Below are positions 1 through 64,000 of a stretch of DNA of 64,000 nt, in pieces. Below the pieces are notes generated by a model. The model was given only the letters and a program-made list of their open reading frames with translations. It did not search any database and had not been told where the DNA came from. The stretch comes from Bdellovibrionales bacterium (lineage in GTDB: Bacteria > Bdellovibrionota > Bdellovibrionia > Bdellovibrionales > JAGQZY01), in NCBI GenBank assembly GCA_041736155.1, contig JBGSUL010000018.1, positions 2,066 to 66,065 on the forward strand, written 5' to 3'. How positions within the stretch are numbered: position 1 is the first letter of the stretch; each line of letters opens with the position of its first letter. The position numbers were made by a program, and so were the translations under genes.

Positions 1-704
1 GACAGTATTTTGTCTCGTCTCGCCTTACCATTGATGTAATCTAAAAGAATTGGATGAGTAAAAAAAGAATACATTAATTCTGGGCTATATTGAAGGAATG
101 CAGGAATTCCATGAATATTTTTTTTGAACATGAATTTATACAAGCACAAATAGTTTTCATACTCGTGAAAATAAAAATTATTAGTGCATTCCACTCTCTT
201 AATTGCAGAATCTCCACTTCCTAAGACAGGAAATCCCGGAACTTTATCAATCAACCACATTAGCGTTGAAAACTGAGGGCTAGTACATTTTGTTTGAAGT
301 CCATAATTACGTACTATACTATCCCACTCTTTTTTTATATTTAAGGTTAAGATCGTGTGATCTACTTTATTGATTTTACAAAACGTTTTCGCCCAATTCA
401 AATCATGTTGATTTTCTAATTCGGAAAACTCAACGGAAATTGCATTAACTTCCAGATCAGCCAACAAAAATGAACGCAAGACTATTTCACTGTCCATCCC
501 ACCACTCAATAAAACATATATTTTTTCATTTGTAGACAAAGAAATTTCCCGTGCTGTCTTTATGCACTCATCTCGGAAAGAATTCGCTTGCCTCGAGCAA
601 CCACCAAACCCACACCATAAAACCGAGGTTTTTGTTTCTCTTTCATTATAGAGTGAACCATCATAACCGAATTTAACATGGTTGTTTTGCGTATAATTAA
701 ACAT
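1..704 (-). CDS. PP-loop ATP pyrophosphatase family protein (N-terminal part; C-terminus runs off the left edge)
   Basis: Manual minus-strand translation from ATG at 704-702 gives MFNYTQNN...EKIYVLLSGGMDSEIVLRSF with the SGGxDS PP-loop motif. The frame stays open to position 1. It is absent from the ORF track because no stop lies in the window. Confidence 0.6.
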   Translation of the reverse strand, partial: MFNYTQNNHVKFGYDGSLYNERETKTSVLWCGFGGCSRQANSFRDECIKTAREISLSTNEKIYVLLSGGMDSEIVLRSFLLADLEVNAISVEFSELENQHDLNWAKTFCKINKVDHTILTLNIKKEWDSIVRNYGLQTKCTSPQFSTLMWLIDKVPGFPVLGSGDSAIKRVECTNNFYFHEYENYLCLYKFMFKKNIHGIPAFLQYSPELMYSFFTHPILLDYINGKARRDKIL

Positions 705-721
705 AATATCTTTTTTTAAAT

Positions 722-1144
722 CTAGAATAAATGATTGTTAGTAGACTTATGGACCAAGTTGGTAGATTCTTTAAAATCCCCTCTACACATAAATTCCCAT
801 AATTTATTATATAAAAGTGCAAAGAATTTATTTTTATATTCTTTAGTTAAAACGGCTGTTTTTTTATCGGACCCAAGCTCTGAAATATCCTTCAACAGCC
901 AACCCCTTTCCCTAAATATTGCATTCAATTCGTAGGCTGTATTATCAAAATGATCGAGCCAGAAATCGTCAACAGTTTTTTTCTCGCCATTACACTTTTT
1001 GGGTATACATATCCATGAAACTTTATACGAAGCGCCATTATTTCCGTAATCACCCAGGACTGACCAAGCACCTGAGAATAATAACGCCGTAGAAAGAAAA
1101 ATTCGTCTTGAATAACAGTGACTCTCGTATAACCTCATAGCCAT
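722..1144 (-). CDS. hypothetical protein with an N-terminal hydrophobic segment
   Basis: ORF track. Signal/anchor-like IFLSTALLFSGAWSVLG. No recognisable family. Confidence 0.4.
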   Translation of the reverse strand: MAMRLYESHCYSRRIFLSTALLFSGAWSVLGDYGNNGASYKVSWICIPKKCNGEKKTVDDFWLDHFDNTAYELNAIFRERGWLLKDISELGSDKKTAVLTKEYKNKFFALLYNKLWEFMCRGDFKESTNLVHKSTNNHLF

Positions 1145-1177
1145 AATTATATTTTATCATAGAGCTTGCCGTAAACC

Positions 1178-1933
1178 ATGAAATTATTAACTTTGATTCT
1201 GCCGTGCTACAACGAGACAAAAAGATTACAAAAAAATCTCTATAAATTAAAAAAGATGTGTAGTATCAGTAGCTTAGGAATTATCATAGTTGATGATGGC
1301 TCTACAGATTCTTCAGTAGAGCTTATTCGATCACTTGACGAGTACAGGTGTGGTCGCCTTACCGTTGTAAAACTCAACCAAAGGTTGGGAAAAGCTGAAG
1401 CTGTTCGGGTAGGGCTTCTCCATGCCTCTCAAACTCAAAGTGAATATATTGGTTTTTACGATATTGATTTCGCCGTAAGCTTTCATGAATTTCTAGATAT
1501 AATTAATCATATTGAATCCAATGACATCAACGCACTTTTTGGGTGCAGACCTTTGGCAAATAGACACTGGAGTAGGTTTACTCAAAGTATTATATTTCGA
1601 TTTTTAATTTCAACTCTGCTGACAAGAGGTGCGGAAGACCCGCAATGCGGAATCAAGATATTTCGAAACAAATCTCACATAATGAGTATATTTAAAAAAA
1701 AATTTATCTGCAAAATACTTTTTGATTTTGAGCTTATTATGAGGACCGTTAATTTTTTTTCTGGAAGCAAAATACGTAATTATAAACTATCAACATGGAG
1801 GGATGTTTCTGGTTCAACATTAAGATGTCAGATGCTACCATTCATTTTCCATGATTTAATGCAGATTTTCATATTTTTCATGAGAGTTAAATTATTTCAT
1901 TCTGTGCGGCATACCCTCAAGAACACTACTTGA
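1178..1933 (+). CDS. family 2 glycosyltransferase (dolichyl-phosphate hexose transferase-like)
   Basis: LTLILPCYNE and IIIVDDGSTDSS motifs of GT-A fold GT2 enzymes. Confidence 0.75.
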   Translation: MKLLTLILPCYNETKRLQKNLYKLKKMCSISSLGIIIVDDGSTDSSVELIRSLDEYRCGRLTVVKLNQRLGKAEAVRVGLLHASQTQSEYIGFYDIDFAVSFHEFLDIINHIESNDINALFGCRPLANRHWSRFTQSIIFRFLISTLLTRGAEDPQCGIKIFRNKSHIMSIFKKKFICKILFDFELIMRTVNFFSGSKIRNYKLSTWRDVSGSTLRCQMLPFIFHDLMQIFIFFMRVKLFHSVRHTLKNTT

Positions 1934-2947
1934 GGTTACTATCCGATATCTAAAATTTTTTTGTAGATCTTTAATATTATCAACTCCACAATAGGTAAGG
2001 CCCGACCGTATACCACCAACCAGATCATGGATAATTTGATCTTCATCCTCTCTATATTCAACATGGGCACTAATGCCCTCGGGCGTTCTCCACCTAGGAA
2101 CTTCACCAAACCAACTCATTTGAGTTTCTTGACTGTCTAGGCCTCTGTAAATTTTCGACTTATTACCATTAAGCTCAACGACATTCCCTGGAGTTGGTCT
2201 TGTACCAGCTAAAAGGCTTCCAACCATAACAAAATCAGCTCCAAATGCGAGTGCTTTTACCACATCTGCCGGACTTCGTATGCCACCATCAGCAACGATA
2301 GAACATTTTAGTTTTGAACATTCTTTTATTGCAGTTATATTGGAAACTCCAAATCCAGTCTTAACTCTTGTAGTACACACACTGCCGCCTCCAATCCCGA
2401 CTTTAACAATATCAGCCCCGTAGTCATACAAATAACTAGCCCCACTAAACGTAGCAACATTCCCAGCCATTATGAAAATATCACTATATCTCTTTTTCAA
2501 CTCCACCAAAGTGGGACCCATATCACTTGAATCACCATGAGCAATATCTAGATTAAAGAACTTAGCTCCAGCTTCGTAAAGCCCCTCAGCCCTCTTTAAC
2601 CCTTTTTCATTGCATCCAATGGAAACAAAACAAGTACCACTTACCTTTTTAAATTCCTCCACATTAGCTTTTATTGACATCAGCCGATGCAAAGCGCCAA
2701 TTCCGCCTTGAGATGACATAAAATCAGCCATTTCAGAGCCAGTAATCATATCCATATTTGCTGAAATTATAGGCAAGCTGAGTGAGAATTTTCCAGATTT
2801 GTCTGTACTACTTATTTTCACATTTTGCCTAGAACCATTTACGTTATGGCCAGGCACCAACAGTACATCGTCATATGTAAGCCCCATTCCTAGAAGCTTT
2901 TGATCAAAACCTAAAATGTTTTTAAATTTGTCAATGAGTGTAAACAT
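1892..2947 (-). CDS. GMP reductase / IMP dehydrogenase family enzyme without a CBS insertion (GuaC-like)
   Basis: PIISANMD, ADIVKVGIGGGSVCTTRVKTGFG (catalytic Cys loop) and VADGGIRSPADVVKALAFGADFVMVG. Its 351-aa length fits GMP reductase. Confidence 0.8.
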   Translation of the reverse strand: MFTLIDKFKNILGFDQKLLGMGLTYDDVLLVPGHNVNGSRQNVKISSTDKSGKFSLSLPIISANMDMITGSEMADFMSSQGGIGALHRLMSIKANVEEFKKVSGTCFVSIGCNEKGLKRAEGLYEAGAKFFNLDIAHGDSSDMGPTLVELKKRYSDIFIMAGNVATFSGASYLYDYGADIVKVGIGGGSVCTTRVKTGFGVSNITAIKECSKLKCSIVADGGIRSPADVVKALAFGADFVMVGSLLAGTRPTPGNVVELNGNKSKIYRGLDSQETQMSWFGEVPRWRTPEGISAHVEYREDEDQIIHDLVGGIRSGLTYCGVDNIKDLQKNFRYRIVTSSSVLEGMPHRMK

Positions 2948-2993
2948 AAGAAAAAATTGTTATATTCCCGTTAATCTATATCCTTAGAAAAAC

Positions 2994-3740
2994 ATGGATC
3001 ACTTTGAAAAACAAACATATAAATCACAAACTACCTCAATTGGAGCATTCGAAACTGTTGGCATTTGGCATCAAATAAGAGCCGATTTTTTATTAGATTG
3101 CGTGATGAAATTTAAAAATCCGAACAGAAATTATTCAGTGTTAGATATTGGATCTGGAAACGCGTATTTTGCTACGGTCGCAAGTAAATACACAAAGTGG
3201 AACTTTACTTGCGTTGACCCTGCTTATCTTGCCAGTCCAGGACAAATTAAAACTATAAAGTTCTCAAATTCAATACCAACTGAAAAATTTGATTTAATTT
3301 TTGTACTCGATGTTTTAGAGCATATTGAGGATGAGGATAGCTTACTTTCACTTCTTGATGACCTAATGAAGCAGGACAGCTTGTTAGTTATAACAGTTCC
3401 ACTTTGGCCAAATCTTAAAGGTATCCATGATAAAATTCTCGGTCATCACAGAAGATATAATGAAACAGAAGTTAAAAATATTTTTTCTAAAAAAAATTTA
3501 AACTGTTGTTTTCAATCACAATTCTTCTTATTTCCATTGATTTTTAGATGCCTTGAAAAAATATTTAACTTCTATAAGAGTCAAGAATTGAACTCTTTTA
3601 CAAAATTTAAAATTATCCTAAACATAGACATCTTCATTCTATCTTTATTCCTGAAGTTGAATATCAAATATTATGGTCTAAGCTGGGTTGGAATTTACAA
3701 AAAAGGCGATATCAAAAATGGAAGTTATACTTTTCACTGA
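2994..3740 (+). CDS. class I SAM-dependent methyltransferase
   Basis: VLDIGSGNAYFA (motif I) and DLIFVLDVLEHIEDED. Confidence 0.7.
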   Translation: MDHFEKQTYKSQTTSIGAFETVGIWHQIRADFLLDCVMKFKNPNRNYSVLDIGSGNAYFATVASKYTKWNFTCVDPAYLASPGQIKTIKFSNSIPTEKFDLIFVLDVLEHIEDEDSLLSLLDDLMKQDSLLVITVPLWPNLKGIHDKILGHHRRYNETEVKNIFSKKNLNCCFQSQFFLFPLIFRCLEKIFNFYKSQELNSFTKFKIILNIDIFILSLFLKLNIKYYGLSWVGIYKKGDIKNGSYTFH

Positions 3741-5247
3741 GTGCAATGGCTCTCCCGGATGGGGACGAGATGCTGGTTGCTATATGATTGCGAGCCAATT
3801 AAGAAAGAGTGGTTTCACAGTTCAGACAATCGACTTTTTTAGTTTTATGAACGACTACAAAATGGATTGCATCATAAACAATTTTTTTACCTCAGCTACT
3901 ATTGCCGTTGGCTTTAGTTCTACCCATTTCTCATCTTACCTACCGAAGGACTTTGATGGATGGATGTCCTCCGCTAAAAGGACTGAAAAAAATAATGCCT
4001 GGAACACATACTTCCCTTTTGCTTCAGAAGAAATGCAGGCTTACATTGATAAAATGAAGAAGAAATCACCCAACTTAAAAGTCATCGTTGGTGGCCAGAA
4101 AGTTGTACAAAAAAGAAAGTTACAGGACAATTATCTATTTGTAGACTATTGGGTTGAGGGAATGGCTGACAAAAGTATAGTCGCAATCTGCCAGGATCTA
4201 ATAAAAGGACAACAACTTCCTAAGAAAAGAATTTCAAGTGAAAAGGACTATCCTCCATTTGAAGAGTTTTCTGAATCGTCTATTCTTTGGGAAAAAAATG
4301 ATTTTCTATTTGAAAAGGAAGCACTTCCTTTGGAAATAGCCAGAGGATGTCCTTTTGCTTGTTCTTTTTGCGATTACAAAAAGAAAAAAAATGGCGAACT
4401 CATAAAAAAACCTGAATTTCTAGAAAAAGAACTGATCAGAAATTATGAACTTTTTGGAATCAATCATTACATGATTACAGATTTCCTTGTGAACGAATCA
4501 TTGGAAAAGACTGAAATGGTTTATAACGTTTTTTCCAAACTTCCATTCAAAGTAGAATGGTCTGGATTTGCGAGATTAGATTTAATCGAAAAATATCCAA
4601 AAATGATAGACCTTCTAGCCCAATCTGGAGCTAAATCTATAATGTGGGGAATTGAAAGTGTAAGAAAAGAAGTAAGTCGCTATGTTGGCAAGGTGTGTGA
4701 TCAAGAGAGAATTGAAAGGCTACTTGTAACAATTAAATCTGCATGGGGAGATTCTATTGTCACAGGATCTGGATTTATTATTGGTTTGCCTAAAGAAACA
4801 GAAGAAACAGCCAAGGCGCAACTTGATTGGATCCTGCAATGCAACAAGTACCTGCATGGTTACGAAGTCACGCCCCTTTTTATCGGTGGTTACACCCCTT
4901 CCAAATCAGCATCTATTGATTATTCAAAGATACAGAAAACGCCCGAGAAATTTGGTTATGAGATTTCAATGATCTCGGGAGTGAATGGTTTCAGTGAAGA
5001 ATGGACAATCGGTGAAACTGGATTTACCAAGTCAAAAGCGATCACGATGATTGAAGACTACCAGAACCTACCAAAATGGGAAAACGGTCGGCTGATCGGG
5101 ACTTATCACAACTACTCGCGCTTGAGAAATCTAGACCTTACACATGAAGACATTTTACAATCCTTCGCAGGCAATACAGAATTCATTAATAAGACAAGGA
5201 CGAACTATTATGAAAAATCTCATCGCTACTTTTCTCATCTTATCTAG
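3718..5247 (+). CDS. B12-binding-domain radical SAM protein
   Basis: EIARGCPFACSFCDY contains CxxxCxxC. The N-terminal region is Rossmann-like and B12-binding-type. Start set at in-frame ATG 3718 (MEVILF); the ORF track starts at 3688. Confidence 0.75.
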   Translation: MEVILFTECNGSPGWGRDAGCYMIASQLRKSGFTVQTIDFFSFMNDYKMDCIINNFFTSATIAVGFSSTHFSSYLPKDFDGWMSSAKRTEKNNAWNTYFPFASEEMQAYIDKMKKKSPNLKVIVGGQKVVQKRKLQDNYLFVDYWVEGMADKSIVAICQDLIKGQQLPKKRISSEKDYPPFEEFSESSILWEKNDFLFEKEALPLEIARGCPFACSFCDYKKKKNGELIKKPEFLEKELIRNYELFGINHYMITDFLVNESLEKTEMVYNVFSKLPFKVEWSGFARLDLIEKYPKMIDLLAQSGAKSIMWGIESVRKEVSRYVGKVCDQERIERLLVTIKSAWGDSIVTGSGFIIGLPKETEETAKAQLDWILQCNKYLHGYEVTPLFIGGYTPSKSASIDYSKIQKTPEKFGYEISMISGVNGFSEEWTIGETGFTKSKAITMIEDYQNLPKWENGRLIGTYHNYSRLRNLDLTHEDILQSFAGNTEFINKTRTNYYEKSHRYFSHLI

Positions 5248-6403
5248 CTTTTCCCCGATTTGCGCCCATGCCGGGGAAACTGATAATTCTTGTTCTCTTC
5301 ATCCCACACTCAAAACCGCCCTCAACGTCAACGATACCAATTGCTCAAGCTTCCTCATTGAATCCATCACGAAGGTGGATTTGAGTAGGAAGTCTCTGAA
5401 GTCTGTAGATCCCATCTGGTTTCTTAAACTCTCTCGACTTGAAAAGTTAGATTTAAGAGAAAATGAAATAGCCGATATTCATGGCCTTCTCGAAACGCTC
5501 CCACAACTTGAAGAATTACTTCTCGATGGAAATATTATTGAGAAAATCGACTTCCCAAAAAACTCTGCAAAAAAATTAAAAGTACTGAGAATAGCTAATA
5601 ATAAACTCAGGATGATTTCGGGCTCACTCGAGGGGCTGAACAGACTAGAAGTTCTTGATTTGTACCACAACGACATCGCCCAGCTTGAAGTGCAAAATAT
5701 TGATTTGCCAAAACTCAAAGAAATTCATTTAGGTTATAACTATATTTCCAGATTTCCTGCTTGGATCTGTAAGCTCAAGCAACTCGAACACTTAGATCTG
5801 AGTCATAATAAGATTGAAGAAATCCCCTGCGCTCCCTCGTCTCCCCTTTTGAACCACATGGACCTTTCTTTTAATTTACTTAAAAATTTGGTATTTAAAA
5901 CAAATTGTCATCATTTAAAGACAATAAAATTATCCAGCAACTCTATGAGTAATATCCCCGCTTTTTTAAAAGAGTGTAGAAATTTGGAAGAAATCCAAAT
6001 GGAAGAGAACAAAATAACCACTCTTGAATCATGGGTTTTTTCATTGAGTCAACTGAAACGCCTCAACGTTTCAAGAAATCAAATTTCATCATTACCGGAA
6101 TTCAAAGGCTTTGCCAATGTACAGAAAATTGAACTTCACCACAATCATCTCAAAAGTCTGCCCGTCTCTGTGTGCCATTGGAAGAGCTTACGTGAGTTTG
6201 ATGGCTATAATAATCAATTTACAAACATGCCCAACGAAATATCGTGTTGGAAGAATATCGAAAGAGTGGACTTGTCTTTTAACAGACTTCGCACACTGCC
6301 TTTGGATATAGGAAGCTGGAGAAACTTGAAAACTTTGACAGTCACTGGAAATCCGTTTATACAAATTCCAAAAAACTTGCCGCCGAGATCGTTTATATAT
6401 TAA
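5210..6403 (+). CDS. secreted leucine-rich-repeat protein
   Basis: About 15 tandem LxxLxLxxNxI repeats (LEKLDLRENEI, LEVLDLYHNDI, LEHLDLSHNKI and others). Signal peptide MKNLIATFLILSSFSPICAHA from in-frame ATG 5210. Confidence 0.8.
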   Translation: MKNLIATFLILSSFSPICAHAGETDNSCSLHPTLKTALNVNDTNCSSFLIESITKVDLSRKSLKSVDPIWFLKLSRLEKLDLRENEIADIHGLLETLPQLEELLLDGNIIEKIDFPKNSAKKLKVLRIANNKLRMISGSLEGLNRLEVLDLYHNDIAQLEVQNIDLPKLKEIHLGYNYISRFPAWICKLKQLEHLDLSHNKIEEIPCAPSSPLLNHMDLSFNLLKNLVFKTNCHHLKTIKLSSNSMSNIPAFLKECRNLEEIQMEENKITTLESWVFSLSQLKRLNVSRNQISSLPEFKGFANVQKIELHHNHLKSLPVSVCHWKSLREFDGYNNQFTNMPNEISCWKNIERVDLSFNRLRTLPLDIGSWRNLKTLTVTGNPFIQIPKNLPPRSFIY

Positions 6404-7907
6404 CTACATTCTCTTCAATCGGATTCGTCGCAGTGACCTTGAGGGAACTTACAATATTCTTTGCTATTTTATTGAAAAGAAAGCCAAAACTGTATCTCGA
6501 GAATTGTTGCAAGATGCTTTGCGGATTTGTAATTGCAAAGCGAAGATATGTCATGAGAACAAACAGCGGGAAATTAAATCCTTTGAGCTCTTTTGTCACA
6601 TAGGAACGAGTTCCTTCAGAATAACCATTGGGCAATATTCCTTGTTTGATTTCACCTTTGTTTAGTAAATCATTATAAATCGGTGTTCCCGGTAATGGTT
6701 GAAAGACGTTCAGATAAAAAAAGTCGAATTTACACTGAAGGATGAATTCTCTTGTCTTAAACAAGTCCTCCTGGGTATCTCCGGGAAACCCAATCAAGAA
6801 AAGTCCATTGACCTTGAGCCCGGAACGCTGAATTTTCTCGACAGCGGGCGGTATGATGTCGAGATCCAAATCCTTCCTCATTCTGGCCAATGACGTTTTT
6901 GATCCGCTCTCCGGTGCGACGATGATGGTTTGCCATCCCGCTTTCTTCATCAGATCCCAAAGCTCTTGATCTCCCCTCTGCACACGAATGCCATTGGGAG
7001 TTCCAAATCCTATGTTCAACTTTAATTGAATGACCATTCGGCAAAAATCTTTGGCGTACTGAACATTGTAGGTAAAATTATCGTCGACAATATTAAACCA
7101 CTTCACCCCAAACTCTTGATGCAACTTGAGAATCCATGTCTTCATGTACTCGACGGAATGAGTTCTTACTGGTTTTCCATTGAGATCGGGTGCAGAACAA
7201 AAAGTACAACGATAAGGACATCCCCGAGTCACCCATAAAGGAGCATTTTCTTGTTGAGTTGAATTCAACCTATAGCCACTTTTCCAGTACCCCTGCAAAT
7301 TGATAAAGTTGTAGTCAGGCAAGAAAATCTCATCGATGTCGTTAACAATCACGCGTTTTGTCTTAACAAAGTGACCTTGCGATTTAAAAATCAATCCCGG
7401 CACATCGCTGTAATCAGTCAATTTAAGACGTAATTTTCGCAAAAACATGGGGAAACTTTTTTCTGCCTCACCCAACAGAACAAAATCCACAAAGCCCGTA
7501 TTTAAAACACCTTCTGCAGCGGCGGTGGAATGAGGCCCACCAAAAATGATTTTGGCGTTGGGCAAAAGACGACGTGCGATCTGCGCACAACGCAAAGCTT
7601 CTGGGTACATCGCTGACCAGGAAGATATACATACAACTTCTGGAGTTTGACTTTGCAGCATCTGTTTGTACCAGTCAGAGTTGGCATCTTGGCCGTGAAG
7701 CGTACAATCTATCATGTAGGGACGTATTTCCTCATCGAGGATATTGCTTCTTAAGTAAGCAAAGGAGAGCGGTAAAAGATAGCGTTTTTCGTAACCCTTG
7801 GGCCAAACAAATGCAATATTAATAAGTCCCCCGACGATGAATGCTCTTCCAAGAGTATATAAAGTTATGTACCATTTCAATATGAATTCGAAAAAAATTT
7901 TGCCCAT
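6393..7907 (-). CDS. B12-binding-domain radical SAM protein
   Basis: WVTRGCPYRCTFCSAP contains CxxxCxxC, with a preceding B12-binding-like region (VVCISSWSAMYPEA...IIFGGPH). The start is ambiguous (ATG 7907 or 7973). Either choice overlaps the divergent gene at 7882. Confidence 0.7.
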   Translation of the reverse strand: MGKIFFEFILKWYITLYTLGRAFIVGGLINIAFVWPKGYEKRYLLPLSFAYLRSNILDEEIRPYMIDCTLHGQDANSDWYKQMLQSQTPEVVCISSWSAMYPEALRCAQIARRLLPNAKIIFGGPHSTAAAEGVLNTGFVDFVLLGEAEKSFPMFLRKLRLKLTDYSDVPGLIFKSQGHFVKTKRVIVNDIDEIFLPDYNFINLQGYWKSGYRLNSTQQENAPLWVTRGCPYRCTFCSAPDLNGKPVRTHSVEYMKTWILKLHQEFGVKWFNIVDDNFTYNVQYAKDFCRMVIQLKLNIGFGTPNGIRVQRGDQELWDLMKKAGWQTIIVAPESGSKTSLARMRKDLDLDIIPPAVEKIQRSGLKVNGLFLIGFPGDTQEDLFKTREFILQCKFDFFYLNVFQPLPGTPIYNDLLNKGEIKQGILPNGYSEGTRSYVTKELKGFNFPLFVLMTYLRFAITNPQSILQQFSRYSFGFLFNKIAKNIVSSLKVTATNPIEENVVNI

Positions 7908-10158
7908 CTTAGCCGTCGTTTTTCTCGGTGGGCTATTAAGAACCTTACGTTTAAATGATATTTCCTTTAACAATGATGAACTCTATAACTTAGTCCACGT
8001 CTATAATCTCGACATGGGTTGGGATCGTTTCATTGAACCCTTTCTATCTTGGGAAATTCATCCTCCACTGAGCCATATGGTCCTTTTTGTTTGGTCGAAG
8101 GCCTTTGGTATATCGGAAATATCGTTACGTCTCGTCGGTGCCCTTCTTGGGACCTTCACCATACTGACAGTGTTTGAAACGGCCAAGCTTCTGACTTCCC
8201 CGAAAGCCTCATTTATGGCTGCACTTTTCTTTTCCATCAATTACGCTTCTATAGCTCTTTCACGCATGGCTACTTTTCACGGGATGAATATATTCTTCTG
8301 CAGTCTCTCTTTTTACCTGGGGCTACGAATCCTTCTCAACCCTCAGGTTAATAAAAAACATCTGGTGCTCTATCCGGTTCTCCTTATCCTGATGGGATAC
8401 ATTAACTATTTCGCTTTTGCCTTCGCACTATTTCAACTTCTTTTGTTTATCATCAGTTCAAATTATGTAACAAAGTTGAGAAAAAAATATTTCTCGTCCG
8501 TCTTTTTAATTGTAGTTCTTTTTTATGCGACATGGGTGCCGATTATTTTGAAACAATATCAAAATTTAAAAACCCATGATTACGATCGAACGCCGGGTGA
8601 TTATGCTATTTACGATTTACTGAACTTTCTCTTCAACGGACAACCTTTTTTTCTGTTTTTCATATTCCTTTTGATTTTAGCTAAGCTTTTTAGAAAACCC
8701 ACATACAATCTCAAAATTACCGAAAACTTTAATTTCTTTATCATCTTGGCAACGTGTTGCCTTCCTATTTTAACGGCAGTCTTGTACAATCAAGTAGGCC
8801 AACCCCTTTGGAAAAATCACTACTTTGGATTTATGGCACCTTTCTTTTGTGTTCTATCAGCCCAGGCTATTGAATACATACCATTTCGAGCGCTTAAAAC
8901 CAGTGTGGCACCACTTTACGTTATCGGCTCGCTAGTTGGCTTTTACATGGGGAACTATTCTAAAAATTATCCTATCGTAATTGATCTGCGGGCCTTGACC
9001 AATTCGGTGATTGAAGAGAATCACAAATCTCAGCAAACATGTGGTTATATTAACTATTCCTGGCATCAAATAAATTTTGACTATTACTTAAAATCCTCCG
9101 AAAAAAAACCCACTTATCTTATCGAAAACGGGGAGTTGGCACGACTGCAGACGCCCGAAGGCATCGCCGAATTGGACAACAAAATTAAAAAAAGTGGGTT
9201 AAGTTGTTTTTGGTTTCTGAATACGTATAACGAAACGAGCGCTCCGCTTGAGGACTATCTCACCAGTAAATTTTTGAAAATCAAAACGCTACAGCATCAG
9301 AAAGCTTACGGTATTCTTTATGCGCACAGCCCGGGAGGCCGTATTGAAAAAGAAAAGCGATGTCTTCTCGTTGACAACGACGGCTCGTTCGATGATTTAA
9401 GGGCGTTGACTTCCCTGACATGCAAGCAAAAGGTGTCCTACGTTGTTTTTACCGAAGGAATCTCCAGAATTAATTACAGTTACAGCAATCATCTTTACCT
9501 CAAAGAACAATTTTCCAATTACAATGATATTTCTTATTTTACTGGAGCGAAAACCAACAGGAAGTTAAGCTCATTTTGGAAAAACGTGAGAGCGCGTGAT
9601 GAAGCACTCAATAATCATCGAAAATGGAAAGTCCTACCAACTCAACCTGGTCAAGATCTTGAATCTCTTGTTGAGACGATCAACCAAAGTTGCACCAGCC
9701 TTAATGTGCTGATACTGGGCCCTTACACCTCCGCCTCTGAGTATTTACCTCGCATATCCGCTACAAAAGCTATCTATACTTTTGGAAATGATAACCCCAT
9801 CTATTTTAACTGCTGGTTTGATCTCAAATCTTGCCAACATGTCTTCTCGCGCTTTCAACAGGAAATAAAATCAGTAAATCTTCCTTTTGAAGACGCTAAT
9901 CACGAGCGGTTTTCCTTTTCCGAAGAAACTGTAGCTCAACTTGCTCTGCGTGACTCATCGCAGCTTTTGGCGCAGATTTTTCGAGCCGATATCAGCGGGT
10001 GGAAAGGGAAGGAAATTTCCTATTGGGACGACTCTGTTGTGGCATTTTTCTTTCAACCGCAACTTTTTGAATTGAAAGACCACCTTTATACTCCGATTGT
10101 TGGAGCACGAAAACTGGAGTCAGCCATACTTAACTCCTTGAATAATTGCTTTTTGTAA
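7882..10158 (+). CDS. ArnT/PMT-like (GT39/GT83-type) integral-membrane glycosyltransferase with a large C-terminal domain of unknown function
   Basis: N-terminal half is multi-TM. It begins MNSKKILPILAVVFLGGLLRTLRLN...NNDE, as in polyprenyl-phosphate-sugar-dependent glycosyltransferases. Start at in-frame ATG 7882. Confidence 0.6.
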   Translation: MNSKKILPILAVVFLGGLLRTLRLNDISFNNDELYNLVHVYNLDMGWDRFIEPFLSWEIHPPLSHMVLFVWSKAFGISEISLRLVGALLGTFTILTVFETAKLLTSPKASFMAALFFSINYASIALSRMATFHGMNIFFCSLSFYLGLRILLNPQVNKKHLVLYPVLLILMGYINYFAFAFALFQLLLFIISSNYVTKLRKKYFSSVFLIVVLFYATWVPIILKQYQNLKTHDYDRTPGDYAIYDLLNFLFNGQPFFLFFIFLLILAKLFRKPTYNLKITENFNFFIILATCCLPILTAVLYNQVGQPLWKNHYFGFMAPFFCVLSAQAIEYIPFRALKTSVAPLYVIGSLVGFYMGNYSKNYPIVIDLRALTNSVIEENHKSQQTCGYINYSWHQINFDYYLKSSEKKPTYLIENGELARLQTPEGIAELDNKIKKSGLSCFWFLNTYNETSAPLEDYLTSKFLKIKTLQHQKAYGILYAHSPGGRIEKEKRCLLVDNDGSFDDLRALTSLTCKQKVSYVVFTEGISRINYSYSNHLYLKEQFSNYNDISYFTGAKTNRKLSSFWKNVRARDEALNNHRKWKVLPTQPGQDLESLVETINQSCTSLNVLILGPYTSASEYLPRISATKAIYTFGNDNPIYFNCWFDLKSCQHVFSRFQQEIKSVNLPFEDANHERFSFSEETVAQLALRDSSQLLAQIFRADISGWKGKEISYWDDSVVAFFFQPQLFELKDHLYTPIVGARKLESAILNSLNNCFL

Positions 10159-10175
10159 AATAGCCTTTTTACAAC

Positions 10176-11957
10176 GTGATAAAGAAGATTTTCCCTCTTA
10201 TTTTTGTCTTTACCGTGATTGCCAGCGGTAAAATTATCGAAAAGCAATTTAACTTTTACAAATATCAAAGTGCCAGTGTCCAGGGAAAACTCTCGGAGAG
10301 TGACATCCCTTTCCGATTTAATGACGAGACTGTCCAGCGCGGCATTCATCACCGACACGAACTTTTTACACCTCATGAGCTAAGAAAGAGTTACTCAAAA
10401 CTGCTTCCCTACAACGCATCGGTGGCTGTGGCGGATGTCAATGGTGATGGCTTCCCCGATCTTTTTTTTAGCAATGCGAAAGAGGGCAAAACAAATTACT
10501 TTTATTTAAATGATGGCACCGGTCATTTCGTCGAAGCCACCTCTCTATGGGGTCTTGATGAAGAGCGAAATTTGCACGGCGAAACGATGAGCGCCGTATT
10601 TTTTGACTACGATAACGATGGACTTGTGGATCTTCTATTGATGAAAGCTGGATGTCACAAACTTTTCAAAAACTCTGGGACATCTTTTTTGGATGTCTCC
10701 GACGCCTCCCATATATCTGAACACTGCACGTACGCCTCCGCCGCCAGTGTCTTGGATTTCAATAATGATGGATTCTTAGACTTATATATTTCCAACTCCT
10801 TGAATGCAGGCAGTGAAAAAATTGAATCCGGCCGTAAGTTAGGCATTATTGAACCGCGCAGGAATAAATACCAACTGAAGATTTTTAGACAAGATATTCT
10901 GTTAAAAAATGTCGATGGCAAATATTTCCAAGACGTCACAGAAGATTTGGGCTTGGAGGAGAACGAGTTAACGTGGGCCGCTGGGATCTCTGATTTCAAT
11001 AATGACGGGTTTCCTGATATTTTTTTAGCCAATGATTTCAATATAAATCGACTTTTGCTCAATAACAGTGCCACTTCGTTTGTCGATGCCACAAAAAATC
11101 TTGGTCACCAATTTTATTCCGGAAATATGAGCGCGACTGTCGGAGATTATAACAATGACGGTTTCACAGATGTTTTTGTAAGTAATCTCACGCGCAGTAC
11201 CTATTATGTGAGAATGATGAATTGGCTTTTCCAAGGGGATGGTCACGGGCATTTTCAGAATGTTTCCTTCGATGCCGGAGTGGACCGCTGTTCTTGGGCG
11301 TGGGGTTCTAACTTCGCAGATTTTGACAAAGACGGAAAACTCGATCTTTTTGTTGCTACCGGCTTGTTCAACGACGGTGAAAAATCCTACATTTATAAGC
11401 TGGAGACCTTTTACGTAGTCCCCCAGCTCATGATTACAGATCCGACAGGGGTTCCTCCCACCAATGGCGCCGAAGTGGCTGGCAATGATCGTCCTTGCCT
11501 TTTTATTCAGCGTGATAATAAATTTATCGATATAACAGAATCTGTGGGTCTTTCCGCTCCGCTCATTGGCAGGGGTAGTGCCGTGGTGGATTTAGATAAC
11601 AATGGCACCTTGGATCTGGTTGTGGCCTCGCACAATGCCCCACCCAAAGTCTTGATCAATCAGCAAACAAAAATATCGATTCCTTGGGTAGGATTTAAAC
11701 TTATTGGTACGACATCCAATAAAGATGCCATCGGAGCTAAGGTCACTTTGTATGAAAATGATGATACAATTCAGTTTCGCGAGATTTTCCCAACTAATGG
11801 ATTTTCATCTCAAAGTGATATCCGTCTCTTTTTTGGGCTTGGCAGAACAAGCGTAAAGATGATCGAAATCCAGTGGCCAAGTGGAACGCACCAAATTGTC
11901 TCAAAATATAGGCTGAATGATTACAACACGATTGTGGAAAACAAAGAGAGGGAATAA
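10176..11957 (+). CDS. FG-GAP/VCBS repeat protein with a C-terminal ASPIC/UnbV domain (CRTAC1 family)
   Basis: Seven Ca-loop-like repeats: DVNGDGFPDLFF, DYDNDGLVDLLL, DFNNDGFLDLYI, DFNNDGFPDIFL, DYNNDGFTDVFV, DFDKDGKLDLFV, DLDNNGTLDLVV. C-terminal segment GAKVTLYEND...NGFSSQSD...IEIQWPSG. Signal peptide present. Confidence 0.8.
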   Translation: MIKKIFPLIFVFTVIASGKIIEKQFNFYKYQSASVQGKLSESDIPFRFNDETVQRGIHHRHELFTPHELRKSYSKLLPYNASVAVADVNGDGFPDLFFSNAKEGKTNYFYLNDGTGHFVEATSLWGLDEERNLHGETMSAVFFDYDNDGLVDLLLMKAGCHKLFKNSGTSFLDVSDASHISEHCTYASAASVLDFNNDGFLDLYISNSLNAGSEKIESGRKLGIIEPRRNKYQLKIFRQDILLKNVDGKYFQDVTEDLGLEENELTWAAGISDFNNDGFPDIFLANDFNINRLLLNNSATSFVDATKNLGHQFYSGNMSATVGDYNNDGFTDVFVSNLTRSTYYVRMMNWLFQGDGHGHFQNVSFDAGVDRCSWAWGSNFADFDKDGKLDLFVATGLFNDGEKSYIYKLETFYVVPQLMITDPTGVPPTNGAEVAGNDRPCLFIQRDNKFIDITESVGLSAPLIGRGSAVVDLDNNGTLDLVVASHNAPPKVLINQQTKISIPWVGFKLIGTTSNKDAIGAKVTLYENDDTIQFREIFPTNGFSSQSDIRLFFGLGRTSVKMIEIQWPSGTHQIVSKYRLNDYNTIVENKERE

Positions 11958-11964
11958 CATATTG

Positions 11965-12798
11965 ATGATGACCATATTTAATAACCTTAAAAAATTGTCT
12001 CAAAAACGAGAGTTTTCTCTGGCACTCCAATTGTTTGCTCTCCACACCTACTTATACATATTACTTTTTCATTTTCATGAAGGACGATTTTTACAGGACT
12101 ATCTGATTCTGATTGCATCAACGATAATCGTTGAAGAAGCTTTTCACTACTACACATTCAAAAGGTTCACCCTTCCTCTGAGTGGCCTCATATGCTCCAC
12201 CTCCCTCTTTATTTTGCTTTCTACCCACTACACAATTTGGCCGTATTTGATCGCCATGCTGGTAGGAATTTCCTCCAAATATCTGATTCGGTGGGAAAAA
12301 AGCCATGTCTTCAATCCTTCGTGCATCGGTATCGTTTTTGTTACCTTTTTAATGCCTCATCTTGCCCACGCCAAAGTTCAGCAATGGATTGCAAGTCCTT
12401 GGCATTTTCTAATGGTCTATGGTTTAGGAATCACCATCGCCACGCTCTCCAAAAGGATCCTCATCTCCATCAGCTATTTTGCAGTGTTACTGGCTTTAAC
12501 ATTTATCTATAGCCAAACACTCACGCAGCTTCCTCTTATTACCGCGCTAGGCCCTCTCCTTGCTCTCTCTGTAGCCATATTTGTGTTTCACATGATCACC
12601 GACCCCTCCACAACACCACCCAGTTTGAAAGGCCAAATTATTATGGGAGCCATTGTTGCCATCCTCGACTTTAGCTTCCGTCGAATGCAGCAACCTCAGG
12701 CCCCCTTCTTAGCACTTTCTATAGTGACCGCCTTCAGACCCCTCTTCGAATCCTTTAATGGATTCAAAACCTTCTCATTAAAAACGGGAACGACTTGA
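11965..12798 (+). CDS. polytopic membrane protein, UnbU-like / NqrB-RnfD-like
   Basis: About 8 hydrophobic helices and an HMITDPSTTP motif. It immediately follows the UnbV-domain gene. Start at ATG 11965, after the upstream stop. Confidence 0.45.
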   Translation: MMTIFNNLKKLSQKREFSLALQLFALHTYLYILLFHFHEGRFLQDYLILIASTIIVEEAFHYYTFKRFTLPLSGLICSTSLFILLSTHYTIWPYLIAMLVGISSKYLIRWEKSHVFNPSCIGIVFVTFLMPHLAHAKVQQWIASPWHFLMVYGLGITIATLSKRILISISYFAVLLALTFIYSQTLTQLPLITALGPLLALSVAIFVFHMITDPSTTPPSLKGQIIMGAIVAILDFSFRRMQQPQAPFLALSIVTAFRPLFESFNGFKTFSLKTGTT

Positions 12799-13877
12799 TG
12801 ATGGCAAATAAATGGCTGAATAAAACTCACGGACTAATAAAACACGCCAAAATAGTTTCGCGTTCCCCTTTACTTATGGGCAGAATCGCTAAAGGATACT
12901 TCAATGCTCATGTGCTTAAAAAAGACGTTCTCAGATCTGTAGAGTTGGCGATAACTTTTAAATGCCAAGCGAAATGTGATTTTTGCTACTCCGACACGCT
13001 ATACGACAAAAACAGATCGAACCTCACTGTGGAAGAAATTCGTGAACTGTGGAGAGAGTCCAGAAAGCTGGGTGCCATTCATATCAATCTGACTGGTGGA
13101 GAGCCTATGATGAGGCCCGATTGGGACGAAATTATTCGGGTCCTTACACCCAAAAGTGCGATTGTCTCCATGGTGACGAATGGACATCTGCTCAACGAGA
13201 AAAATGTCATAAAAGCCAAAAAAGCAGGACTTCGATATTTGCAAGTGAGTATCGACAGTGCCACGCCCAAAATTCATGACGAGTCGAGGAAGATTGCTGG
13301 ATTATTTCATTCTGCCCTCAACGGAGTTCGTCTAGCCAAAAAACACGGGATCGCGGTTTCGCTGTCTACGGTGGTCACAAATGAGTATGCAAAAAATGGT
13401 GAACTCGCCAAAGTAATAAAATTAGCGGAACAAGAGAAAGTTTTTGTACTTCTCAATTTGGCTGCCATGGCGGGAAAATGGCAGGAGAATAAACAAATCG
13501 TTCTAGATGCAGAATCTAGAAAAATTGTCTCTGAGCTTCGGAATAACCCTTTTGTAAGGCAAAATACAATGTACAATTTTCGTCTAAAAGAAGGTTGTCC
13601 TGCTGGTTTAGAAAAAGTTTATGTAACATCATACGGCGATGTTACACCTTGCACCTTAACTCATATCTCTTACGGAAATATTCGAAATAAAGCGTTCACA
13701 TCTATTGTAACTGAAATGAGGACCAATTTATTTTATAGACAAAAATCTGTATCTTGCTTGCGTTGTGAAAATAAAGATTATTTCAAAGCGATGATTGAAC
13801 CTTTAGCTGACCTATCATCGTCAGGAGCGCAAATGCCCATCCAAATTGAAAATCATCCTTTTTTTAACAAAAAATGA
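12795..13877 (+). CDS. radical SAM protein with a Cys-rich C-terminal (SPASM/twitch-like) region
   Basis: ITFKCQAKCDFCY (CxxxCxxC) and NLTGGEPMM. C-terminal cysteines GCPAG, PCTL and CLRCENKDY. ATGA overlap with the upstream gene. Confidence 0.75.
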   Translation: MMMANKWLNKTHGLIKHAKIVSRSPLLMGRIAKGYFNAHVLKKDVLRSVELAITFKCQAKCDFCYSDTLYDKNRSNLTVEEIRELWRESRKLGAIHINLTGGEPMMRPDWDEIIRVLTPKSAIVSMVTNGHLLNEKNVIKAKKAGLRYLQVSIDSATPKIHDESRKIAGLFHSALNGVRLAKKHGIAVSLSTVVTNEYAKNGELAKVIKLAEQEKVFVLLNLAAMAGKWQENKQIVLDAESRKIVSELRNNPFVRQNTMYNFRLKEGCPAGLEKVYVTSYGDVTPCTLTHISYGNIRNKAFTSIVTEMRTNLFYRQKSVSCLRCENKDYFKAMIEPLADLSSSGAQMPIQIENHPFFNKK

Positions 13878-14965
13878 AAATTAAATTAGTACTAATCTTA
13901 GTGGCTCTACTTTTTGGAAGTATTTTTATAGTAAATAGTTTCCGAATAGACCTGCTATCCTCTGTTTTGAGAAAAGATAATTATGGCCATCATTTTCTAT
14001 TAAAAATTTCATGGATTGACTCTGGTAACTGTGAAATCTTAAGAGACAATTTTCAAACAATTTTTGTGTTGCCTTGGGATTTTTGTAAAATAACAGATTC
14101 AGGATTTTTAGGATACTCAAACAATCGAGTTGAATATTTTAGTAATGATAATAAGTATTCGTGGAACTACACTTTTCTACTCCACCATGACATTGACTAC
14201 AATGCCTCTATTTTCACCTTTCCAGAGAAGCGAATTGTTTCCAGAGCCGGAAAATTAATCAAAATTGATAATGTAATTCAAATTCATAAAAATGGAGAAA
14301 TTTTATATCATTGGTCATCGAACAAGCATTTGCGAGAAGTTGAAGATATCTTCAAAAAAAAAATAAAACTTCATTTCGTTCCAACAGAAAAATATTACGA
14401 ATACACATACATCAATGGGGCATCTAGAGTTGGCTCTGTTGACAAATACAAAAATTCTATGATTTTTAAACCTGATAATATCCTTATCTCTCTGAATATG
14501 ATCGGTTTTATAATAATAGACCCTACAACAGATACTATTGTGTGGAAATATGACTACTCTAAATTAGGAAGTGGTCAAATTCATTCCCCGAGATTTCTTC
14601 AAAATGGACATATTCTTTTTTTTCTTAATGAATCAAAGCACGAAGGTTTTTCAAAAATTATCGAAATGGACCCTTTAACCAATGCAGTTGTTTGGAGTTA
14701 CCGAAAGGAACAACCATTTGTTTTATATAACAAACAATTTGGTTCGGTTATCCCAGTGAATGATAATACTTTTTTGGTTACTCATACTTCTCATGGCGGT
14801 CAGGCTTTTGAGCTGGACAGATTAACCAATACTATTTTGTGGGAATGGAAAAGTGAAAAGATTGGAAAACTGGACCGCCTTGTATACCGTATAGAGAAAG
14901 TTCCCAGAGATTATATTATGAATAAACCATTTTTCTCAATTTATAAAACCCCAGATTCTTTTTAA
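13874..14965 (+). CDS. membrane-anchored hypothetical protein, possibly a beta-propeller (arylsulfotransferase-like)
   Basis: N-terminal TM helix. Recurring IVWKYDY, VVWSYRK and ILWEWKS strands. The function call is tentative. ATGA overlap with the upstream gene. Confidence 0.4.
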   Translation: MKIKLVLILVALLFGSIFIVNSFRIDLLSSVLRKDNYGHHFLLKISWIDSGNCEILRDNFQTIFVLPWDFCKITDSGFLGYSNNRVEYFSNDNKYSWNYTFLLHHDIDYNASIFTFPEKRIVSRAGKLIKIDNVIQIHKNGEILYHWSSNKHLREVEDIFKKKIKLHFVPTEKYYEYTYINGASRVGSVDKYKNSMIFKPDNILISLNMIGFIIIDPTTDTIVWKYDYSKLGSGQIHSPRFLQNGHILFFLNESKHEGFSKIIEMDPLTNAVVWSYRKEQPFVLYNKQFGSVIPVNDNTFLVTHTSHGGQAFELDRLTNTILWEWKSEKIGKLDRLVYRIEKVPRDYIMNKPFFSIYKTPDSF

Positions 14966-15037
14966 CATGTTATTAATAATTAAATCTTTCCTGTTCAAAT
15001 ATTTCCTGAAATTAAGTAAGATTTTATATTTGATAAC

Positions 15038-17107
15038 CTATTCGGACATTACTTCATCAATTATGTGCCCTTCTACGTAATCTGGTATAGGGACCTTCAT
15101 AAGATTTAAAATTGTGGGCAACTGATCAATATGTCTCACAGATTTCGAAAGTTTGATTCCCATTTTTACGCCGGGCCCGGCAATTATAAACGGCGTTTGA
15201 ACTGCAGGATCTAGTGGGTTTACTCCTTCCTTATAACCCGTTGCCCTAGGAGTAGTGAAAATGCCCTTATCATTTGTCATTTCCTCCCAAAAACGATAAC
15301 CAGTAGTTGCTTCAAGAACAAGATCTCCAACTCGATCTGTAGGTAAATTGAAAATCTCATCAGCATCCTCCCATTTAACAATTCGACTCACAGGACTCAT
15401 GCCATTAGAGTCCCTGAGGACTTCCAACTCGGCAATAACTTCTTTACGTAGCGCTTCGTATTTTGGCCCATGTGCCCGTTTGTAGTCGCCCCCGAGGCCA
15501 TTTGGATTGATATATATGTGGGCCATCTTAAGATAGACAACTTTTGATTTGTTCCAGTCGATTGTCGCTTTGCGGGTTTTCTCATCCACGCTAAAAATGA
15601 GCCAGCCTTTTTTTGCGAATAAATTATTGAGGCGAGTGTTTTTATAAAGTGGAGCAGTACCGTGCTCAGCCGAAAGCACAATCAATGTATTTTTATCGGC
15701 TTTTTCAAGAACTTGCCCGATGATGGAGTCCACACCTTGATACATTTCCAATAGATCTTTCCAACTGTCTTTGGCTTTTTTGGCATCATAGCCTTTGCGT
15801 TGCGTGTCCACAGAGCCCAACCACCACTTTGAAACTAGCATTTGGTTTGGAGTGTAAAAGTCTTCAATGAGGACATCGGGCTTCCATTTTTCTAGAATAT
15901 AACCAACAGCTTTTCGGTGCCACTGCCACGACATCCGCGCTTCTTCCATTGCCACATTTTTATCTTCTGGTTCTACGATAAGCTGAGGTGCCATTCCCAG
16001 GCAGAGACAGTTGTCCAAAAAATCCACCATTGGACCCACTTGGCTCGTGAGCTCTTCGGACACCGTCGAGGGTTGAACCATGTAATTATTGAGAGCATTG
16101 TACAGCACGCGCACACGAAAGCGTCCGTCTGGCCAAATTTTAATAACTCTCACTTTTGCTTGAGAAGTAAAAGGTTTACCATCAAAAACCAAGGGCATCG
16201 AAAGCCAGTCACTCCATTCACCTTGTCGAAGTTTTGCCAAAATAGATTTTTTATCAGCTGAGAACTGAATGCTGTCATAGTTGGTTTGCTGATCGTTGGT
16301 GGAATCATAAATAAAGGCGTGAAGTGTTCCGCCATGGGCTTCAAAAGACGCTTGAATGGGTTTTGAATGGGAGGTGGCCGTTTTTTGCCACCCCTCCGCC
16401 GTGCTTGTCTCTACAAAGCGGGTGAGTTTTTTGTCCAACGTATTAAAGAAAAAATCTTCAATAGTTTCTTTGCGCATTTGATAATTGGCTTGCGGTTCAA
16501 AAATAACGGCGGGTGCATCGTAGCCCCAATTTCCCCATCGACCACGGATCGTGACGCCCTCAGAAAGCTCGGGAGGCGTGGATCCTGGAACGGAAAGAAC
16601 CACGGTTTTTTTACCAGCCTGCTCAAGGATTGACCACGTGGGTGCTACTTTTTTTGAAGCGGAACTAAAGCCGTTAATGCTCGCTTGCTCTAGCGGGTGT
16701 CCTTCGGCGCGCATGGCGCCTTCGACGATGCCGTGGACTTTTGCCGTGGCACCTGTATGCAGGGTTGCGATGTTATTGGAGGTGAGGGTAGGAAATGCAG
16801 GAATGGAGTAGCCGTGGGCACCACGATCCATCAGTTTTTTAATATTAGGCAATTTGCCTTCTTGAGCCCACTTATACATATCAAATAATTCTTTATCGGC
16901 CCTCAAGCCATCAGCTGTCAGCCAGTAGAGCTTCACTTGAGGTTCTTGTATTTTTTCTTGTGAAGAAAAACTGAACCAAGTTGTTTCAACTGACAGTGCT
17001 GATAATGAATATATTCCAGAGAATAATAGAATTCCTGAAAAAACAAGTGAATAAGCTGTTAGCTTCCCTACTCCTAATAAACTGGGTTTCATGACAAAAC
17101 TCTCCAA
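15038..17107 (-). CDS. alkaline-phosphatase superfamily enzyme (nucleotide pyrophosphatase/phosphodiesterase type)
   Basis: YWLTADGLRAD and AFPTLTSNNIATLHTGA nucleophile/metal motifs, LSAEHG near the C-terminal half, N-terminal TM/signal segment. Confidence 0.7.
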   Translation of the reverse strand: MESFVMKPSLLGVGKLTAYSLVFSGILLFSGIYSLSALSVETTWFSFSSQEKIQEPQVKLYWLTADGLRADKELFDMYKWAQEGKLPNIKKLMDRGAHGYSIPAFPTLTSNNIATLHTGATAKVHGIVEGAMRAEGHPLEQASINGFSSASKKVAPTWSILEQAGKKTVVLSVPGSTPPELSEGVTIRGRWGNWGYDAPAVIFEPQANYQMRKETIEDFFFNTLDKKLTRFVETSTAEGWQKTATSHSKPIQASFEAHGGTLHAFIYDSTNDQQTNYDSIQFSADKKSILAKLRQGEWSDWLSMPLVFDGKPFTSQAKVRVIKIWPDGRFRVRVLYNALNNYMVQPSTVSEELTSQVGPMVDFLDNCLCLGMAPQLIVEPEDKNVAMEEARMSWQWHRKAVGYILEKWKPDVLIEDFYTPNQMLVSKWWLGSVDTQRKGYDAKKAKDSWKDLLEMYQGVDSIIGQVLEKADKNTLIVLSAEHGTAPLYKNTRLNNLFAKKGWLIFSVDEKTRKATIDWNKSKVVYLKMAHIYINPNGLGGDYKRAHGPKYEALRKEVIAELEVLRDSNGMSPVSRIVKWEDADEIFNLPTDRVGDLVLEATTGYRFWEEMTNDKGIFTTPRATGYKEGVNPLDPAVQTPFIIAGPGVKMGIKLSKSVRHIDQLPTILNLMKVPIPDYVEGHIIDEVMSE

Positions 17108-17251
17108 TCAAAGTATGGACATCGATTGTCCTGGATATTACTGATAATCAATCTTTTATCTTTTTAGTCAATTTGCAAGATACAAATAAACTACGCAAAG
17201 CCATACCGCATAAAATGAAGTCACAACAGAGCCGATCTTTACTCAAATGCT

Positions 17252-17911
17252 TCATGGGCGGTTAATAATTTTCAAAAATATACGTAAAACTTCCGCTTGT
17301 GACTCCTCAATATTTTTGAGATTTAAAATAGGCTTAAACAGTCTAATAGTTAGGATTTGCTTTCTTTGCTCATCATAGACGGCCCATATTGCCGTTGCAA
17401 ACTTGACTTGATCGATTGAGCACTCACCCAACATGCGGCGGCTATTAGTAACCGCTAAGATTAGTTTGGATTCTGAACCTCTAAAGAGAATGACCTGCTC
17501 TTTCAAATACTTCTGGGTATTGCAAACTATCTGTGAAGAGATATGGCCTCCATAGGGAGCTGTTCGATCTCCAAAGGAACTTTTAGAGCCTACTATAATT
17601 GAACTGATCAGCAATTGCGCCATACTTTTTGTTGGAACTGAGGCGAAAACAGCTTCCCCTTCGATGTTTTCTGTCGCCTTGATTAAAAATCGTTGGGTAT
17701 TTGTGGAAGCATGGTCTTTAAACGTTATTTGAATCTCACCGGAGGATTCTCCAAATGGAAATTTTTCTTTTTTTTCAATCAATAACTTGCCAGTAAAAAA
17801 AACCAAACCCAGCAAAGAAATTAATACAAATAAAATTAACAATTGCATCTTAAGTGAATTTCTCAAACTTAACACAGAGTTGCATATTGCATTTTTTAAA
17901 TTTACATTCAT
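17252..17911 (-). CDS. hypothetical membrane-anchored protein
   Basis: ORF track. TM segment MQLLILFVLISLLGLVFF. No recognisable family. Confidence 0.4.
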   Translation of the reverse strand: MNVNLKNAICNSVLSLRNSLKMQLLILFVLISLLGLVFFTGKLLIEKKEKFPFGESSGEIQITFKDHASTNTQRFLIKATENIEGEAVFASVPTKSMAQLLISSIIVGSKSSFGDRTAPYGGHISSQIVCNTQKYLKEQVILFRGSESKLILAVTNSRRMLGECSIDQVKFATAIWAVYDEQRKQILTIRLFKPILNLKNIEESQAEVLRIFLKIINRP

Positions 17912-17954
17912 TATCTCGCCTGTTTCATTTTTTAATTGCCCTAATCAAAAAAAT

Positions 17955-19196
17955 TTATTTTTCAATGATAAATAAATTTGCATTTGGACCAAATAAATCG
18001 ATAGATAATTTGCCAACTTCTTTGTTTAAAAAAAACATATCTTCCGCCTCGAAAACGCCACATAGTTTATATTTGAACGCCACGATCAAGCCAATGATAG
18101 CCGAGCCGGCAACCAATAGCGCTGTTGGGTTCGATTTATATTTTTTGCAAACATCATCAGATGAGCTTAATCTAAAGCCTTTAAAAACACTAAAATCTTC
18201 TGACTCCAGCCTAACACCAACCTCATTGAATCCATTAATCCATCTACTTTCTCGATTCAATTTGAAAAATGTACGGTAACTTTCAAAATTTCCGTTTTTT
18301 AGATCATTTATATTTTGCTTTATGAATTTCAACGCACTGACATTTGGAGCATAAACAAATGCCAATTCTTTAAGAATTAATTTTGGGTAGCTTTCACTAA
18401 TCCACTTATTAATACTAAAGACCTCCCGATGTGGCACTACATACCCATTAACAAGACCTGCCGAAAGACTTCTAAATGTAACTGCGCTATCAATTGCTAA
18501 TTTATCAGCATCTATTTTGTTGTTTCTAAAATGCTCTGCTGGAAGCAGAAATTCTTCAGAAATAGCCTCCAGACTCCATGTGTTTCCGTAAAACCCATCA
18601 CTAGTTTCTGGAAACTGATGATCTACTTCAGTTAAATGGATTTTAACTGGCCCATCGATAACATTACTAATTGCCACTTCATCCAATAAAGACTTGGCAA
18701 CGAATGATATAAGTCCAGGGTTCATCCCAAAATTTAAAATTGAGAATACTTTTGTGCTACTGCTATATTTTTTTTTAAAAGCATTAATTAATTCATTATA
18801 CTCGAATTGCGATGGATTTTTTTTGAGATCTTCTATCTTCCACGAATTATTAGCTGTATCCAAATAGGAGACAGCATTCTCCAAGCAAAGTGCCGCAACA
18901 GCCATTGAGGAAATATTTGTAGAAAAATTAATACAAATTGATCGATTATCGAAATAATTTTCCAAGACCGTTCTAAAATTACTTTCATTTACATAAATTT
19001 TTTGAGATCGGATGACTATGTTTTGGAAATCATCAAACTTATCAGGAAGAGATGAGTCAATTACAATCACATCAACCTTTCCCTCAGTTATTTGATCTAA
19101 GACATTTAAAAAGGATCTAGCGATTATACCGTAACCCAAAATAATAATTTTAGTTTTCGCAAAACTATCCTTTAGGGTCATTTTAATATATGACAA
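17955..19196 (-). CDS. saccharopine dehydrogenase family / homospermidine synthase-like NAD(P)-binding protein
   Basis: N-terminal Rossmann KIIILGYGIIARSF. GMNPGLISFVAKSLL resembles the GANPGLVSHFVKQAL segment of bacterial homospermidine synthases. NTWSLEAISEEF also present. Confidence 0.5.
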   Translation of the reverse strand: MSYIKMTLKDSFAKTKIIILGYGIIARSFLNVLDQITEGKVDVIVIDSSLPDKFDDFQNIVIRSQKIYVNESNFRTVLENYFDNRSICINFSTNISSMAVAALCLENAVSYLDTANNSWKIEDLKKNPSQFEYNELINAFKKKYSSSTKVFSILNFGMNPGLISFVAKSLLDEVAISNVIDGPVKIHLTEVDHQFPETSDGFYGNTWSLEAISEEFLLPAEHFRNNKIDADKLAIDSAVTFRSLSAGLVNGYVVPHREVFSINKWISESYPKLILKELAFVYAPNVSALKFIKQNINDLKNGNFESYRTFFKLNRESRWINGFNEVGVRLESEDFSVFKGFRLSSSDDVCKKYKSNPTALLVAGSAIIGLIVAFKYKLCGVFEAEDMFFLNKEVGKLSIDLFGPNANLFIIEK

Positions 19197-19204
19197 TGAA
19201 ATCT

Positions 19205-19867
19205 CTATTTAAAAAATTCTAATTCAATCTTCTGTTTTGATTTTGTCGGAAAAATGAAATCATGATTCACGTGGTGGATCCTTCGGCTAAGAGTTTGATT
19301 AGGCAACCCAACCCCCATCAGCAACACAGGCGAGTATTCTAAGTTTAAAATATTTTTTACCTTAGGTTCTTCGAAGCAAGTGCAGCACCCTGTTGAATAG
19401 CCAAGAAGGTTAGCCGTAAGATTGAGATACCCAGAGGCGACTCCAATGGAGAGCAGCTGATCGGTGCGAATTGTTTCTAAAGAATTTTGTTTCTGATGAT
19501 CTCCTAAATGAAGAGTTCTTGTCTCCATATTTCGGTTAGGATCATTTAAAGATACTTTACTTATTTCTAGCGCTTCGAATACCACAAGCAAATTAGCAAG
19601 GACCTGGCTATTGGTGGTCACCGTTAATGGTTCATAGTCAACTATAAATCCATTGGTTGCCTCATGAATCTTATGTATCAAATCTCTATTTGTAACGAAT
19701 TTAACTCTGTAAAAGGCAATATTTTGTTTGCTTGGACACTCAGTAACTGCAGTTACAAGTGCATTAACGTGTTCAACGGGAATCTCCAGAGATACATCCC
19801 AATTCCTCTGACAATGTTGACTTTTTCTTATAGATTTTTGGAGGGTTTTCTCGTCTAATTTTTGCAT
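19205..19867 (-). CDS. nitroreductase-family-like protein
   Basis: N-terminal IRKSQHCQRNWD...VNALVTAVTECPSKQNIAFYRVKFV follows the RRSxRxF...APSxxNxQPW pattern loosely. An 8-nt gap separates it from the downstream gene. Confidence 0.45.
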   Translation of the reverse strand: MQKLDEKTLQKSIRKSQHCQRNWDVSLEIPVEHVNALVTAVTECPSKQNIAFYRVKFVTNRDLIHKIHEATNGFIVDYEPLTVTTNSQVLANLLVVFEALEISKVSLNDPNRNMETRTLHLGDHQKQNSLETIRTDQLLSIGVASGYLNLTANLLGYSTGCCTCFEEPKVKNILNLEYSPVLLMGVGLPNQTLSRRIHHVNHDFIFPTKSKQKIELEFFK

Positions 19868-19974
19868 AATATAAATTGTAATTAACTTACTTTAATAATG
19901 AAATAGCAATTAAAGCCCAGTGCAGCGCGCTATTTAAAATAGTTTAATGTAGTTGCGATTTTATATATAATTTT

Positions 19975-20628
19975 TTGGTGCAAGATTTTGAACGAAATGA
20001 ACTTCTGTACCATTCAATTAGCTCAATGGGCGAATTTTACCCGTTAGGTATATTTATTGAGCCTGAGCTGGTAAAAAGACAACTGCAAGAATTTGATGCT
20101 CAATGGAAAGTTTTTAATCCATCCAAACCTCAATGCAATCGATTTGGATTATCGGTTACCTCAATCGATGGCGGGCTTTCTGGAATTCCTGATCTGACAT
20201 CTATTGCTGAGTATAATAATAAAAATGGAACAAAGCTGAATGAAGAAGATTTCAAGGTCACTACTGAAGTTTTTCATAAATGTACCGCTATCCATGAGCT
20301 TCTGAATCCTTTTACTCCTTATCTTGGGAGAACTCATTTTATCAAATTACATGAAGGTAGTTTTTTTCCCTACCATCGAGATTGCTACACAAAATTTGAC
20401 AATACATTTCGAATATTTGTCCCCCTGTATACCAGCACCCCTAGAGATTTTATATTTATGATGGGAATGAAAAGAGTTGAATTATATTCTGGAACTCCCT
20501 ATTTCGTAAACTCCAGAATTGAACACGCCTTAGCTAGTATGGACAATAATTCTATAAGTTTAATTGCAAACATAAAGCTGACTTTTGAATCTGTAAGTAC
20601 CCTTAAAAGCCTAGTCCAGTCTCGTTAA
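19975..20628 (+). CDS. cupin-fold protein, Asp/Asn beta-hydroxylase-like (paralog of 57742-58425)
   Basis: FFPYHRD...FRIFVPLY...NSRIEHAL fits an HxD...H Fe(II)-site pattern. Clearly alignable by eye with the 57742 ORF. Confidence 0.45.
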   Translation: MVQDFERNELLYHSISSMGEFYPLGIFIEPELVKRQLQEFDAQWKVFNPSKPQCNRFGLSVTSIDGGLSGIPDLTSIAEYNNKNGTKLNEEDFKVTTEVFHKCTAIHELLNPFTPYLGRTHFIKLHEGSFFPYHRDCYTKFDNTFRIFVPLYTSTPRDFIFMMGMKRVELYSGTPYFVNSRIEHALASMDNNSISLIANIKLTFESVSTLKSLVQSR

Positions 20629-21734
20629 AGACATTTTTTTTCTTTCCTACAAAAAAAGTATGACCAATAGTTATTTATATTTTTATCTTGAGCATATTTT
20701 TTTGTTTTTAAAAAATCATAGATTCTCTTAAACTCTAAAAAATATGGATTATTCTCTGGCTGAGATGAGACTGATTGAAAAAATAAAATGCCATCATTAT
20801 AGATGACAGAGGCCTCTTCCCCCAGAAATATTTTGGCAATGAGAATATCCAGATGTTTAATTGATTTCTCAATATTTGATGATCCTGTGTTATATTTTTC
20901 ATAAACTGAAATAGCCTCCTTGAATTCCCCAAGATTTATCAAGACCTTTGCATAATTCTGCAATATCCAGAAATTTAGATATTTTTTATTTAATTCAGAT
21001 CTTATTTCTTTTAATATGTTTATTTTCTGCTCATCACTTTTTATAAGCAGAGATCTAAAAAAGAGATCCTCTGATCTTAAATAATCATCATTATCGGTAG
21101 ATTCTGAAACTAATTTTTTTGCCTCTGACTGAACAAGGTTAATATCTTTAGTATATATATCCATTCTAAGTAATTGCCATTTTATATTTCTAAGTAGATA
21201 AATCGGCACATTTTTTTCATCCAACATTTTACCATAAAATGCATGCGACTCTTTGTTGTAAAACAATAATCTCATCGCCGACAAGACTTCAAATCGACTC
21301 TCTGTAGAAGATTTTTCGAATTTTAATATATACTCTTTAAGAAAGGGAAAAATATTTATGCTTGGATTTTTTTCAATTAAACTCATTATATTTTTAGCCA
21401 ACGCAGATGATACATTTTCGCTCTTTATTTTCGAGGCATTTGAGTACATTGAATCAATAAAACCATGACTTTCTTTGAGCTCAAAAAGACTTAAAAAATA
21501 ATACATAATATCATTAACTATATCCAAATTTAATTGTGGTGCATCTAATGCAATTTTGAGTCTTTTTTCTAGAATACTTAAGCGAGATTTAATTGGCATT
21601 TTTTCTAAATTTTGAAAATATAATTTATTTTTTGAACTAATTTGTTCATAATCGACTGTTGTTGAAGCTAGAGTCGTTGTCATAATAAAATTTAGGGCAA
21701 CAAACACAATCGTCTTAAAGATCTTTGGAATCAT
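20625..21734 (-). CDS. secreted helical-repeat (TPR-like) hypothetical protein
   Basis: ORF track. Signal-like N-terminus IVFVALNFIMTTTLAST. Helical, K/E/L-rich composition. Confidence 0.4.
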   Translation of the reverse strand: MIPKIFKTIVFVALNFIMTTTLASTTVDYEQISSKNKLYFQNLEKMPIKSRLSILEKRLKIALDAPQLNLDIVNDIMYYFLSLFELKESHGFIDSMYSNASKIKSENVSSALAKNIMSLIEKNPSINIFPFLKEYILKFEKSSTESRFEVLSAMRLLFYNKESHAFYGKMLDEKNVPIYLLRNIKWQLLRMDIYTKDINLVQSEAKKLVSESTDNDDYLRSEDLFFRSLLIKSDEQKINILKEIRSELNKKYLNFWILQNYAKVLINLGEFKEAISVYEKYNTGSSNIEKSIKHLDILIAKIFLGEEASVIYNDGILFFQSVSSQPENNPYFLEFKRIYDFLKTKKYAQDKNINNYWSYFFCRKEKKCL

Positions 21735-21844
21735 TTATAAATTTTAGAATTAAATAGATTACAAATCATTAAGACTTAGGTCTAACTTCTTCATATATAA
21801 TAAACTAGAGGGTATCTTGCACATCCTTTAACGAGTCTCTGGCC

Positions 21845-21997
21845 TCATTGACGGATGAACTTCATTATTTCGACTCCTCCTAGATTAAGGTCTAGGTCGT
21901 ACCGTTTGCATGCAGCCAAGTACGCTGCCCTTACAATTTCAGCTGTTACAGATCCTTCATTAATTCCTAGTACCTTGAGTGCATCAAAAATAGTCAT
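21845..21997 (-). CDS. small J-domain-like protein lacking HPD (DLD instead); possibly frameshifted, with similarity continuing to 21805
   Basis: Manual translation after GAGGGAGG SD: MTIFDALKVLGINEGSVTAEIVRAAYLAACKRYDLDLNLGGVEIMKFIRQ*. It follows the J-domain helix I-II pattern. The +1 frame continues VNEARDSLKDVQDTL*, which matches the helix III pattern KFxxINEAxxxLxD. Confidence 0.35.
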   Translation of the reverse strand: MTIFDALKVLGINEGSVTAEIVRAAYLAACKRYDLDLNLGGVEIMKFIRQ

Positions 21998-22027
21998 TTG
22001 TAGACCTCCCTCGTTAGATTGCTCCTC

Positions 22028-22069
22028 AAAAAAAAATTCCCCCCGCCTGCGCCCCTTCAGGGCGGGGGG
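22028..22069 (-). terminator. intrinsic terminator-like hairpin (9 G:C pairs) followed by a U-run on the minus strand
   Basis: CCCCCCGCC (22039-22047) pairs with GGCGGGGGG (22061-22069). The minus-strand RNA continues AAUUUUUUUUU (22028-22038). On the plus strand no U-run follows. Confidence 0.6.
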
Positions 22070-22277
22070 AGAAAAAATTCAATTGGATCGCTTTTCGTGC
22101 CCATGAACTGCGTCAAGGACTGTGACAAGTCGTTTAGACTTGGCGCAGTCCTTGAAAAGCTGTTCTTGGGCCGAAGAGAAAAGCGAAGACAATTCAGGAT
22201 CGTCACAGATTAATTTTTAAATTGATTCATTACTCATCAACTCCTTTTTGACCTTTTGTGAGGCACAAGGAGGTTGC

Positions 22278-22439
22278 ATGAGCAACGAGATCAATAATAA
22301 AAAAATTATCGCTGAACTTGAAATCCGAATAGGACTCAAAGTTTACAAAATTGAAATTGGATCAAAAATTAGATGGGTTTGGATTTTGGGAATAATCTTA
22401 ATAAAATTTCTTTACAAAATATGGGTTATGATAAATTAG
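22278..22439 (+). CDS. small (53 aa) protein with a hydrophobic C-terminal tail
   Basis: AAGGAGG SD 5 nt before ATG 22278. MSNEINNKKIIAELEIRIGLKVYKIEIGSKIRWVWILGIILIKFLYKIWVMIN. Convergent with, and abutting, the 22444 gene. Confidence 0.3.
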   Translation: MSNEINNKKIIAELEIRIGLKVYKIEIGSKIRWVWILGIILIKFLYKIWVMIN

Positions 22440-22443
22440 GCCA

Positions 22444-23343
22444 TTACTTAGGTTCTACTAAGCCCCAAGAACGGAGTTGTTTACGGATACTCAAAGTCAT
22501 TTTTTCTTGAGGAGTGAGTACCCTTTGTGCAAGTTTTCCATCTGAATTATTAAGAGAAGCATAAATCGTCGATTGGGCATCGCTTGAACTGAACGTAGTT
22601 TCAAACTTTATTTTTTCACAATTGATTTGAAAGTTAGTCATCTCGTAGTCGTCGTCATTCGTGTTAAATACAACACTTTTGTAATCAGCCAAAACTTTAT
22701 ATTCAAGCTGACTTCGTTTGTCCGTGGTGCTTACGTTCATAACTCGGCAAGGGAATGACAAAGAAAGAGACGTCGCTTTATTTAGTTCAAGGTTAAGTGA
22801 CTTCTTGTAAGGAATTGAAAGTACATTTTCATCCCAACTAGATACTAGAAAGCTTGAGTTGTCAGACTTTCTAAGTTTAATAGAAAGTTCTATGTCAAAA
22901 TTGCGAGGCTTTTCTTTTTCTACTTCTTGCAGAACATTCAGATAAACTAAATACATGCCAAGATTTTCGTCATAAATAATTTTTTGAATGAGAAAGTTTT
23001 GTTTACCGTTATTCTCCGACAAATAAGCAAGTCCCGAATCTAGTTTTAACTTATGTTTATTAAAAATCTTTTTATCAAAAAAATGGCTTAAAAATTGACT
23101 CTTCTCCGAGGACGACGAATTTCGATCAATCTTATAATACTCCGATATCATATTTTTAATAAAAGCCGCTTCTTTCTCAATCTCCGGGGGAGACTCAATC
23201 TTTCCGAGTAGTTGACTTGAGTATTTATCGAAAGCAGCTATTAATCCAATCTCATTGTTAATTACATACAAAGATACCAAGAGTAGAGAGAAAACTACCA
23301 GAAATAGTAAATTTTTAAAAAAAGAAAAGATTCTACTTTTCAC
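22444..23343 (-). CDS. membrane-anchored hypothetical protein (last gene of the sensor operon)
   Basis: ORF track. N-terminal TM LLFLVVFSLLLVSLYVI. Overlaps the upstream gene by 11 nt. Confidence 0.5.
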   Translation of the reverse strand: MKSRIFSFFKNLLFLVVFSLLLVSLYVINNEIGLIAAFDKYSSQLLGKIESPPEIEKEAAFIKNMISEYYKIDRNSSSSEKSQFLSHFFDKKIFNKHKLKLDSGLAYLSENNGKQNFLIQKIIYDENLGMYLVYLNVLQEVEKEKPRNFDIELSIKLRKSDNSSFLVSSWDENVLSIPYKKSLNLELNKATSLSLSFPCRVMNVSTTDKRSQLEYKVLADYKSVVFNTNDDDYEMTNFQINCEKIKFETTFSSSDAQSTIYASLNNSDGKLAQRVLTPQEKMTLSIRKQLRSWGLVEPK

Positions 23344-23806
23344 TCTTTTTGTCCTTCGATTTCTCGTTCATGTTGAGCTCTAATCTAAGATCTTGATGTA
23401 TTTTGGCATTGGGCCCGTCGTCCACCCAAACATCAATTTTTTTGACTTTATATTTACCTTTTTTATATTCACCAACAGTTCCACTAGGTACGTAAAACTT
23501 TTCTTCATTTTCCGATATAAGCTCAAAATTTGGCTTAGTTTTGAGTGTCTGATTCTCTGCTCTGAGTGAGCTGAGTTCTTTATCATCTGAGTAAAGATAA
23601 TTACCAATAATTGCAGCAGCCGCAACAAATACGGCTGACCATAAGAATGCATGAGCTTCGGGTTTTTCATCATCAGGCGCTGTAGAATAGCCAATAACTC
23701 CTCCAACAGGTGCTGCCGCACCCATCATCGCCCAACGTGATTTAGAGTTGGTGGCACACGCAGAAGTAAGAGAAATGGTAAGAATAAATAGAGACATTTT
23801 TTTCAT
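23333..23806 (-). CDS. small lipoprotein with Gly/Ala-rich hydrophobic segments
   Basis: Lipobox LTSAC after the signal peptide MKKMSLFILTIS. Confidence 0.55.
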   Translation of the reverse strand: MKKMSLFILTISLTSACATNSKSRWAMMGAAAPVGGVIGYSTAPDDEKPEAHAFLWSAVFVAAAAIIGNYLYSDDKELSSLRAENQTLKTKPNFELISENEEKFYVPSGTVGEYKKGKYKVKKIDVWVDDGPNAKIHQDLRLELNMNEKSKDKKSEK

Positions 23807-23813
23807 AAAATAC

Positions 23814-25154
23814 CTAACTTTGTAGTCCAGTTTCTAAGAATTGAATCCTAACAGTCGTACCTTTGCCCAAAAAAGAGTCAATACTGATATTTCCACCCCA
23901 AGAATTCACCTTCTTTTTTACATAATAAAGACCAAGGCCGTTTCCATGGATTTTTCCTTTTGAAAAGTGCTCATCAAAGACTTTTGGTAGATCGTGTAGA
24001 GCAATTCCTTTGCCGTTGTCTTCTACTAAAACTAAAGCTTCTGTATTTTTTTGAATGATGGAAACTTTTATTGATTTGCTATTTTTATCTAAAGCTTCAA
24101 TTCCGTTCTTAATGAGATTCGCAAAGACGCGCTTAAAATCTTTCCTATTCACTTTGAGTAATAACTCGCTAGGTGCGACAATTTCAAATGAGACATTTGT
24201 GTTGAACCTCATTACTCCTTTAACAAGTTCTTGGCATATGGGAACAATGTCGATCAATTCTATTTGCTGACTGATAAACTGAGATTCTCTTTTATGAGTT
24301 TCCATGAGGTCAGATAAAATATCTTGTACGCGCTGATTATTTGTAGACAGTACATCTAACAAATCGTCATTTAAAAAATTGTATTCTTTCAATTTAATTT
24401 TTTCTTTTAATATATTGATATTACTTTGATGATTGTAAATTGGCTCCCGAAGATCGTGGGCCAATGTTTTGATAAAACGAGATACTTCTTTTTCCATTCC
24501 AAGCTGAGTTTGAACTTCTGAAAGTTCGACTCTTGCTTCGACTCCGGCAGAAAGAAGCTCAATAATTTTATTTGTCTCGCGGTCTTCACTTCTGAGTGGA
24601 GTGGTTAGGGATGGATTTTCGTTCCATTTTTTAAGCGTGTCTATGGTGGTGTTCAGGGACTTTTTATAACCCATTAAAGGCTGGAGAGCTATTACGGCAA
24701 AAAGTATCAATACCAGAACAAACGCAAATGCAAACGTAGTGGTGCTAAATGTGCCTTGGATAAGAGCTGAGGTTGCTAGGCAGGTTTTAACGGGGCCGAC
24801 CAAGATTCCTCTAAAGGTGACGTCAGCTTCAAATGGTCGATCACAAGAAGCAAGAATCTGCGATGAATTATCAGGCCAGTTAAACACAAGTTTTTTACTA
24901 TAATAAACTTCGTATGCAGAAGTGTTAAAAGATTTAAGTACCATGAAGGCATCAGAAGTTGCCTTGGTGTTCTTATTTTCTAAAATGTTTTCCGCTAATT
25001 CATACTCTCTCTGCTGAATGTAGGATGAGATACTATTTTTCGACTCATCAATCTTTTTATAGAAAAGAAAAATAAAAAGTCCCGACACTAGACCTAGTGA
25101 GGTCAGGAGAATTAAGAAGGTAGATTTTTTAAATAACCACAGACTCTTAATCAT
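23814..25154 (-). CDS. sensor histidine kinase (two TM helices flanking a periplasmic domain)
   Basis: H-box TLAHDLREPIYN, G1 VEDNGKGI, G2 GNGLGLYYVKK. Confidence 0.8.
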   Translation of the reverse strand: MIKSLWLFKKSTFLILLTSLGLVSGLFIFLFYKKIDESKNSISSYIQQREYELAENILENKNTKATSDAFMVLKSFNTSAYEVYYSKKLVFNWPDNSSQILASCDRPFEADVTFRGILVGPVKTCLATSALIQGTFSTTTFAFAFVLVLILFAVIALQPLMGYKKSLNTTIDTLKKWNENPSLTTPLRSEDRETNKIIELLSAGVEARVELSEVQTQLGMEKEVSRFIKTLAHDLREPIYNHQSNINILKEKIKLKEYNFLNDDLLDVLSTNNQRVQDILSDLMETHKRESQFISQQIELIDIVPICQELVKGVMRFNTNVSFEIVAPSELLLKVNRKDFKRVFANLIKNGIEALDKNSKSIKVSIIQKNTEALVLVEDNGKGIALHDLPKVFDEHFSKGKIHGNGLGLYYVKKKVNSWGGNISIDSFLGKGTTVRIQFLETGLQS

Positions 25155-25163
25155 TAAAATTCC

Positions 25164-28034
25164 TTATTTACAAACTTTCGCGGTCGAAACCATTTTTGAG
25201 AATCCATATTTTGAATCGAGCGTCTGCAAGTAATTTATCATACTGCTGTCTTGATTTGCCAAAACGCAAACATTCCAGTCTTTTAGAAATTGAAGTTTTG
25301 CTTGTTGATGAGTTTCTTTATTAAAAGGAGATGTTTTACATTTTTTGCCAAAGTATAGTACATTTGGGTTTAAAAGATCTGTTATCAGATTGGAGTCTTC
25401 GTCTTCGTCTTTATCTTTTAATAAAAGTGTGCCCATCATTGAGTATCCACGACGAGAAAATTCTACGGAATAGGTGCCACTAACTGTGGCAACCATATTT
25501 ACTGGCTCACAGGAATCAGACGATTGAGAGATGAATGTGTCAGACACATCGTTTTCGATATGATTAGATGTAAATGATCTGAAAAAATCAGACTCTGCTT
25601 GCGAAAGGATTTTTCCTGAGCACGATTTGTTCAATAAAGATTCTAAAGCAACAAATGAACCAATAGTCGTCCAATCTTTAATTTCATTATCAGTGACATT
25701 TTCAAAGCGACACTGGACATCTGATGAAGGGATCGGAGATTGAAAAGAATCTAAAACTTTTGAAAATGATGGAAACTCATCAAGGGCATTAGCCCCAGCA
25801 ACAACACTCATGAGTTCATAAATTGAAATTGGATTTATGCCAGTTAATTTTGCATTTTCTAAAAGCAAAAGTTCTTTAATAATTTTTTGCCAAAACTCTT
25901 TATCTGTTGATAGGTACGCGTACACGGGACTAACTACAAGATTACTATAGCTGATGGGCATAAGAGTAATTCCAAGAGAATCTGTTGTTGCATACTTGCC
26001 TTTTAACGAGTTTTCGATATTTTCTTTTCCAGCCCAGAGTAAAATACTTAGTGGAAGCATTTGCTGGGTTGGGAATAATTTTTGATTTATTGTTGCCCCT
26101 TTTTCAACAACGGAAATTGCGAAGGATTCGTTTTGAAATATTCTAAATACTTGTTTTAAGATCGGCATTAAAGTTCCGACCGCATCTTCGGATGACTTTT
26201 TGGCTTCAAAAATATGGAGCACAAGTATCCATGGGAGACTCATTTTAATTTCCCCACCAACTGCATCAGAAATCGCCAATTTATCATTAAAATTTTGTCC
26301 TATAGTAGAAATCACATTGGACTTGAGTAAAAGCTTATTCAGCGTATTCCAAGTAGTATTATTTTTTATTGAATACATCAAAAGAGAGTGAATCAGCGTT
26401 ATTTTTTCTTCTTCAGGAAAAGAGTTAATAGGATGATCCGATAGAGCAACCAAGTAGTCCACCACCTCAACGTAAGAAGTGTCATTTTGCTCTACGATCC
26501 TTGAGACTGCATTGGTGAGTGCTGCTGCGCCGAAACTATTATCAAACGGAAGTCCAGACTGTTTCAAAGAAATGAGCTGAGATTGTGCAAAAGGACCTGT
26601 TTTGGATTCTACGACGGCAACCTCGATAGCGTCAGTTTGCTCCGACGGGTCAAAGGGAATATTTGATTCTGTGAGGAGGCTTAGAATGCCTACATTGTTA
26701 TTTTTAACAGCCGCAGCGAAAGCCCCTTTTGGAATTTTCCCAGAATAGTTTAAAGTGAAACTTACAAGATCTGTCTTTTGACTTAATGTTAAGTTCGATA
26801 CAATAATCTCTGAAAGAGTATTTGTTGAGGATCGATCCGTAGTATAGTCTAAAAATAAACTCACAATTTCCGTATAGGTCTTTTTATCAAGACCTTCCGC
26901 AAATCCCACTTTAAGAGTATTCAGTGAATGCTGATCGAGCGAATATCCTGATTTTTCAAGGCTACCTTTTCTCCAAGTGGTCAGAATGTCTTTGATAAGC
27001 ATTGATTTTTTAGCTGTACCAGTGGATGAAAATGTGACACTTAGCACATCTTCAGTGAATGAGTTTTTATGACTTGCCGGAAAATTAAGTTTTAAAAATG
27101 AAGAATGAATAGCAACAACGCCGCTACTGTCATTTTGTATAGAGGTCTTAATAGAGTTCTGTGCAAGATTGTTTAAAAATTCAAAATTAAGAATGACCCG
27201 CTCTGTTGAGGCAATTACTTCGATTTGCTTTGAAAGCCAATTAGGGTTCTGAACAGAGTCTTCAACTTTTAAGTCCTCTACTTTGATTCCATCTGTAAAA
27301 GCAAGGTCTACAACTACAATGGTGTTCTTCTGAACTCTCGCTGCATCAACGGCATCAATTAGATAAGAGAAAAATTCAGGATTTTCCATTTTATTAGACG
27401 CGATTAGCAGTCGTTCTTGATTTTTAAGAACATCGAGTGACTCGTAAGATCGGCCTTCGATAAAATATTTGAGTAAGTCCTCAGCTCTGTCAGAGGGGCC
27501 GGAAATAAAAATAAATGGGTACTCGATTAATGTTTGTGTAGCCATTGGTAAGCTAAAAGGAATATTATTTTTTTTGATAATCGAAAGCACTACGTCAAAC
27601 TTTGAATCTGTTAAATTTTTAGCAATTGCAGTGGTCATTACCGAAATACTTTTTTGAAACAGTTTTTGTATTTCAGTGTCGTCCTTATGGATTTTGCTGT
27701 ACGCAGTTTCTTTTGGACTATCTTTAATTGATACAAATGGCATAGCATTGGCTTTTAAAAGCATTTCCACTAGAACTGCGTCGCGCATCTGCACTGAACG
27801 AATCAAGACTGTGTTGCCCTGGGCATCATACTGTTCAAGGTCAGTACCAGTATTGATTAATGCTGCAACTGATTTGTAGTCTTTTTTGAGAACAGCATCA
27901 AAAAGTTCGTTACTTAATTCTGAATCAGACTTCTTTTCAGGAACTTCAACAATTCTAGGAGGGACCTCTTCTTTAAATGAGCAACTTGCTAACGCCAGCA
28001 CAAAGATAATTATAATTCCCTTGCAGTATTTCAT
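25164..28034 (-). CDS. large (956 aa) lipoprotein with N-terminal ankyrin repeats
   Basis: Lipobox LALASC. The ankyrin-like stretch LFDAVLKKDYKSVAALINTGTDLEQYDAQGNTVLIRSVQMRDAVLVEMLLKANA. The rest has no recognisable family. Confidence 0.65.
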   Translation of the reverse strand: MKYCKGIIIIFVLALASCSFKEEVPPRIVEVPEKKSDSELSNELFDAVLKKDYKSVAALINTGTDLEQYDAQGNTVLIRSVQMRDAVLVEMLLKANAMPFVSIKDSPKETAYSKIHKDDTEIQKLFQKSISVMTTAIAKNLTDSKFDVVLSIIKKNNIPFSLPMATQTLIEYPFIFISGPSDRAEDLLKYFIEGRSYESLDVLKNQERLLIASNKMENPEFFSYLIDAVDAARVQKNTIVVVDLAFTDGIKVEDLKVEDSVQNPNWLSKQIEVIASTERVILNFEFLNNLAQNSIKTSIQNDSSGVVAIHSSFLKLNFPASHKNSFTEDVLSVTFSSTGTAKKSMLIKDILTTWRKGSLEKSGYSLDQHSLNTLKVGFAEGLDKKTYTEIVSLFLDYTTDRSSTNTLSEIIVSNLTLSQKTDLVSFTLNYSGKIPKGAFAAAVKNNNVGILSLLTESNIPFDPSEQTDAIEVAVVESKTGPFAQSQLISLKQSGLPFDNSFGAAALTNAVSRIVEQNDTSYVEVVDYLVALSDHPINSFPEEEKITLIHSLLMYSIKNNTTWNTLNKLLLKSNVISTIGQNFNDKLAISDAVGGEIKMSLPWILVLHIFEAKKSSEDAVGTLMPILKQVFRIFQNESFAISVVEKGATINQKLFPTQQMLPLSILLWAGKENIENSLKGKYATTDSLGITLMPISYSNLVVSPVYAYLSTDKEFWQKIIKELLLLENAKLTGINPISIYELMSVVAGANALDEFPSFSKVLDSFQSPIPSSDVQCRFENVTDNEIKDWTTIGSFVALESLLNKSCSGKILSQAESDFFRSFTSNHIENDVSDTFISQSSDSCEPVNMVATVSGTYSVEFSRRGYSMMGTLLLKDKDEDEDSNLITDLLNPNVLYFGKKCKTSPFNKETHQQAKLQFLKDWNVCVLANQDSSMINYLQTLDSKYGFSKMVSTAKVCK

Positions 28035-29545
28035 GGCTTCTCCTGCTGAATATTTCCAAAGAACTTATATTTTTTGGAATATAATGTATTTTCATTTATT
28101 TTTAAAATTTCAGCTTGTTTACGATTTTTTGATGAGACCGACATAGCTTCTTCAATAGCATTTTTTTCAATCAAGTGAGTTACATCATCAAGGCCGAGAT
28201 GATTGTCTTGCTGAACGAGTCGCTCTGCAATTTTTCTAATCAAGACTTCTAGTGGTTCAAAATCTCTCATTTTAACTGATTTTTTACCATCTACTTGTAT
28301 AAGAATATTTTTCCACATGGAGTAGTCTCGTTTGCCATTTGGTTTAAGTGGACAAAAAATAAAAACTCTTTCAAGTTCGTTTCTTATACCTCGAATGTTA
28401 AATGGTATGTAATCACTTTGAAAATGTTCTTTGAGTGATTGCGGAAAATCAGTATAAGAAAAATCTTGTTTGTGTTCTCTCTGAATTTCATTGGTAATGA
28501 GCTGACAAATATAAGGTAAATCTTCTTTACGTTCTTGTAGGGACGGCATATTTAGGCTGACAATGCTGATTCTAGCGTAGAGGTCGGAACGAAAATATCC
28601 TTGCTTTACCATTTCTTCTAAATTTTTGTTTGTAGCGTATATGTTTCGAGCATTCATTTTGATGTCTGTGTTTCCACCTACGCGACGGAAACTTTTCTCT
28701 TCAATGACCTTAAGCATACTTCCTTGCAGTTCCAGGGAGGCATCTCCAATTTCATCTAAAAAAAGATCCCCGCCAGCAGCGGCTTCAAAAAGTCCTTGTT
28801 TTCTTTCGTTAGAACTTGTGAATGAACCCTTTTCTGAACCGAATAATTCGGATTCGATCAGTGTTTTAGGTATAGAATTTATATTGACGTTTATAAACGG
28901 TCTTTGCTGCTGTTTATTTGCTTCTTTTGTTAATTGGCTTAATCGTTTGGCGGCATGTGTTTTTCCGAGTCCTGATTCTCCAAGAATTAAAACAGGCGTA
29001 TTTACTGAGGCTAGGGTCTTTAACTTAAAGTCAAAATCCTGCATTGCTTTTGACTTCACTATGTATGTGCCTGAATCAGTTTCACCTGTTGTCTTTTGAG
29101 AAAAAAGTTCGAGTTCAGTTTTTGCAGACTTTAGAGCGTTGAGAATTTGTTGGTCGCAGTACAGTTGATTATCAGCAGACGGTTTTTTTGATACATATCC
29201 TAATGCACCATATTGCATGGCTTTGACAGCAGCATGAACATCCTCGCAGGCAGTAATTACTAATATTTTAGAGCGAGGACTAATCTCTAGGATATTTGGA
29301 ATTTCATCAATGCCATCAATTCTGTCGCCGTCCGGCGTTTCGCCCAGATCCTTATCGAGAAGAATCACATGAAATGTTTCTTCTCTGATTTTAAAGCGCA
29401 TTTCTTCAACTGTGGTGGCTGTCTTTATATTAAGAAGGCTCTTATCAAGACTTTTAAAGATGGAAGAGACTCTATAATGAAGAGTAAATAGAGTATCTTT
29501 GTGATCATCCACAATTAAAATGCTGACCTGATCTCGACTATTCAT
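28031..29545 (-). CDS. sigma-54-dependent response regulator (NtrC-family bEBP: receiver + AAA+ + Fis-type HTH)
   Basis: Receiver ILIVDDHKD...HVILLDKDLG. Walker A LILGESGLGKTH. ESELFGSEKGSFTSS (variant GAFTGA loop). GGDLFLDEIGD. C-terminal NRKQAEILKINENTLYSKKYKF. Confidence 0.85.
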   Translation of the reverse strand: MNSRDQVSILIVDDHKDTLFTLHYRVSSIFKSLDKSLLNIKTATTVEEMRFKIREETFHVILLDKDLGETPDGDRIDGIDEIPNILEISPRSKILVITACEDVHAAVKAMQYGALGYVSKKPSADNQLYCDQQILNALKSAKTELELFSQKTTGETDSGTYIVKSKAMQDFDFKLKTLASVNTPVLILGESGLGKTHAAKRLSQLTKEANKQQQRPFINVNINSIPKTLIESELFGSEKGSFTSSNERKQGLFEAAAGGDLFLDEIGDASLELQGSMLKVIEEKSFRRVGGNTDIKMNARNIYATNKNLEEMVKQGYFRSDLYARISIVSLNMPSLQERKEDLPYICQLITNEIQREHKQDFSYTDFPQSLKEHFQSDYIPFNIRGIRNELERVFIFCPLKPNGKRDYSMWKNILIQVDGKKSVKMRDFEPLEVLIRKIAERLVQQDNHLGLDDVTHLIEKNAIEEAMSVSSKNRKQAEILKINENTLYSKKYKFFGNIQQEKP

Positions 29546-29625
29546 TGCCCCGTAACCCCTTTTGAACCCGATAACTGTATATGCTTAAAATATAGGCTCC
29601 GCAAGTCATGGTGTAAAAGTTATAA

Positions 29626-29708
29626 AAAAGTCTTTAAATTTCGTGACTGTCTGTCTTGAATTTTAAAATTTAAAGACTTTCTAAGAGTCACGAAATTTAA
29701 AGACTTTT
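29626..29708. promoter_or_regulatory. 23-bp perfect inverted repeat (candidate activator UAS) plus extra half-site copies
   Basis: AAAAGTCTTTAAATTTCGTGACT (29626-29648) is the exact reverse complement of 29686-29708. A third copy, AATTTAAAGACTTT, lies at about 29668-29681. Related AAAGTCTTTTAA / GTTAAAGAC lies at 29791-29811. Confidence 0.5.
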
Positions 29709-29752
29709 AACTTTTCTATTTAAAATTGGGTATTTAAGTGATGGCAGGTCTT

Positions 29753-29768
29753 TGGCACTCCTTTTGAT
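29753..29768 (+). promoter_or_regulatory. sigma-54-type (-24/-12) promoter candidate for the tra operon
   Basis: TGGCAC-tcctt-TTGAT has the consensus TGGCAC-N5-TTGCW spacing. The -12 element is GA instead of GC. It lies about 87 nt upstream of ATG 29855 and about 45-125 nt downstream of the inverted repeats. Confidence 0.5.
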
Positions 29769-29854
29769 ATATGTCGGTTTGACTGAATAGAAAGTCTTTT
29801 AAGTTAAAGACAAAAAATCAGATCGTTTTGAACTTGAAAGAAAAAGGAGAATTT

Positions 29855-30070
29855 ATGATCGAACATGTTTTAGAAAAAATGGAGCCAACCAACATTAACG
29901 AGGTGAAGACAATTGTACGCACCTGGTATGGGAATCTGCCCATAGAAATCCTCGTTTTAAATAAGCGACTTCAACAAGCCATCATGGAATTTGAAAAAAC
30001 GTGCGAACGTGGCAGTTTTGATTTCGTGAGCTTTACCGAAGAGCCTCTTGCTCTTAGCGCCTCGGAGTAA
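29855..30070 (+). CDS. small hypothetical protein (first ORF of the tra operon)
   Basis: AAAAGGAG SD before ATG 29855 (MIEHVLEKMEPTN...). No family recognised. Confidence 0.4.
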   Translation: MIEHVLEKMEPTNINEVKTIVRTWYGNLPIEILVLNKRLQQAIMEFEKTCERGSFDFVSFTEEPLALSASE

Positions 30071-30073
30071 GCC

Positions 30074-30238
30074 ATGGATCAGCTTCGATTGATTGTGCTT
30101 AAAATGTTTAAAATATCAGATGAAGATCGTACAGAACCCGTTTCTGAGTTTGAACTTATCCTTCGAGACAGAATTAAAGAAGTTCTTGGGTTCTATTCAA
30201 ATAAACAAAATATGAAGGTTGTTAAAAATGGAAAGTAA
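30074..30238 (+). CDS. small hypothetical protein (54 aa)
   Basis: Manual translation: MDQLRLIVLKMFKISDEDRTEPVSEFELILRDRIKEVLGFYSNKQNMKVVKNGK*. It starts 4 nt after the previous stop and overlaps the next start. Below the ORF-track size cut-off. Confidence 0.3.
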   Translation: MDQLRLIVLKMFKISDEDRTEPVSEFELILRDRIKEVLGFYSNKQNMKVVKNGK

Positions 30239-33203
30239 CAAAGACATCAATATTGCAATCACAGGAATATTATTCGTCCTTGTTTTATCTTTCTTATGGA
30301 TTTTAACATTAAAAGCAGGAATTTTTGAGTCTGTTAAAATTATCCAAGCTTACTTTTTAGTAAAAGGTGGAGCATTTTCATTTGTGATTTTAAAAGTGAT
30401 CGTAGTTTATTGCCTTGCCATATTTTCCATCTTGAGTTTTCTAGGAATTGGCGAGTTTGGTAAAAAAATATCTTCCTATAAAAAAACAAAAGATAAAAAA
30501 GAAATCTTTCCGACTGTTATTTCATTCCTTACGGGCCTCATTTCAGGTTGGCTCTTAACAAAATATATAAGTCTTGTTCAGTTGATAGTGCCACTCCCGA
30601 ACATCATACCTTATGAACAGATCAAAATCCTCATCGCAACAATCAATGGTGCTGAAGCGTTATCCGTGGGGTTTTTATTTACTCTCCTTACAAAGAGTCT
30701 GATTAAATTTAATTTCTTAAAAATAGACCGCATTCCAATGATTCCAACACAAAAAAATAAATTAGTTATCGGCACTAAAATCGAAGGTGATGAAGAGAAT
30801 TGGATTGTTCTTGGTGAAAAATCGCTCTCAACAGGTCTACTAACTACTGCTTCTACTGGGAGTGGTAAATCAAGTGCATGTTTGCTTCCTTGGACAAAAC
30901 AAATATTAGAAAATTTTGAACCTAAGCCTTCGATTGTAGTGATTGATGCTAAAGACTCGTTTGCGAGAGACGTTGTAAAGCTCGCTAAAGGGTTAAAGCG
31001 CGATAGCGATCTAGTGCATTTCACGATGGATGGTTCATTTAGAACAAACGTCATCTATCAAAAAGACATACTTAAAAACAGCGGTTATTCAAAAGTGGCG
31101 TCGATGATCCAAGCTGCCACTGACAACTATATGGGGAAACAGACTGGCGAGAGTAAATTCTGGGGTGTGAAGGGCTATACATTCTTAAAGAATATGGTCA
31201 TTTACTGTGCAGGTAAATACGGTGATTATTTCACCCTAAGAGACTTTTATGAGGAAATTATTAAAAGCACAAATTGCGACTATGCTCTTGAGATTGACTC
31301 TTTTTTGCTGAGCGAAAAATTAGATTGGGAAGAAAAGAGAAACCTAGAAATCGCTCAAAGTTACTTTGAATATGAATTCGCAAAACTTGATTCAAAACTT
31401 AAAGACAGCATTGTTCAGTCAGCATCGACATTCCTTGCTCTCTTGAGAGATGCTAAGGTTGAAAAAATATTTTGTCCTAAAAAAGAAGATGTCACATTTT
31501 GGGGATTTGATGAGATCGTAGATAATGGTAAAATCTTCGTTTTTGGAATAGATATACCTGGTCTGTCAGCGCCAATGGCGATTTTGATGAAACTCCTTTA
31601 TCAAAGATCAGTGCTAAATCGAATTAAAGAACCTCAAAGACTTTTAAATAAGCGTCTCAGTGTTGGCATCTATGATGAGTATCAATCTATAGTAACTACA
31701 GGCGGCGGGCAAATCGAAGGCGACGATGATTATGCAGCAAAACGTCGAGAGGCATTGGGTGTAACGATTGCAGCTACACAGTCTTTAAGCTCTCTTGCGC
31801 AGGCCATTGGTAATGATATGGGCCTTGATACGCTTATTCAGAACTTTAGAAATCAGGTCATAGGTCACTCAAAGGACAAGAGAACGGTCGAGTATTGCAA
31901 ATACTTTGCAGGAGAGATCGAGCGCGTGACAGAGAGTAAAAGTTTTTCTGAATCTGGCTCAAATCCATTAAAAAATCTCTTTGGAGGAGGACTTACAACA
32001 TCAAAGCCAACCGTCAGCCAGTCCCTCAATCAGAATGTGCAGAACATTCCACGCATAAATGGTGAAACTCTAAGTACGTTAAGTATTAACGAGGCCGTTG
32101 GGTTTTTCTTTGACGGCGCAAATTCATTTTTCGTCGAAAAAGTGGGTTTAAAACCAAATTATCTAAATAGCATGAGAACAACTCATGCTGATGTTTTGGC
32201 CTTTAGCAGAAAAGCAGCAGCTGTATGTTTGGCTTTATTCATTACTCCAAAAGTTTTTGGAAGCCCTACGGTATGTAGTGCTGTAAAAATGCCGACCTAT
32301 GAAATGTGTATGGAATACAACACGTCTCCGTGCATGTGTGGCGGCACACCGCCTAGACCATGTGTGAGACACTCCTATTATTTCCCACAATCCTTTATTG
32401 AGGTTACAACAGCGGCTAATAAAAGTTTTTTTTCAGAAATCCCAGGAGCGGCAGTTCAAATGTCGTCAGGTTTTCTAGATTCCGTCAGTCATGGAGCCGA
32501 TGACATGGGTGGGTACTTTTATCATGCAAGAATTATCCAGATCCCTTTAAGTAGCTTTGGTTACGAAGGGTTTGCTTGCGGTGGTAATAAGCAAGAAAAG
32601 CTCTGTTTCGATGCTGTATCTGAGCATGTTGATAGTTGGAAGACCGGAATCGCCGATCAATTACAGCCTCAGTACCTTGCTTGGAAAATGGCGATCCCCC
32701 TTTGTTACAAAAAAGCTTTAAAAAATGCCGTTATAGGCGATACCCCCAACCCCCCTTTACAAAATTCCTTGAGCTGTGGGTTCCCACTGAAATCTATCAA
32801 GGTGTTTCCCCCATCCATGAGCGAACAATGCACTGGATGGGGGACTCTTTTTCCTAGAACGGGTTTTGTTGAAAGCTCAAGCTCTGTAGGTGCTGCCCTA
32901 CTGGCTGCAAAACGTCTTAGAAGCTTGGCAAGTGATGTTTATAGATCAACTCCAATGTCGCCGGATGAAAAATGGAGTCTTGTTTACCCAAACTCCTCAA
33001 GCTGCTTTCGAGAAGGTAAATCTCTAGGAGAAATCGAAACAATGCGCGGAGCAAATGAGCTTGGGAGACTTTCAAAAACAAATCATCAGACCTTTTTGTT
33101 TGCTGTGTGGAAAAGAGTGAGCTGTTGCAAGGACTTTGATTCTATACCAGAAACAGCGGCTTCCAAGGTGGCGCTAAAAGCAATTTGCCAAGGGATGGAA
33201 TAA
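30228..33203 (+). CDS. type IV coupling protein (VirD4/TraD/TraG family) fused in frame to a TraU-like domain
   Basis: N-terminal TM helices. Walker A TASTGSGKSSACLLP and Walker B VGIYDEYQS. From aa ~652 comes a signal/TM-like segment (MRTTHADVLAFSRKAAAVCLALFITPKVFG), then TraU-like motifs: YYFPQSFIEVTT, GGYFYHARIIQIPL, CTGWGTLFPRTGFVESSSS, FLFAVWKRVSCC. Confidence 0.75.
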   Translation: MESNKDINIAITGILFVLVLSFLWILTLKAGIFESVKIIQAYFLVKGGAFSFVILKVIVVYCLAIFSILSFLGIGEFGKKISSYKKTKDKKEIFPTVISFLTGLISGWLLTKYISLVQLIVPLPNIIPYEQIKILIATINGAEALSVGFLFTLLTKSLIKFNFLKIDRIPMIPTQKNKLVIGTKIEGDEENWIVLGEKSLSTGLLTTASTGSGKSSACLLPWTKQILENFEPKPSIVVIDAKDSFARDVVKLAKGLKRDSDLVHFTMDGSFRTNVIYQKDILKNSGYSKVASMIQAATDNYMGKQTGESKFWGVKGYTFLKNMVIYCAGKYGDYFTLRDFYEEIIKSTNCDYALEIDSFLLSEKLDWEEKRNLEIAQSYFEYEFAKLDSKLKDSIVQSASTFLALLRDAKVEKIFCPKKEDVTFWGFDEIVDNGKIFVFGIDIPGLSAPMAILMKLLYQRSVLNRIKEPQRLLNKRLSVGIYDEYQSIVTTGGGQIEGDDDYAAKRREALGVTIAATQSLSSLAQAIGNDMGLDTLIQNFRNQVIGHSKDKRTVEYCKYFAGEIERVTESKSFSESGSNPLKNLFGGGLTTSKPTVSQSLNQNVQNIPRINGETLSTLSINEAVGFFFDGANSFFVEKVGLKPNYLNSMRTTHADVLAFSRKAAAVCLALFITPKVFGSPTVCSAVKMPTYEMCMEYNTSPCMCGGTPPRPCVRHSYYFPQSFIEVTTAANKSFFSEIPGAAVQMSSGFLDSVSHGADDMGGYFYHARIIQIPLSSFGYEGFACGGNKQEKLCFDAVSEHVDSWKTGIADQLQPQYLAWKMAIPLCYKKALKNAVIGDTPNPPLQNSLSCGFPLKSIKVFPPSMSEQCTGWGTLFPRTGFVESSSSVGAALLAAKRLRSLASDVYRSTPMSPDEKWSLVYPNSSSCFREGKSLGEIETMRGANELGRLSKTNHQTFLFAVWKRVSCCKDFDSIPETAASKVALKAICQGME

Positions 33204-34747
33204 TGTTTGGTCAATTTTTGGTAGATCAAAAAATTATCAATCAGGCGCAGCTTGATGAGGCATTAGAGGATCAAAAAGTTTCACATGAAAAGCTCGGTCG
33301 AATTTTAATGGCTCAAACAGTCCTAGAAAAAGGACAGCTAGATCAGACGTTATTAACTTATTTAAAAATTGAAAATGCACAGTCTCTTTTAGAAACATAT
33401 AAAGATTCAAAAAATCTTACAAAGGTATTCCTCGGAGAAAAAGTAATTGGTTTTCTGTCGAATGGTACAAAACATCTCTATATCGAAGTATTTTGCGACG
33501 ATGTATTGGTAGAATTAGAAAAAAGGCACTCATTCAAAAAAATCGAATTAATAACAAGTGACCAAAGTAAGTATCTTTCAGGACTTTTTGAAACAAAAGA
33601 TAATAGTCAAAGAGTCGAAAAACCAAAAATATACGGTCCTTTCGATAAGTTTTTATCAAGTGTGTTTGACGAAGCCAAGAAACTTAAGGCCAGCGATATT
33701 CACTTTGACGTGGAAGAGCATGGTCTCAGCGTCCGGTTGAGAGTTCACGGCGATTTGATTGAGTTTAAAAAAGTTGAAAAATCACATGTTCAGTCTTTGA
33801 TGACAAAAGTAAGGAGCGAGGTGGGGCTCCCGCTATCCGTCGTGGGTCGCCCTGCGAGCGGTTCCCGAAATCTTGAGGAATATGGGGTAAAGGTTCGTTC
33901 GGAGTATGCTCCTGAAACTCTTGGAGAAACCATCGTTTGTCGAATTATTGATAACGAAAAAATTAAAAGTGCAAAGATCGAAAATATTGGCGCGGATATT
34001 CTATTTACAGAAAGCTTAATAAAATCTCTCAAAAGAAAAAACGGCCTTATTCTTCTTTGTGGTCAAACAGGGAGCGGTAAATCACTGACTCTTTTTTCAG
34101 CACTTATGTCTCTTGATCGCTTGAGAAAGAAGATAATCACGATTGAGGACCCAGTTGAGTATGAGGGAAATGGTCTTACGCAAATTGATGTGAATAAGCA
34201 CAAGCTTACTTTTAGCGAAGCCTTGAGGTCTAGTCTCAGGCTTGATCCAGATGTGATCATGGTTGGTGAAATACGAGATGAGGAGACTGCAAGTCTTGCG
34301 ATGAGAGCATCGTCCACGGGACATCTAGTGCTAAGCACACTTCATACTAACAGCGCCATAGGGGCTATTAGTCGTTTAAGCGGGATGGGCGTAAAAGAAG
34401 ACGTTTTAGTGGAAAACGTGATTCAAATAAGCGCATTAACTCTTAAAAAAGAGCTGTGTCAAAGGTGCAAAATTCCTATCACCGACTGGAAAGATAAGGA
34501 CACTGAGGCTGAGTTTTTGTCCCTACAAGCCAACAATACAATTTTTTATGAGCCAAACCCAAGTGGCTGCGAGTTTTGTACTCAGGGCCATATTGGTCGA
34601 AAACTTTTAACAGAGACCATTGACTCTGATGTGGTTTATTCAAAGGTTTTTTCTAAAAATAGTGAGGGATATAGGACTTTACTGGATTGCGGAAAAGAGT
34701 ACGCAAGTCTTGGGATTATTTCCCCCTATGAAGTGGTGGGATTATGA
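33203..34747 (+). CDS. GspE/PilB-family secretion ATPase with a T2SSE_N/MshEN-like N-terminal domain
   Basis: Walker A LLCGQTGSGKS. TIEDPVEYE. RLDPDVIMVGEIRDEETA. His box LVLSTLHTN. C-terminal CQRC...CEFC tetracysteine. N-terminus FGQFLVDQKIINQAQLDEALEDQ / KLGRILMAQTVLEKGQLDQTL. TAATG overlap with the upstream gene. Confidence 0.85.
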   Translation: MFGQFLVDQKIINQAQLDEALEDQKVSHEKLGRILMAQTVLEKGQLDQTLLTYLKIENAQSLLETYKDSKNLTKVFLGEKVIGFLSNGTKHLYIEVFCDDVLVELEKRHSFKKIELITSDQSKYLSGLFETKDNSQRVEKPKIYGPFDKFLSSVFDEAKKLKASDIHFDVEEHGLSVRLRVHGDLIEFKKVEKSHVQSLMTKVRSEVGLPLSVVGRPASGSRNLEEYGVKVRSEYAPETLGETIVCRIIDNEKIKSAKIENIGADILFTESLIKSLKRKNGLILLCGQTGSGKSLTLFSALMSLDRLRKKIITIEDPVEYEGNGLTQIDVNKHKLTFSEALRSSLRLDPDVIMVGEIRDEETASLAMRASSTGHLVLSTLHTNSAIGAISRLSGMGVKEDVLVENVIQISALTLKKELCQRCKIPITDWKDKDTEAEFLSLQANNTIFYEPNPSGCEFCTQGHIGRKLLTETIDSDVVYSKVFSKNSEGYRTLLDCGKEYASLGIISPYEVVGL

Positions 34748-35418
34748 TGATCATTATAGTCATCTCACTTCTTCATGCTGAGTATTTTGACCAAAACATT
34801 GAGTATTTTAAGGACCAGACAAAAGCTATTGAGACAAAGAAAAATTTAGAAAAAAAAGAAAAGAAGTTTGATTGGAATACCCATCTTGATAAAAAAAACG
34901 ACGAGTTTTTCAAAGAAGGAGACTATATTCCACCAGCTCCGTTTCTTGAAGCAATGAGACGTCCCACGAAGAAAAATATTCTTCTTTTTGAAAAATGGCA
35001 TGAGAAAAAGAACTTTTTGCTAAAAAGATTCAATGAAAAACGTGCCGAAGTTCTGGGTCGCCCTGTAGTTTCTGAAGAAAAATCAACCGATAAAGAAATT
35101 TCTCTAGATTTGAAAAAATATACTTTTATTTTCTACTTTGATTCCATGTGTTCGTCATGCCGTGGAATGTTTGAAGTTGTAAATGACATGGTAACTCAAG
35201 GGATTTTTATCGAGGCTGTCAGGGTCGATAGTCTTGAAACTGTTGTGCAAGGATTATCCATCCCTTGGACGCGAGCATCTAAGAAGGAAATTGAACAAAC
35301 AAAGATTACAGCAGTTCCTATGCTCCTAGCTTTTGAGAAAGAAACAAAACGAGCATTTAAGATAGTAGGCAAAAAATCAGTTTATGAAATAAATGAAATT
35401 TTAAAAAATCAAAAATAA
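34744..35418 (+). CDS. thioredoxin-fold conjugal transfer protein (TrbB/TraF-like)
   Basis: YFDSMCSSCRGMFEVV contains a CxxC motif in a thioredoxin-like context. The position in the tra operon fits. ATGA overlap upstream. Confidence 0.6.
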   Translation: MMIIIVISLLHAEYFDQNIEYFKDQTKAIETKKNLEKKEKKFDWNTHLDKKNDEFFKEGDYIPPAPFLEAMRRPTKKNILLFEKWHEKKNFLLKRFNEKRAEVLGRPVVSEEKSTDKEISLDLKKYTFIFYFDSMCSSCRGMFEVVNDMVTQGIFIEAVRVDSLETVVQGLSIPWTRASKKEIEQTKITAVPMLLAFEKETKRAFKIVGKKSVYEINEILKNQK

Positions 35419-35427
35419 AGGAGAAGT

Positions 35428-35817
35428 ATGAAAATTTTAAGAAAGATTTTAAAAATATTTAATTGGGATCTAATGACGCTACTTTTGCTGTTAGCATTTG
35501 TGCTTTTCCTCTCATCAAAGGCATCGGCGATAAATATCAGCGGAGAGGATATTTCTGGAGATATGGAGACAGTGGGTAGTCTTTTTAAAACAGCGGATAC
35601 GATGACCTTTGGTTGGGCGTCGCCCCTAATTGCGGGGATATTCATTATTATCGGCTGCGTAGGTCTTATTCGATCAAACTTTATGGTGTTTTTTCTCTGT
35701 TTTACAGCAGCCATTCTCATTTTGCTTGTTCCAAAGATTGTTTCCGAGCTTCGTAGAAAGGGCGGAGATTCGGTCATTAACGCCAAGGCCGTATTTCTAG
35801 AGAAACACTATGTTTGA
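35428..35817 (+). CDS. candidate T4SS pilin (TraA/VirB2-like)
   Basis: Long leader ending SSKASA, then two hydrophobic helices (WASPLIAGIFIIIGCVGLI; FMVFFLCFTAAILILLV). Sits directly upstream of the traL-like gene, as in F. Confidence 0.5.
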   Translation: MKILRKILKIFNWDLMTLLLLLAFVLFLSSKASAINISGEDISGDMETVGSLFKTADTMTFGWASPLIAGIFIIIGCVGLIRSNFMVFFLCFTAAILILLVPKIVSELRRKGGDSVINAKAVFLEKHYV

Positions 35818-36121
35818 TTACAAGAAGATCAAAAGAGAACACGCAAAGGTTACTAATAGAGTCTTATCTGAACCAATCATGGTATTTGATTTTTTGGAGC
35901 TCAAAGAGGCATTACTTGGTGTATTTTTGTTCTTTTATTTTGGCATTGTGGATACAAAGCCATTTTTGCTTCTTACACTACTTTTTTTACTAGTGTTTAT
36001 ATGGCCTCCGTTTAGAGAAAAAATTCCAAGGGGATATCTCCTCCACAAGATATCCAGATATTCGCCAGTAAAAATACCAAACTTTATTGGTGTCAACGGT
36101 TCTTCAAAATTAAGAGTATAG
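35810..36121 (+). CDS. traL: TraL-like small membrane protein
   Basis: 103 aa with a central hydrophobic hairpin (ALLGVFLFFYFGIV...LLLTLLFLLVFIW). F-like gene order pilin-traL-traE-traK-traB. Confidence 0.55.
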   Translation: MFDYKKIKREHAKVTNRVLSEPIMVFDFLELKEALLGVFLFFYFGIVDTKPFLLLTLLFLLVFIWPPFREKIPRGYLLHKISRYSPVKIPNFIGVNGSSKLRV

Positions 36122-36130
36122 GAGTTCATA

Positions 36131-36517
36131 GTGATTTCTGAATATAAATTTTTAGACGTTTGTGAAGTTTGCGATAGCCGCGAACTTGATTTTGTTCTCT
36201 TTGACTTGAAAGCATTTAAGGAAAATTCGTACATTATTCGCGACATTCCAGGCTTTAGGTGCAGAGATTGTGGAGAGCTTCTTATATCAAATGGGGTGAT
36301 TGAGATTTTAGACGAAATTAAACCCATCAATTCAATTGTCGTAGAATTTCCCGTAAATCAGTATCAGAGCAAAATTATGAAGCTTCAAAAAATGGAACGT
36401 GAGATTGCAGAAAGGTACTTACACTCTTGGAATTTGATAAAGGAGGATGGTCGAGAGTTTTTAGAAAAAATAGGATTAAGAAGTATTGGTGACTGGCAGC
36501 AAATAGCAAATACCTAA
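36131..36517 (+). CDS. YgiT/MqsA-type zinc-ribbon protein
   Basis: CEVC...(F)RCRDCGE double CxxC arrangement. GTG start after a TAGGAG SD. Confidence 0.45.
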   Translation: MISEYKFLDVCEVCDSRELDFVLFDLKAFKENSYIIRDIPGFRCRDCGELLISNGVIEILDEIKPINSIVVEFPVNQYQSKIMKLQKMEREIAERYLHSWNLIKEDGREFLEKIGLRSIGDWQQIANT

Positions 36518-36533
36518 AAAAGGAGAAATTCTA

Positions 36534-37052
36534 ATGGAAGCAAAAAAACAAGAAACTAAACAGAAGATCGAAAAACAGGAAAACGTTGAAGTTAAGTTTG
36601 TTGACGTTTCAGTGAGTGTTTTAGGCGAAATGAAACAAAAGAAATTTGTAAAACTTGAGAAAGTTGGTTTTAGTCCAGAAAGAGGGAACATTTTTGTTCA
36701 TCTTGACGAAAGACACACGCTGTTGTTTAAAAACGGATTTTTGAAAAATTATTTAAAATACGACATCGAACAGGCCTCAGAAGTAGAAAAGTCCGTTATG
36801 AAAACCCCAACTTTTGGTGGGAAGGAACCTTCGGTCTCTAAAGTGCGTATGAAGGTCTTAGGAGAGAGTAACGATCGAAAGCGTACATTTGTCGGTCCAA
36901 TGGGTTCTGTGGAATATGATGCCCGCTATAAGGGTTTAAAAATCAATCTTGATAGTCAGCATATGACGATCATTGATGGTCAAACTTTAAGTAAAGAACT
37001 TGGAATTAAGATTGTTCCACAGAGTTTAGAAAAAAGTTCTCTTTCACGCTAG
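36534..37052 (+). CDS. hypothetical protein (no signal peptide)
   Basis: ORF track. AAAGGAG SD. No family recognised. Confidence 0.4.
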   Translation: MEAKKQETKQKIEKQENVEVKFVDVSVSVLGEMKQKKFVKLEKVGFSPERGNIFVHLDERHTLLFKNGFLKNYLKYDIEQASEVEKSVMKTPTFGGKEPSVSKVRMKVLGESNDRKRTFVGPMGSVEYDARYKGLKINLDSQHMTIIDGQTLSKELGIKIVPQSLEKSSLSR

Positions 37053-37062
37053 GAGCATTTAT

Positions 37063-37842
37063 ATGAATTTTTCGACTTTGATGAATAGAGCTGTTGTTCA
37101 ATTCTCGCCTCTTCGCGATGATCTTGTAGATTTTGTTAAAAAAGGAGCAAAACGCCGAGAAACGAAAATTAAACTCAAAGACTTAACAGAGGCAAGGCTT
37201 AAAAAGATTCCAAACTACATTGCCGTTGAAGTGGCAAAACAGAAGATCAGTCTCACAAAGGATGCCTTAATTGTAGGACTTTTGAGTTTGGTTTTAATCC
37301 TTATGTATTCGGTAACGAATCTTGCAAGCAAGATGGATGAACGAATCGTGGCTCTTATTCCAAGTCGAATTGAGAAAGCAACAGAGGTGCAGCCGAATCA
37401 GATTAGTCCGGCTGCACTTTACAGCAAACTTTCATCTTTTATCAGTTTGCTCGGCAATATCGACCATGGAAACGTTGATTTTAATTACGAAGTGCTGCGC
37501 GGTCTGATGTCTGACGAGTTAAAGGTTAAATTTTGGGCAGACTCCACCCAGCTCAGGAAAATTGTGAAAGAAAAAAGCATGAGTCAGACCATAAGCTACG
37601 ACATGAAGGATATGAGTGTTGGTAGCCGTGGGAAAACGATAAGCGCGCTGGTGAAAGTGAAGATCAAGCCCATGTATGGTGATGAGCTTGGGAAAATCCG
37701 TGAAGAATACATGCTTCTTGAGGGAACTGTTGTTGTGAAAAAAGAAGATAATTTTTGGGAGATTGAACTATTTAATCTTGAGCAAGGTCCGTTGAGCGAT
37801 ATTGCAAAAGTTAAACGTCGAATTGAAGGCGGCTTAGAATGA
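37063..37842 (+). CDS. traE: TraE-like bitopic T4SS protein
   Basis: Single TM LIVGLLSLVLILMYSV, followed by PAALYSKLSSFISLLGNIDHGNVD... as in F TraE. Synteny supports the call. Confidence 0.55.
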   Translation: MNFSTLMNRAVVQFSPLRDDLVDFVKKGAKRRETKIKLKDLTEARLKKIPNYIAVEVAKQKISLTKDALIVGLLSLVLILMYSVTNLASKMDERIVALIPSRIEKATEVQPNQISPAALYSKLSSFISLLGNIDHGNVDFNYEVLRGLMSDELKVKFWADSTQLRKIVKEKSMSQTISYDMKDMSVGSRGKTISALVKVKIKPMYGDELGKIREEYMLLEGTVVVKKEDNFWEIELFNLEQGPLSDIAKVKRRIEGGLE

Positions 37843-38624
37843 TGAATTTAATTCTACTTCTTTCATTATGTTTGGGTGCCTATGCAAAAGATCTACGATT
37901 TGGATCAAAGACTTTAAAAGTGTCAGTTCGTTGGGAAATGATTGACCCTATGAATCCATCTTTGGGGCTCAAGCCTACTTATTTGAGATTTACAAAGCCT
38001 GTATATCGTTTCGACAACATCACTTTGTTTTCGCTAGAAGCGGTGAAGAGCAGAAATGGTTCATCAGATTTTCGTGAATTTAAAATATTGCCGAGAAAAT
38101 CTCTTGGTCATCAAACTGTAGAGATTCAACTTCAGGATCGAACTCTTGTTACGGTGGATTTCTCTGTTTCAAGGGAAGAATCGACACCGTTATCGTATGA
38201 TTTTAAGCCTGAGAAAATACCTGACTTAAATGATTCGAGCGAAAGAGTTTATACAGATGTCGTTATAATGAAATCTATCCTTTTAGGGCATAATCTCTAT
38301 GGGTTTGAAAAGAAATCAGAAAAGGCTAATTTAGCTTGTGGCGATAGAAACGTAAAAGTCGAGGTAAGCAGTCATCTTGAGGGACATGGGTTTAAGATTT
38401 TTCAAGTAAAGGTCTTTAATCTTTCAAAAAAAGATTCTTATAGTTTTATTCCCGAAAGTGTTGGTTTTGAAAAAAGAGACTTTTCAAAATCCGAATTAAA
38501 GCATTTTGAAAAAGAAGCATTATTGCCGCAGAAAAATGCGATCGTGACGATTGTTGTAGATATAGGTGCAAACATTAATTTTCTGAAAATCTGTAAAATT
38601 GGATCTCAACTCAAAAAATCTTAA
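37839..38624 (+). CDS. traK: TraK-like (VirB9-class) periplasmic T4SS protein
   Basis: Signal peptide MMNLILLLSLCLGAYA. Position between the traE-like and traB-like genes. ATGA overlap. Confidence 0.5.
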   Translation: MMNLILLLSLCLGAYAKDLRFGSKTLKVSVRWEMIDPMNPSLGLKPTYLRFTKPVYRFDNITLFSLEAVKSRNGSSDFREFKILPRKSLGHQTVEIQLQDRTLVTVDFSVSREESTPLSYDFKPEKIPDLNDSSERVYTDVVIMKSILLGHNLYGFEKKSEKANLACGDRNVKVEVSSHLEGHGFKIFQVKVFNLSKKDSYSFIPESVGFEKRDFSKSELKHFEKEALLPQKNAIVTIVVDIGANINFLKICKIGSQLKKS

Positions 38625-38644
38625 GAGAATCTAAAGGAATTTTT

Positions 38645-39862
38645 ATGAATGAACTGAAAAAAAGATGTTCTCAAGCGACAGCTTTATTCAAAGAGTGGCT
38701 TGATGGAGATAAAAATAGAAAATATGTCTGTTTTGGGGGCATATTAATTGTACTCATTTTTCTAATGAGTGGTGGTGAAAAAGACGCAAGGTATGTTTTT
38801 AAAAACGACGATTTTAAGAAAATTTCTAAGAGCTCAACGGTAGACAATCCGTACCGCCATATTGCAGATGATAAGATGGCTCTTTTTGAAAAAGCTGAGA
38901 TGAGCATTAGAAAAGAAAATAAAGTCATTTTGACTGAAATGGAATCCATGCGGGAGAGTTTTCAAGAACTTTCGGCAAAACTGAATGATTTAGGTAAAAA
39001 GCCAAAAGATATCTCTGAGACTCAAAAGGAAGGAACGCCACCACTAGAAAACGTAAACTTTGGCGCAAGTCCGATTCAGTCCGTACCATCACTTGTTGAT
39101 TCAACACAGGAATCATCGACAAAGAAAGTATCAGTCCACGAAAAGAAACCAAAGTCTGGTCCTTACTCTGTTGTCTTCCCGGTTGAGGTGAAAGCAAACG
39201 ATGAAGAAAGCGGCGTTGTGATTGGAAAAGGTTCTAGGGCCTATGGGAAAGTCATCGGAGGTGCCGAAGTTCCAATGGGAGAGACTTATCCTGTTTTAAT
39301 ACAGCTCGATCATGCCTTTATAATGGCAAATAACAAAAAGGTAGATCTCAAAGGCTGTGTGCTGATCGCAAAGAGCGAGACTGTCTTTGCAACAGGTAAA
39401 ATGAAAATGGAACCTGATTCAATCACTTGTTATGGACCGAGCGGAAGTCATTTTACTCAGAATAAAATCAAAGGATGGTTTAATGACCCTAAAGACGACA
39501 ACTTTGGCATGAGCGCGGAACTTAAAACAAATGCTGGTAATAAATCCCTTGGGGTTTTCGGGCAGTCATTTGTCGAAGGGCTTGGTGCTGCAATTGAAAG
39601 AGGTTCTCGTTCTGTTGGTGGCCAAGGAGTTGATGTAAGAGCTGACGTTGTTCTTCAAAATAGTGGCCAACAGGCTGGAGTAAAAGCTGGACAACTTTTT
39701 ATGGAATATCTCAATGGGCTTAAACCTACTCTTAAAGTCACCTCTGGACGAGATACCTGGCTGATTCTTGGCTCAGATCTTGTAATCCCATATGAGTTTT
39801 TTAGAGAAAGGAAGGATCATGCGGATAAGAAAAATTCTAGCGTCGTTGATTTTATTAAGTAG
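38645..39862 (+). CDS. traB: TraB-like (VirB10-class) T4SS protein
   Basis: N-terminal TM YVCFGGILIVLIFLM, then a coiled coil and a Pro-rich linker. C-terminal LKGCVLIAKSE...ITCYGPSG...IKGWFNDPKDDNFGMSAEL resembles the TraB/VirB10 barrel region. Confidence 0.6.
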   Translation: MNELKKRCSQATALFKEWLDGDKNRKYVCFGGILIVLIFLMSGGEKDARYVFKNDDFKKISKSSTVDNPYRHIADDKMALFEKAEMSIRKENKVILTEMESMRESFQELSAKLNDLGKKPKDISETQKEGTPPLENVNFGASPIQSVPSLVDSTQESSTKKVSVHEKKPKSGPYSVVFPVEVKANDEESGVVIGKGSRAYGKVIGGAEVPMGETYPVLIQLDHAFIMANNKKVDLKGCVLIAKSETVFATGKMKMEPDSITCYGPSGSHFTQNKIKGWFNDPKDDNFGMSAELKTNAGNKSLGVFGQSFVEGLGAAIERGSRSVGGQGVDVRADVVLQNSGQQAGVKAGQLFMEYLNGLKPTLKVTSGRDTWLILGSDLVIPYEFFRERKDHADKKNSSVVDFIK

Positions 39863-40067
39863 TACGGCTTGCACGAGTTTTCCAGACAGTACACGAGAGC
39901 TTTGGAAAAGATCAGGTTACATGGACGATTCAAAACCACAGCAAAGTGTGTCTTTGGAAAGAAAAATCCAAAGGCATGAAAAAGTATATCTTGGAAAAAG
40001 AATTCTACCAAGTGGCGATGTTTTTGAGAATGGTACTATTTTAATCCTCATGGACAAGATCAACTAG
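39819..40067 (+). CDS. traV: TraV-like outer-membrane lipoprotein
   Basis: MRIRKILASLILLSSTAC lipobox from ATG 39819 after an AGGAAGGA SD. Position between the traB-like and traC-like genes. Confidence 0.5.
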   Translation: MRIRKILASLILLSSTACTSFPDSTRELWKRSGYMDDSKPQQSVSLERKIQRHEKVYLGKRILPSGDVFENGTILILMDKIN

Positions 40068-40079
40068 GGAGATAGGAAA

Positions 40080-42560
40080 ATGATTTTAAATAATTCATAC
40101 AATATAGTTTCGCATCTTCCGTATTTAGAATTTATGGATGATGAAAAAATATTTATTTTAAAAGATAAAAGTCTTGGCGTAATTTATTCGATAAGCTCGC
40201 TCGATCATGCCCCGATGACTTATGAGGACATTAAGGAATTTTCTGAAAGCTTTATTAATCTTATTGATTTACCACAAAACTGCGTTCTGCAGTTCTATAC
40301 CTTGAGAAGCCCCAAAAGCCAAAAGTCACTTCTAGAAGAAAATAAATTTTCACTAATAGCAGAGAGTAAAACAGCGCAGTTTTTTAATGAAAAGCGTATT
40401 GGGTTCTATCTGGATCGCTTAGAAAAACAGGAAGTTTTCGAGTCGAGACTCTATTTTTCAATTCGTTTTAGGTCAGAAAAAAACTATTCTTCATTTAGCA
40501 GTCATTTTTTGGAGAAAGATAATTTTTTATCTCATATTGAAGGTTTTGAGAAAAACAAAGAAGAGTTTGAAAAAGTTCTTTCAAGGCTTGAAGCTGTATC
40601 GCGCCTTAAATTGAGCAGGATTAATTCTTATGAGTTAAGGGAAATTTTTCAAAAGACATTTTTAAACCAAAAAAACAAAACACTTGCTCCGATTATTAAA
40701 AACATCCCATTGAGTGAGCAATTGTTGTTTGAGAGCGTAGCTTGTGATGAAAAAGGGCTCAATAAAGATCTTTATACAAGAACTGTAAGCTTTCTTGCTC
40801 CGGCAGAGCATTGCGAGGGCGATGGAATCAATTTTTTAAATATTAATTTTCCATCTACTGTTTCTTTACGAATCACCAAGCCTTTAAAATCCAGCGTTTC
40901 TCGAATTTTAGGAATAAAGGAATGGTGTACAAAGAATAGTTTTTCCTACAAGTCTAAAAAGCAGTTTGAGGAAATTCAAGAAACTAAGAAGAAAATCGCT
41001 CAAGAGGATACATGTCTCCACTTGTCCTGGAGTGTGACCGTGTTTGGTCGTACAGAGGAAGAGGCCACCAAGCGTGCAAATGCAGTAGTAGCTCTTGGCG
41101 TAGAAAAGTTTAAGTGTAACGGAATCATCGAGGATGATTGCGGTTTAGATATTTTTTTAAACAGCTTGCCGCTTTACTTTGATGAAAAATGTGAATGGGG
41201 TTCTCAGAGATTTATTCCTCTCCATAGAAGTGAAGTTTTATGTTTTTTGCCAGTGTTTGGTTCCTATCTTGGAGATCAGGACTCTTTACAAGTTTATGAG
41301 ACACGCGAAAGTAGTGTTTTTGGCTTCTCTCCGCTTTCTTCAAAAACATCTCAGCACAGTCTTTTTATCGGAGATACGGGGTCTGGAAAAAGTTTTTTAA
41401 TGAACAGTTGTCTTAATGCCGTGAAGCTACTTCCCGAAGAACCAATCGTATTTGTGTTTGACTATAATACGAGTCAAACGATGAATGCCAAACTTTATGG
41501 CGGTGAGATCAGTCGGTGTCAGATGGGTGAAACGCCAAGTGTGAATGTGTTTCGCGGCGTTTATGACGATAAGAAAATCAGTGTTCTTACAAACTGGATG
41601 TGCGAAGCGATTCGACTGACCTCACCTTCCTTTTTAATCGAAACTGAACATAAAGAAGCACTTTCGCAATCTGTAAGGCTTGCGTATAGCAAAAAACTAG
41701 AGTCGGAAAACACCACTTATGTTGAAGGCACATTGGTTCACACAAATAGCAGTCATCGAGTTTCGATCAATATGGACGATATTGCAGGAGAGCTATCTTA
41801 TCTACCAACTCAGAAGGGCTTTGAAAAGTACGATGGGATTGTAGAGGTTTTACTAAATAAACTACGTAGTTTTTATGGCAACGGTCTTTATGCGGATTAT
41901 TTTAGAAAAACTGACAACACTGATTCTTTTGATAAGAGATTCTACGTTGTCGATTTTGAGGGAATCAAAGACGACCCTGTTCTTTTAAGCCTCACAGTTG
42001 CAAGTGCATTTGAACAGGTCCGTCAGGTCAAACTTCGTCCAGAAAACGAAAGGAGACAGGTTATAGCGGTTTTAGACGAAATTGCGGAGCTTGGCAGATC
42101 TTGCCCTTTAATATCTGATTATTTTGTAAGCAAAGCTGAAACAAGCCGAAAGGATGCCTTTTGGATTTGGGGTGCCACAAACCGTCCAACAAACTTTTTT
42201 GAAGTACCAGTGTGTAAGGCTCTCCTGAGTGTTGTAACACACCTTTATGTGCTTCCAATGAGCCCAAAAAATGTTGAGCAGCTTGCAAGCGAAACTAAGA
42301 TCTTAAATATCGCTGATGTGGAAAACATTTTGTCCTTAAAAATCGAAAAAGGACAATTTGGAGAGTTTTACTACATTAGCACTGATGGACGAAAAAAGTA
42401 TGTCGGAAGAAATCGTCCCAATCGTTTTGAATACTGGCAAACACCGAGTAATGCCGAAGCCAGTCGTCTAGCATCAAAAATTTTAAAGAAAAACAATAAC
42501 GACGCTCTTAAAGCCATCTTTGAACTCGCTCATCTCGAAGAAGAGCCTAAAAAGGAGTAA
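40080..42560 (+). CDS. traC: TraC/VirB4-family T4SS ATPase
   Basis: 826 aa. Walker A FIGDTGSGKSFLMNS and Walker B IAVLDEIAEL. Confidence 0.85.
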   Translation: MILNNSYNIVSHLPYLEFMDDEKIFILKDKSLGVIYSISSLDHAPMTYEDIKEFSESFINLIDLPQNCVLQFYTLRSPKSQKSLLEENKFSLIAESKTAQFFNEKRIGFYLDRLEKQEVFESRLYFSIRFRSEKNYSSFSSHFLEKDNFLSHIEGFEKNKEEFEKVLSRLEAVSRLKLSRINSYELREIFQKTFLNQKNKTLAPIIKNIPLSEQLLFESVACDEKGLNKDLYTRTVSFLAPAEHCEGDGINFLNINFPSTVSLRITKPLKSSVSRILGIKEWCTKNSFSYKSKKQFEEIQETKKKIAQEDTCLHLSWSVTVFGRTEEEATKRANAVVALGVEKFKCNGIIEDDCGLDIFLNSLPLYFDEKCEWGSQRFIPLHRSEVLCFLPVFGSYLGDQDSLQVYETRESSVFGFSPLSSKTSQHSLFIGDTGSGKSFLMNSCLNAVKLLPEEPIVFVFDYNTSQTMNAKLYGGEISRCQMGETPSVNVFRGVYDDKKISVLTNWMCEAIRLTSPSFLIETEHKEALSQSVRLAYSKKLESENTTYVEGTLVHTNSSHRVSINMDDIAGELSYLPTQKGFEKYDGIVEVLLNKLRSFYGNGLYADYFRKTDNTDSFDKRFYVVDFEGIKDDPVLLSLTVASAFEQVRQVKLRPENERRQVIAVLDEIAELGRSCPLISDYFVSKAETSRKDAFWIWGATNRPTNFFEVPVCKALLSVVTHLYVLPMSPKNVEQLASETKILNIADVENILSLKIEKGQFGEFYYISTDGRKKYVGRNRPNRFEYWQTPSNAEASRLASKILKKNNNDALKAIFELAHLEEEPKKE

Positions 42561-42564
42561 TAGT

Positions 42565-42918
42565 ATGGATAATGTTGTACGCGATCTAAGAAATGATTTG
42601 AGAACGCTGAACTCAGTGAAAAACATCGCTGAGCGCGGAGATTTAACTTGTGTAAGTGAAATCCTAAAAAAACGAGGTGCTGACTCCTCTTTACGAAATG
42701 CTATTGAGGGTATTTTTCAATCAGCACTTAAAGACTATGTACGAGAAAACACGGGCGGAATGATGCAAGCTCATTCTATCTCAAGTCCCAATGAGATTTT
42801 AGACCAAGAGGAATTTGGAAAAAACTATTTCTGTCGAAAACTTCAAGACGAGATAGATAAAAAATCCACGATGATTATTGATCTCGAGTGTTTAGAACTT
42901 AACAGCATATACGGTTAG
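42565..42918 (+). CDS. hypothetical protein
   Basis: AAAAGGAG SD before in-frame ATG 42565 (MDNVVRDLRN...). No signal peptide. Confidence 0.35.
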   Translation: MDNVVRDLRNDLRTLNSVKNIAERGDLTCVSEILKKRGADSSLRNAIEGIFQSALKDYVRENTGGMMQAHSISSPNEILDQEEFGKNYFCRKLQDEIDKKSTMIIDLECLELNSIYG

Positions 42919-42925
42919 GAGTTTT

Positions 42926-43381
42926 ATGAAAAATGGATTAACGGATGACCAAAAAAAGGAACTGCGTTTTTTAAGACATCTTGTGACTGATGTGAAAGAG
43001 TTCGACATGGGAAAGTATAAGGCTCTGATTGGGGAGTATAAAACGCATGACCCTGAAATAAGTCAAATCTTAGAGCTTGGAAAATCAAGAGCTGATGAAC
43101 GTTACAGTGAGTTCTTAAACTCCAAGGTCTTAAAGCGCGGCTCTCTTCGCGCACTTGACGTTGATTTTTCAATAGCAGAAGAGAGTTCTGTTTTATCGAA
43201 AGTGACAGGTTTTTTACAAAAAACTCAAGTTAATGAAAAAGAGTACAAAATCAACTTTTTAAACAAGGCTCTCGTTGAAGCTACTCTTGAACGCGATCAT
43301 GTCATGCGGGAAAATTACAGAGCTTATGAAAAAGCTCTCGACATGAATTTAAAAAGACCAACTTTTAGTTTAAGTCGATAA
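42926..43381 (+). CDS. hypothetical protein
   Basis: ORF track. TAGGAG SD. Helical and charged, with no signal peptide. Confidence 0.35.
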   Translation: MKNGLTDDQKKELRFLRHLVTDVKEFDMGKYKALIGEYKTHDPEISQILELGKSRADERYSEFLNSKVLKRGSLRALDVDFSIAEESSVLSKVTGFLQKTQVNEKEYKINFLNKALVEATLERDHVMRENYRAYEKALDMNLKRPTFSLSR

Positions 43382-43390
43382 GGGAGCATT

Positions 43391-44680
43391 ATGCTGATAA
43401 GATTTTTACCTTTATTTATTTTCGTGTCTTGTTCAGAAGCATTTGCTGATTTTGATTATAGGGATTCTGTTCGTCTTGGTAGCCAAAATATGTATGATTT
43501 ATCAAAGCGTCGAGAAGGAAGTTTGCAAGAATACCGAATTGTTGATTTGTCGGCCTCGGTAGATGTGGGAAGTAATTGTGGTCAGATGAATGTTGGCGCA
43601 AATTTAAGAGCGAATATGAAGGAGTTTTTAAATGGAGATTTTTTTCAAGGTCTAGGGAATCAAATCACAGACGCAGGAGGTCTTCTCGCTCTTTGTTACT
43701 TGAGCCCCGCGATGTGCTCCATTACTAAAAACCTAAGAATCACAAGCGGACTGACCTCTGCAATGGATCTTGAAGCCTGTTCGTTGATTGAAAAGTATCA
43801 AGATCAACAGATTGCAGTGTATGAGCGTGAGCGAAGCCAGTGCGTAAGAAGTGAGCTTAAAAGAAATGGCAATAATGTTAAGGAAGCACTGAAATCATGT
43901 GGTGAAAATTCTTATGAGAACAAGCTTAAGGATTGGGCTGGTGGTGATGGTTTAGTTCCGATGAATCAACTTCTAGATTCTACGGCTAAATGGGCAGGTC
44001 TTGGTGGTGATGAAGCCATAAAAACGATTGAGCTCACCAAGGCATTTGTCGGGGACACTGTGATTGGTAAAGGTGGCGTTTCGGTCGATTTTGGTGCAAG
44101 AAACAGAATTTATACGCCAAGCGATCTTATCGAAGATGAAAGAAAGTTGATCGCTGAGAACATTCAAAACTATTTTCGGTATAATGAATTTTCCTCAAAT
44201 ATTGAAGATGATGATCTTGAAAAAATATTTCAGCAGAAAATTCCGTTGTCTGTTTCTAGAAATTTGATGCAAAAATTGTCATTTTTACCGAACCGAGATC
44301 GAGAGACTGCAATTTCAAAGGTATCAAAAGCCATTGCCACCCAAAGCGGTATTGAAAAGCTTGAGAAGAGCATGGAGCTTCTGTTGCTTGCGAGCCGTAA
44401 CCCAAATGTCCCAGACGCACAAAAACTAGAAGCAAAAAACTTGAGTGAACAACTTAAAAACTCTTTAGAGCTAAGTTTAAAAGTTAAAAATTCAGAGAAT
44501 GATTCATTTGAGAAGATATTAGCGCAAGTGTCTGACGAGAGCCAAAAATATGAGTCCTGGGAGTTTTCGGAAAAATTGAATGTGGAAAAAACAAATTTTG
44601 GCGAAAAGAGTCTGAAACAGGATTTTATGGATTGCTCGGATAATGTATTCTGTGCGGAGGCCGAGAATGTTCTCAATTAA
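43391..44680 (+). CDS. traH: TraH-like periplasmic T4SS protein
   Basis: Signal peptide. SVDVGSNCGQMNVGANL...FLNGDFFQGLGNQITDAGGLLALCYLSPAM...MDLEACSL parallels F TraH INAGCGGIDAYLGSFSFINGEQ...AAGYFFDLAL...MNLSSCQA. C-terminal coiled coil. Confidence 0.55.
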   Translation: MLIRFLPLFIFVSCSEAFADFDYRDSVRLGSQNMYDLSKRREGSLQEYRIVDLSASVDVGSNCGQMNVGANLRANMKEFLNGDFFQGLGNQITDAGGLLALCYLSPAMCSITKNLRITSGLTSAMDLEACSLIEKYQDQQIAVYERERSQCVRSELKRNGNNVKEALKSCGENSYENKLKDWAGGDGLVPMNQLLDSTAKWAGLGGDEAIKTIELTKAFVGDTVIGKGGVSVDFGARNRIYTPSDLIEDERKLIAENIQNYFRYNEFSSNIEDDDLEKIFQQKIPLSVSRNLMQKLSFLPNRDRETAISKVSKAIATQSGIEKLEKSMELLLLASRNPNVPDAQKLEAKNLSEQLKNSLELSLKVKNSENDSFEKILAQVSDESQKYESWEFSEKLNVEKTNFGEKSLKQDFMDCSDNVFCAEAENVLN

Positions 44681-46151
44681 TGCAGTTGGCGCATATTTTA
44701 TGTATATGGGTGGGTATTTCCACACCCGTCTTTGCCAGTTTTTAGCAAGTGACCTTTTAATAAGAAGTGTTTTGTCCTTCGTTTTTGGGCTCATGCTTTT
44801 AATCACGATTATCCAGTATTTTGGAAGGCAATCGGGAACGAATTTCTTTGGTTCTAATAACGTCAGTTTTACACAAATCTTTAAAGTAGTGGCGTGTTAC
44901 CTGTTGGCGCTTGCGATTTTAAAACCAAATACACCCGTGCGTATTAAGGATTTTGAGCGTCAAGATTTTTCGGGAAGTCGATATATTGCTGAAAGAATGA
45001 ACGGAGTTGATCCAGAAATTAACGTGAGCCTTCCAGCCGCTTTAATGATTAAAAGTGGCGAAGAGATCGGTTGGCTTTCGATGAAGCTCGTGGATCTCGT
45101 AATGGGTGGCACACATTCTTTCTCTGAGGCTCCGAATCTTTATTACAAAACCATGCTTTTAAGCTCCGCAAGCCAGATTGAGGATAGAAAATTAAGATCT
45201 AAAATGGAGCTTTATACCGTGGATTGTATTCGGCCACTTTTGCCTATGATTAAAGAAAACAAAGGCTCAGGGCTCTTCGGACAGGTGATTTCTTTTCAGG
45301 ATCAATTTTCGGAAGAGCTTGAGAAAATTAAGACCGCAGATGGTGCAAGTTGCAATTTTTTAAGGAAAGACATTCACGCTAACCTTTATAGTGAAATGAA
45401 GGTAAAAAGTGGTTGGCTTTCAAAGTTTTTCGATAAACTTAAACTCAGCCAAGGGACTCCTGGAATTGACACGATTACGAATCATCAAGTCTCCTCATCT
45501 CTATTAAACTACTATCGAGAAAAATACGAAGGCAGTTTAGGTGTGATGAACGGTGCGAAAATACCGGATATGTATGGTTCATTTTTTCAGCAGCTAGGGA
45601 AGTTTTTTAGCTTTGAGGGGCAGTTTAGATCAAAGGAAAATCTGCGATCTCTTGCAGGGTCTGGTGCCGCCATCGAGAGAGCTAAGGAGTTCAACGAGCA
45701 GCTTCGTATGGGTCCGATGGTACAAGGTCTTTGTAAAGGTGGGTTGATTGTTTTTAGTGCCCTATTCCCATTTTTTTGGGTGTTCATGCGCTGGCGAATT
45801 ACGATTTGGGTATGGGTGGTCTACGTTACAATTTGCCTTTGGCCGTCCATTTGGGCTGCTCTTTATAACTTAATTGGCGCTTTGTTCAATGTCCCTGTTC
45901 TTCTTGAAAGGCTGGGAAGCGGTAACGACACGTTTTCTTTACTCGCGGCTCAACAGATCAACGATCAGGTGTATTACGCATCTCAAGTCATCTACTGGGC
46001 TGCGGCTGTGGCCTGTCCGAGCCTTACTACATTGGTAGGTTTTTTCGGTGGTCAATGGCTGATGTCAGGTCGAGAAGATCATGCACCTATCGCAATACAA
46101 CAGGCTGCACAGACCACATCGACGGCTGTTCTTTTAGGTAAAAATATTTGA
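44667..46151 (+). CDS. traG: TraG N-terminal-domain-like polytopic membrane protein
   Basis: Multiple TM helices at both ends flank a periplasmic region. It is the last gene of the tra operon, after the traH-like gene as in F. It has only the N-domain length (about 495 aa). Start at ATG 44667. Confidence 0.5.
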   Translation: MFSINAVGAYFMYMGGYFHTRLCQFLASDLLIRSVLSFVFGLMLLITIIQYFGRQSGTNFFGSNNVSFTQIFKVVACYLLALAILKPNTPVRIKDFERQDFSGSRYIAERMNGVDPEINVSLPAALMIKSGEEIGWLSMKLVDLVMGGTHSFSEAPNLYYKTMLLSSASQIEDRKLRSKMELYTVDCIRPLLPMIKENKGSGLFGQVISFQDQFSEELEKIKTADGASCNFLRKDIHANLYSEMKVKSGWLSKFFDKLKLSQGTPGIDTITNHQVSSSLLNYYREKYEGSLGVMNGAKIPDMYGSFFQQLGKFFSFEGQFRSKENLRSLAGSGAAIERAKEFNEQLRMGPMVQGLCKGGLIVFSALFPFFWVFMRWRITIWVWVVYVTICLWPSIWAALYNLIGALFNVPVLLERLGSGNDTFSLLAAQQINDQVYYASQVIYWAAAVACPSLTTLVGFFGGQWLMSGREDHAPIAIQQAAQTTSTAVLLGKNI

Positions 46152-46326
46152 TTTAGAAAAATTTAGATAAAGGGGCTTGGGGGTCTTGACCACCAACAAG
46201 AGGGGGCCGTGATGCCACGGAACATGCTTGCCAGAAATCCGTAGGGCCGAAGGTTGGTAGATAGAGACTGTTTGGGAGAGGTTATAAATCTAAAAACCAT
46301 GACTATCGTTTGGAGGGATAAGAGTA
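46152..46326. other. candidate oriT region
   Basis: Locally GC-rich non-coding stretch directly upstream of mobC and the relaxase. Short inverted repeats CCGTG-atgc-CACGG and ACCAAC/GTTGGT. Direct repeat ATTTAGA x2. No nic consensus recognised. Confidence 0.3.
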
Positions 46327-46668
46327 ATGAAAGACAATCATTTAGAAGATCAGATTGTACCTAGAACAACAATTCGTATGACAAAAGAACAATTTCAAAA
46401 AGTGAATTTTTTAGCAAAAGAAATGAAGAAAACTGTACCAAAGGTTTTTTTAGATCTTTTAGATCGAAGAACACCGCAGGTTACTTTGTTAAATAGTGAC
46501 AATGCAGGAAAGATAAAAACTGAGTTAAATCGAATTGGAAACAACATTAATCAAATAGCAAGAAAAGTAAATTCAGGCGAAGCCGTCCTAGGCAGTTCCT
46601 TTGAAGAATTTAAGGAACAGTTAAATGTCCTTTATAACTACATGGTGAGGACAAGTGGCCTACGTTAA
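46327..46668 (+). CDS. mobC: MobC-family relaxosome accessory protein
   Basis: LNRIGNNINQIARKVN matches the MobC signature LxxIGNNLNQIAR. Confidence 0.8.
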   Translation: MKDNHLEDQIVPRTTIRMTKEQFQKVNFLAKEMKKTVPKVFLDLLDRRTPQVTLLNSDNAGKIKTELNRIGNNINQIARKVNSGEAVLGSSFEEFKEQLNVLYNYMVRTSGLR

Positions 46669-48403
46669 AGTTTTAAGAGGTCGAAATATTTTTGATCTCA
46701 ATAAGTACATTTTATTAGGTCGAGATCAATCAGATCCGATTCTTAACAATAAGTGTTTTGGTGAAAATGTTGCTGATCAAATGTATTTAAGTCAGTTGAT
46801 GGTGGGAAAAAGAGATATGGACGCCATACACATCGTTCAATCTTTTGATAACAAGGATAGTAAAAAATTATCACCCGATGAGTACACCAAGATTGGGCAT
46901 GACATGGTGTTAAAAATGTTTCCAGAACATGAGTTCATCGTGGTTACGCATACGGATACAGAGCAAACCCATAACCATATTATGCTCAACCCCTGTCATC
47001 CAGAATCAGGCCGAAAGATACCAAATAAGAAGAGGCTTTTATACGATTTGAGAGATCTAAGTGATAAAATAAGTAATGAGCGAGGGTTATCGATTATTGA
47101 GTCTCAGTCAGTCTTAAATTGGGAAAGTATGACTGAAAAGGTTCGTGCAATCAATAAACGAGGGGGTTTTTCGTGGGTTATTGATCTTCAGGAAAAATGT
47201 GATTTTGCAAAAAGTATAGCCACATCATTTGATGAGTATGCAGGAATATTGAATCAATTTTCAATTGAAGTAAGAGTCGAGAATAAAAACATTCAGTACA
47301 TTTACCCAGGAAGACGGTCTAAGCGCGGAGGCACAAAAGGGCTTGGTGAGAATTACACAAAAAATGGGCTTATTGATAAGTTTCGTCAAAACTATGAAGA
47401 GTTTTATCAAAAGGGCTTTAAAAAGAAGTCGATTGACGAAATAGATTTTAACGATCATTGGAAGTTCCATCGAGGAAACGAAAAATACATTGTTCCAGAA
47501 TACAGATACAAAGATTTAATTGTGCCTCTTGAATTATTCAAAAAGGCCAGCGCGATAAACTTAAAAGAGTATTGTGAGAAAACTGGCATTGAATTTTCAA
47601 AATCTGGTGATGAATTTTCGTTATTAGAAAAGCCAAACATTGTATTTGATAAGCATACTTGGAAGAACATTGATAAAAAAACATCTGGCACATCTTTGGA
47701 GTTCATTTCTTATCTAAAAAACACAGGCTTTTTAGATACGTTGAGAGAGCTTGATGATTCAGGAAAGATAAAACAACTTCAATCGTCTCTTGAGATTAAA
47801 AAACCATCCTTTCAGGCGTTCTTTATAAAGTCAGAGGTGAAATCAACTGAATTTGATTCTCAAAGAAAATTAATGTCAGATCTCGGGTTTTCGGGAAGAG
47901 CTTTGAGCGGTCTTTTAAGGCAATCAAGAGTTAAGGCTTATAAGAACGGAAATGTAAAAGTCTTTTCTCAAAATAACAACAAGTTAAGTCTGACATTTTA
48001 TAACATTGTTGATGATTGGTCATGCCATAAAAGTTCAGGGTTAAATCATCTTTTTTATCAAAGTATTAATAAAAAGAATAAAAAAACTCTGATTTTTTCA
48101 AACCCGATAGATTTTTTAAGTAGCAATAAATTTTTGGATTTGTGCGAGTTAAACAACTTTCCTTTTAATATTTTAGTTCCAATGACGCCAGTAAACTTAT
48201 TTTTAAACGAGAACCAAAAATCTTTAGAAGAGTTGAAAAATGTATTCGTCGTTCATCCGAAGGTTCCCGTTATTTGGGGAAGTCAAAGAAAGGTCGAGAA
48301 AAATGCAGAAGATTTGTTGAAAACTCTATTTGAGAGAAACATTGGATATAAAACGATAGATGATCTTTTAAAAGACATCCTTGTTCGCTCAAGAGAGCTT
48401 TAG
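46655..48403 (+). CDS. relaxase / mobilisation nuclease (MobA/VirD2 family) with an uncharacterised C-terminal half
   Basis: HTDTEQTHNHIMLNP is the HxDxxxxHxH three-His motif. N-terminus AYVKVLRGRN. GTG start overlapping the mobC end. Confidence 0.85.
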   Translation: MAYVKVLRGRNIFDLNKYILLGRDQSDPILNNKCFGENVADQMYLSQLMVGKRDMDAIHIVQSFDNKDSKKLSPDEYTKIGHDMVLKMFPEHEFIVVTHTDTEQTHNHIMLNPCHPESGRKIPNKKRLLYDLRDLSDKISNERGLSIIESQSVLNWESMTEKVRAINKRGGFSWVIDLQEKCDFAKSIATSFDEYAGILNQFSIEVRVENKNIQYIYPGRRSKRGGTKGLGENYTKNGLIDKFRQNYEEFYQKGFKKKSIDEIDFNDHWKFHRGNEKYIVPEYRYKDLIVPLELFKKASAINLKEYCEKTGIEFSKSGDEFSLLEKPNIVFDKHTWKNIDKKTSGTSLEFISYLKNTGFLDTLRELDDSGKIKQLQSSLEIKKPSFQAFFIKSEVKSTEFDSQRKLMSDLGFSGRALSGLLRQSRVKAYKNGNVKVFSQNNNKLSLTFYNIVDDWSCHKSSGLNHLFYQSINKKNKKTLIFSNPIDFLSSNKFLDLCELNNFPFNILVPMTPVNLFLNENQKSLEELKNVFVVHPKVPVIWGSQRKVEKNAEDLLKTLFERNIGYKTIDDLLKDILVRSREL

Positions 48404-48430
48404 ATAAATAATTTTAATAAGGAGAGGTAT

Positions 48431-48775
48431 ATGAGTAATGAAGAAATCGTAGAAAAAGATTTAGTTGTAAAATTAGGTTCTAGAGCACGAATTCAGGCTG
48501 AGAAGATTATGCTTGAGATCAATTCGGTAGAAAACTATCCCAAGAAAATTACTTTTAAAGATTTGCTTGAGTATGTTCTTGAGAAAATTCCGTCAACCTA
48601 CGTTGAGGACCTTATAAAGCTCAGAATCCAACCAGAAGATACGTTGAAGCAAATGTATCTCAATTCTGGATCGACTTTGAGTTATCCAGAGTGGTTGCTT
48701 GAACGAATGGCAATGCTTGAATCGTTTGAAAAGAAGGGCGCGAAAAAGAAAGTCCAAGGGGGATTGAGTGTCTAA
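48431..48775 (+). CDS. hypothetical protein
   Basis: ORF track. AAGGAGAGG SD. Confidence 0.35.
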   Translation: MSNEEIVEKDLVVKLGSRARIQAEKIMLEINSVENYPKKITFKDLLEYVLEKIPSTYVEDLIKLRIQPEDTLKQMYLNSGSTLSYPEWLLERMAMLESFEKKGAKKKVQGGLSV

Positions 48776-49034
48776 GTGCGGTGTATTTGGTTTAAGTCTT
48801 TTGATTTTGAGTGGGTGTGCTTCAAATTGCAAATTGAAGGATGAGGTGTTTGGTGTTCTTAGGAGGCAGAATGTTGTGCTAGAGGGAATTTTAAGTCGTC
48901 GTAAGCAAAAAGATTTTCAAGATAAAGTTTTGGAATACGGATTGATCCCTGGTGAGGATTCACTCATTGCGGGATTAGGTACTGTTGTAAGAAGTAATAA
49001 TGTGCTTTTAGAAGGAGGTCATACATGCAAGTAA
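48768..49034 (+). CDS. small putative lipoprotein
   Basis: LSLLILSGC lipobox. Non-ATG start in the ORF track. Confidence 0.35.
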   Translation: MSKCGVFGLSLLILSGCASNCKLKDEVFGVLRRQNVVLEGILSRRKQKDFQDKVLEYGLIPGEDSLIAGLGTVVRSNNVLLEGGHTCK

Positions 49035-49210
49035 CTTTTCAGGAAGTGGTGGCAATTAAAGATGAAGAAATATATCGAGATATTGGAAAGCTCGAATTTG
49101 CAACTGAGGATTACGAGGAGACTGCAGAAGACTGCGAAGAAGATAATGAGGCAGCTTTTTCGGCTTTGGTATGGCTAGGAAAGCTATTGAAGGCGATCTT
49201 AGGAAGGTAA
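49025..49210 (+). CDS. small, very acidic hypothetical protein
   Basis: ORF track. EDYEETAEDCEEDNE acidic run. Confidence 0.25.
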   Translation: MQVTFQEVVAIKDEEIYRDIGKLEFATEDYEETAEDCEEDNEAAFSALVWLGKLLKAILGR

Positions 49211-49353
49211 TAGGAAAATCGTACCCTAAAGGTGAAAATGGGTAGGAGATTTTCCTACATTCTTTGTAAATGTATGATTTTACTGTATATTTAACGATAG
49301 TACGAAATCCACCCATTTTAGTATTTGGGTTGAGCTTGTGCCCTTTTACTCAT

Positions 49354-49395
49354 TACTAATTGCAACCCAAAATTAAATATGGGTTGCAATTAGTA
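49354..49395. promoter_or_regulatory. 16-bp perfect inverted repeat, candidate AbiEi operator
   Basis: TACTAATTGCAACCCA (49354-49369), a 10-nt spacer, then TGGGTTGCAATTAGTA (49380-49395). It ends 5 nt before the GAGGAG SD of abiEi. Confidence 0.5.
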
Positions 49396-49410
49396 TATTC
49401 GAGGAGTATC

Positions 49411-50031
49411 ATGTTTAGTACAGATATGGGTGAACAATTCGATAAGAAGATTAAATCATTTAAAAAAAAATACGGTAACAAGCAGTTTACTTACTCTGAA
49501 GCTATTGAGTTTGGGTTCTCGCACGCTGAGTTTTATCGGCATGTGACCACTCAACTTTTTGAGCGAGTTCACAAAGCTACATATCGTTTTGATGATTACC
49601 TGCCTTTGACTCAGCCTGAACAATTTAGGGATGCACTCCAGTTAGTGGGACATCACTCTGCTATTTGTCTTACATCTGCATTAAGTTATTACAGATTAAC
49701 AGATATTGTAGTTACAAAGCCGTGGATTCTTGTTGATCACACAACAACGAGTCGATCAAAAATCATCCAGCTTTTTAGAAAACGTAATCCCATGTGGGAT
49801 ATTGGTATTGAAGATATTGATGGCATTAGAATAACGTCTGTGGAACGCACAATAGTAGAAAGCATAGCTTACAGAAACACCTTAACAGGCTACGAAGGGA
49901 TCTATGCCTTGAGAAAAGCCATTTTTCAACATAAAGTTAATCTGCAAGATTTAATGAAAATTGCAAGACAGCTTGGATACACTAAGCGAGTCGATAGTGT
50001 TTTGGAGGCGTATTTAGATGAAGGCGAATGA
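49411..50031 (+). CDS. abiEi: AbiEi-family antitoxin / transcriptional regulator
   Basis: FTYSEAIEFGFSHAEFYRHVTTQLFERVHKATYRF (wHTH-like N-terminus) and ITSVERTIVESI. Overlaps the downstream AbiEii gene. Start at ATG 49411, after the palindrome. Confidence 0.65.
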   Translation: MFSTDMGEQFDKKIKSFKKKYGNKQFTYSEAIEFGFSHAEFYRHVTTQLFERVHKATYRFDDYLPLTQPEQFRDALQLVGHHSAICLTSALSYYRLTDIVVTKPWILVDHTTTSRSKIIQLFRKRNPMWDIGIEDIDGIRITSVERTIVESIAYRNTLTGYEGIYALRKAIFQHKVNLQDLMKIARQLGYTKRVDSVLEAYLDEGE

Positions 50032-50854
50032 AATTTCAAAGAAAATAAAAATAGAATCAGAAAAGCTTGGTCTTCATTTTAATCAAATTTTAACTATGGT
50101 TGCTTATGAGAGGGCTATTCCACGTTTAATATCTGTAAAAACTCTTCAAGAGAACATCATCTTTAAAGGTGGAATGGTAATGCGAGTGGTTTATGGAAGC
50201 GATAGGTTTACTGTGGATCTGGATTTATCTTTTGAGAAACTCTCACCTGAGAAGCTTATGCAATCAGTTGAGGAAGCTTTGTCGACTGATATTGAAGATG
50301 GTTTTTCTTTTAAGCTTGGAAAATGGTCTAAAATTACTGAACATAAAGAATATTCTGGCCTAAGATATACGACTGAGTTTTATTTCAATAAATTAAATAT
50401 TCAGGCCATTCAATTGGATTTTACAGTATCCGAAGTGAGTGATAGTTTTGTGAAGAAAAATGTTACGCTAACTTTTGATAACGGAAAAATTGCATGTAAC
50501 GTCTATTCCATAGAGCAAATATTATCTGAGAAGCTTCATGCCCTAGTTGATCGTGGAGAAGATTCAACTCGCTCAAAGGATTTGTACGACATAAATCTTC
50601 TCTTGAAGCAAAAAGTTAATCCAGCTCGTCTTAAAAAAAGGATTGAGGTGGTTTTTAAAGCCAGAGAAACGGAAGTTCCAAAACACTTTTCGTCTTTTTT
50701 TGACAATGTCAGCAAGAAAAAATTAGAAAATAGCTGGAGTCGTGTTCAACGTCATCTTCCTGGTGAAACCAAGTTCGAAGACGTTATAGGCGAATTTAAT
50801 AAAAATATGAAAATACTTGATTCCATGTTTACGTTTGGCCTTGCAGGTAGATAA
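50018..50854 (+). CDS. abiEii: AbiEii/AbiGii-family nucleotidyltransferase toxin
   Basis: FKGGMVMRVVYGSDRFTVDLDL matches the LKGGTAL...R.S.DLD nucleotidyltransferase signature. SEKLHALVDRGEDSTRSKDLYD also present. Confidence 0.8.
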   Translation: MKANEISKKIKIESEKLGLHFNQILTMVAYERAIPRLISVKTLQENIIFKGGMVMRVVYGSDRFTVDLDLSFEKLSPEKLMQSVEEALSTDIEDGFSFKLGKWSKITEHKEYSGLRYTTEFYFNKLNIQAIQLDFTVSEVSDSFVKKNVTLTFDNGKIACNVYSIEQILSEKLHALVDRGEDSTRSKDLYDINLLLKQKVNPARLKKRIEVVFKARETEVPKHFSSFFDNVSKKKLENSWSRVQRHLPGETKFEDVIGEFNKNMKILDSMFTFGLAGR

Positions 50855-51161
50855 ATTTATTGAATTCAACACTCTAGTTATCTTAAAACTTAATAGCTCA
50901 TGTTAATATTTATTTTAAGAAACCTATAGCGTTTCCGTTCGTCTATTTTAGTAGATTTTGTCGCATTGCTTTTTATATTTTTCACTAGAAATAGATAGGA
51001 GTATGAAATATGTTTATATCGAGAAAAGAAAATCATTTAAAAGATGATTTATGGCTCTTTGAAATTTTGGCGAATATTCGGAATCAAAAATACTCGGTGG
51101 TTTTTGTATGAAAAGGCCCCCCTACTCTTCACCAAAGAGGCAGGAGCCTTTGATTGAGGAA

Positions 51162-51395
51162 ATGCCTTACGTTGCTCCACACCTACCCTCGAAATGGCCC
51201 AGATGGTTGACCACAAAACAAGCGGCAACCTACCTCGGAAAATTTCGGCGAAAAGATGGAACTCCGTCTGAAGGTTCAATCCGCAATATGATTTATCGAA
51301 AGCAACTTGTTGCTAAAAAGTTCGTTGGACGAATTTTGATAGATCGTTTGCATTTGGACCAAGTAATTGGACTTTCTCCACAACCAGGAGGCTAA
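51162..51395 (+). CDS. xis: excisionase-family (AlpA/MerR-like) HTH protein
   Basis: WLTTKQAATYLGKF...SIRNMIYRKQLVAKKFVGRILIDRLHLDQ. It ends 2 nt before the integrase start. ATG 51162 follows a GAGGA SD. Confidence 0.65.
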   Translation: MPYVAPHLPSKWPRWLTTKQAATYLGKFRRKDGTPSEGSIRNMIYRKQLVAKKFVGRILIDRLHLDQVIGLSPQPGG

Positions 51396-51397
51396 TT

Positions 51398-52633
51398 ATG
51401 TCAATCAAAACATGGATCGAAAACGATAAGGTATTTTATCAAGTAGTAGCAGAAAAAAAGTCATGCGTAGTTAAGGGCGTTCGCTCCACTAAAAGACTGA
51501 GAGGTATTTTAGAAGGAGTCACGGCAGAACAGGCTCAAATTGCCATCCCAGAAGATGCTATGAGAAAACTTCGGAAAATGGAGCTAAAACTCTATGCACA
51601 AGTTGAACTCGTTGTATCTAAACAGGAAGGGGCAGGAATCACCTGGAAGAACCTCATTGACCGCTGGGAAAATGAAGTTCTCTGTGATCGCGAGTTACTT
51701 GCTTTTATTGGACTCCATCCTCGAACTGCTGATGGGTATTTAAGAACACTTTTAGATCATACGGACGGCTGGTTTAATCGACCCGCCTCGGATGTAACAT
51801 CTGTGGACTTTGAAGTTCTCATTATGCAGATGAAGAAAATTGGTTACTCTCTCGGCACCATTTACAACGTAAAGACTGCCGTTAATTCTTGTTACAAATG
51901 GGGAATTAAAAAAAGACTTATTCCCAATGTAACTGTGTCACCTACCTACGGTTGCACGATTTCGAGAAAAAATGCACGACGACCTGAGATTTTAAATTTT
52001 ACAGAAATCTGCAAACTTCTCGATGAAGCAAAAAAACGTAACCATGAGTGGTATCCAATTTGGAAACTTGTTTTATACACAGGTTTAAGAAGTGGCGAAG
52101 CTTACGCTTTAAAGGCGAAGGATATTGAGTTTGAAGAAAAACGCATTATTCTTGACACAAAGTTTAACTTTCGCACCAAAAAGGAAGAACAGCTTAAAGA
52201 CTGCGAATGGCGACAGGTTCCAATCAATGAGGAGTTAATGAACTTTCTCATCGAACTCGGTGTTAAGGAGATGCCGTCAAATGACTACATTCTCCCAAAG
52301 CTTCGTTCTTGGCGACAAGGAGAGGCGGCGAAAATACTCCGTCAGTTCTGTGAAGATATTGGAATTAACTCCATTTGCTTTCACACCCTCAGAGCCTGTT
52401 GGGCGACGCAATTATTAAGAAACGGCGTGGCTCAATCGAAGGTTCTCATCATGGGTGGTTGGGCTGATTTGGAAACGATGCAGGTTTATTTACGTCGTGC
52501 AGGAGTGGAAATCATAGGAGCCACAGACTCTTTGCAATTTGAGCGTAAAGAGCGCCCAGGCCGCATCTTTAAATTGCTTGCAAACAATGGAAATAACGAT
52601 TTATCTTATGAAGAAGAAGAGATTTTTGACTAA
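51398..52633 (+). CDS. int: tyrosine recombinase / integrase
   Basis: LVLYTGLRSGEAYAL (Arg I). FHTLRACWATQLLRNG (HxxR). MGGWADLETMQVYLRRA (catalytic Tyr region). Confidence 0.85.
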   Translation: MSIKTWIENDKVFYQVVAEKKSCVVKGVRSTKRLRGILEGVTAEQAQIAIPEDAMRKLRKMELKLYAQVELVVSKQEGAGITWKNLIDRWENEVLCDRELLAFIGLHPRTADGYLRTLLDHTDGWFNRPASDVTSVDFEVLIMQMKKIGYSLGTIYNVKTAVNSCYKWGIKKRLIPNVTVSPTYGCTISRKNARRPEILNFTEICKLLDEAKKRNHEWYPIWKLVLYTGLRSGEAYALKAKDIEFEEKRIILDTKFNFRTKKEEQLKDCEWRQVPINEELMNFLIELGVKEMPSNDYILPKLRSWRQGEAAKILRQFCEDIGINSICFHTLRACWATQLLRNGVAQSKVLIMGGWADLETMQVYLRRAGVEIIGATDSLQFERKERPGRIFKLLANNGNNDLSYEEEEIFD

Positions 52634-52934
52634 AACAAATATGAATGCGGTTGTCGGTCCAGACTTCTTCTAGAGCGACGTTAAAGGTGTAGAATTACTT
52701 ATGGTCCTACATTCACCCCATTTTTCTACTTAATCAAAAGTGCCTTCAAAATAATCAAATGATTCCCAGATCTTATTAAACGAACTCTAATAAAGCAGAG
52801 GACGCCCGAAATGACCAGAAATGTGCCCAAATTTCAGCGTTGGGTAACAGAAAGGTAACACGAGGGTGACACACAGGAAATACAATACTGGAGCTGATTT
52901 CAGGCACTTTTGATCTTTAAAAAAGGAGCCTCTG

Positions 52935-53099
52935 ATGACAAAAGCAATTGTAAAGTTAATCCTCATCATTTTTATAGTTCTGGTAGCCATTCGACAACTA
53001 CCGGCCCTCCATAATGCGACAAAACAACTTTTAGCGAAACGGGCACAAAAGGGATTTTCGTCTCTTGAAAGCTTTAACAATCAACTTTGGAAAAAATAA
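52935..53099 (+). CDS. small (54 aa) single-TM protein with TatA-like architecture
   Basis: AAAAGGAG SD. MTKAIVKLILIIFIVLVAIRQLPALHNATKQLLAKRAQKGFSSLESFNNQLWKK. Below the ORF-track cut-off. Confidence 0.35.
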   Translation: MTKAIVKLILIIFIVLVAIRQLPALHNATKQLLAKRAQKGFSSLESFNNQLWKK

Positions 53100-53139
53100 G
53101 TTTTGGCCCGTAAGTTCATGCCCATAATGTAAACAGACA

Positions 53140-54054
53140 CTATTTTATAAATTTATTTTTTAAGGCCTTAAATAGCATTGTGTAGTTTTCCCAGTATCTC
53201 CTTCTGTTTTCCTCAGAATACTCATGTCGCATATAAAAAAAATCTTCATAAAGCATTCTCAATTCGCTCTCGTTCAGTTTTTGACTAAAATCCAAATGCA
53301 ACATATTGGGCCTAATAACCCACCCATGTAAAAACGGATGCGGGTAAATTCTATATCCGAAGTGTTCTTTTTTTAGATAGTGCTCATACCAGCCTTTTTT
53401 TATCGATTTAGTTTCCATCATCAAAAGTGGATAAAAAACATTAGCATAAAAATCATATCCATTTTTTTTCCTTAAACGTTCATGGAGTTCTTTAATCCGG
53501 TCGAGATTCATAATCTCATCCATGGCCTCTGATTTTGCATAAAAGAAAAAATCGTCGATAACCACCTGTGGAGGAACATCGGCTCCATAGCCCTCGACCC
53601 ACATACGATAGATGTAAATTTTCAGAACCGGTTGCGATTTCGGCTCGAAGAGAGATTCGACAAACTGTTTTCCCTCAAAACCAGGAATATAATCGTATCT
53701 CGTCTTTACTTTATAGTCGTACTTAAATCCCTGCATTTTTTCGTACTCAATAGCTAAATTATTGCAGAGAGAGGCAGAAACCTCCTGCCCTCGAGCCATT
53801 AAAAAATCGTCCAAAGGACCCCTATCAACATGCATTGATAGGGGCTCATATAAACTGATGAGCTCTTTTTGGAGCATCTCTGGACTAAAGGATGTTGTCT
53901 TACCCTTTTCGACAAAGTCGGCCCATGCCCAGCAATGAAGAAACAGATCGACTGTAATGCCTTCGGCACGAATTTCTGAAATAAGCTTTTTTAGGCGAAG
54001 AAAACCTTCTTTATAGAACCTCGGTTGCCCCGAAATACAAAATGCAATCCTCAT
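53140..54054 (-). CDS. hypothetical protein
   Basis: ORF track. MRIAFCISGQPRFYKEG N-terminus. No family recognised. Confidence 0.45.
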   Translation of the reverse strand: MRIAFCISGQPRFYKEGFLRLKKLISEIRAEGITVDLFLHCWAWADFVEKGKTTSFSPEMLQKELISLYEPLSMHVDRGPLDDFLMARGQEVSASLCNNLAIEYEKMQGFKYDYKVKTRYDYIPGFEGKQFVESLFEPKSQPVLKIYIYRMWVEGYGADVPPQVVIDDFFFYAKSEAMDEIMNLDRIKELHERLRKKNGYDFYANVFYPLLMMETKSIKKGWYEHYLKKEHFGYRIYPHPFLHGWVIRPNMLHLDFSQKLNESELRMLYEDFFYMRHEYSEENRRRYWENYTMLFKALKNKFIK

Positions 54055-54137
54055 AAATGCCTCATAACGAGTCTATTCAATGTAAGTAAAAAATCAAAGA
54101 TTGAACTCTTTTACCCAATATATCATACTGAGAATAT

Positions 54138-54623
54138 ATGCTATCACGAAGAGTTTTTAATAAGAACATTCTGTTAGGGTTCATCGGTTCTTTTTATCCA
54201 AAAAATCTAAATCTAAAAGCCACAGACGACAAGCATTCTGTTTTTGCTGCTTTTTTTGTAACTAAATTTAATACAAGTGAAAAGCTCTCTAAAGAAACTT
54301 TTGAATCTAGAAAATCTTCCTATTTTAAAGAAGAGGATTTTCAAAAAATATACTCTGCATTTAAAAGTTCAAAGAAAATTTTAGACAACCGTTTTTCTTT
54401 CGATGGACTATCTTGTACATCTATATTCTTCTTCTCTGACCGATCTGCTTTAGATCAATGGTGCCACGAAATGACAAAACTAACGGTCATCGACAAATCG
54501 ATGCTAGATCTTGGATACACTGATGAGTATTTTGGGCAATATGTGAGTCGCAACTATCTTAATCTAGAGACTGATCAACTTATCACCAGAACTCTAAATA
54601 CAAGAGAAAAATTAATCCTATAA
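54138..54623 (+). CDS. hypothetical protein
   Basis: ORF track only. Confidence 0.4.
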   Translation: MLSRRVFNKNILLGFIGSFYPKNLNLKATDDKHSVFAAFFVTKFNTSEKLSKETFESRKSSYFKEEDFQKIYSAFKSSKKILDNRFSFDGLSCTSIFFFSDRSALDQWCHEMTKLTVIDKSMLDLGYTDEYFGQYVSRNYLNLETDQLITRTLNTREKLIL

Positions 54624-54637
54624 CTTCGATTTACACA

Positions 54638-55639
54638 TCAGGTATAATGCGACAATCTTCGCAGACCCAAACGAATAAAATCTTCACTCAGATCAAGATT
54701 ATATTTTTGCACGAATTCTTTCAATTTTGGGGAATAATCTGATTGAGAAGTAACATTCCTTGGATATTTAACAGCCCCCTTGCTATTTAACAAATGCTTA
54801 GGGGGATGTTGCGCTGAAAAATACTGACAATAATCACTCACGAGAGGTGCTGCTAGTAGTTCTTCTTTAAAATCATAAATCATATGATCATATAGTTTGT
54901 AATCGACTACATCCTCTGAGTTGTAGGTCGACAACTCATCAACAAAATCTGCACTAGAAAAGGGAGAATGAAATTCTTTAAATAAATTTTTGGGATGACT
55001 CCACGAAGCTGAAGCAGAGCTTTCGTAAATTTGACTCAAGGGGGAATGTGTGAACGTTTTTAAAAAGAAGTTCAGTTGAAGTGGCTCTATATGATTGAAG
55101 TAAATGTTCCTAAATCTTTCAACATAGTCATCTGGAATCAGTCGCATAACGTTATCTATTCCCTTCGTTTGAACCCACCCTTGAATTGGAAGATTGCGAA
55201 ACATTTGCCCTCCTAACAATTCCGTTGCGAAAATAGCGGTTATTTCTGGGGTTGAATCGAACGGCTTTAAGTACTCATTAGGAAAACCAGGCCTTAAAAA
55301 ATGATGGGCATCTACGTTTAAAGATCTTATGGCCTGTCGAGAGCAGTACACATCTGCATCCAATTCCACGCCAATTTCAGGGTTGTAGTAAGTATGGATT
55401 TGCATTTTGTGATGCCCGCACTCTCTGAGAAGATATGCAACAAGACGAGAATCCAATCCTCCACTCAACTTTAAAGACCAACACGGATTTTTTTGTGTAA
55501 ATTGATCCACCCAATTCTTCAAAAAAAAAAGAAGTGCCGATGTGTTTTTTCGTAGTGTTTTTTTTTGCTCGAAGGCTTCGCCAGGCACTACAGCGCCTAT
55601 AAATAAAAAATCGAAAATATCAAATTCACTCAGCTTCAA
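54638..55639 (-). CDS. asparagine-synthase-like PP-loop ATPase domain protein
   Basis: LKLSGGLDSRLVAYLL is the SGGLDS motif. No ATG lies between the motif and the upstream gene. A TTG at 55639-55637 overlapping the desaturase stop is proposed as the start; the ORF track extends to 55765. Confidence 0.55.
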   Translation of the reverse strand: MKLSEFDIFDFLFIGAVVPGEAFEQKKTLRKNTSALLFFLKNWVDQFTQKNPCWSLKLSGGLDSRLVAYLLRECGHHKMQIHTYYNPEIGVELDADVYCSRQAIRSLNVDAHHFLRPGFPNEYLKPFDSTPEITAIFATELLGGQMFRNLPIQGWVQTKGIDNVMRLIPDDYVERFRNIYFNHIEPLQLNFFLKTFTHSPLSQIYESSASASWSHPKNLFKEFHSPFSSADFVDELSTYNSEDVVDYKLYDHMIYDFKEELLAAPLVSDYCQYFSAQHPPKHLLNSKGAVKYPRNVTSQSDYSPKLKEFVQKYNLDLSEDFIRLGLRRLSHYT

Positions 55640-56330
55640 TATTTTTAGCAAAGCATTTCCCAAAGTAATAAATAAGATCAAATTCTTTCCATGTCTTATT
55701 AAGATTGTGATTAGCTCTTTGAGGATACATATGATGATTACTATGGAGTTCTTCTCCCCACGCAAGAGGTTTCAACCACCAAATGTTTCTAGACGTATCC
55801 TCATTTTTATTTTTTCCAGCACCTAAACATTTTGTATGAACCACGATGACAGGGATTTTACTCAGCCAAAATCCAAATACCGTCAAAAAAGGTAAAAATA
55901 GAGCTCCAAAAAATGCAATCTCTAGGTGATATTTGTGAAAAAGGGAATTAAGAGGAGATTTGAGTTGAATTCTTAGTTCTTGCCGATTTGGCATAAACTC
56001 CGGCCCCCACAAACTGAATATGGCATTAATAAAACCACAATGATATGGGTTGTGCGGATCTTTAGCAGTTCCACTATACATATGATGCTGACGGTGCACG
56101 GCTATGTACACGGGGGGGCTCCCCAGATTGAGCAACGAAAACGAAAACAACCCGAAAACATCTACAATTTTATAAACATCAAAATGTTTATGACACCGGA
56201 CCCTATGAATATAAAAACTGTGAGCAAAATTATGTATTAAAATACCAAAAAAAATCACCCAAACTAACCAACTAAGCCCCCAAAGTTGTGCTTGAACCAA
56301 CAGAGAGGCGTGCCCAATGCCCGCGATCAT
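55626..56330 (-). CDS. membrane fatty-acid desaturase (acyl-CoA delta-9-like histidine boxes)
   Basis: HRVRCHKHF, HRQHHMYSGTAKDPHNP and HSNHHMYP histidine boxes. Start at in-frame ATG 56330 (MIAGIGH). Confidence 0.8.
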   Translation of the reverse strand: MIAGIGHASLLVQAQLWGLSWLVWVIFFGILIHNFAHSFYIHRVRCHKHFDVYKIVDVFGLFSFSLLNLGSPPVYIAVHRQHHMYSGTAKDPHNPYHCGFINAIFSLWGPEFMPNRQELRIQLKSPLNSLFHKYHLEIAFFGALFLPFLTVFGFWLSKIPVIVVHTKCLGAGKNKNEDTSRNIWWLKPLAWGEELHSNHHMYPQRANHNLNKTWKEFDLIYYFGKCFAKNIEAE

Positions 56331-56337
56331 TTGGTAT

Positions 56338-56994
56338 TTATATCGAATCAGACCTGTAAGTGATATTTTCAATATGTTCCCCTAATTCACCCTTTATAAG
56401 TTTATACATAATCCATTGCCAATTGTCTCTATAGGCTAACTGAATTTTTTGTGGATAAATTTGCCATTCCGCAAAAAGAGGATTTCTCATCAACCAGCGC
56501 AATGTACCTGTGTTTTCAGCAAATCTAGACTCAAACAGAAAGTTTGCTTTTTTAACATGGTTTAAAATCTGCATCGAAGTGACCTCTAATCCATCGGGAC
56601 TTGAAAATAACATTCTTCGATAAGAAGGGTGCACATAGGTTCTGCTCCCGGCCCGGAAACATCCCCCGTGGAAATCTTGAATCCCAACCATCATAACCAG
56701 ATCTGAATCAACGGCATTATAAACATATCCGTATTCCAACATGCGACGAATGGCTTTTAGGTTGTAATTTTTTTTTAAACTATCACCCCCCGAAGCAATT
56801 CTATTAAGATGGTCGATAAAGCTCACATCAAAATCTTCGAGACCATTCAATATGACTGGCTTGTAAAAATAACCGCAATTAAGTTTTTGGATCTCGAACA
56901 TTTCTTGAGCAATGTAGTTGATCTTTTTACTGCTGTAAATTAAGCGTATTGATGGCACAGTAATTGCTAATATTTTAGGCAAACTTTGCAGCAA
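56338..56994 (-). CDS. hypothetical protein
   Basis: ORF track. No family recognised. Confidence 0.4.
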   Translation of the reverse strand: MLQSLPKILAITVPSIRLIYSSKKINYIAQEMFEIQKLNCGYFYKPVILNGLEDFDVSFIDHLNRIASGGDSLKKNYNLKAIRRMLEYGYVYNAVDSDLVMMVGIQDFHGGCFRAGSRTYVHPSYRRMLFSSPDGLEVTSMQILNHVKKANFLFESRFAENTGTLRWLMRNPLFAEWQIYPQKIQLAYRDNWQWIMYKLIKGELGEHIENITYRSDSI

Positions 56995-57002
56995 GGAGTG
57001 TC

Positions 57003-57647
57003 ATGAAAACAGCATTTTATCTGACTATACTGGCTATACTGGCTTTATGCCTTTGCTCCCATAACTCCTGGGCTGGGCAAAAGGCGCTTATCCTCATAGA
57101 TATGCAGACTTATTTCGCTAGGAATGCACCCGCATCACAGAACAATCAAAATTACCTAGAAAGCGCATTGCAGCATCAAATAGATCTTATTAATAGTGCC
57201 AAACAAAAGCAACTGCCCATTTTTGTCATTGAATATCAAAATTATGGCCCAACACTAGAGGCCTTAATACAAGCTATAGGGTCCTACACGAAATGGATGA
57301 TTGTAGAAAAAAATAAAGACGGCCTGTTTGAGGACGACAATATTTCTAAGACTCTTATTCTCTCAAAACTCCATGATTGGGATATTTCCGATTTAATTAT
57401 TGTTGGGGCTAACGGCGGAGTTTGCGTCAAAGAGACGATTCTTGGTGCTCTTACGGAAGGATACGCTGTCTACACCTACCCCATGGGGATTATTGACTTT
57501 AATGGTATATATTTCACTGGCATGAGCGATTTTAAATTCACACCGTATGTGTACCCTTACCACTATGACGGTGAATTCATCGAAACGCTGGGACCCCTTG
57601 CCAATCATTTTTTTCAGCTAGAAAACACGGGTATGCTTTTTAAGTAA
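57003..57647 (+). CDS. isochorismatase-family (cysteine hydrolase) protein with a signal peptide
   Basis: KALILIDMQTYF and LIIVGANGGVCVKETILGA, the D/K/C triad context. Confidence 0.7.
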   Translation: MKTAFYLTILAILALCLCSHNSWAGQKALILIDMQTYFARNAPASQNNQNYLESALQHQIDLINSAKQKQLPIFVIEYQNYGPTLEALIQAIGSYTKWMIVEKNKDGLFEDDNISKTLILSKLHDWDISDLIIVGANGGVCVKETILGALTEGYAVYTYPMGIIDFNGIYFTGMSDFKFTPYVYPYHYDGEFIETLGPLANHFFQLENTGMLFK

Positions 57648-57741
57648 GACAACGCATTAAAACAACTTCTGTTTTATAGAAAGAAAATGACACATCCCAA
57701 CGAGATGTTATGATGAGCCTAGCTTTCAAAAGTAAGGATGC

Positions 57742-58425
57742 ATGCTCAATAAGTTTTTAAAAAACGATATCTTTAAACAAGACGAACTTCTTCAAAGAGA
57801 ATACTACTATAATCGCATTTCCTCTCTAGGTAAATTCTATAGGTTAACTACAACTTTTGATGACAACCAGTTTAGAAATGAAATTAACGATGAAAAGCTC
57901 AAGTGGATTAAGTACAATAAGAGTAAACCATGGTCACATCGTTATGGTCTCAGTCTCATTTCTCTAGATGGAAAAACTGATGGAGAAATTGATTTAAATT
58001 CAATTCTTGAATGGAATAGAACACATAATACAAACTTCAATGAACGATCTTTTCAAACTCCGACACCTTATTGGAATCATTTTCAATCTATTTCATCGCA
58101 ACTCTCGGAGCTCCAAAAACACCTGGGCCGCAGCCACCTCTTGCGCTTAGACGAAGCAGGGATTTTCCCTCCCCACAGAGATAACTATAAACAGGATGAT
58201 CTTACCTTTAGACTTTTAGCTTTTTTTAATTGTTCTTCATCTTCTCTACATCTAAACATAGATGGCACAAACGCACACTTTTCTACCAATTCATTATATT
58301 TCTTAGACACTCGACTTATTCATTCCGTAGTCAGCTTTCAGTCTAATGCCATGCTATTAATTTTAAATGTTGAACTAAACTCTCAAACAGTAAATTACGT
58401 GATCGAGCATACCGTTGAAAAATAA
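57742..58425 (+). CDS. cupin-fold protein, Asp/Asn beta-hydroxylase-like (paralog of 19975-20628)
   Basis: IFPPHRD...FRLLAFF...DTRLIHSV. Shares the SSxGxFY...RxGLS...SxDG...LGRxHxxxL...HRD pattern with the 19975 ORF. Confidence 0.45.
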   Translation: MLNKFLKNDIFKQDELLQREYYYNRISSLGKFYRLTTTFDDNQFRNEINDEKLKWIKYNKSKPWSHRYGLSLISLDGKTDGEIDLNSILEWNRTHNTNFNERSFQTPTPYWNHFQSISSQLSELQKHLGRSHLLRLDEAGIFPPHRDNYKQDDLTFRLLAFFNCSSSSLHLNIDGTNAHFSTNSLYFLDTRLIHSVVSFQSNAMLLILNVELNSQTVNYVIEHTVEK

Positions 58426-59908
58426 TATTTATAATAGGCTTACCAGAATGAAAATTTTATTTTTTATGTTTTTCATGATCAACATTGGTGCAATCTCATG
58501 TACCTCTCTTGAAAACCAAAAAGAACAAAAAAGCCTAAAAATTATAACACAATTTGAAAACAAAATGCACTCCATCGATTTCTCCAATCGTGGCCAGCAG
58601 ACAAAATCTTTACCTTCTGAGCGCTTTTTGCAAGACGATCTTTCTTTTATAAAAATTCTAAAAAATAAAAAAATACTTCTTATACAAAAATGCACCAACG
58701 CCGTTTTGATTAAAAATAATAAAAGCTGCTCTGAAGAAACCGTCACGCTTTCTCTGCACGACTACAGTCGTCGTCTCAAAATTGCTTTTCGAATCGAGCA
58801 CTTTGATAAAAGTGTTCAAGAAGACAAAAGTGATCGCGGAAGTATTAAGCAAAAAACAACAATTAACGATGGAAAACGCCAAATCAATGACGCCGAAAAT
58901 AAAATAAAACAACTTCAGGATTTTTTTGATAGCCCTCTCCTTAATACGTCACATTCTGAATGGCTCAATCAGCTTAATTCTCATTTAAATTCTCTCCACC
59001 TGAAAGTTTCGCAAAAACAAAAATTTACTGAGATCATTCAGGAGCTCAATCGTATCGTTGAAAAATGGATCGAAGCGGAAATTCAGCGATGGCCTAACGG
59101 CACCTTTCGGATGGTAACAACTCAGTCTCCTATCGAACTGAACGTTCTTCGCAGCTTTTTACAAACCAATGTCGTTAGCGCAGCGTACATTCCTATTCAA
59201 CCTGGACTGTTTAAAATGGGAAGTCATTCGACCGAAGCTCATCGCGATCCAGATGAAACTTTACATCAAGTAAAATTAACTAAACCTTTTGAAATAAGCG
59301 CAACAGAGATATCCCAGCTTGAGTGGGTTATGATCATGGGCTTTAATCCATCATACTTTAAAGAAGAACAAGACTGTCCAAATACTTTCCTAGATTGGTA
59401 TGGAATACCTCTATGCGCAGATCTTCCGGTTGAGAGAGTATCCTGGCTAGATATTGAAGAGTTTCTTATTGAATATAATAAACGTCAAAAAGATGTTTAC
59501 ACATATCGACTACCCTCTGAGGCGGAATGGGAATACTCTGCTCGATCCGGCACACAAACTACTTACGCGACCGGGGATGATCCTACAACGCTGAACACTA
59601 TCGCTTGTTATGCTGAAACTTCACCTAATCAAACTTGCCCAGTTGCTAGTCGATCAGCCAACTCTTGGGGAGTTTATGATATGCATGGAAATGTTTGGGA
59701 ATGGGTCTATGATCGATATGAACCCTATTCAGAAAACTCACAAATAGATCCTATGGGGGCAAAGACTGGACAGCTTCGTGTGGGACGAGGAGGAAGTTGG
59801 CCCGGTGATAAAACACGGCAAAGAGCAGCTAATCGAGGATATGATAAACCTGATGGCGGTAGCGATGGTGTCGGTTTTCGTTTGGCCAGATTTAAAAATA
59901 ACCAATGA
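58415..59908 (+). CDS. formylglycine-generating-enzyme (SUMF1/FGE) domain protein with a long N-terminal region
   Basis: YRLPSEAEWEYSARSG, NSWGVYDMHGNVWEWVYDRY and RVGRGGSW. A likely lipoprotein start at ATG 58448 (MKILFFMFFMINIGAISC). Confidence 0.8.
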   Translation: MKNNIYNRLTRMKILFFMFFMINIGAISCTSLENQKEQKSLKIITQFENKMHSIDFSNRGQQTKSLPSERFLQDDLSFIKILKNKKILLIQKCTNAVLIKNNKSCSEETVTLSLHDYSRRLKIAFRIEHFDKSVQEDKSDRGSIKQKTTINDGKRQINDAENKIKQLQDFFDSPLLNTSHSEWLNQLNSHLNSLHLKVSQKQKFTEIIQELNRIVEKWIEAEIQRWPNGTFRMVTTQSPIELNVLRSFLQTNVVSAAYIPIQPGLFKMGSHSTEAHRDPDETLHQVKLTKPFEISATEISQLEWVMIMGFNPSYFKEEQDCPNTFLDWYGIPLCADLPVERVSWLDIEEFLIEYNKRQKDVYTYRLPSEAEWEYSARSGTQTTYATGDDPTTLNTIACYAETSPNQTCPVASRSANSWGVYDMHGNVWEWVYDRYEPYSENSQIDPMGAKTGQLRVGRGGSWPGDKTRQRAANRGYDKPDGGSDGVGFRLARFKNNQ

Positions 59909-61098
59909 GGATTAAAGAACAAATTTACATTGATCCGACGCTAAAACCCTTTTACAGTGAATTGCAATCACTGCGAGGACTTGCCGCTTTATCGGTTGTA
60001 TGGGCTCACGCTTTTGGCTGTGTCACTCCTTTAAAACCTTATCGCTGGAATGCACTTCTTCCTACTTCTTTTTCCGAAGCTTTCCATCTTTTTGATCTTG
60101 TACTTTTTGTTCCATTCAATGGACACAATGCCGTGGTCTTCTTCTTTATTTTGAGCGGCTTCGTATTATCAAGCACTCTCTCCAGAAGAATCGAACAAAA
60201 AAACCAATCTCCATTAAAAATACTTTGCAACTACACTATATCTCGTTTTTTTAAAATTGTCCCAGCTGCAAGTTTTGTAGCACTTATTTCTGGAATTATT
60301 TTGATGCACTCAAGTTTTAGTCTTTACAAAAATTATGGCGCTGAATGGTTACGCCTCATTCAGCCAAGCTGGCACGATGTCCAGCAAACTGCTATAACGC
60401 TCAATGATACGCTCAGCCCTGCGTATTGGACCCTGCGTGTTGAATTAGTGGACTCTCTCCTATTATTTTTTCTTTATGTTTTTGTAATTCGCAGGATAAC
60501 TCTTAGTTTACAGTTTATAATGTCAGCTATTTTATTAAGTATGAGCTTTGTTTTTTTTCCTGTACTGTGGTTACGTTACTTGTTTTGTTTTTGGTTGGGA
60601 GCAATGGCCTACCATTATTTTAAAAAAAACAATAGTCCCCATTGGATCACGACGAAAATACTTTACTTAGCACTCGGCATGTTGATGCTAGGTCCTCTTT
60701 TTTCGTCACAAATATTTTCATCTGAAGATTCAACTTTGTTTTTTCGTATAATCTGTGAATCTTTTGGCTCAACTATTCTTATTCTTTGGGTGGTTAGTCA
60801 ATCTACACATCGATGCAACTACATCCTAAGGAATCCTTATTTATTACAAATTGGAAAAATCTCATATAGTTTTTATCTTTGTCATTTTATTATTTTACAA
60901 ATAATTTTTGTCTGGCTAGCTAAATGGGCAGGTTCGGAATTTTTAGGATCTACTTTTTTTACCCATCTCTTTTTAGCAATTATTACTCTTTTAATAACTT
61001 GGCCATTTTCCACTCTATTTTATAATATTATAGAAAAACCGAGTGTTAATTTTGGAAAGTTTTTGGTTGACCGTTTTAACGGTACACCAATAGCATAA
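59905..61098 (+). CDS. acyltransferase family 3 membrane protein
   Basis: LQSLRGLAALSVVWAHAF and about 10 TM helices. Confidence 0.75.
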   Translation: MRIKEQIYIDPTLKPFYSELQSLRGLAALSVVWAHAFGCVTPLKPYRWNALLPTSFSEAFHLFDLVLFVPFNGHNAVVFFFILSGFVLSSTLSRRIEQKNQSPLKILCNYTISRFFKIVPAASFVALISGIILMHSSFSLYKNYGAEWLRLIQPSWHDVQQTAITLNDTLSPAYWTLRVELVDSLLLFFLYVFVIRRITLSLQFIMSAILLSMSFVFFPVLWLRYLFCFWLGAMAYHYFKKNNSPHWITTKILYLALGMLMLGPLFSSQIFSSEDSTLFFRIICESFGSTILILWVVSQSTHRCNYILRNPYLLQIGKISYSFYLCHFIILQIIFVWLAKWAGSEFLGSTFFTHLFLAIITLLITWPFSTLFYNIIEKPSVNFGKFLVDRFNGTPIA

Positions 61099-61101
61099 GC
61101 T

Positions 61102-61974
61102 ATGAAGATAACTTTAGAACACAAGCTGGCATACATAAGCATTCCAGTTTTAATCATCTCCGTTGTCGACTTCTTCTATTTAAGAAATATTATCTTTGAA
61201 AAAACCACTTTGACTGTATTTTCAGCTCTGACAAATTTAGTTTTCTTGAATGCCATTCATGTGATTTTTTCTTTTTTTCTTTACACAAGGGTCCAACAAT
61301 TTCGAGATCTGTACAAAGATTTTCATCTTTGGATTGTCGGTCTATTTATCATTACACTTGTTATAATTTTAATGTTTGCAGATACTAATGAGGTCGTGAT
61401 TGGTGTCGTGGCTATTCTTCACGCATTCTTACAAAGTTTTGGTTTGTTTCTTCTCTGTTTTTGTAAAAAAAGCCAAAGGAATAAAGCTAAATTTTTACTT
61501 TATACTTTTTTACCTTTAATTATTTTTTGCCATAACGATCTGGTCCATTTTTCTCTCTCAGAATCGTATCTTTTGGCAGGTCTAGCAGTTTTTCTCTTCG
61601 CTCTTCTCTCCAAAAATTTACTAGGCGCGCTCTTTTGTATACGTTTTGGAGTTTGGCTTATTCCTACTCAAATTGCTGGCTATTTACAGGGCGCAATTCA
61701 CGGAGTCGAATACTTAATTCTTATCATTTATTTGTTCCAAACAACTCAAGATACTTTTTCCATAAAAGAAATTGTATTTATGTCGGGATCTCTGGCTCTT
61801 GCAACCAGCTATACTGTCTTTGTCCATCTTGGCTTCAAATATTTGCCATTTAAGATTTTATTCGACACCTTGGTGTATTCACACTACTTTTTTGATACCT
61901 ATTCCTTTCGCTTTAAATTCCACAAACAAAGAAATCTTATCCTTCCGCTGTTTACAGCAAAAACTTCGGCTTAA
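61102..61974 (+). CDS. polytopic membrane protein of unknown function
   Basis: ORF track. About 8 hydrophobic helices. Confidence 0.45.
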   Translation: MKITLEHKLAYISIPVLIISVVDFFYLRNIIFEKTTLTVFSALTNLVFLNAIHVIFSFFLYTRVQQFRDLYKDFHLWIVGLFIITLVIILMFADTNEVVIGVVAILHAFLQSFGLFLLCFCKKSQRNKAKFLLYTFLPLIIFCHNDLVHFSLSESYLLAGLAVFLFALLSKNLLGALFCIRFGVWLIPTQIAGYLQGAIHGVEYLILIIYLFQTTQDTFSIKEIVFMSGSLALATSYTVFVHLGFKYLPFKILFDTLVYSHYFFDTYSFRFKFHKQRNLILPLFTAKTSA

Positions 61975-62024
61975 ACTTATCAATAGATTGACGTTCTACT
62001 TTATAAAAAATATAATTCAGTAAA

Positions 62025-63101
62025 ATGAAATTTCTTTTCCTTCTTACCTTTTTACTAAATCATGCTACATCCTTCGCACAGGATATTTTTTTTGAGAAAA
62101 TACTTCTTAAAAGTCAGACCCAGCAGTTAATGATAATTAAAAAACGCATTAAAACAGATGCGCAGATCAAAAATCGACTTACAACGCAAAAAAATGTCTT
62201 CTTTTACCTAGAGCTTCCAGAAAGTCCTTCTCAGAAGTTTGGATTTCTAAATTCAATTATTCATTCGTCTAACGAATATTCATTCAAAGAATTAACGATA
62301 AAAAGTTTAATTTCCTATTGCAAAATCAATTTAAAATATTGCCTAGATGGACTTCCTATTTTGCTCAATTGCTCTGGCGGCGCAACTTGCCAACTTATTT
62401 ATCAAACTGCTCTGTTAGAAATTTTTGAACCCGTCCACCTAGAATACATTCTTCAACAACAAGCAATTTTTGCAAAAATTCTATCTTTTCCATTTCCTGA
62501 CAATGCTTTAATTAAACGATCCTTTCGCCTTTCGGTGGATTTTGGATTTTATAACCTCGCAAAAAATATTATTAGTAAAAACTCTAAGCTAACAGAAAAT
62601 GACACTGACACTTTGTTTTCAAAATGTGCTCTCCTTCGACAAACCAATGAACTAAAAGAGTCGATAGAATGTCTCAATAAGCAAAGCGATAAATGGTCAA
62701 TAATTCTCAATGCCTTTACACATCATTTAAATGGTGATTCTTTTGATAAACAAGGAATTAAAAATATTTTGGAAAAACTAAGTACTTCGGACCCTTCACC
62801 TCGAATCAGAGAATTTGCATTAATCATGATGGGCTTATTCTTTAAAGAGGTCACACAAAAATTGACTGACACAGATTCTGAGCAGGTGGCCTCCGATTAT
62901 TATAATGGCTATATGTTACTATCGCTAAATAGAAAATTGCAGTTTATACCAGCAGAGCAGTCTCTCAAAATTAGCCAAATTTACTCCAAAAATTTTCCTC
63001 ATTACCTTTTAACAAATATTTTAGATTCAAAGGTCTCTCCAAAAATTCTAATTTCTAGCCTGGGCACAAATCATTTTTTGTGTAAAGTTCTTGAACCATA
63101 A
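62025..63101 (+). CDS. secreted hypothetical protein
   Basis: Signal peptide MKFLFLLTFLLNHATSFA. Confidence 0.4.
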   Translation: MKFLFLLTFLLNHATSFAQDIFFEKILLKSQTQQLMIIKKRIKTDAQIKNRLTTQKNVFFYLELPESPSQKFGFLNSIIHSSNEYSFKELTIKSLISYCKINLKYCLDGLPILLNCSGGATCQLIYQTALLEIFEPVHLEYILQQQAIFAKILSFPFPDNALIKRSFRLSVDFGFYNLAKNIISKNSKLTENDTDTLFSKCALLRQTNELKESIECLNKQSDKWSIILNAFTHHLNGDSFDKQGIKNILEKLSTSDPSPRIREFALIMMGLFFKEVTQKLTDTDSEQVASDYYNGYMLLSLNRKLQFIPAEQSLKISQIYSKNFPHYLLTNILDSKVSPKILISSLGTNHFLCKVLEP

Positions 63102-64000
63102 ACGTTTTATCACTCATATTAATAACTACCGTAGTAAAGAACGTTCTTTTAACAGAATTGAGTTTCTTGATAAGACAGTCAAAAAAACAATCTTTGACTT
63201 AAAAAAAGGTGTAAAAGAGTTGTTTTTTTATAGACACATACCAAAAGAGCAAGAAAAATATTTTCCAAAATTGCTCAATCATAAAAAGACAGCCCGCCTC
63301 ATTTCCTATGAGATGGAACTTATACCAACTCATGACCTGTCAATACTCTACAAAAAAGGTAAACTTACAAAGATTACTCTTGAATTACTCTTTAAAAAAA
63401 TTGACCAGTATTGGAAAGAATCTCCTCAGAAAAAAGTAGATCCGAAGCAATGGAGAAAAATTACATACCACCTTATAGTTAAAAAAATGAATACTCGATG
63501 GATACTTTACCAAAAAAGCACTGCTTATAAAAGTCTTGAGAAGTATTTTTTTGATAACGAAAGAATCATACTCAACAAGTTTAAAAAAACTCTGGAAGAA
63601 GAATTAATATTTTCAATACAGAAGCAAAGTGATTATTTACTACATATAACTCATGGAGACCTCTGCTTCTCAAACATATTTATTTTAGATAAAAAAATTA
63701 AATTTGTTGACCCTCGAGGTGGATCTTCCAAAAACGAACTTTTTATGCCAATTTCTTACGATCTGGCAAAATTGAGTCAATGTATTCATGGAAATTATGA
63801 TGGAATTCTTGCAAGTAAAGAAATTCCCTTTACAAAGCAACGTCTTCTTTTTAATAAATGGGTGCATTCAAAAAAAATTGATCTTCACTGGATACGCCTA
63901 GTAGAGAGCAGCCTATTCTTAAGCATGCTGCCCCTACATCTTGATCGACCAGAAGTTCATATTAAAATGATGACTTCTTCAATTAAGGCATTCCGGAGTG
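63091..64000 (+). CDS. APH/choline-kinase-like phosphotransferase (C-terminus runs off the right edge)
   Basis: Manual translation gives ...ITHGDLCFSNIFILDKKIKFVDPRGG..., the HGDLxxxN catalytic loop plus the (V/I)DP Mg-binding motif. The frame is open from a TAA at about 63050 to 64000. The only early start candidate is TTG 63091, so the start is uncertain. Confidence 0.55.
   Translation, partial: MNHKRFITHINNYRSKERSFNRIEFLDKTVKKTIFDLKKGVKELFFYRHIPKEQEKYFPKLLNHKKTARLISYEMELIPTHDLSILYKKGKLTKITLELLFKKIDQYWKESPQKKVDPKQWRKITYHLIVKKMNTRWILYQKSTAYKSLEKYFFDNERIILNKFKKTLEEELIFSIQKQSDYLLHITHGDLCFSNIFILDKKIKFVDPRGGSSKNELFMPISYDLAKLSQCIHGNYDGILASKEIPFTKQRLLFNKWVHSKKIDLHWIRLVESSLFLSMLPLHLDRPEVHIKMMTSSIKAFRS

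Follow-up and report, generated by a model that had tools for sequence, protein, structure and literature searches.

A predicted enhancer and sigma-54-type promoter ahead of a T4SS operon on an ICE-like element of the Bdellovibrionota

Enhancer-dependent systems and the control of conjugation

Transfer genes are usually described as being under the control of repressors, quorum-sensing activators, FlhDC-like activators or SOS-type derepression. Enhancer-dependent transcription works differently. Its basal activity is virtually nil and a ring that a signal has activated must hydrolyse ATP, so that it would make the decision to build a costly transfer machine a very tight, all-or-none one. Two wide-ranging comparisons of sigma-54 regulons name flagella, pili, T2SS, T3SS, T6SS and the cell envelope among the targets, but neither T4SS nor conjugation (PMC3162934, PMC12316311). 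In an ICE review, RpoN appears only in a reference on nif genes. A full-text literature search returned no paper linking either sigma-54 or an enhancer-binding protein (bEBP) to a conjugative T4SS; a preliminary description of the DNA studied here had likewise not known such control to be the usual logic of F-type T4SS. An enhancer-dependent switch applied to conjugative T4SS operons appears to be undocumented for conjugation in the literature searched.

The nearest precedent in conjugation is the RteA/RteB pair of the Bacteroides element CTnDOT, RteB being a regulator of the NtrC class. This element-borne two-component system is required for transfer, with RteB at the top of a cascade that runs from rteC through the excision operon to tra rather than acting on the T4SS operon itself; these reports describe no -24/-12 promoter for an RteB target, and induction occurs by translational attenuation of tetQ-rteA-rteB (PMC3809561, PMC5812530).

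The locus analysed here lies within a 64-kb stretch of DNA from a Bdellovibrionales bacterium (hereafter, the window). It resembles the enteric NtrB/NtrC-glnAp2 system in its combination of a receiver-AAA+ activator with a putative Fis-like HTH, a histidine kinase and multiple dyads ~80-140 bp 5' of a predicted -24/-12 element, as well as in the proposed logic, by which a ring forms on the DNA, the DNA loops and ATP drives promoter opening. At glnAp2, NtrC sites are centred at ~-140 and -108. In contrast to that system, the presumed target here is a mobile element's T4SS operon, the kinase is a membrane protein with a periplasmic loop and is joined by two predicted lipoproteins, the L1 loop of the activator reads GSFTSS, the -12 doublet is GA, and an extra perfect dyad is found at ~+24. 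PilS/PilR-pilA of type IV pili is likewise composed of a membrane kinase and a receiver-type bEBP that act at a sigma-54 promoter of a surface filament system, and many database matches of the activator are annotated PilR; however, the activator is ~36-40% identical over the AAA+ core, and its presumed target is a whole T4SS operon, not a pilin gene. Further parallels are offered by VasH, which lacks a receiver domain, and by DVUA0100. Like the gene for VasH, which lies with the T6SS of Vibrio cholerae (PMC3439928), the activator gene here sits next to the envelope machine that it presumably controls, and the divergent layout recalls that of DVUA0100 and two divergent T3SS operons on the Desulfovibrio plasmid pDV1 (PMC4641369), where the region upstream of both operons holds sigma-54 promoters and a predicted activator motif. 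Those regulators control T6SS and T3SS, whereas the system at hand is a T4SS for conjugation, accompanied by a relaxase and an integrase.

The divergent locus and its mobile element

The gap at 29546-29854 is non-coding, bounded by a minus-strand ORF (28031-29545) on one side and by a plus-strand ATG at 29855 on the other. We consider it likely that this gap is a bacterial enhancer plus sigma-54 promoter driving the T4SS operon of an ICE in a Bdellovibrionota bacterium. The relevant features of the window are:

22444..23806, minus strand: two conserved module genes, encoding a 299-aa protein (22444-23343) and a 157-aa probable lipoprotein (23333-23806)
23814..25154, minus strand: histidine kinase, 446 aa, with two predicted membrane segments, a ~100-aa periplasmic loop, HisKA and HATPase_c
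25164..28034, minus strand: predicted lipoprotein, 956 aa, with lipobox LALASC and a weak ankyrin match, co-operonic with the activator
28031..29545, minus strand: response-regulator enhancer-binding protein (the activator), 504 aa, with receiver, AAA+ sigma-54 interaction domain and putative Fis-like C-terminal helix-turn-helix
29556..29617, minus strand: conserved activator-proximal block, with TTTACA-17-TATATT at 29617-29589 and a GGGG ribosome-binding site at 29556-29559
29630..29647: distal candidate upstream activator site GTCTTTAAATTTCGTGAC, a quasi-dyad in the left arm of the inverted repeat, centre ~-116 from GG and ~-140 from the predicted start
29666..29680: middle site AAATTTAAAGACTTT, a half-site copy, centre ~-86 from GG
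29687..29704: proximal candidate upstream activator site GTCACGAAATTTAAAGAC, in the right arm, centre ~-59 from GG and ~-83 from the predicted start
29753..29768, plus strand: sigma-54-type -24/-12 promoter TGGCAC-tcctt-TTGAT, with GG at 29754-55 and GA at 29766-67, called by consensus match and conservation
29794..29811: perfect dyad GTCTTT-N6-AAAGAC, 3' of the promoter, centre ~+49 from GG and ~+24 from the predicted start
29855..46151, plus strand: T4SS operon of 18 tightly packed ORFs, from ORF calling and profile searches
46327..48403, plus strand: MobC/NikA-like accessory protein and MobA/VirD2-type relaxase (PF03432, 83.8 bits)
51398..52633, plus strand: tyrosine recombinase (integrase; Phage_integrase, 78.3 bits)

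That the minus-strand neighbour of the gap is an NtrC-family activator, as proposed beforehand, was borne out by profile searches: the protein has a receiver and matches PF00158 (Sigma54_activat) at 181.1 bits against a cut-off of 20.2. Within the receiver (PF00072, 48.7 bits), residues D13, D14, D64, T98 and K120 are invariant or nearly so in the family, and the Walker A and B motifs (GESGLGKT and DLFLDEIG) are invariant. The best NCBIfam relative is NtrC (TIGR01818), matched over model positions 16-459 of 463 with the alignment reaching residue 491; Pfam HTH_8 made no call in the activator, and a Fis-like pattern, NRKQAEILKINENTLYSKKYKF, is visible at its C-terminus. The L1 loop reads GSFTSS as against the canonical GAFTGA. 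Throughout the clade of the window the loop is GSFTSS, GSFTNS or GSYTNA, following the pattern GS[FY]T[SN][SA], whereas the rest of the family has GAFTGA. The loop F and T, the residues that contact sigma-54, are retained. In Salmonella NtrC, substitutions at the fifth and sixth GAFTGA positions abolish activation.

Downstream of the activator gene, the histidine kinase is its presumed cognate kinase, and the 956-aa predicted lipoprotein, which adjoins the activator also in the related loci L002, L004, L012 and L082-L088, is a candidate envelope co-sensor. Pfam gave no match for the 157-aa and 299-aa proteins. The conserved block next to the activator start probably comprises a sigma-70-type promoter and the leader of the activator operon.

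On the other side of the gap, the gene string at 29855-46151 proved continuous, as the preliminary description had it, its neighbouring ORFs overlapping or lying no more than 20 nt apart, and no convincing intergenic terminator was found within it. The operon opens with conserved 71-aa and 54-aa ORFs, the former encoding a protein with no DNA-binding domain recognisable by Pfam, and further comprises a 994-aa coupling-protein-like/TraU-like protein, a PilB/GspE-like ATPase, TraF-, TraL- and TraE-like proteins, and a TraC/VirB4 ATPase. The label 'F-type', under which the system had been introduced, held only loosely. Matches to TraC_F_IV (50.1 bits, cut-off 28.1) and TraU (35.7 bits, cut-off 26.5) exceed their thresholds, but those to TraF (21.1 bits), TraL (20.4 bits) and TraE (23.4 bits) fall below the Pfam cut-offs, and a PilB/GspE-like ATPase is present, namely a 520-aa T2SSE protein (33185-34747) scoring 270 bits. 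For the NCBIfam F-type TraC model the score was 125.5 bits (cut-off 567), and the remaining members of the F signature set (TraL, E, K, B, V, C, W, U, N, F, H, G) were not detected in the operon. To our knowledge, F systems have no PilB/GspE-like ATPase.

Since a MobC/NikA-like protein and a relaxase follow the operon, the transfer machine can be taken to be conjugative, and the presence of a relaxase and an integrase beside the T4SS makes the element ICE-like; it is probably both conjugative and integrative. Between relaxase and integrase, an AbiEii toxin is encoded. As ends of the element, a single and doubtful candidate came up, a direct repeat of 16 nt at 17977 and 51347 that would place the integrase beyond the element, and no tRNA gene was found in the window.

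Conservation of the promoter element and the dyad sites

Direct reading of the gap confirmed TGGCAC at 29753-29758 and TTGAT at 29764-29768 on the plus strand, with 5 nt between them and hence the exact -24/-12 spacing, and likewise the single-base departure from TGGCAC-N5-TTGC previously pointed out, an A for C that turns the -12 doublet from GC into GA. The -12 position (29767) shares its strand with the ATG at 29855 and lies 88 nt 5' of it, and AAGGAG at 29843-29848 precedes that ATG. Transcription would be predicted to start at ~29779, giving a 5' UTR of ~76 nt. Allowing at most one mismatch, the sigma-54 consensus was found six times on both strands of the 64-kb window against 2.41 expected, so that a single match anywhere in the window is unremarkable; the expectation of such a match on the correct strand within the 309-bp gap is ~0.006. 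Because the -12 doublet reads GA, not GC, the sequence alone does little more than suggest a sigma-54 promoter. Scoring with a position weight matrix, a check put forward in the preliminary description, lent it little weight: the site ranks 65th of 127,970 positions, with a matrix derived solely from the nine sites of distant relatives. Given this rank, it is conservation rather than the raw match that carries the case for the promoter. As had been noted, no comparably clear sigma-70-like signal competes with it, a sigma-70 scan having found none on the plus strand between the repeats and the ATG.

To the gap as a whole, Rfam assigned no family at threshold; the only known RNA elements to come up were sub-threshold microRNA-hairpin artefacts produced by the repeat, which we rejected.

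The closest related loci comprise six contigs (L082-L087), all with the same divergent layout and with activators 63-79% identical to that of the window. In an alignment of the intergenic regions of these contigs and the window (seven loci; alignment A2; mean column identity 42%), TGG[CT]AC-N5-TTGA is invariant in all seven while the flanking DNA drifts. The invariant columns fall mostly into two blocks, one being the -24/-12 element, the best conserved feature of these intergenic regions (columns T208, G209, G210, A212, C213, T219, T220, G221 and A222) and the other ~60 bp adjoining the activator start (columns 11-14, 33-39, 42-44, 57-59 and 67-71). Since it is invariant across seven loci, the GA at -12 represents a conserved variant and not decay.

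More distantly, 12 loci with activators 35-50% identical to that of the window were scanned for GG-N10-G[CT] with at most two mismatches, on the divergent strand up to 600 bp from the activator start. Eight of them carry a -24/-12 element, 200-520 bp from the activator start on the divergent strand; the nine matches in 7.2 kb compare with 0.55 expected from the remaining 316 kb (Poisson P ~7e-9). The -12 doublet in these distant relatives is GC or GT. Three of the loci (L006, L008 and L010) have a fully canonical TGGCACG-N4-TTGC, and L088, a locus outside this set, has TGGTCC-N5-TCGC, with GC at -12. Beyond what the window sequence alone can offer, the comparison thus supports reading the element as a putative sigma-54 promoter. 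We also considered a strict co-variation of the GSFTSS loop with the -12 GA and dismissed it, as L088 combines an activator loop of GSYTSS with GC at -12.

As to the sigma factor itself, no RpoN box was found in the 64-kb window. In the wider lineage, rpoN is reported in Bdellovibrio bacteriovorus HD100 (bd0843; PMC3464611) and in Bacteriovorax marinus SJ, whose G+C content of 36.75% (PMC3526173) is in line with the 31-42% of the window. A perfect TGGCAC-N5-TTGC is situated at 56953-56967, 36 nt 5' of the ATG of another gene, which we take as support for the use of canonical sigma-54 sites by the host.

Upstream of the promoter, a perfect 23-bp palindrome had been announced. The 23-nt repeat is indeed perfect (100% complementary) and far beyond chance, but it is no contiguous palindrome; rather, it forms an inverted repeat with 37 nt between its arms, AAAAGTCTTTAAATTTCGTGACT (29626-29648) and AGTCACGAAATTTAAAGACTTTT (29686-29708). 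The 'at least three more' copies said to accompany it shrank to one further exact copy of the core outside the arms, besides degenerate copies at 29791-29805 and 29801-29811. In all, exact TTTAAAGAC occurs three times in the gap (29630-38 on the minus strand, 29669-77 and 29696-704), two of these being inside the arms, and six times in the whole window against 1.76 expected. No other targets of the activator were found in the window, the dyad motif being confined to the gap at 29546-29854.

When the loci are aligned on the GG of the promoter, 16-18-bp dyads appear at ~-116, -88, -59 and +49 in most of them, with locus-specific half-sites. At the -116 position, L084, L086 and L087 have dyads with other half-sites; the middle site has counterparts in dyads centred ~-88 to -94 (L082, L083, L085 and L086), and the proximal site in dyads at -59 (L083 and L085) or -53/-54 (L086 and L087). 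The strongest inverted repeat is centred -87 to -88.5 from GG in four loci, with differing arm sequences. The earlier placement of the repeat at UAS distance stood: measured from the predicted start, the upstream sites are at ~-140, -110 and -83, and these positions are conserved across loci. With sites ~28-30 bp apart, three dimers would point to much the same side of the helix, an arrangement required for the nucleation of a hexamer. The dyads of the individual loci read as follows:

Window: GTCTTT...AAAGAC
L083: GTTTGA-N4-TCAAAC
L085: GTCCGA-N4-TCGGAC
L084: ATTCAG-N4-CTGAAT
L087: TTTCAT-N4-ATGAAA
L086: ATTTAA-N4-TTAAAT

Both halves of the dyad change together from locus to locus, and the C-terminal Fis-like recognition helices of the activators differ between the same loci. 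In their conserved position and locus-specific half-sites, the dyads are as expected for binding sites of the activator. Between enhancer and promoter lies a spacer of 45 bp with 71% A+T in the window and 71-86% A+T across loci; an IHF site in this interval was ruled out as a general feature, its strict consensus being found in L087 only and not in the window.

The perfect dyad 3' of the promoter (29794-29811) had gone unmentioned in the preliminary description. It is the sole zero-mismatch copy in the window and has counterparts in L082 and L083, where a copy of the locus's own motif is found at +48 and +51, respectively. This dyad is a probable extra activator site, for which we infer a modulatory or repressive role.

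Upstream DNA sufficed to judge linkage to a T4SS in 15 loci. In 13 of these, the five-gene module (activator, large lipoprotein, membrane histidine kinase, small lipoprotein and 299-aa protein) faces T4SS genes. An F/G-like T4SS lies beside the module in the window, L082, L083, L085, L002 and L004. The T4SS of L086, L088, L006, L007, L010, L011 and L013 is VirB/Trb-like with a TraC/VirB4-class ATPase, an assignment based on TraG P-loop and TraC_F_IV matches, although L006 shows no more than weak similarity and L086 a fragment. L086 and L088 each have a call for a TrbC pilin, and L088 has one for TrbI as well; in L006, L007, L086 and L088, the first gene 3' of the promoter codes for a protein with sigma-70 region 4. 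The TTGA promoter, the dyad layout and the activator-proximal block of the window clade are found also in L086 despite its different T4SS, which argues that promoter, dyads and block travel with the regulator. In related genomes, the predicted promoter and putative enhancer thus make up, with the five genes of the sensory module, one cassette joined to T4SS of two types.

Proposed mechanism and alternative explanations

In the mechanism we propose, the kinase encoded at 23814-25154 would sense a cue in the envelope or periplasm, probably with the help of the two lipoproteins from its operon, and phosphorylate the activator at D64. Activator dimers would occupy the three dyads ~28-30 bp apart, whose positions are given by the alignment, assemble into an AAA+ ring and reach over the 45-bp spacer to an RNA polymerase-sigma-54 closed complex on 29753-29768. 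ATP hydrolysis would then open the promoter for a start near 29779, yielding a transcript that may span 29855-46151 and possibly extend to the relaxase genes. The fourth, perfect dyad at ~+24 would probably tune or repress the output, and the activator operon is expected to be read on the other strand from its own sigma-70-like promoter in the block (29576-29617).

The unusual -12 doublet and the divergent L1 loop of the window clade (GSFTSS, GSFTNS or GSYTNA) invite the question of whether sigma-54 is involved at all. The activator could instead be a sigma-54-independent NtrC-family member, like Rhodobacter capsulatus NtrC or proteins of the NtrX type, that binds the dyads and activates or represses a sigma-70 promoter, with TGGCAC...TTGA conserved for some other reason; both TTGATA (29764-69) and TTGGCA (29752-57) are in fact -35-like. 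Yet the loop F and T are kept, and the wider family pairs GAFTGA with TGGCAC-N5-TTGC at the same position. Neither do the surroundings resemble a sigma-70 promoter, as alignment A2 has no conserved -10-like hexamer 16-18 nt 3' of TTGATA, the sigma-70 scan came back empty on the plus strand between repeats and ATG, and the 5-nt spacing from TGG[CT]AC to TTGA is invariant. We regard a sigma-54-independent activator as very unlikely. A genuine sigma-54 promoter might also be combined with dyads that are bound by another protein, be it the product of the 71-aa or 54-aa ORF or a host factor, while the activator acts from solution or from other sites. The strongest dyad does lie 3' of the start, which is unusual for an activator site, and the VirB-type relatives encode a sigma-70 region-4 DNA-binding protein first after the promoter. 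Set against this are upstream sites at classic enhancer distances, half-sites that change in step with the recognition helix of the activator, and the lack of a recognisable DNA-binding domain in the 71-aa protein, so that we judge a different occupant of the dyads to be very unlikely.

Inverted repeats are often found at oriT, and oriT often resides in a divergent gap at the end of the transfer genes; moreover, the gap just 5' of the mobC-relaxase genes holds no inverted repeat. The 23-nt repeat and its relatives might accordingly be read as relaxosome binding sites rather than an enhancer. However, the dyads are phased at fixed distances from the -24 element in loci of different sequence, they accompany the activator module in L086 with its other T4SS type and hence track the regulator and not the transfer machinery, and the arms, 37 nt apart, form no tight hairpin beside a conserved nick sequence. 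We think an oriT function of these repeats very improbable, and retain the reading of the gap as an activator-bound enhancer with a sigma-54 promoter.

Wiring of this kind, conserved across many Bdellovibrionota elements and two T4SS types, would add conjugation to the list of sigma-54 targets. It would also provide a defined promoter, enhancer and sensor with which to probe the cue for gene transfer in predatory bacteria, organisms that are considered as living antibiotics. In the conserved -12 GA and the non-canonical GAFTGA loop, the window clade further presents two naturally paired variants in which the interplay between the -12 fork junction and the L1 loop could be examined. Speculatively, and as an idea that we think less likely than not, conjugative T4SS of two kinds in predatory Bdellovibrionota may have recruited, on at least two occasions, a portable cassette of periplasm-facing kinase, two lipoproteins, receiver-type bEBP, phased enhancer and sigma-54 promoter; DNA transfer might then be licensed by an envelope-contact or life-cycle cue, such as contact with prey or recipient, and the window clade might have evolved a private -12 GA/GSFTSS pair that alters the closed-complex lock.

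A fragment identical to part of the contig is present in the Logan run SRR28170465. A scan of JGI metagenome contigs for more orthologous loci returned nothing usable, and PLSDB plasmids showed no nucleotide similarity. In a protein search, all plasmid-borne relatives were below 60% identity, with ~29-35% among the matches listed. The activator family is confined to Bdellovibrionota, with members in Bacteriovoracales, Bdellovibrionales and Pseudobdellovibrionaceae MAGs. Two Bacteroidales records (H6 and H8) contain a regulator-kinase pair that has no tetQ upstream and is distinct from tetQ-rteA-rteB, and in one of them the pair is flanked by housekeeping genes.

The regulatory operon and its activator

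A block of about 60 bp adjoining the activator start (29556-29617) matches the -24/-12 element in its degree of conservation. Among its features are invariant stretches, TATATGC for example, and the imperfect dyad GCTTA-N5-TAAGC. It is probably the sigma-70 promoter and leader of the activator operon, and possibly includes an operator. Two predicted lipoproteins are conserved members of this regulatory operon throughout the family:

25164-28034, minus strand: 956-aa lipoprotein with a weak ankyrin-repeat match
23333-23806, minus strand: 157-aa lipoprotein

Neither could be assigned to a Pfam family, and both are candidate envelope co-sensors of the kinase.

The activator proteins P0001-P0007 and P0026 were compared in the loop at the GAFTGA position:

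about 28810-28827, minus strand: activator loop, residues 241-246

In the clade of the window, GS[FY]T[SN][SA] replaces GAFTGA, and TTGA replaces TTGC at -12. However, P0026, encoded at the related locus L088, carries the loop GSYTSS together with GC at -12, which rules out a strict coupling of the two variants.

Composition of the transfer operon

Across the T4SS and relaxase region (29800-49700), sigma-70-like promoter matches are depleted (28, versus 46.9 ± 7.1 in shuffled sequences), a pattern that fits with promoters inside a tightly gated operon being selected against.

The operon encodes a 520-aa PilB/GspE-like ATPase (33185-34747, plus strand), a protein normally absent from F-type systems. 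Its N-terminus resembles an MshE-type cyclic-di-GMP-binding domain (NF053729, 50 bits versus a cut-off of 38), a sequence match suggesting that cyclic di-GMP may provide a second, post-translational input to the transfer machine. The 994-aa protein (30219-33203, plus strand) combines weak coupling-protein signatures (TraD/TrwB) at about residues 389-615 with a TraU-like segment in its C-terminal part (874-971). As its counterparts in the related loci L082 and L083 are of similar length (982-991 aa), a frameshift artefact can be ruled out as its origin.

First genes and module copies in related loci

In the VirB/Trb-type relatives L006, L007, L086 and L088, the sigma-54 promoter is followed first by a gene for a protein with a sigma-70 region-4 domain (locus coordinates):

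L006, 7202-7672, minus strand: sigma-70 region-4 gene
L007, 6637-7143, minus strand: sigma-70 region-4 gene
L086, 2630-2908, minus strand: sigma-70 region-4 gene
L088, 7258-7803, minus strand: sigma-70 region-4 gene

This arrangement hints at a regulatory cascade in these relatives, from bEBP and sigma-54 to a sigma-like or HTH factor; in the window, the first ORF of the T4SS operon (71 aa) has no sigma-70 region-4 domain. One Bdellovibrionales MAG contains three copies of the activator module, L002 and L004 (CBDHDF010000010.1) and L007 (CBDHDF010000011.1), all adjoining T4SS genes (two F/G-like, one VirB4-type), suggesting multiple related elements within one genome.

Downstream genes, element ends and a probable host sigma-54 promoter

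Genes 3' of the relaxase gene include:

50018-50854: AbiEii nucleotidyltransferase toxin
51398-52633: tyrosine integrase

A 223-aa ORF before the toxin gene (region 49360-50854) may encode its antitoxin. A 16-nt direct repeat, TTTGCATTTGGACCAA, with copies at 17977 and 51347, is a candidate end repeat, but would place the integrase outside the element and thus does not fix its ends. Past the integrase gene, a perfect sigma-54 consensus, TGGCACAGTAATTGC (56953-56967, plus strand), is probably a host sigma-54 promoter; it lies 36 nt 5' of the ATG of a gene (57003-57647) that has an AAGGAG ribosome-binding site and encodes an isochorismatase-domain protein of 214 aa.

Follow-up and report, generated by a model that had tools for sequence, protein, structure and literature searches.

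Can a cytoplasmic type IV coupling protein (T4CP) be joined in one reading frame to a periplasmic TraU-like protein, and does such a frame yield a lasting link across the membrane or two separate products? This question was raised by a locus in the window, by which we mean the whole stretch of 64,000 nucleotides of Bdellovibrionales DNA that was analyzed. A T4CP, a putative internal signal peptide and a TraU-like domain share a single ORF there, at positions 30228..33203 of the forward strand (991 aa and a stop codon).

The fusion ORF and its conservation

A first reading made from the sequence alone, referred to here as the sequence-only reading, had described one uninterrupted ORF. This was borne out, as the translation of 30228-33203 runs without a stop and contains YYFPQSFIEVTT, GGYFYHARIIQIPL, CTGWGTLFPRTGFVESSSS, WSLVYPNSSSC and FLFAVWKRVSCC, all quoted in that reading. 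In the ORF list, the frame extends on the + strand to 33203 from either TTG 30219 (994 aa) or ATG 30228 (991 aa), with zero internal stops. The ATG agrees with the N-termini of homologs in the alignment. The segment MRTTHADVLAFSRKAAAVCLALFITPKVFG, whose ATG lies at 32172, makes up residues 649-678 of the fusion protein.

A search for the same domain architecture, which the sequence-only reading had proposed, recovered 18 full-length homologs with 43-81% identity. About 15 more 50%-identity clusters have the identical T4CP-TraU architecture, the distant ones being 950-1050 aa long. Full-length fusion homologs number about 30 in all, from many independent assemblies, with identity down to roughly 25-30%. 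Uninterrupted fusion sequences came from NCBI MAGs, JGI, ENA, Logan and Tara, and one homolog (P0006) occurs on at least 23 contigs with no difference in sequence. At the level of the locus, no internal stops were found in 11 fusion loci, each from an independent assembly; one locus, L013 (P0044), was left out because its translation did not give the query. Synteny is kept among the homologs, and their hosts are integrative conjugative elements of Bdellovibrionota. A search of the window found one T4CP and one TraU, and both are the fusion ORF. Judged from these sequences, the ORF is a genuine, ancient gene fusion inside a Bdellovibrionota integrative conjugative element, and the fusion has been kept under selection.

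The coupling-protein part

The N-terminal two thirds of the protein is the element's only T4CP and comprises about four TM helices followed by an ATPase of the TrwB type. The membrane domain (residues 1-170, 30228..30737, +) was delimited by hydropathy, charge and AF2. The AF2 helices lie at residues 4-26, 32-72, 90-113 and 129-160 with pLDDT 73-78, and hydropathy and charge analysis places a K-rich cytoplasmic loop at residues 76-95. Since the full-length AF2 model has a pLDDT of 61 and a pTM of 0.46, it served here only to judge the fold of the T4CP and the pattern of helices. At L004, a separate ORF of 190 aa encodes the membrane domain; in the P0021/P0023 lineage, the TM domain is split off and the link between ATPase and TraU is retained.

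The cytoplasmic ATPase domain (residues 175-645, 30750..32162, +) was assigned by Foldseek, weak profile matches and tblastn. Its Walker A motif, GSGKS, spans residues 211-215 (30858..30872, +), with G211, G213, K214 and S215 invariant in 18 homologs, and its Walker B motif, DEYQ, spans residues 483-486 (31674..31685, +), with D483, E484 and Y485 invariant in the same set. Foldseek placed TrwB (1e9s/1e9r/1gl7; E 1e-6, TMt 0.56) and the Legionella T4CC chain 6sz9_A first, before HerA and VirB4. These results uphold the assignment to a TM-anchored VirD4/TraD-type ATPase. Profile scores for the fusion protein were under the cut-offs: 19.3 bits vs 20.5 for Pfam TrwB_AAD_bind, 16.8 bits vs 22 for Pfam TraG-D_C and 23 vs 366 for NCBIfam SXT_TraD. 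Precomputed matches to these families, unmarked, exist for the relatives P0021 and P0052, and tblastn matched annotated plasmid T4CPs at 21-25% identity.

TrwB (R388), which is the closest structural match of the ATPase domain, TraD (F), VirD4 and IceD4 (ICEclc) share with the fusion a membrane anchor at the N-terminus and, after it, a cytoplasmic P-loop ATPase that carries Walker A and B motifs. As for these known T4CPs, genes for a relaxase and a VirB4/TraC ATPase lie alongside. Known T4CPs usually have two TM helices, as does IceD4 (PMC10018362), whereas about four are predicted here. The fusion also has no C-terminal relaxosome-binding extension; an apparent export signal and a predicted 313-aa periplasmic domain stand in its place.

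The TraU-like part

The element encodes no TraU-family protein other than the C-terminal third of the fusion. The predicted mature periplasmic domain (residues 679-991, 313 aa, 32262..33200, +) was defined by Pfam PF06834 and by cysteine conservation; it contains 14 Cys, 12 of which are invariant in 18 homologs. The profile check that had been suggested for this part came out in its favor, as PF06834 scored 42 bits against a gathering score of 26.5. The best-matching stretch corresponds to profile positions 196-305 of 306, and all 15 of 15 relatives match the family (best E 2.7e-14). TIGR03756 scored far under its cut-off. A tblastn search against 72,556 plasmids returned no match at E <= 1e-3. 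No similar solved structure was found: a sequence search with the A1 profile against all PDB chains gave no match, and Foldseek of a model of the domain (pTM 0.70, pLDDT 63) against the PDB returned nothing below E 0.9. The likeness to F TraU proposed in the sequence-only reading stands at the level of the profile, and only there; direct similarity to a plasmid traU was not found by tblastn.

F TraU and ICEclc IceU are periplasmic proteins processed by signal peptidase I (PMC7555446, PMC10018362). F-like TraU (PF06834) and IceU (TIGR03756; ICEclc-type, MPF-G) are, like the fusion domain, about 310-330 aa long, Cys-rich and predicted to be periplasmic. In both, a signal of the signal peptidase I type directly precedes the mature domain, as it appears to in the fusion. 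The neighbors of the TraU domain, a PilT/VirB11-like ATPase and a thioredoxin, are also those seen in ICEclc (PMC10018362). The fusion differs from F TraU and IceU in that its signal peptide is internal, after 650 T4CP residues. The traU and T4CP genes of F and ICEclc are separate and far apart, and in the fusion they are one ORF.

The surrounding conjugative element

Directly after the fusion, in the window and in all homologous loci, lies a gene for a PilB/GspE-type ATPase (T2SSE, 33203..34747, +; Pfam T2SSE E 2.8e-80), the ATG of which overlaps the fusion stop in the window (TAATG). A TraF/TrbB-like periplasmic thioredoxin follows (34744..35418, +), with weak matches to Pfam TraF and Thioredoxin_2 and a CxxC motif, CSSC, in its translation. 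Mating-pair-formation genes were recognized at 35810..42560 on the + strand, namely TraL (35810-36121), TraE (37063-37842), a TrbI/TraB-like protein (38645-39862) and TraC/VirB4 (40080-42560). TraH, TraN, TraW, TrbC and TraG were not recognized. Further downstream are a MobC/NikA-like accessory protein with a MobA/VirD2-type relaxase (46327..48403, +) and, at the approximate right end of the element, an HTH_17 excisionase-like gene with a tyrosine integrase (51108..52633, +). At about 52 kb, the GC skew changes sign. We found no tRNA gene and no convincing flanking direct repeats.

Divergent from the operon lies a regulatory module (23814..29545, - strand) of a histidine kinase, a 956-aa Ank-like lipoprotein and a sigma54-dependent response regulator. 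All three genes also flank the operon at L001 and L014, and a response regulator is present at L004, L005 and L006. Upstream, the window and the loci L001 and L005 have a sigma54 -24/-12 motif; the other loci had no match to the pattern used. The module is an apparent sigma54 two-component switch.

The junction as a putative signal peptide

The sequence-only reading had seen either a signal peptide or a TM helix at the junction. Of the two, the anatomy looks like that of a Sec/signal peptidase I signal peptide, and a permanent TM helix is less favored. The basic C-terminal tail of the T4CP, ending in SMRTTHADVLAFSRK (residues 646-662, 32163..32213, +; net charge +2, H653 and V656 invariant), would also serve as the n-region. 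Its motif "H..V/IL" ends the stand-alone T4CPs P0038, P0046 and P0052 as well. The h-region, AAAVCLALFITP (residues 663-674, 32214..32249, +), was assigned from column data and the h-regions of homologs and has 12 residues; it measures 11-14 residues across the window's clade and 16-17 in the P0021/P0023 lineage. Several distant sequences were mis-split by the parser that gave these h-regions, which covered all but P0004 and P0007. The c-region is KVFG (residues 675-678, 32250..32261, +), with a predicted signal peptidase I cut between G678 and S679 (nt 32261/32262).

Among the 18 homologs, position -1 is A (9), G (6) or S (3), position -3 is A (7), V (3), S (3), G (3) or T (2), position -2 is bulky and variable, and position +1 is F, S, A or Y and never Pro. 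A rule-based -3/-1 search found a site in every fused sequence, but about 60% of random 8-residue windows also match, and therefore only the column conservation carries weight. Distant fusions keep the candidate sites ANA|T, AYA|K, VKA|E, SKA|T and SFA|I. In stand-alone TraU relatives, the N-terminal signal peptides end directly before [FLY]P[SN][VI]C. The VFG|S site of the fusion falls at the same alignment position as their cleavage sites, and directly after it comes the conserved start of mature TraU, P-[ST]-[VI]-C-S. The internal signal starts around residue 649 of the 991 and not at the N-terminus of the precursor. The topology proposed earlier, with a cytoplasmic ATPase, a membrane crossing and a periplasmic Cys-rich TraU, is self-consistent by these predictions, and the TraU-like domain is most readily taken as exported to the periplasm.

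A proposed two-product polyprotein

We propose that the fusion acts as a polyprotein from which signal peptidase releases two products, a T4CP and TraU, and we give this a probability of roughly 0.55. The cut is probably made by signal peptidase I at G678/S679. The N-terminal TM helices would bring the growing polypeptide to SecYEG; the T4CP ATPase would fold in the cytoplasm. With the T4CP tail as its n-region, the retained TraU signal peptide would insert N-in/C-out, and SecA/SecYEG would export the 313-residue TraU domain. Its 12-14 Cys would then be oxidized, probably with the aid of the adjacent CSSC thioredoxin, and signal peptidase I would cut after G678. The products would be a free periplasmic TraU of about 34 kDa and a T4CP of about 76 kDa with a fifth, short membrane stub. 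Such a fusion would give 1:1, co-localized production of TraU where the coupling protein sits.

The FbcH cytochrome b/c1 precursor of Bradyrhizobium japonicum is a polyprotein that is split at an internal signal peptide. In FbcH, as in viral and yeast polyproteins, signal peptidase parts two products at an internal signal, and the T4CP-TraU precursor would be parted in the same way. It differs from all of these in that its upstream partner includes a large folded cytoplasmic ATPase. We found no example in the literature of a T4SS polyprotein split at an internal signal peptide. The internal signals of the viral and yeast proteins are processed by signal peptidase (PMC5010249, PMC8277137).

Alternative explanations

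Another possible, though doubtful, explanation is that the junction is an uncleaved fifth TM segment, with the cytoplasmic ATPase remaining covalently joined to periplasmic TraU. The self-consistent topology is compatible with this, and the fusion has persisted through deep divergence, such that the covalent link itself could be useful. The P0021/P0023 lineage, with its longer h-regions, kept the link between ATPase and TraU after its TM domain was split off. With eukaryotic signal peptidase, long N-terminal extensions lower cleavage efficiency (PMC8277137); by this analogy, the 650 residues that precede the internal signal count against cleavage. The phenotype of TraU mutants, in which some pili are assembled and DNA transfer is poor (PMC7555446, PMC10939261, PMC10018362), also lies mainly at the step of the T4CP. 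However, the 11-14 uncharged residues between flanking charges in the window's clade are short for a stable TM span, and AF2 does not confidently pack the segment (pLDDT <50 for residues 664-679, vs 73-78 in the N-terminal TM helices). In addition, positions -3, -1 and +1 vary only within classes that signal peptidase I permits and coincide with stand-alone cleavage sites, which an anchor would not need, and a split form inside the fused clade indicates that the covalent link is dispensable. The sequence-only reading suggested that the ORF would physically tie the substrate receptor to TraU. The in-frame fusion is real, but since the junction is better read as a cleavable signal, a lasting tether is not the most likely outcome.

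It is quite improbable that TraU is made with its own signal peptide from the internal ATG (M649, 32172..32174, +) or a nearby start, with the read-through fusion as a by-product. Met is found at this position in 14/18 homologs, and a TTG at L657 in the window could begin a plausible signal peptide. However, the aligned codon is TTA in L001, the closest relative (81% identity), ATT in L002, TTG in L003 and a Lys codon in L004, and neither L001 nor L004 has any ATG, GTG or TTG upstream of the h-region. The sequence-only reading saw no obvious SD before ATG 32172, and indeed no SD-like motif precedes the M649 position at any locus examined, whereas AGGAG stands before most genes of the operon, at -8 to -13. 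There is also no upstream termination event for translational coupling. By alignment, ATG 32172 sits in the ancestral T4CP tail and not at a traU start, because the tail motif that contains it is common to stand-alone T4CPs. We rejected translation from the internal ATG on this codon and SD evidence.

A single point mutation is all it takes to pass from a split to a fused state. Even so, the chance is close to negligible that an error in sequencing or assembly, or a mutation of recent date, had erased a stop or shifted the frame and left a non-functional TraU part. This explanation was rejected on conservation: the uninterrupted architecture recurs in dozens of divergent sequences, which come from independent assemblies and sources. 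The TraU part is under strong purifying selection, as seen in its 12 invariant Cys and in its GWG..PRTG and DEKW motifs, and the element has no second TraU or T4CP.

A split relative and the probable origin of the fusion

At L014, the T4CP stop and the traU ATG are in one frame and one codon apart (TAA-AAA-ATG), and this split form nests within the fused clade. The long-read contig of L014 has low coverage, and the genes downstream are fragmented. Its in-frame TAA could in principle be an error, although the signal peptide after the TAA, which begins ATG-AAG-AAA, looks genuine. Since the split state is nested in the fused clade, the two states seem to be functionally interchangeable, as identical mature products would predict. 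The fusion itself would have arisen by loss of the stop between T4CP and traU.

Implications for conjugative transfer

Literature searches on T4CP-TraU fusions, internal signal peptides in T4SSs and Bdellovibrio integrative conjugative elements found nothing relevant. The fusion is an arrangement of known parts that is new, in that an earlier description was not found in the literature. A precedent for joining two T4SS subunits is the VirB3-VirB4 fusion of some T4SSs, in which the products of neighboring genes are joined and which has been read as a functional link (PMC4027160). Its partners, inner-membrane or cytoplasmic, are on one side of the membrane, whereas the T4CP-TraU fusion links an ATPase in the cytoplasm with a periplasmic protein by way of a putative export signal.

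The element represents a previously undescribed family of conjugative elements in predatory Bdellovibrionota, in which F/G-like Tra proteins occur together with a PilB/GspE-type ATPase and what looks like a sigma54 two-component switch. If the polyprotein is cleaved, it would be a rare bacterial case of a cytoplasmic-membrane motor and its periplasmic partner made from one chain by signal peptidase. It would also be a useful natural substrate with which to study the handling by Sec and LepB of a signal peptide behind a 480-residue folded cytoplasmic domain. If the link instead persists, each protomer of a hexameric T4CP would be wired through the inner membrane to one TraU subunit. This would be a single-chain trans-membrane connection from the substrate receptor to the periplasmic channel or pilus machinery, with TraU acting directly at the interface between T4CP and channel.

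TraU is among the last F-type and G-type T4SS components without a known function or structure. Whether or not the chain is cut, the deeply conserved T4CP-TraU fusion provides "Rosetta-stone" evidence for joint action of the two proteins at substrate entry. For F and ICEclc, this leads to the hypothesis that TraU contacts the T4CP or the inner-membrane complex.

Results

A coupling protein and a TraU-like domain share one reading frame

The sequence-only reading had described one uninterrupted reading frame joining a type IV coupling protein (T4CP) to TraU. The ORF listing and translation bear this out, and every peptide quoted in that reading is found in the product. The plus-strand frame runs to 33203 with candidate starts at 30219 (TTG) and 30228 (ATG). 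The N-termini of the homologs agree with the ATG, giving a 991-aa protein encoded at 30228-33203.

The C-terminal part matched Pfam TraU (PF06834; gathering score 26.5 bits) at 35.7 bits when the whole protein was scanned and at 42 bits when the domain was scanned alone, so the proposed homology is supported at the profile level. TraU was also matched in 15/15 relatives scanned individually. This part is strongly constrained, with 12 invariant cysteines and the motifs GWG..PRTG, DEKW and CF.EG across 18 homologs. With tblastn against plasmids, no BLAST-level similarity to any plasmid traU was found. Neither a PDB sequence search nor a Foldseek structure search against the PDB returned a match for the TraU part, which fits the description of TraU as having no known structure (PMC7555446). 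Judged by these comparisons, the C-terminal part is a TraU-family member at the profile level only.

For the ATPase part, Pfam scores fell below the cut-offs (TrwB_AAD_bind, 19.3 bits, just under 20.5; TraG-D_C, 16.8 bits vs 22) and NCBIfam SXT_TraD matched weakly. Despite these scores, the T4CP assignment is supported by three results. The Walker A (GSGKS) and Walker B (DEYQ) motifs are invariant across the 18 homologs. When the AF2 model was searched with Foldseek, the top ranks went to some 20 chains of TrwB and to the Legionella coupling complex, above HerA and VirB4. Residues 175-648 matched annotated plasmid T4CPs by tblastn (21-25% identity). Searched with a profile of the whole fusion protein, the 64-kb window gave no other T4CP or TraU.

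The junction resembles a signal peptidase I site

In the window, the junction consists of LKPNYLNS-M649-RTTHADVLAFSRK followed by AAAVCLALFITP, KVFG and SPTVCSA. Between its flanking charges, the hydrophobic core spans only 12 residues (11-14 across the clade). Over the 18 homologs, position -1 is A9/G6/S3 and position -3 is A7/V3/S3/G3/T2, while -2 varies (F/Q/H/Y/N/L/V), -4 is K/R/N/Q and Pro never occurs at +1. In alignment, these columns have the classic pattern of signal peptidase I (SPase I), with variable residues kept within the permitted classes. Distant fusions retain a site of this type (ANA/T, AYA/K, AQA/E, SKA/T, VKA/E, SFA/I; the slash marks the predicted cut). In stand-alone TraU relatives, the N-terminal signal peptide ends at the corresponding place (AWA/G, AFA/F, AQA/L, TWA/F, SRA/F), always 0-4 residues before [FLY]P[SN][VI]C. 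The -3/-1 rule, used alone, finds a site in 60% of random 8-residue windows, and only the column and positional evidence is counted here. The AF2 pLDDT is 73-78 in the N-terminal TM helices and below 50 at residues 664-679.

These features favor a polyprotein that is cut by SPase I at its internal TraU signal, a reading to which we give a probability of roughly 0.55. Targeting to SecYEG would be the task of the N-terminal helices, with the ATPase folding on the cytoplasmic side. Next, the signal peptide kept from TraU would insert N-in/C-out, its n-region being supplied by the T4CP tail. The charge distribution is compatible with this topology: loop 76-95, which is rich in K, and the basic tail at 649-662 fall on the cytoplasmic side, and the Cys-rich C-terminal domain is placed beyond the hydrophobic segment. 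The 313-residue TraU domain would be exported and then oxidised, and the neighbouring CSSC thioredoxin is a plausible helper; TrbB has been proposed to help Cys-rich Tra proteins (PMC10939261). A cut after G678 (between nt 32261 and 32262) would free TraU (about 34 kDa), and the T4CP (about 76 kDa) would retain a short membrane stub at its C-terminus.

Another possible explanation, which we consider less likely, is that the T4CP and TraU stay one uncleaved chain of about 110 kDa. The long retention of the fusion favors such a tether, as does one lineage (P0021/P0023) that kept the ATPase-TraU link. Long N-terminal extensions also lower SPase cleavage, an observation from a eukaryotic system (PMC8277137). 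The column pattern and position of the junction speak for cleavage. The sequence-only reading was right about the in-frame fusion and the identities of its domains, and probably wrong about a permanent tether between a cytoplasmic ATPase and periplasmic TraU.

Its other suggestion, that TraU is translated separately from the internal ATG at 32172, is very unlikely. This ATG is the codon of M649. The motif LKP..FL.....H..V/IL.. also ends stand-alone T4CPs, which places M649 inside the T4CP tail and not at a remnant of a traU start. At this position the closest relative (81% identity) has TTA, locus L002 ATT, L003 TTG and L004 a Lys codon. No ATG, GTG or TTG occurs anywhere upstream of the hydrophobic core in L001 and L004. 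As had been remarked for the window, there is no obvious Shine-Dalgarno motif before this position, and none was found in any locus examined; AGGAG lies at -8 to -13 in most non-overlapping genes of the conjugation operon. The variable codon, missing starts and missing Shine-Dalgarno indicate that internal initiation is not a conserved feature.

The fusion is conserved and appears to be old

A word-indexed search recovered 18 full-length homologs (982-997 aa, 46-81% identity, 100% coverage). About 15 more 50%-identity clusters (948-1050 aa), all spanning the whole profile, came from an exhaustive profile search with roughly 1,700 hits in total. Internal stops are absent from 11 loci in independent assemblies, and at least 23 contigs, drawn from several sources, carry one homolog (P0006) without any sequence difference. 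The gene order from the fusion through T2SSE and thioredoxin and on as far as TraC is kept at 48% identity. Together with the constraint on the TraU part, these results contradict an assembly artefact or decay of the gene, which we dismiss.

Close split relatives turned up in the same exhaustive search, among them stand-alone T4CPs covering profile positions 1-663 (P0038, P0046, P0051-53, P0056-57) and TraU-like proteins encoded on their own (326-341 aa; P0043, P0044, P0172-P0182). In the split locus L014, the 689-aa T4CP ends ...KSQKSQKGQ-TAA, followed by AAA and then ATG-AAG-AAA, where traU begins by encoding MKKLFGFIGVALIFSPSSRA/FPNICDVV. The T4CP TAA, the single AAA codon and the traU ATG (10068-10076) lie in one frame. 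One substitution in the stop codon would thus recreate the fused architecture, with the stop itself needing confirmation in this low-coverage long-read assembly with fragmented downstream genes. Among more distant loci, L015 and L016 have the T4CP directly followed by T2SSE with traU absent between them; L017 and L018 have traU then T2SSE, with no T4CP just upstream.

In a rough NJ tree built from ATPase domains, the fused forms make up one deep clade, the L014-type split form is nested within it, and the systems with T4CP followed by T2SSE are its sister group. This placement indicates that the fusion is old, stably inherited and occasionally reversed.

In the P0021/P0023 sub-lineage, the N-terminal membrane domain of the T4CP has become a separate 190-aa ORF, and ATPase and TraU are still fused. 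In L004 (9408-12463), this ORF shares 28% identity with window residues 46-183. The ATPase, signal peptide and TraU of this lineage sit in one 820-aa protein, whose h-region at the junction is longer (16-17 residues).

The fusion opens the conjugation operon of an integrative element

The fusion gene belongs to the opening part of a conjugation operon, behind two small ORFs (29828-30070 and 30074-30238). The second encodes 54 aa and overlaps the fusion start by 11 nt; a 54-aa ORF in L005 (2847-3011) overlaps the fusion start likewise, and several small ORFs of 46-80 aa lie upstream of the fusion in all loci. Next comes a PilB/GspE-type ATPase (33203-34747; Pfam T2SSE, 2.8e-80), whose ATG overlaps the TAA of the fusion (TAATG). 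This 520-aa protein has CQRC...CEFC motifs near its C-terminus and is unusual for an F-like tra operon. It is followed by a TraF/TrbB-like thioredoxin (34744-35418). F TraF lacks CxxC (PMC10939261). The CSSC motif of the window protein is intact, so this protein is more likely an active disulfide isomerase of the TrbB type than a counterpart of F TraF. Such an activity would suit the 14-Cys TraU domain, which is encoded beside the thioredoxin.

The remaining genes encode TraL (35810-36121), TraE (37063-37842), a TrbI/TraB-like protein (38645-39862), TraC/VirB4 (40080-42560), a MobC-like protein (46327-46668), a MobA/VirD2-type relaxase (46655-48403), an AbiEii-family nucleotidyltransferase toxin (50018-50854; Pfam 2.1e-37), an excisionase-like HTH protein (51108-51395) and a tyrosine integrase (51398-52633). 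The conjugation region is an integrative conjugative element. The GC skew of the window flips clearly at about 24 kb and about 52 kb, being positive between these points and negative on either side. No tRNA gene was found in window 1-64000, nor any convincing direct repeats at the borders of the 24-52.6 kb region. A 223-aa ORF (49360-50031) overlaps the toxin gene downstream and could be an AbiEi-like antitoxin; the pair, between relaxase and integrase, is likely stabilisation or defence cargo. Relatives come from MAGs of Bdellovibrionaceae, Pseudobdellovibrionaceae and Bdellovibrio.

Divergently upstream, on the minus strand (23814-29545), lie genes for a histidine kinase (23814-25154), a lipoprotein-like protein of 956 aa that matches ankyrin weakly (25164-28034) and a sigma54-dependent response regulator (28031-29545). 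In L001 and L014 the module again adjoins the fusion operon; L004, L005 and L006 have a response regulator. A two-component, sigma54-dependent switch may control conjugation in this element family.

Between activator and operon lies a perfect 22-bp inverted repeat (aaaagtctttaaatttcgtgac, 29627-29648; gtcacgaaatttaaagactttt, 29687-29708) with a third half-site at 29665-29683. The half-sites are 50-125 nt upstream of a -24/-12-like TGGCACtccttTTGAt (29753-29768). Region 29627-29768 looks like an enhancer and sigma54 promoter driving the conjugation operon. The -24/-12 sequence is identical in L001 and variant in L005; a pattern search matched no loci besides these and the window.

Discussion

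The constituent parts, T4CP, TraU and a Sec signal peptide, are already known. Literature searches turned up neither a T4CP-TraU fusion nor this element family, and the homologs are named 'hypothetical protein' in databases. Bradyrhizobium FbcH is a polyprotein cut at an internal signal. Viral and yeast polyproteins are cut at internal signals as well (PMC5010249, PMC8277137), and T4SS subunit fusions such as VirB3-VirB4 occur (PMC4027160).

In ICEclc, orf55476 (PilT/VirB11-like), iceU and a thioredoxin-like gene (orf57827) are adjacent, and IceU is TraU-like, carries an SPI signal and is required for transfer (PMC10018362). The ATPase, TraU and thioredoxin neighbourhood of the window mirrors this arrangement. 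However, the ICEclc T4CP, IceD4, is encoded separately (PMC10018362), whereas in the window the T4CP is fused to TraU.

The role of TraU is described as unresolved and biased toward DNA transfer (PMC7555446, PMC10939261). The fusion is natural evidence connecting TraU with the coupling protein, and the ORF offers a manageable system in which to study how bacteria process internal signal peptides.

What the first reader, a model, noticed from the sequence alone, without database searches (positions are those of the whole stretch)
33203..34747. PilB/GspE-type hexameric ATPase with an MshEN-like N-domain sits inside an otherwise F-type (TraL/E/K/B/V/C/U/H/G) gene set
Classical F-type T4SSs have no VirB11-class ATPase, and VirB11 proteins are short (about 330-350 aa). 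Here the second large gene of the operon is a full-length GspE/PilB-like protein. It has Walker A GQTGSGKS, the Asp box, the His box and a CxxC...CxxC zinc site. Its N-terminus contains two tandem 24-residue repeats: FGQFLVDQKIINQAQLDEALEDQ and KLGRILMAQTVLEKGQLDQTL. These resemble the T2SSE_N/MshEN fold, which binds c-di-GMP in some homologs. The central Gly and leading Arg of the published RLGxxLLxxGLLxxxxLxxxLxxQ motif are replaced here. This suggests a hybrid machine powered in the manner of a type IV pilus or T2SS, possibly gated by a nucleotide second messenger.
Basis: partly seen in the sequence, partly recalled or inferred. Interest (0 to 1): 0.65.

Follow-up and report, generated by a model that had tools for sequence, protein, structure and literature searches.

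The report
PilB/GspE-type ATPase in F-like conjugation operon
An integrated conjugative element of predatory-type bacteria (Bdellovibrionota) encodes, inside a divergent F-like DNA-transfer machine, a motor ATPase of the kind that normally builds type IV pili or type II secretion fibres; the gene travels with this machine in nearly every relative examined, so it is a new variant of a known system.

Summary
ORF 33203-34747(+) encodes a 514-aa PF00437 ATPase (E 2.7e-80) with intact Walker A/B, Asp and His boxes and a CxxC...CxxC site.

By profile score, fold and phylogeny it belongs to the PilB/GspE/MshE extension-ATPase group. It is not VirB11/TrbB, DotB/TraJ, PilT or CpaF.

Its first about 127 residues are an MshEN/T2SSE_N domain. 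This passes NCBIfam NF053729 (50 bits against a cutoff of 38), and the AF2 model's best PDB match is MshE with c-di-GMP.

The gene is translationally coupled to a T4CP-TraU fusion upstream and a TrbB/TraF-like gene downstream. It sits in a divergent F-like tra operon with relaxase and integrase, so the element is an ICE.

When loci are anchored on TraC, 24 of 25 related Bdellovibrionota loci carry the ATPase. ATPase and TraC distances co-vary (Mantel r 0.85). No PilC/GspF platform, prepilin or second T2SSE gene is nearby.

My best reading is that it is an integral third ATPase filling the VirB11 slot.

c-di-GMP gating is plausible but unproven:
- Two key contacts are systematically changed.
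- Many relatives lack the domain.

I found no description of this arrangement in the literature I searched. It is a new variant of a known kind, of moderate to high interest.

The parts
33203..34747 (+). GspE/PilB-class hexameric secretion ATPase, 514 aa, with no transmembrane segment
   Evidence: Pfam T2SSE E 2.7e-80. NCBIfam best matches are GspE at 268 bits and PilB at 261 bits; VirB11 scores 56. PDB profile hits are PilF/GspE/PilB at 255-277 bits. AF2 pLDDT 87; Foldseek matches PilF/PilB/GspE with target-normalised TM-score up to 0.87. No hydrophobic segment.
33203..33583 (+). N1 domain (residues 1-127): MshEN/T2SSE_N fold, a four-helix bundle followed by an alpha/beta subdomain
   Evidence: NF053729 50 bits against a cutoff of 38. 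AF2 N-domain model pLDDT 92.4. The top 19 Foldseek PDB hits are all MshEN/GSPII/T2SSE_N domains, and 5HTL is first.
33203..33274 (+). MshEN motif I (residues 1-24, MFGQFLVDQKIINQAQLDEALEDQ). The Arg position is taken by the initiator Met.
   Evidence: Aligned to MshE residues 9-32. Clade conservation: G3 in 31 of 33, Q24 in 32 of 33.
33290..33361 (+). MshEN motif II (residues 30-53, KLGRILMAQTVLEKGQLDQTLLTY). The closing Gln is replaced by Tyr.
   Evidence: Aligned to MshE residues 38-61. Clade conservation: K30 in 32 of 33, G32 and R33 in 33 of 33, F or Y at position 53 in 33 of 33.
33638..33967 (+). N2 domain (residues 146-255)
   Evidence: AF2 secondary structure and the Pfam T2SSE span.
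33998..34744 (+). C-terminal ATPase domain (residues 266-514). Walker A is at 34061-34084. The tetracysteine region is at 34457-34579.
   Evidence: Motifs read directly from the translation and invariant in the clade.
30219..33203 (+). 994-aa fusion of a coupling-protein-like ATPase (T4CP) and a TraU-like Cys-rich domain. Its stop codon TAA overlaps the ATPase ATG (TAATG).
   Evidence: Pfam hits among 7 family members: TraU 6 of 7, TrwB_AAD_bind 6 of 7, TraG-D_C 4 of 7, T4SS-DNA_transf 4 of 7. hhalign to F TraU 66%. Hydrophobic segment at residues 657-675 and 14 Cys after residue 680. Overlap read.
34744..35418 (+). TrbB/TraF-like thioredoxin-fold protein. Its start overlaps the ATPase stop (ATGA).
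   Evidence: hhalign to F TrbB 89%. Weak Pfam TraF and Thioredoxin_2 matches. Overlap read.
35428..35817 (+). Candidate VirB2/TraA-type pilin
   Evidence: NCBIfam TraA_gammapb E 9e-5, below its cutoff. Signal-like segment plus two hydrophobic segments. Conserved position in all related loci.
35810..36121 (+). TraL (VirB3-like)
   Evidence: Weak Pfam TraL match. The orthologous 103-aa gene in L056 hits PF07178 without a weak or faint mark.
37063..37842 (+). TraE (VirB8-like)
   Evidence: Pfam TraE 23.4 bits against 24.8. TIGR02761 E 5e-5. hhalign to F TraE is collinear over 107 columns but has low probability.
37839..38624 (+). TraK-like protein, assigned through relatives
   Evidence: No direct hit. 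Orthologous genes in L008 and L056 hit PF23536 TraK_C.
38645..39862 (+). TraB (VirB10-like)
   Evidence: hhalign to F TraB 99.2%, E 8e-20. TrbI Pfam hits in relatives.
39792..40067 (+). TraV-like small protein (weak support)
   Evidence: hhalign to F TraV 11%, E 0.003, over 60 columns. Position between TraB and TraC is conserved.
40080..42560 (+). TraC (VirB4), closest to the F type
   Evidence: Pfam TraC_F_IV 50 bits. TIGR02746 TraC-F-type scores 125 bits, PFL_4706 78 and VirB4_CagE 64, all below the equivalog cutoffs. hhalign to F TraC 99.4%.
43391..44680 (+).
   Evidence: No match to F TraH. One faint PF06122 hint in L057. Present in all related loci.
44643..46151 (+). TraG N-terminal-domain-like polytopic membrane protein (VirB6-like)
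   Evidence: hhalign to F TraG 89%. Weak TraG_N Pfam hit in L009. Multiple hydrophobic segments.
46327..48403 (+). MobC/NikA-like accessory protein and MobA/VirD2-type (MOBP-like) relaxase
   Evidence: Pfam MobC E 6e-9 and Relaxase E 1.6e-23. NCBIfam relaxase families.
51108..52633 (+). HTH_17 small protein (possibly an excisionase) and a tyrosine integrase, marking the right end of the ICE
   Evidence: Pfam Phage_integrase E 8e-22. HTH_17 E 3e-5. The same pair is found at the end of L006 and L007.
28031..29545 (-). Response-regulator sigma-54 enhancer-binding protein, divergent from the tra operon; a possible regulator of the element
   Evidence: Pfam Sigma54_activat E 1.8e-53 and Response_reg. 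An equivalent gene lies upstream of the operon in L003 and L057; the L057 copy is 37% identical to this one.

Best explanation
The gene encodes a soluble hexameric ATPase of the PilB/GspE/MshE (extension-ATPase) lineage. It has become a fixed component of a divergent F-like conjugative type IV secretion system carried by integrative conjugative elements of Bdellovibrionota.

Shown here:
- its family assignment;
- intact catalytic motifs;
- an MshEN-type N1 domain;
- translational coupling to the coupling-protein gene upstream and the TrbB/TraF-like gene downstream;
- near-universal co-occurrence and co-divergence with the system's TraC/VirB4;
- absence of any PilC/GspF platform or prepilin nearby.

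Inferred:
- It works at the cytoplasmic base of the T4SS as the third ATPase, in the role VirB11/TrbB plays in P-type systems and DotB/TraJ in I-type systems.
- It would dock transiently on TraC and/or the coupling protein, and use ATP hydrolysis to drive or switch between pilus biogenesis and DNA transfer.
- In the sub-lineages that keep the N1 domain, including this window, activity or docking is probably controlled through that domain. The control could be c-di-GMP (or a related ligand) or a protein partner.
For: Family assignment:
- Pfam T2SSE E 2.7e-80.
- NCBIfam scores: GspE 268, PilB 261, PilT 161, TraJ 94, DotB 74, TrbB/VirB11 57 bits.
- PDB profile scores: PilF/GspE/PilB 255-277, BfpD 139, PilT 137, DotB 91, VirB11 52, CpaF 44 bits.
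- AF2 pLDDT 87; Foldseek matches PilF/PilB/GspE with target-normalised TM-score up to 0.87.

Phylogeny (NJ trees):
- The conjugation-linked ATPases form their own clade (63% bootstrap with 29 members).
- That clade groups with PilB/GspE/MshE and R64 PilQ, apart from PilT, TraJ and VirB11 (66-72%).
- Grouping with TrwD (VirB11) occurs in 3-11% of replicates and with TraJ in 0-6%.

Integration into the T4SS:
- The order T4CP(-TraU), ATPase, TraF-like, pilin, TraL, TraE, TraK, TraB, TraV, TraC recurs in L001-L008, L056 and L057.
- Of the 39 GTDB loci returned by the TraC-anchored scan, 20 keep the full 10 kb upstream of TraC; all 20 carry the ATPase, as does L035, whose copy is cut by the contig end.
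- The TraC-anchored tally is 24 of 25 loci.
- Mantel r is 0.848 between ATPase and TraC distance matrices, with 0 of 2000 permutations reaching it.
- P0067 was placed in the clade from the tree alone. Its genomic context, checked afterwards, was tra-linked.
- The start and stop codons overlap the neighbouring genes: TAATG and ATGA.

Other points:
- No T2SSF homologue, prepilin motif or second T2SSE gene is present in the window or in L001-L009.
- N1 domain evidence.
- Background: VirB11 docks under the VirB4 hexamer; the F plasmid system has no VirB11 (PMC12857230).
Against: - There is no experimental or structural evidence for an interaction with TraC or the coupling protein.
- All characterised PilB/GspE-class ATPases act on a PilC/GspF platform. 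A platform-free role therefore has no precedent.
- One related locus (L009) has the pilin-to-TraG_N genes but lacks the coupling protein, the ATPase and the TraF-like gene nearby. The core channel genes can thus occur apart from this three-gene module, at least locally.
- The trees are neighbour-joining with moderate support and few reference sequences. TadA/CpaF and FlaI were judged only by profile scores.
- No RNA data exist for this contig.
Confidence: 0.6

Rival explanations
1. The element-encoded PilB-class ATPase plugs into the host's own type IVa pilus or T2SS platform (PilC/PilM, host pilins). It would make or modulate type IV pili that bring mating partners together, as the thin pilus of IncI1 plasmid R64 does, and would not act on the T4SS itself.
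For: The protein is of the extension-ATPase class, with tetracysteine and N1 domains typical of PilB/MshE. In R64 a PilB-type ATPase (PilQ) serves conjugation through a type IV pilus (PMC4027160). That Bdellovibrio uses type IVa pili for prey invasion is stated in the abstract of PMC6428892 (listed).
Against: R64 encodes the whole pilus set next to PilQ: platform, pilin, prepilin peptidase and PilP/PilO. Here none is present in 64 kb or in the relatives. The gene is translationally coupled to the coupling protein and the TraF-like gene and co-diverges with TraC. That pattern is expected for a partner inside the element and not for a host partner.
Confidence: 0.12
2. The N1 domain is not a c-di-GMP sensor here. 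It is a protein-docking module, as GspE N1 binds GspL and Xanthomonas PilB N-terminus binds PilZ. It would tether the ATPase to a Tra protein or a regulator. This is a rival only for the gating step.
For: Two of the twelve key ligand-contact positions are systematically changed: R9 is replaced by the initiator Met in 29 of 33 sequences, and Q61 by F or Y in 33 of 33. L54 is Cys in 23 of 33. Foldseek also matches the PilB(N)-PilZ complex 7LKO and XpsE-N. Xanthomonas PilB does not bind c-di-GMP (PMC10333796).
Against: The domain passes the curated NF053729 cutoff. G11, L25, L29, Q32, L39, G40 and L58 equivalents are conserved. Wang et al. report that imperfect motifs can still bind, and that changing Arg9 or Gln32 changed affinity no more than fivefold (PMC5013675). 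N1-bearing relatives outside the window clade often start M-K/R-F-G, which restores the basic residue.
Confidence: 0.4
3. It is an ordinary VirB11/TrbB-type T4SS ATPase that merely looks long.
For: It belongs to the same PF00437 superfamily and has the same genomic role.
Against: TIGR02788 VirB11 scores 56 bits against a cutoff of 250, and TrbB_P 57 against 305. PDB VirB11 chains score 24-52 bits against 255-277 for PilB/GspE. Core identity is 20% to R388 TrwD against 36-41% to GspE/MshE. Grouping with TrwD occurs in 3-11% of bootstrap replicates. The protein has N1, N2 and a tetracysteine site.
Confidence: 0.02
4. The gene is cargo or a decaying remnant with no role in transfer.
For: One related locus has a frameshifted copy (L045), but there several tra genes are broken too.
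Against: All catalytic motifs are invariant in 33 sequences down to 41% identity. The gene is present in 24 of 25 TraC-anchored loci. It co-diverges with TraC.
Confidence: 0.04

Closest known systems
VirB11/TrbB/TrwD traffic ATPases of P-type (MPF_T) T4SSs
   Same: They share the PF00437 hexameric ATPase superfamily. Both are encoded within a conjugative T4SS operon as a third ATPase beside VirB4 and the coupling protein, and both are soluble.
   Different: VirB11 is about 330-360 aa (R388 TrwD 358 aa; HP0525 330 aa). It has no N1/MshEN domain and no tetracysteine site. It shares only about 20% core identity and forms a separate clade.
PilQ of IncI1 plasmid R64 (thin-pilus ATPase)
   Same: It is a PilB-class ATPase encoded by a conjugative element, of similar length (517 aa), and groups with the extension ATPases.
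   Different: PilQ sits in a complete type IVb pilus operon with a platform, pilin, prepilin peptidase and PilP/PilO, and is separate from the tra genes. Here there is no such set, and the gene lies between the coupling protein and a TraF-like gene. Core identity is 33%.
MshE / PilB / T. thermophilus PilF with MshEN (GSPII) domains
   Same: The overall architecture is the same: N1 (MshEN), N2 and a CTD with a Zn site. The two 24-residue motifs have the same 5-residue spacer. The best sequence and fold matches are to these proteins.
   Different: This protein is shorter (514 against about 560-580 aa). R9, G18, G47 and Q61 equivalents are changed. It falls below the equivalog cutoffs for GspE and PilB (268 against 630; 261 against 676). 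It is a separate clade and is not nested in MshE (1% of bootstrap replicates). Its context is a T4SS and not a pilus or T2SS operon.
TraJ (R64) / DotB of I-type T4SSs
   Same: These are precedents for a non-VirB11 member of the superfamily (PilT-like) serving a T4SS (PMC4027160).
   Different: They belong to a different subfamily: NCBIfam scores are TraJ 94 bits and DotB 74 bits. They lack N1 and the Zn site. Grouping with TraJ occurs in 0-6% of bootstrap replicates.
F plasmid Tra system (MPF_F)
   Same: TraC, TraB, TraG_N, TraU-domain, TrbB/TraF-like, TraL and TraE homologues occur in a similar order.
   Different: The F plasmid has no PF00437 ATPase (PMC12857230). This system is very divergent: all equivalog cutoffs are missed. 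No TraW, TrbC or TraN was detected, TraH is unconfirmed, TraU is fused to the coupling protein, and the relaxase is MOBP-like and not MOBF.

Membership tests
Type II/IV secretion ATPase superfamily (Pfam PF00437 T2SSE) | Profile match above the gathering score; Walker A and B, Asp box and His box | tested here: met
   270 bits against a cutoff of 24.9. Motifs read and invariant.
GspE/PilB/MshE extension-ATPase subgroup | N2 plus CTD architecture with a tetracysteine Zn site; closer to GspE/PilB than to PilT, VirB11, DotB or CpaF | tested here: met
   CxxC...CxxC at residues 419-459. Score ranking. Fold ranking. Trees (66-72% support for grouping with the extension ATPases).
GspE (TIGR02533) or PilB (TIGR02538) equivalogs | Score above the curated equivalog cutoff | tested here: not met
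   GspE 267.8 against 630; PilB 261.2 against 676. The protein is not an orthologue of either.
GspE/PilB functional systems | Co-encoded polytopic platform protein (GspF/PilC) and prepilin-type substrates | tested here: not met
   An HMM built from GspF, HofC and R64 PilR found nothing in six-frame ORFs of the window or L001-L009, and there is no prepilin motif. A host-encoded platform elsewhere in the genome cannot be excluded.
VirB11 / TrbB | Score above the TIGR02788 or TIGR02782 cutoff; about 330-360 aa; clade membership | tested here: not met
   56.5 against 250 and 57.3 against 305. Length is 514 aa. Groups with TrwD in 3-11% of bootstrap replicates.
TadA/CpaF (the name NCBI gives some homologues) | Match to TadA/CpaF models or structures better than to other subfamilies | tested here: not met
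   TIGR03819 scores 52 against 373. CpaF PDB chains score 44 bits against 255-277 for PilB/GspE. The 'Flp pilus assembly ATPase TadA' names seen look like over-general annotation.
MshEN c-di-GMP-binding domain | Domain model match, and a four-helix bundle plus alpha/beta subdomain fold | tested here: met
   NF053729 50 bits against 38. AF2 pLDDT 92. The top 19 Foldseek hits are all MshEN/GSPII/T2SSE_N domains.
MshEN c-di-GMP-binding domain | Two RLGxxLLxxGLLxxxxLxxxLxxQ motifs with a 5-residue spacer; the six key residues (R, L, G, L, L, Q) in each | tested here: inconclusive
   The spacer and register are kept. In the window protein, 9 of the 12 key residues are kept or conservatively hydrophobic (F2 standing in for Leu), and R38 is replaced by Lys. 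R9 is lost (it is the initiator Met) and Q61 is Tyr. Both turn glycines are changed in the window protein.
MshEN c-di-GMP-binding domain | Measured c-di-GMP binding | not testable with these tools
   This needs ITC, DRaCALA or DSF on residues 1-127.
F-type mating-pair formation system (MPF_F) | VirB4 of the TraC-F type, plus the F-specific proteins TraL, E, K, B, V, W, U, TrbC, N, F, H and G | tested here: inconclusive
   TraC is closest to the F type but far below the cutoff (125 against 567; PFL_4706/MPF_G scores 78). TraB, TraG_N, the TraU domain and TrbB/TraF-like are supported. TraL, E, K and V are weak or supported through relatives. TraH is unconfirmed. TraW, TrbC and TraN were not detected. 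It is best called a divergent F-like lineage.
Integrative conjugative element | T4SS plus coupling protein plus relaxase plus integrase, embedded in a chromosome | tested here: met
   Relaxase and integrase. Related copies lie within contigs of 0.6-2.5 Mb. The att sites were not found.

The most novel reading that the evidence does not exclude
A PilB-class extension motor, working without a PilC platform, directly drives assembly (and perhaps retraction) of a VirB2/TraA-type conjugative pilus, or drives DNA transfer, in an F-like T4SS. In the N1-bearing lineages it would be switched by c-di-GMP. This would be the first second-messenger-gated conjugation motor, and a natural bridge between type IV pilus and type IV secretion energetics.
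Probability: 0.2. Interest if true: 0.8.

Novelty: new variant of a known kind. Interest (0 to 1): 0.6.

Why it matters
F-type conjugation systems are the textbook case of a T4SS that works without a VirB11-class ATPase. How their dynamic pili are powered is still debated.

This window shows a whole F-like lineage, found in ICEs across Bdellovibrionota, that stably carries a third ATPase from a different branch of the same superfamily: the branch that extends type IV pili and T2SS pseudopili. Many of these ATPases also carry a c-di-GMP-receptor-type domain.

If the ATPase proves essential, three things follow:
- The 'VirB11 slot' can be filled by convergent recruitment, alongside DotB/TraJ from the PilT branch.
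- A PilB-type motor that acts without a PilC platform becomes available for study.
- A direct link between second-messenger signalling and horizontal gene transfer becomes testable.

There is also a practical use. Public databases currently call these proteins 'TadA' or 'GspE/PulE family', so the association with conjugation is invisible to annotation pipelines. Together with the T4CP-TraU fusion, this ATPase clade could serve as a marker for the ICE family.

Tried and rejected
- Close relatives on sequenced plasmids: tblastn against PLSDB found nothing above 38% identity. The hits were ordinary T2SS GspE and similar genes.
- Element ends: no tRNA gene in the window and no convincing direct repeats flanking 29.6-52.7 kb. 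The att sites were not found.
- Expression: the contig occurs only in DNA runs, chiefly hot-spring metagenomes, and no RNA run was found.
- TraH and TraK claims: hhalign of the family alignments against F TraH and F TraK gave no support. TraK is supported only by Pfam TraK_C hits in relatives. TraH is supported only by one faint hint.
- Coupling-protein half against solved structures by sequence: no TrwB or TraD hit. The assignment rests on Pfam hits across family members.
- Conserved sigma-54 promoter upstream of the operon: a good match in the window (TGGCAC-N5-TTGA at 29753) was not found by the same pattern in L001, L003, L005 or L057. By eye, L057 has a GG-N8-TTGCA at the right spacing. 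This is left as a lead.
- Delimiting the clade by score: the exhaustive profile search showed no sharp score gap between conjugation-type and canonical PilB/MshE representatives. Some top hits are tandem double ATPases of about 1000 aa. Clade size therefore cannot be read from scores.
- Literature searches found no description of a PilB/GspE-class ATPase inside an F-like T4SS. The library misses most subscription-journal papers, so prior description cannot be excluded.

Full report
**The observation.** The ORF from ATG 33203 to TGA 34747 on the + strand encodes 514 residues. The mechanical ORF list starts it at a TTG 18 bases upstream. However, 32 homologues begin at the equivalent of the ATG with MFGxFL, and a purine-rich stretch precedes that ATG. 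Pfam T2SSE matches residues 145-487 at E 2.7e-80. Walker A (GQTGSGKS, 287-294), the Asp box, Walker B, the His box and the two Cys pairs (C419xxC422, C456xxC459) are all present. All are invariant in a 33-sequence alignment that reaches down to 41% identity. None of this can be a chance feature.

**Which ATPase it is.** Three independent rankings agree.
- NCBIfam: GspE 268 bits, PilB 261, ComGA 203, PilT 161, plasmid TraJ 94, DotB 74, TrbB and VirB11 57, TadA-like 52.
- A profile of the clade against all PDB sequences: PilF/GspE/PilB 255-277 bits (full-length alignments to Geobacter and Myxococcus PilB), BfpD 139, PilT 137, DotB 91, FlaI 62, VirB11 24-52, CpaF 44.
- An AlphaFold2 model (pLDDT 87.3) against the PDB: PilF, PilB and GspE cores match at E about 1e-36 with target-normalised TM-score up to 0.87, ahead of BfpD, PilT and DotB.

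The scores are far below the equivalog cutoffs for GspE and PilB. The protein is therefore a member of that subgroup but not an orthologue of either.

I built neighbour-joining trees on about 300 core columns. References were taken from annotated records: E. coli GspE, HofB and YggR, R64 PilQ and TraJ, and R388 TrwD.
- The conjugation-linked proteins form their own clade. The window's 33-member subclade has 100% support, and all 29 sampled conjugation-linked sequences have 63%.
- This clade is sister to canonical PilB/GspE/MshE together with a CPR-like long form and PilQ.
- The whole set is separated from PilT-like, TraJ and VirB11 with 66-72% support.
- Grouping with VirB11 appears in 3-11% of replicates, with TraJ in 0-6%, and nesting inside MshE in 1%.

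**The N-terminal domain.** NCBIfam NF053729 ('cyclic di-GMP-binding domain, MshE-related') matches residues 2-50 at 50 bits against a curated cutoff of 38. Residues 2-52 align without gaps to residues 10-60 of V. cholerae MshE, PDB 5HTL.

A separate AF2 model of residues 1-134 has pLDDT 92.4. It shows four helices followed by an alpha/beta subdomain. Its 19 best PDB matches are all MshEN/GSPII/T2SSE_N domains, and MshE with c-di-GMP is first. The global TM-scores are only about 0.45. My inference is that the two subdomains sit at a different angle in the model.

I mapped the residues that Wang et al. define as key (PMC5013675). Of the 12 key contact positions:
- Kept or conservatively hydrophobic: L10->F2, G11->G3, L25->L17, L29->L21, Q32->Q24, L39->L31, G40->G32, L54->L46 and L58->L50.
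- Changed conservatively: R38->K30.
- Lost: R9, which is the initiator Met, and Q61, which is Tyr.
- The two turn glycines G18 and G47 are Lys and Thr in the window protein.

Across the 33-member clade these are not random changes:

| MshE position | State in the clade (of 33) |
|---|---|
| R9 | Met 29 |
| G11 | Gly 31 |
| Q32 | Gln 32 |
| R38 | Lys 32 |
| G40 | Gly 33 |
| D41 | Arg 33 |
| G47 | Gly 25 |
| L54 | Cys 23 |
| Q61 | Phe or Tyr 33 |

The domain is therefore under selection, but with a modified pocket. Wang et al. note that imperfect motifs still bind. They also note that, in an earlier study, changing Arg9 or Gln32 changed affinity no more than fivefold. Binding is plausible but cannot be decided here.

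**The surroundings.** The gene is the second in a co-directional block running from about 30.2 to 52.6 kb.
- Upstream is a 994-aa protein. Its N-terminal part has three hydrophobic segments and a P-loop domain that hits coupling-protein families. Its C-terminal part, which is Cys-rich and follows another hydrophobic segment at residues 657-675, hits TraU. Across seven family members the hits are TraU 6 of 7, TrwB_AAD_bind 6 of 7, TraG-D_C 4 of 7 and T4SS-DNA_transf 4 of 7.
- The stop codon of that gene overlaps the ATPase start (TAATG). The ATPase stop overlaps the start of the next gene (ATGA). The three genes are therefore translationally coupled.
- Downstream, in order, come:
  - a TrbB/TraF-like thioredoxin protein (hhalign 89% to F TrbB);
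  - a VirB2/TraA-type pilin candidate;
  - TraL;
  - a small zinc-finger protein;
  - an unassigned 172-aa protein;
  - TraE;
  - a TraK-like protein;
  - TraB (99.2% to F TraB);
  - a TraV-like protein;
  - TraC (99.4% to F TraC; TraC-F-type is the best VirB4 model);
  - two small unknown proteins;
  - a conserved 429-aa secreted protein;
  - a TraG_N-like protein (89%).
- After these come:
  - a MobC/NikA-like protein;
  - a MOBP-like relaxase;
  - an AbiEii toxin gene;
  - an HTH_17 protein;
  - a tyrosine integrase.

This is a compact ICE with a very divergent F-like mating apparatus. 'TraH' is not confirmed, and TraW, TrbC and TraN were not detected.

An HMM built from GspF, HofC and R64 PilR finds no platform protein. 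There is no prepilin motif and no second T2SSE gene, either in the window or in nine related loci.

**Conservation of the association.** The protein search found a tight clade of 33 proteins (41-96% identity, 514-533 aa). It is followed by a large score drop to MshE/PilB/GspE at about 33% identity. The few named members come from Bdellovibrionales and Bdellovibrio MAGs and are called 'TadA' or 'GspE/PulE family'.
- Contexts of five clade members (P0028, P0025, P0004, P0033, P0067) show the same gene order.
- To avoid circularity I then anchored on TraC. Its more distant relatives at 36%, 32% and 28% identity also have the T2SSE gene between the coupling protein and the TraF-like gene (L006-L008). 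One at 27% (L009) lacks all three of those genes next to the pilin.
- A scan of one genome per GTDB species with a TraC alignment returned 34 relatives. Nearly all are labelled Bdellovibrionia, Oligoflexia, Bacteriovoracaceae or similar.
- All 20 loci with a full 10 kb upstream, plus one cut at the contig edge, carry the ATPase 5-7.5 kb upstream of TraC on the same strand. One copy (L045) is frameshifted, along with other tra genes in that locus.
- The TraC-anchored tally is 24 of 25.
- Pairwise distances of the ATPase core and of TraC correlate at r = 0.848, with 0 of 2000 permutations reaching that value. The two genes have therefore diverged together and have not been exchanged.

The N1 domain is patchy. 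It is present in the window's clade and in a second TraC sub-clade, where most proteins start M-K/R-F-G-E. It is absent from the other sub-clades, whose ATPases are about 390-410 aa and start at N2. The ATPase core is thus the constant feature, and N1 is an accessory, regulator-like feature.

**Interpretation.** What is shown is a PilB/GspE-class ATPase that is a fixed, co-evolving and co-translated component of an F-like T4SS, with none of its usual pilus or T2SS partners.

What I infer is that it acts at the cytoplasmic base of the T4SS as the third ATPase, in the way VirB11 does under the VirB4 hexamer in other systems (PMC12857230). The tight coupling to the coupling-protein gene points to that protein and TraC as likely partners. 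In N1-bearing lineages the activity would be controlled through the MshEN-type domain. I give this 0.6.

The main rival is a PilB paralogue that uses the host's type IV pilus platform, like the R64 thin pilus. The missing pilus genes and the co-divergence with TraC make this less likely (0.12). Whether N1 binds c-di-GMP or a protein is open, at roughly 40:40 with the remainder for other outcomes. 'Ordinary VirB11' and 'passenger gene' are effectively excluded.

**Novelty.** Reviews state that the F plasmid system works without VirB11 and that VirB11 is rare outside MPF_T. The known exception, TraJ/DotB, comes from the PilT branch. Four full-text searches found no description of a PilB/GspE-class ATPase inside an F-like T4SS, nor of these Bdellovibrionota ICEs. 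The one Bdellovibrio genome paper that came up mentions only 'a plasmid conjugative transfer protein' in a genomic island. PLSDB holds no close relative. I rate it a new variant of a known kind, with interest 0.6. The library does not cover most subscription journals, so earlier mention cannot be ruled out.

Noticed in passing
window 30219-33203 (+): The coupling-protein-like ATPase and a TraU-like Cys-rich domain are one 994-aa ORF, joined by a hydrophobic segment (residues 657-675). This would put a cytoplasmic NTPase and a periplasmic pilus-assembly domain on one chain. Lengths of 989-1010 aa recur in L001, L003, L005, L007, L008 and L057, and 6 of 7 members hit both TraU and TrwB_AAD_bind.
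   Followed up: partly
window 23814-29545 (-) and 29560-29850: A histidine kinase (23814-25154), a 956-aa protein with a weak ankyrin-repeat match and a lipoprotein-like N-terminus (25164-28034) and a response-regulator sigma-54 activator (28031-29545) lie divergent from the tra operon. The intergenic region has inverted repeats, AAAGTCTTTAAATTTCGTGAC at 29628-29648 and GTCACGAAATTTAAAGACTTT at 29688-29708. It also has a sigma-54-like TGGCACtccttTTGA at 29753-29767. A similar activator sits upstream of the operon in L003 and L057; the L057 copy is 37% identical. The promoter pattern was not recovered there by the strict search.
   Followed up: partly
window 49360-50854 (+): An AbiEii-type nucleotidyltransferase toxin (Pfam E 2e-37) is preceded by an overlapping 223-aa ORF with no family hit, which may be its AbiEi-like partner. 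The pair lies between the relaxase and the integrase, so it may be an addiction or defence module carried by the ICE.
   Followed up: no
window 36131-36517 (+): A small protein with a YgiT/MqsA-type zinc finger (TIGR03831, 23 bits against 20) sits between TraL and TraE. Relatives carry zf-dskA_traR or YokU-like small proteins in or near the operon. It may be a TraR-like regulator.
   Followed up: no
L008, L020, L028-L049, L056 (related loci): About half of the related systems carry a short ATPase (about 390-410 aa) that starts at the N2 domain and has no MshEN domain. On the TraC tree the N1-bearing forms fall in two separate sub-clades, which implies repeated loss or gain.
   Followed up: yes
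L009 (ena ERZ27254241 k141_456373): One related tra cluster, from the pilin gene to the relaxase, lacks the coupling protein, the ATPase and the TraF-like gene next to it. A CHASE3 histidine kinase, CheR/CheB and a response-regulator/PAS cluster lie in their place. The three-gene module may be elsewhere in that genome or lost.
   Followed up: partly
representative library hits P0166-P0181: A set of proteins of about 1000 aa, each with two T2SSE-type stretches (tandem double ATPases), scored above most single-domain relatives in the exhaustive profile search. Their context and taxonomy are unknown.
   Followed up: no
L045 and other GTDB loci: Several copies of this ICE family are binned in MAGs labelled Polynucleobacter, Planctomycetales, Myxococcales or 'Candidatus Altimarinota'. 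This could be mis-binning or transfer beyond Bdellovibrionota. The L045 copy has frameshifts in several tra genes.
   Followed up: no
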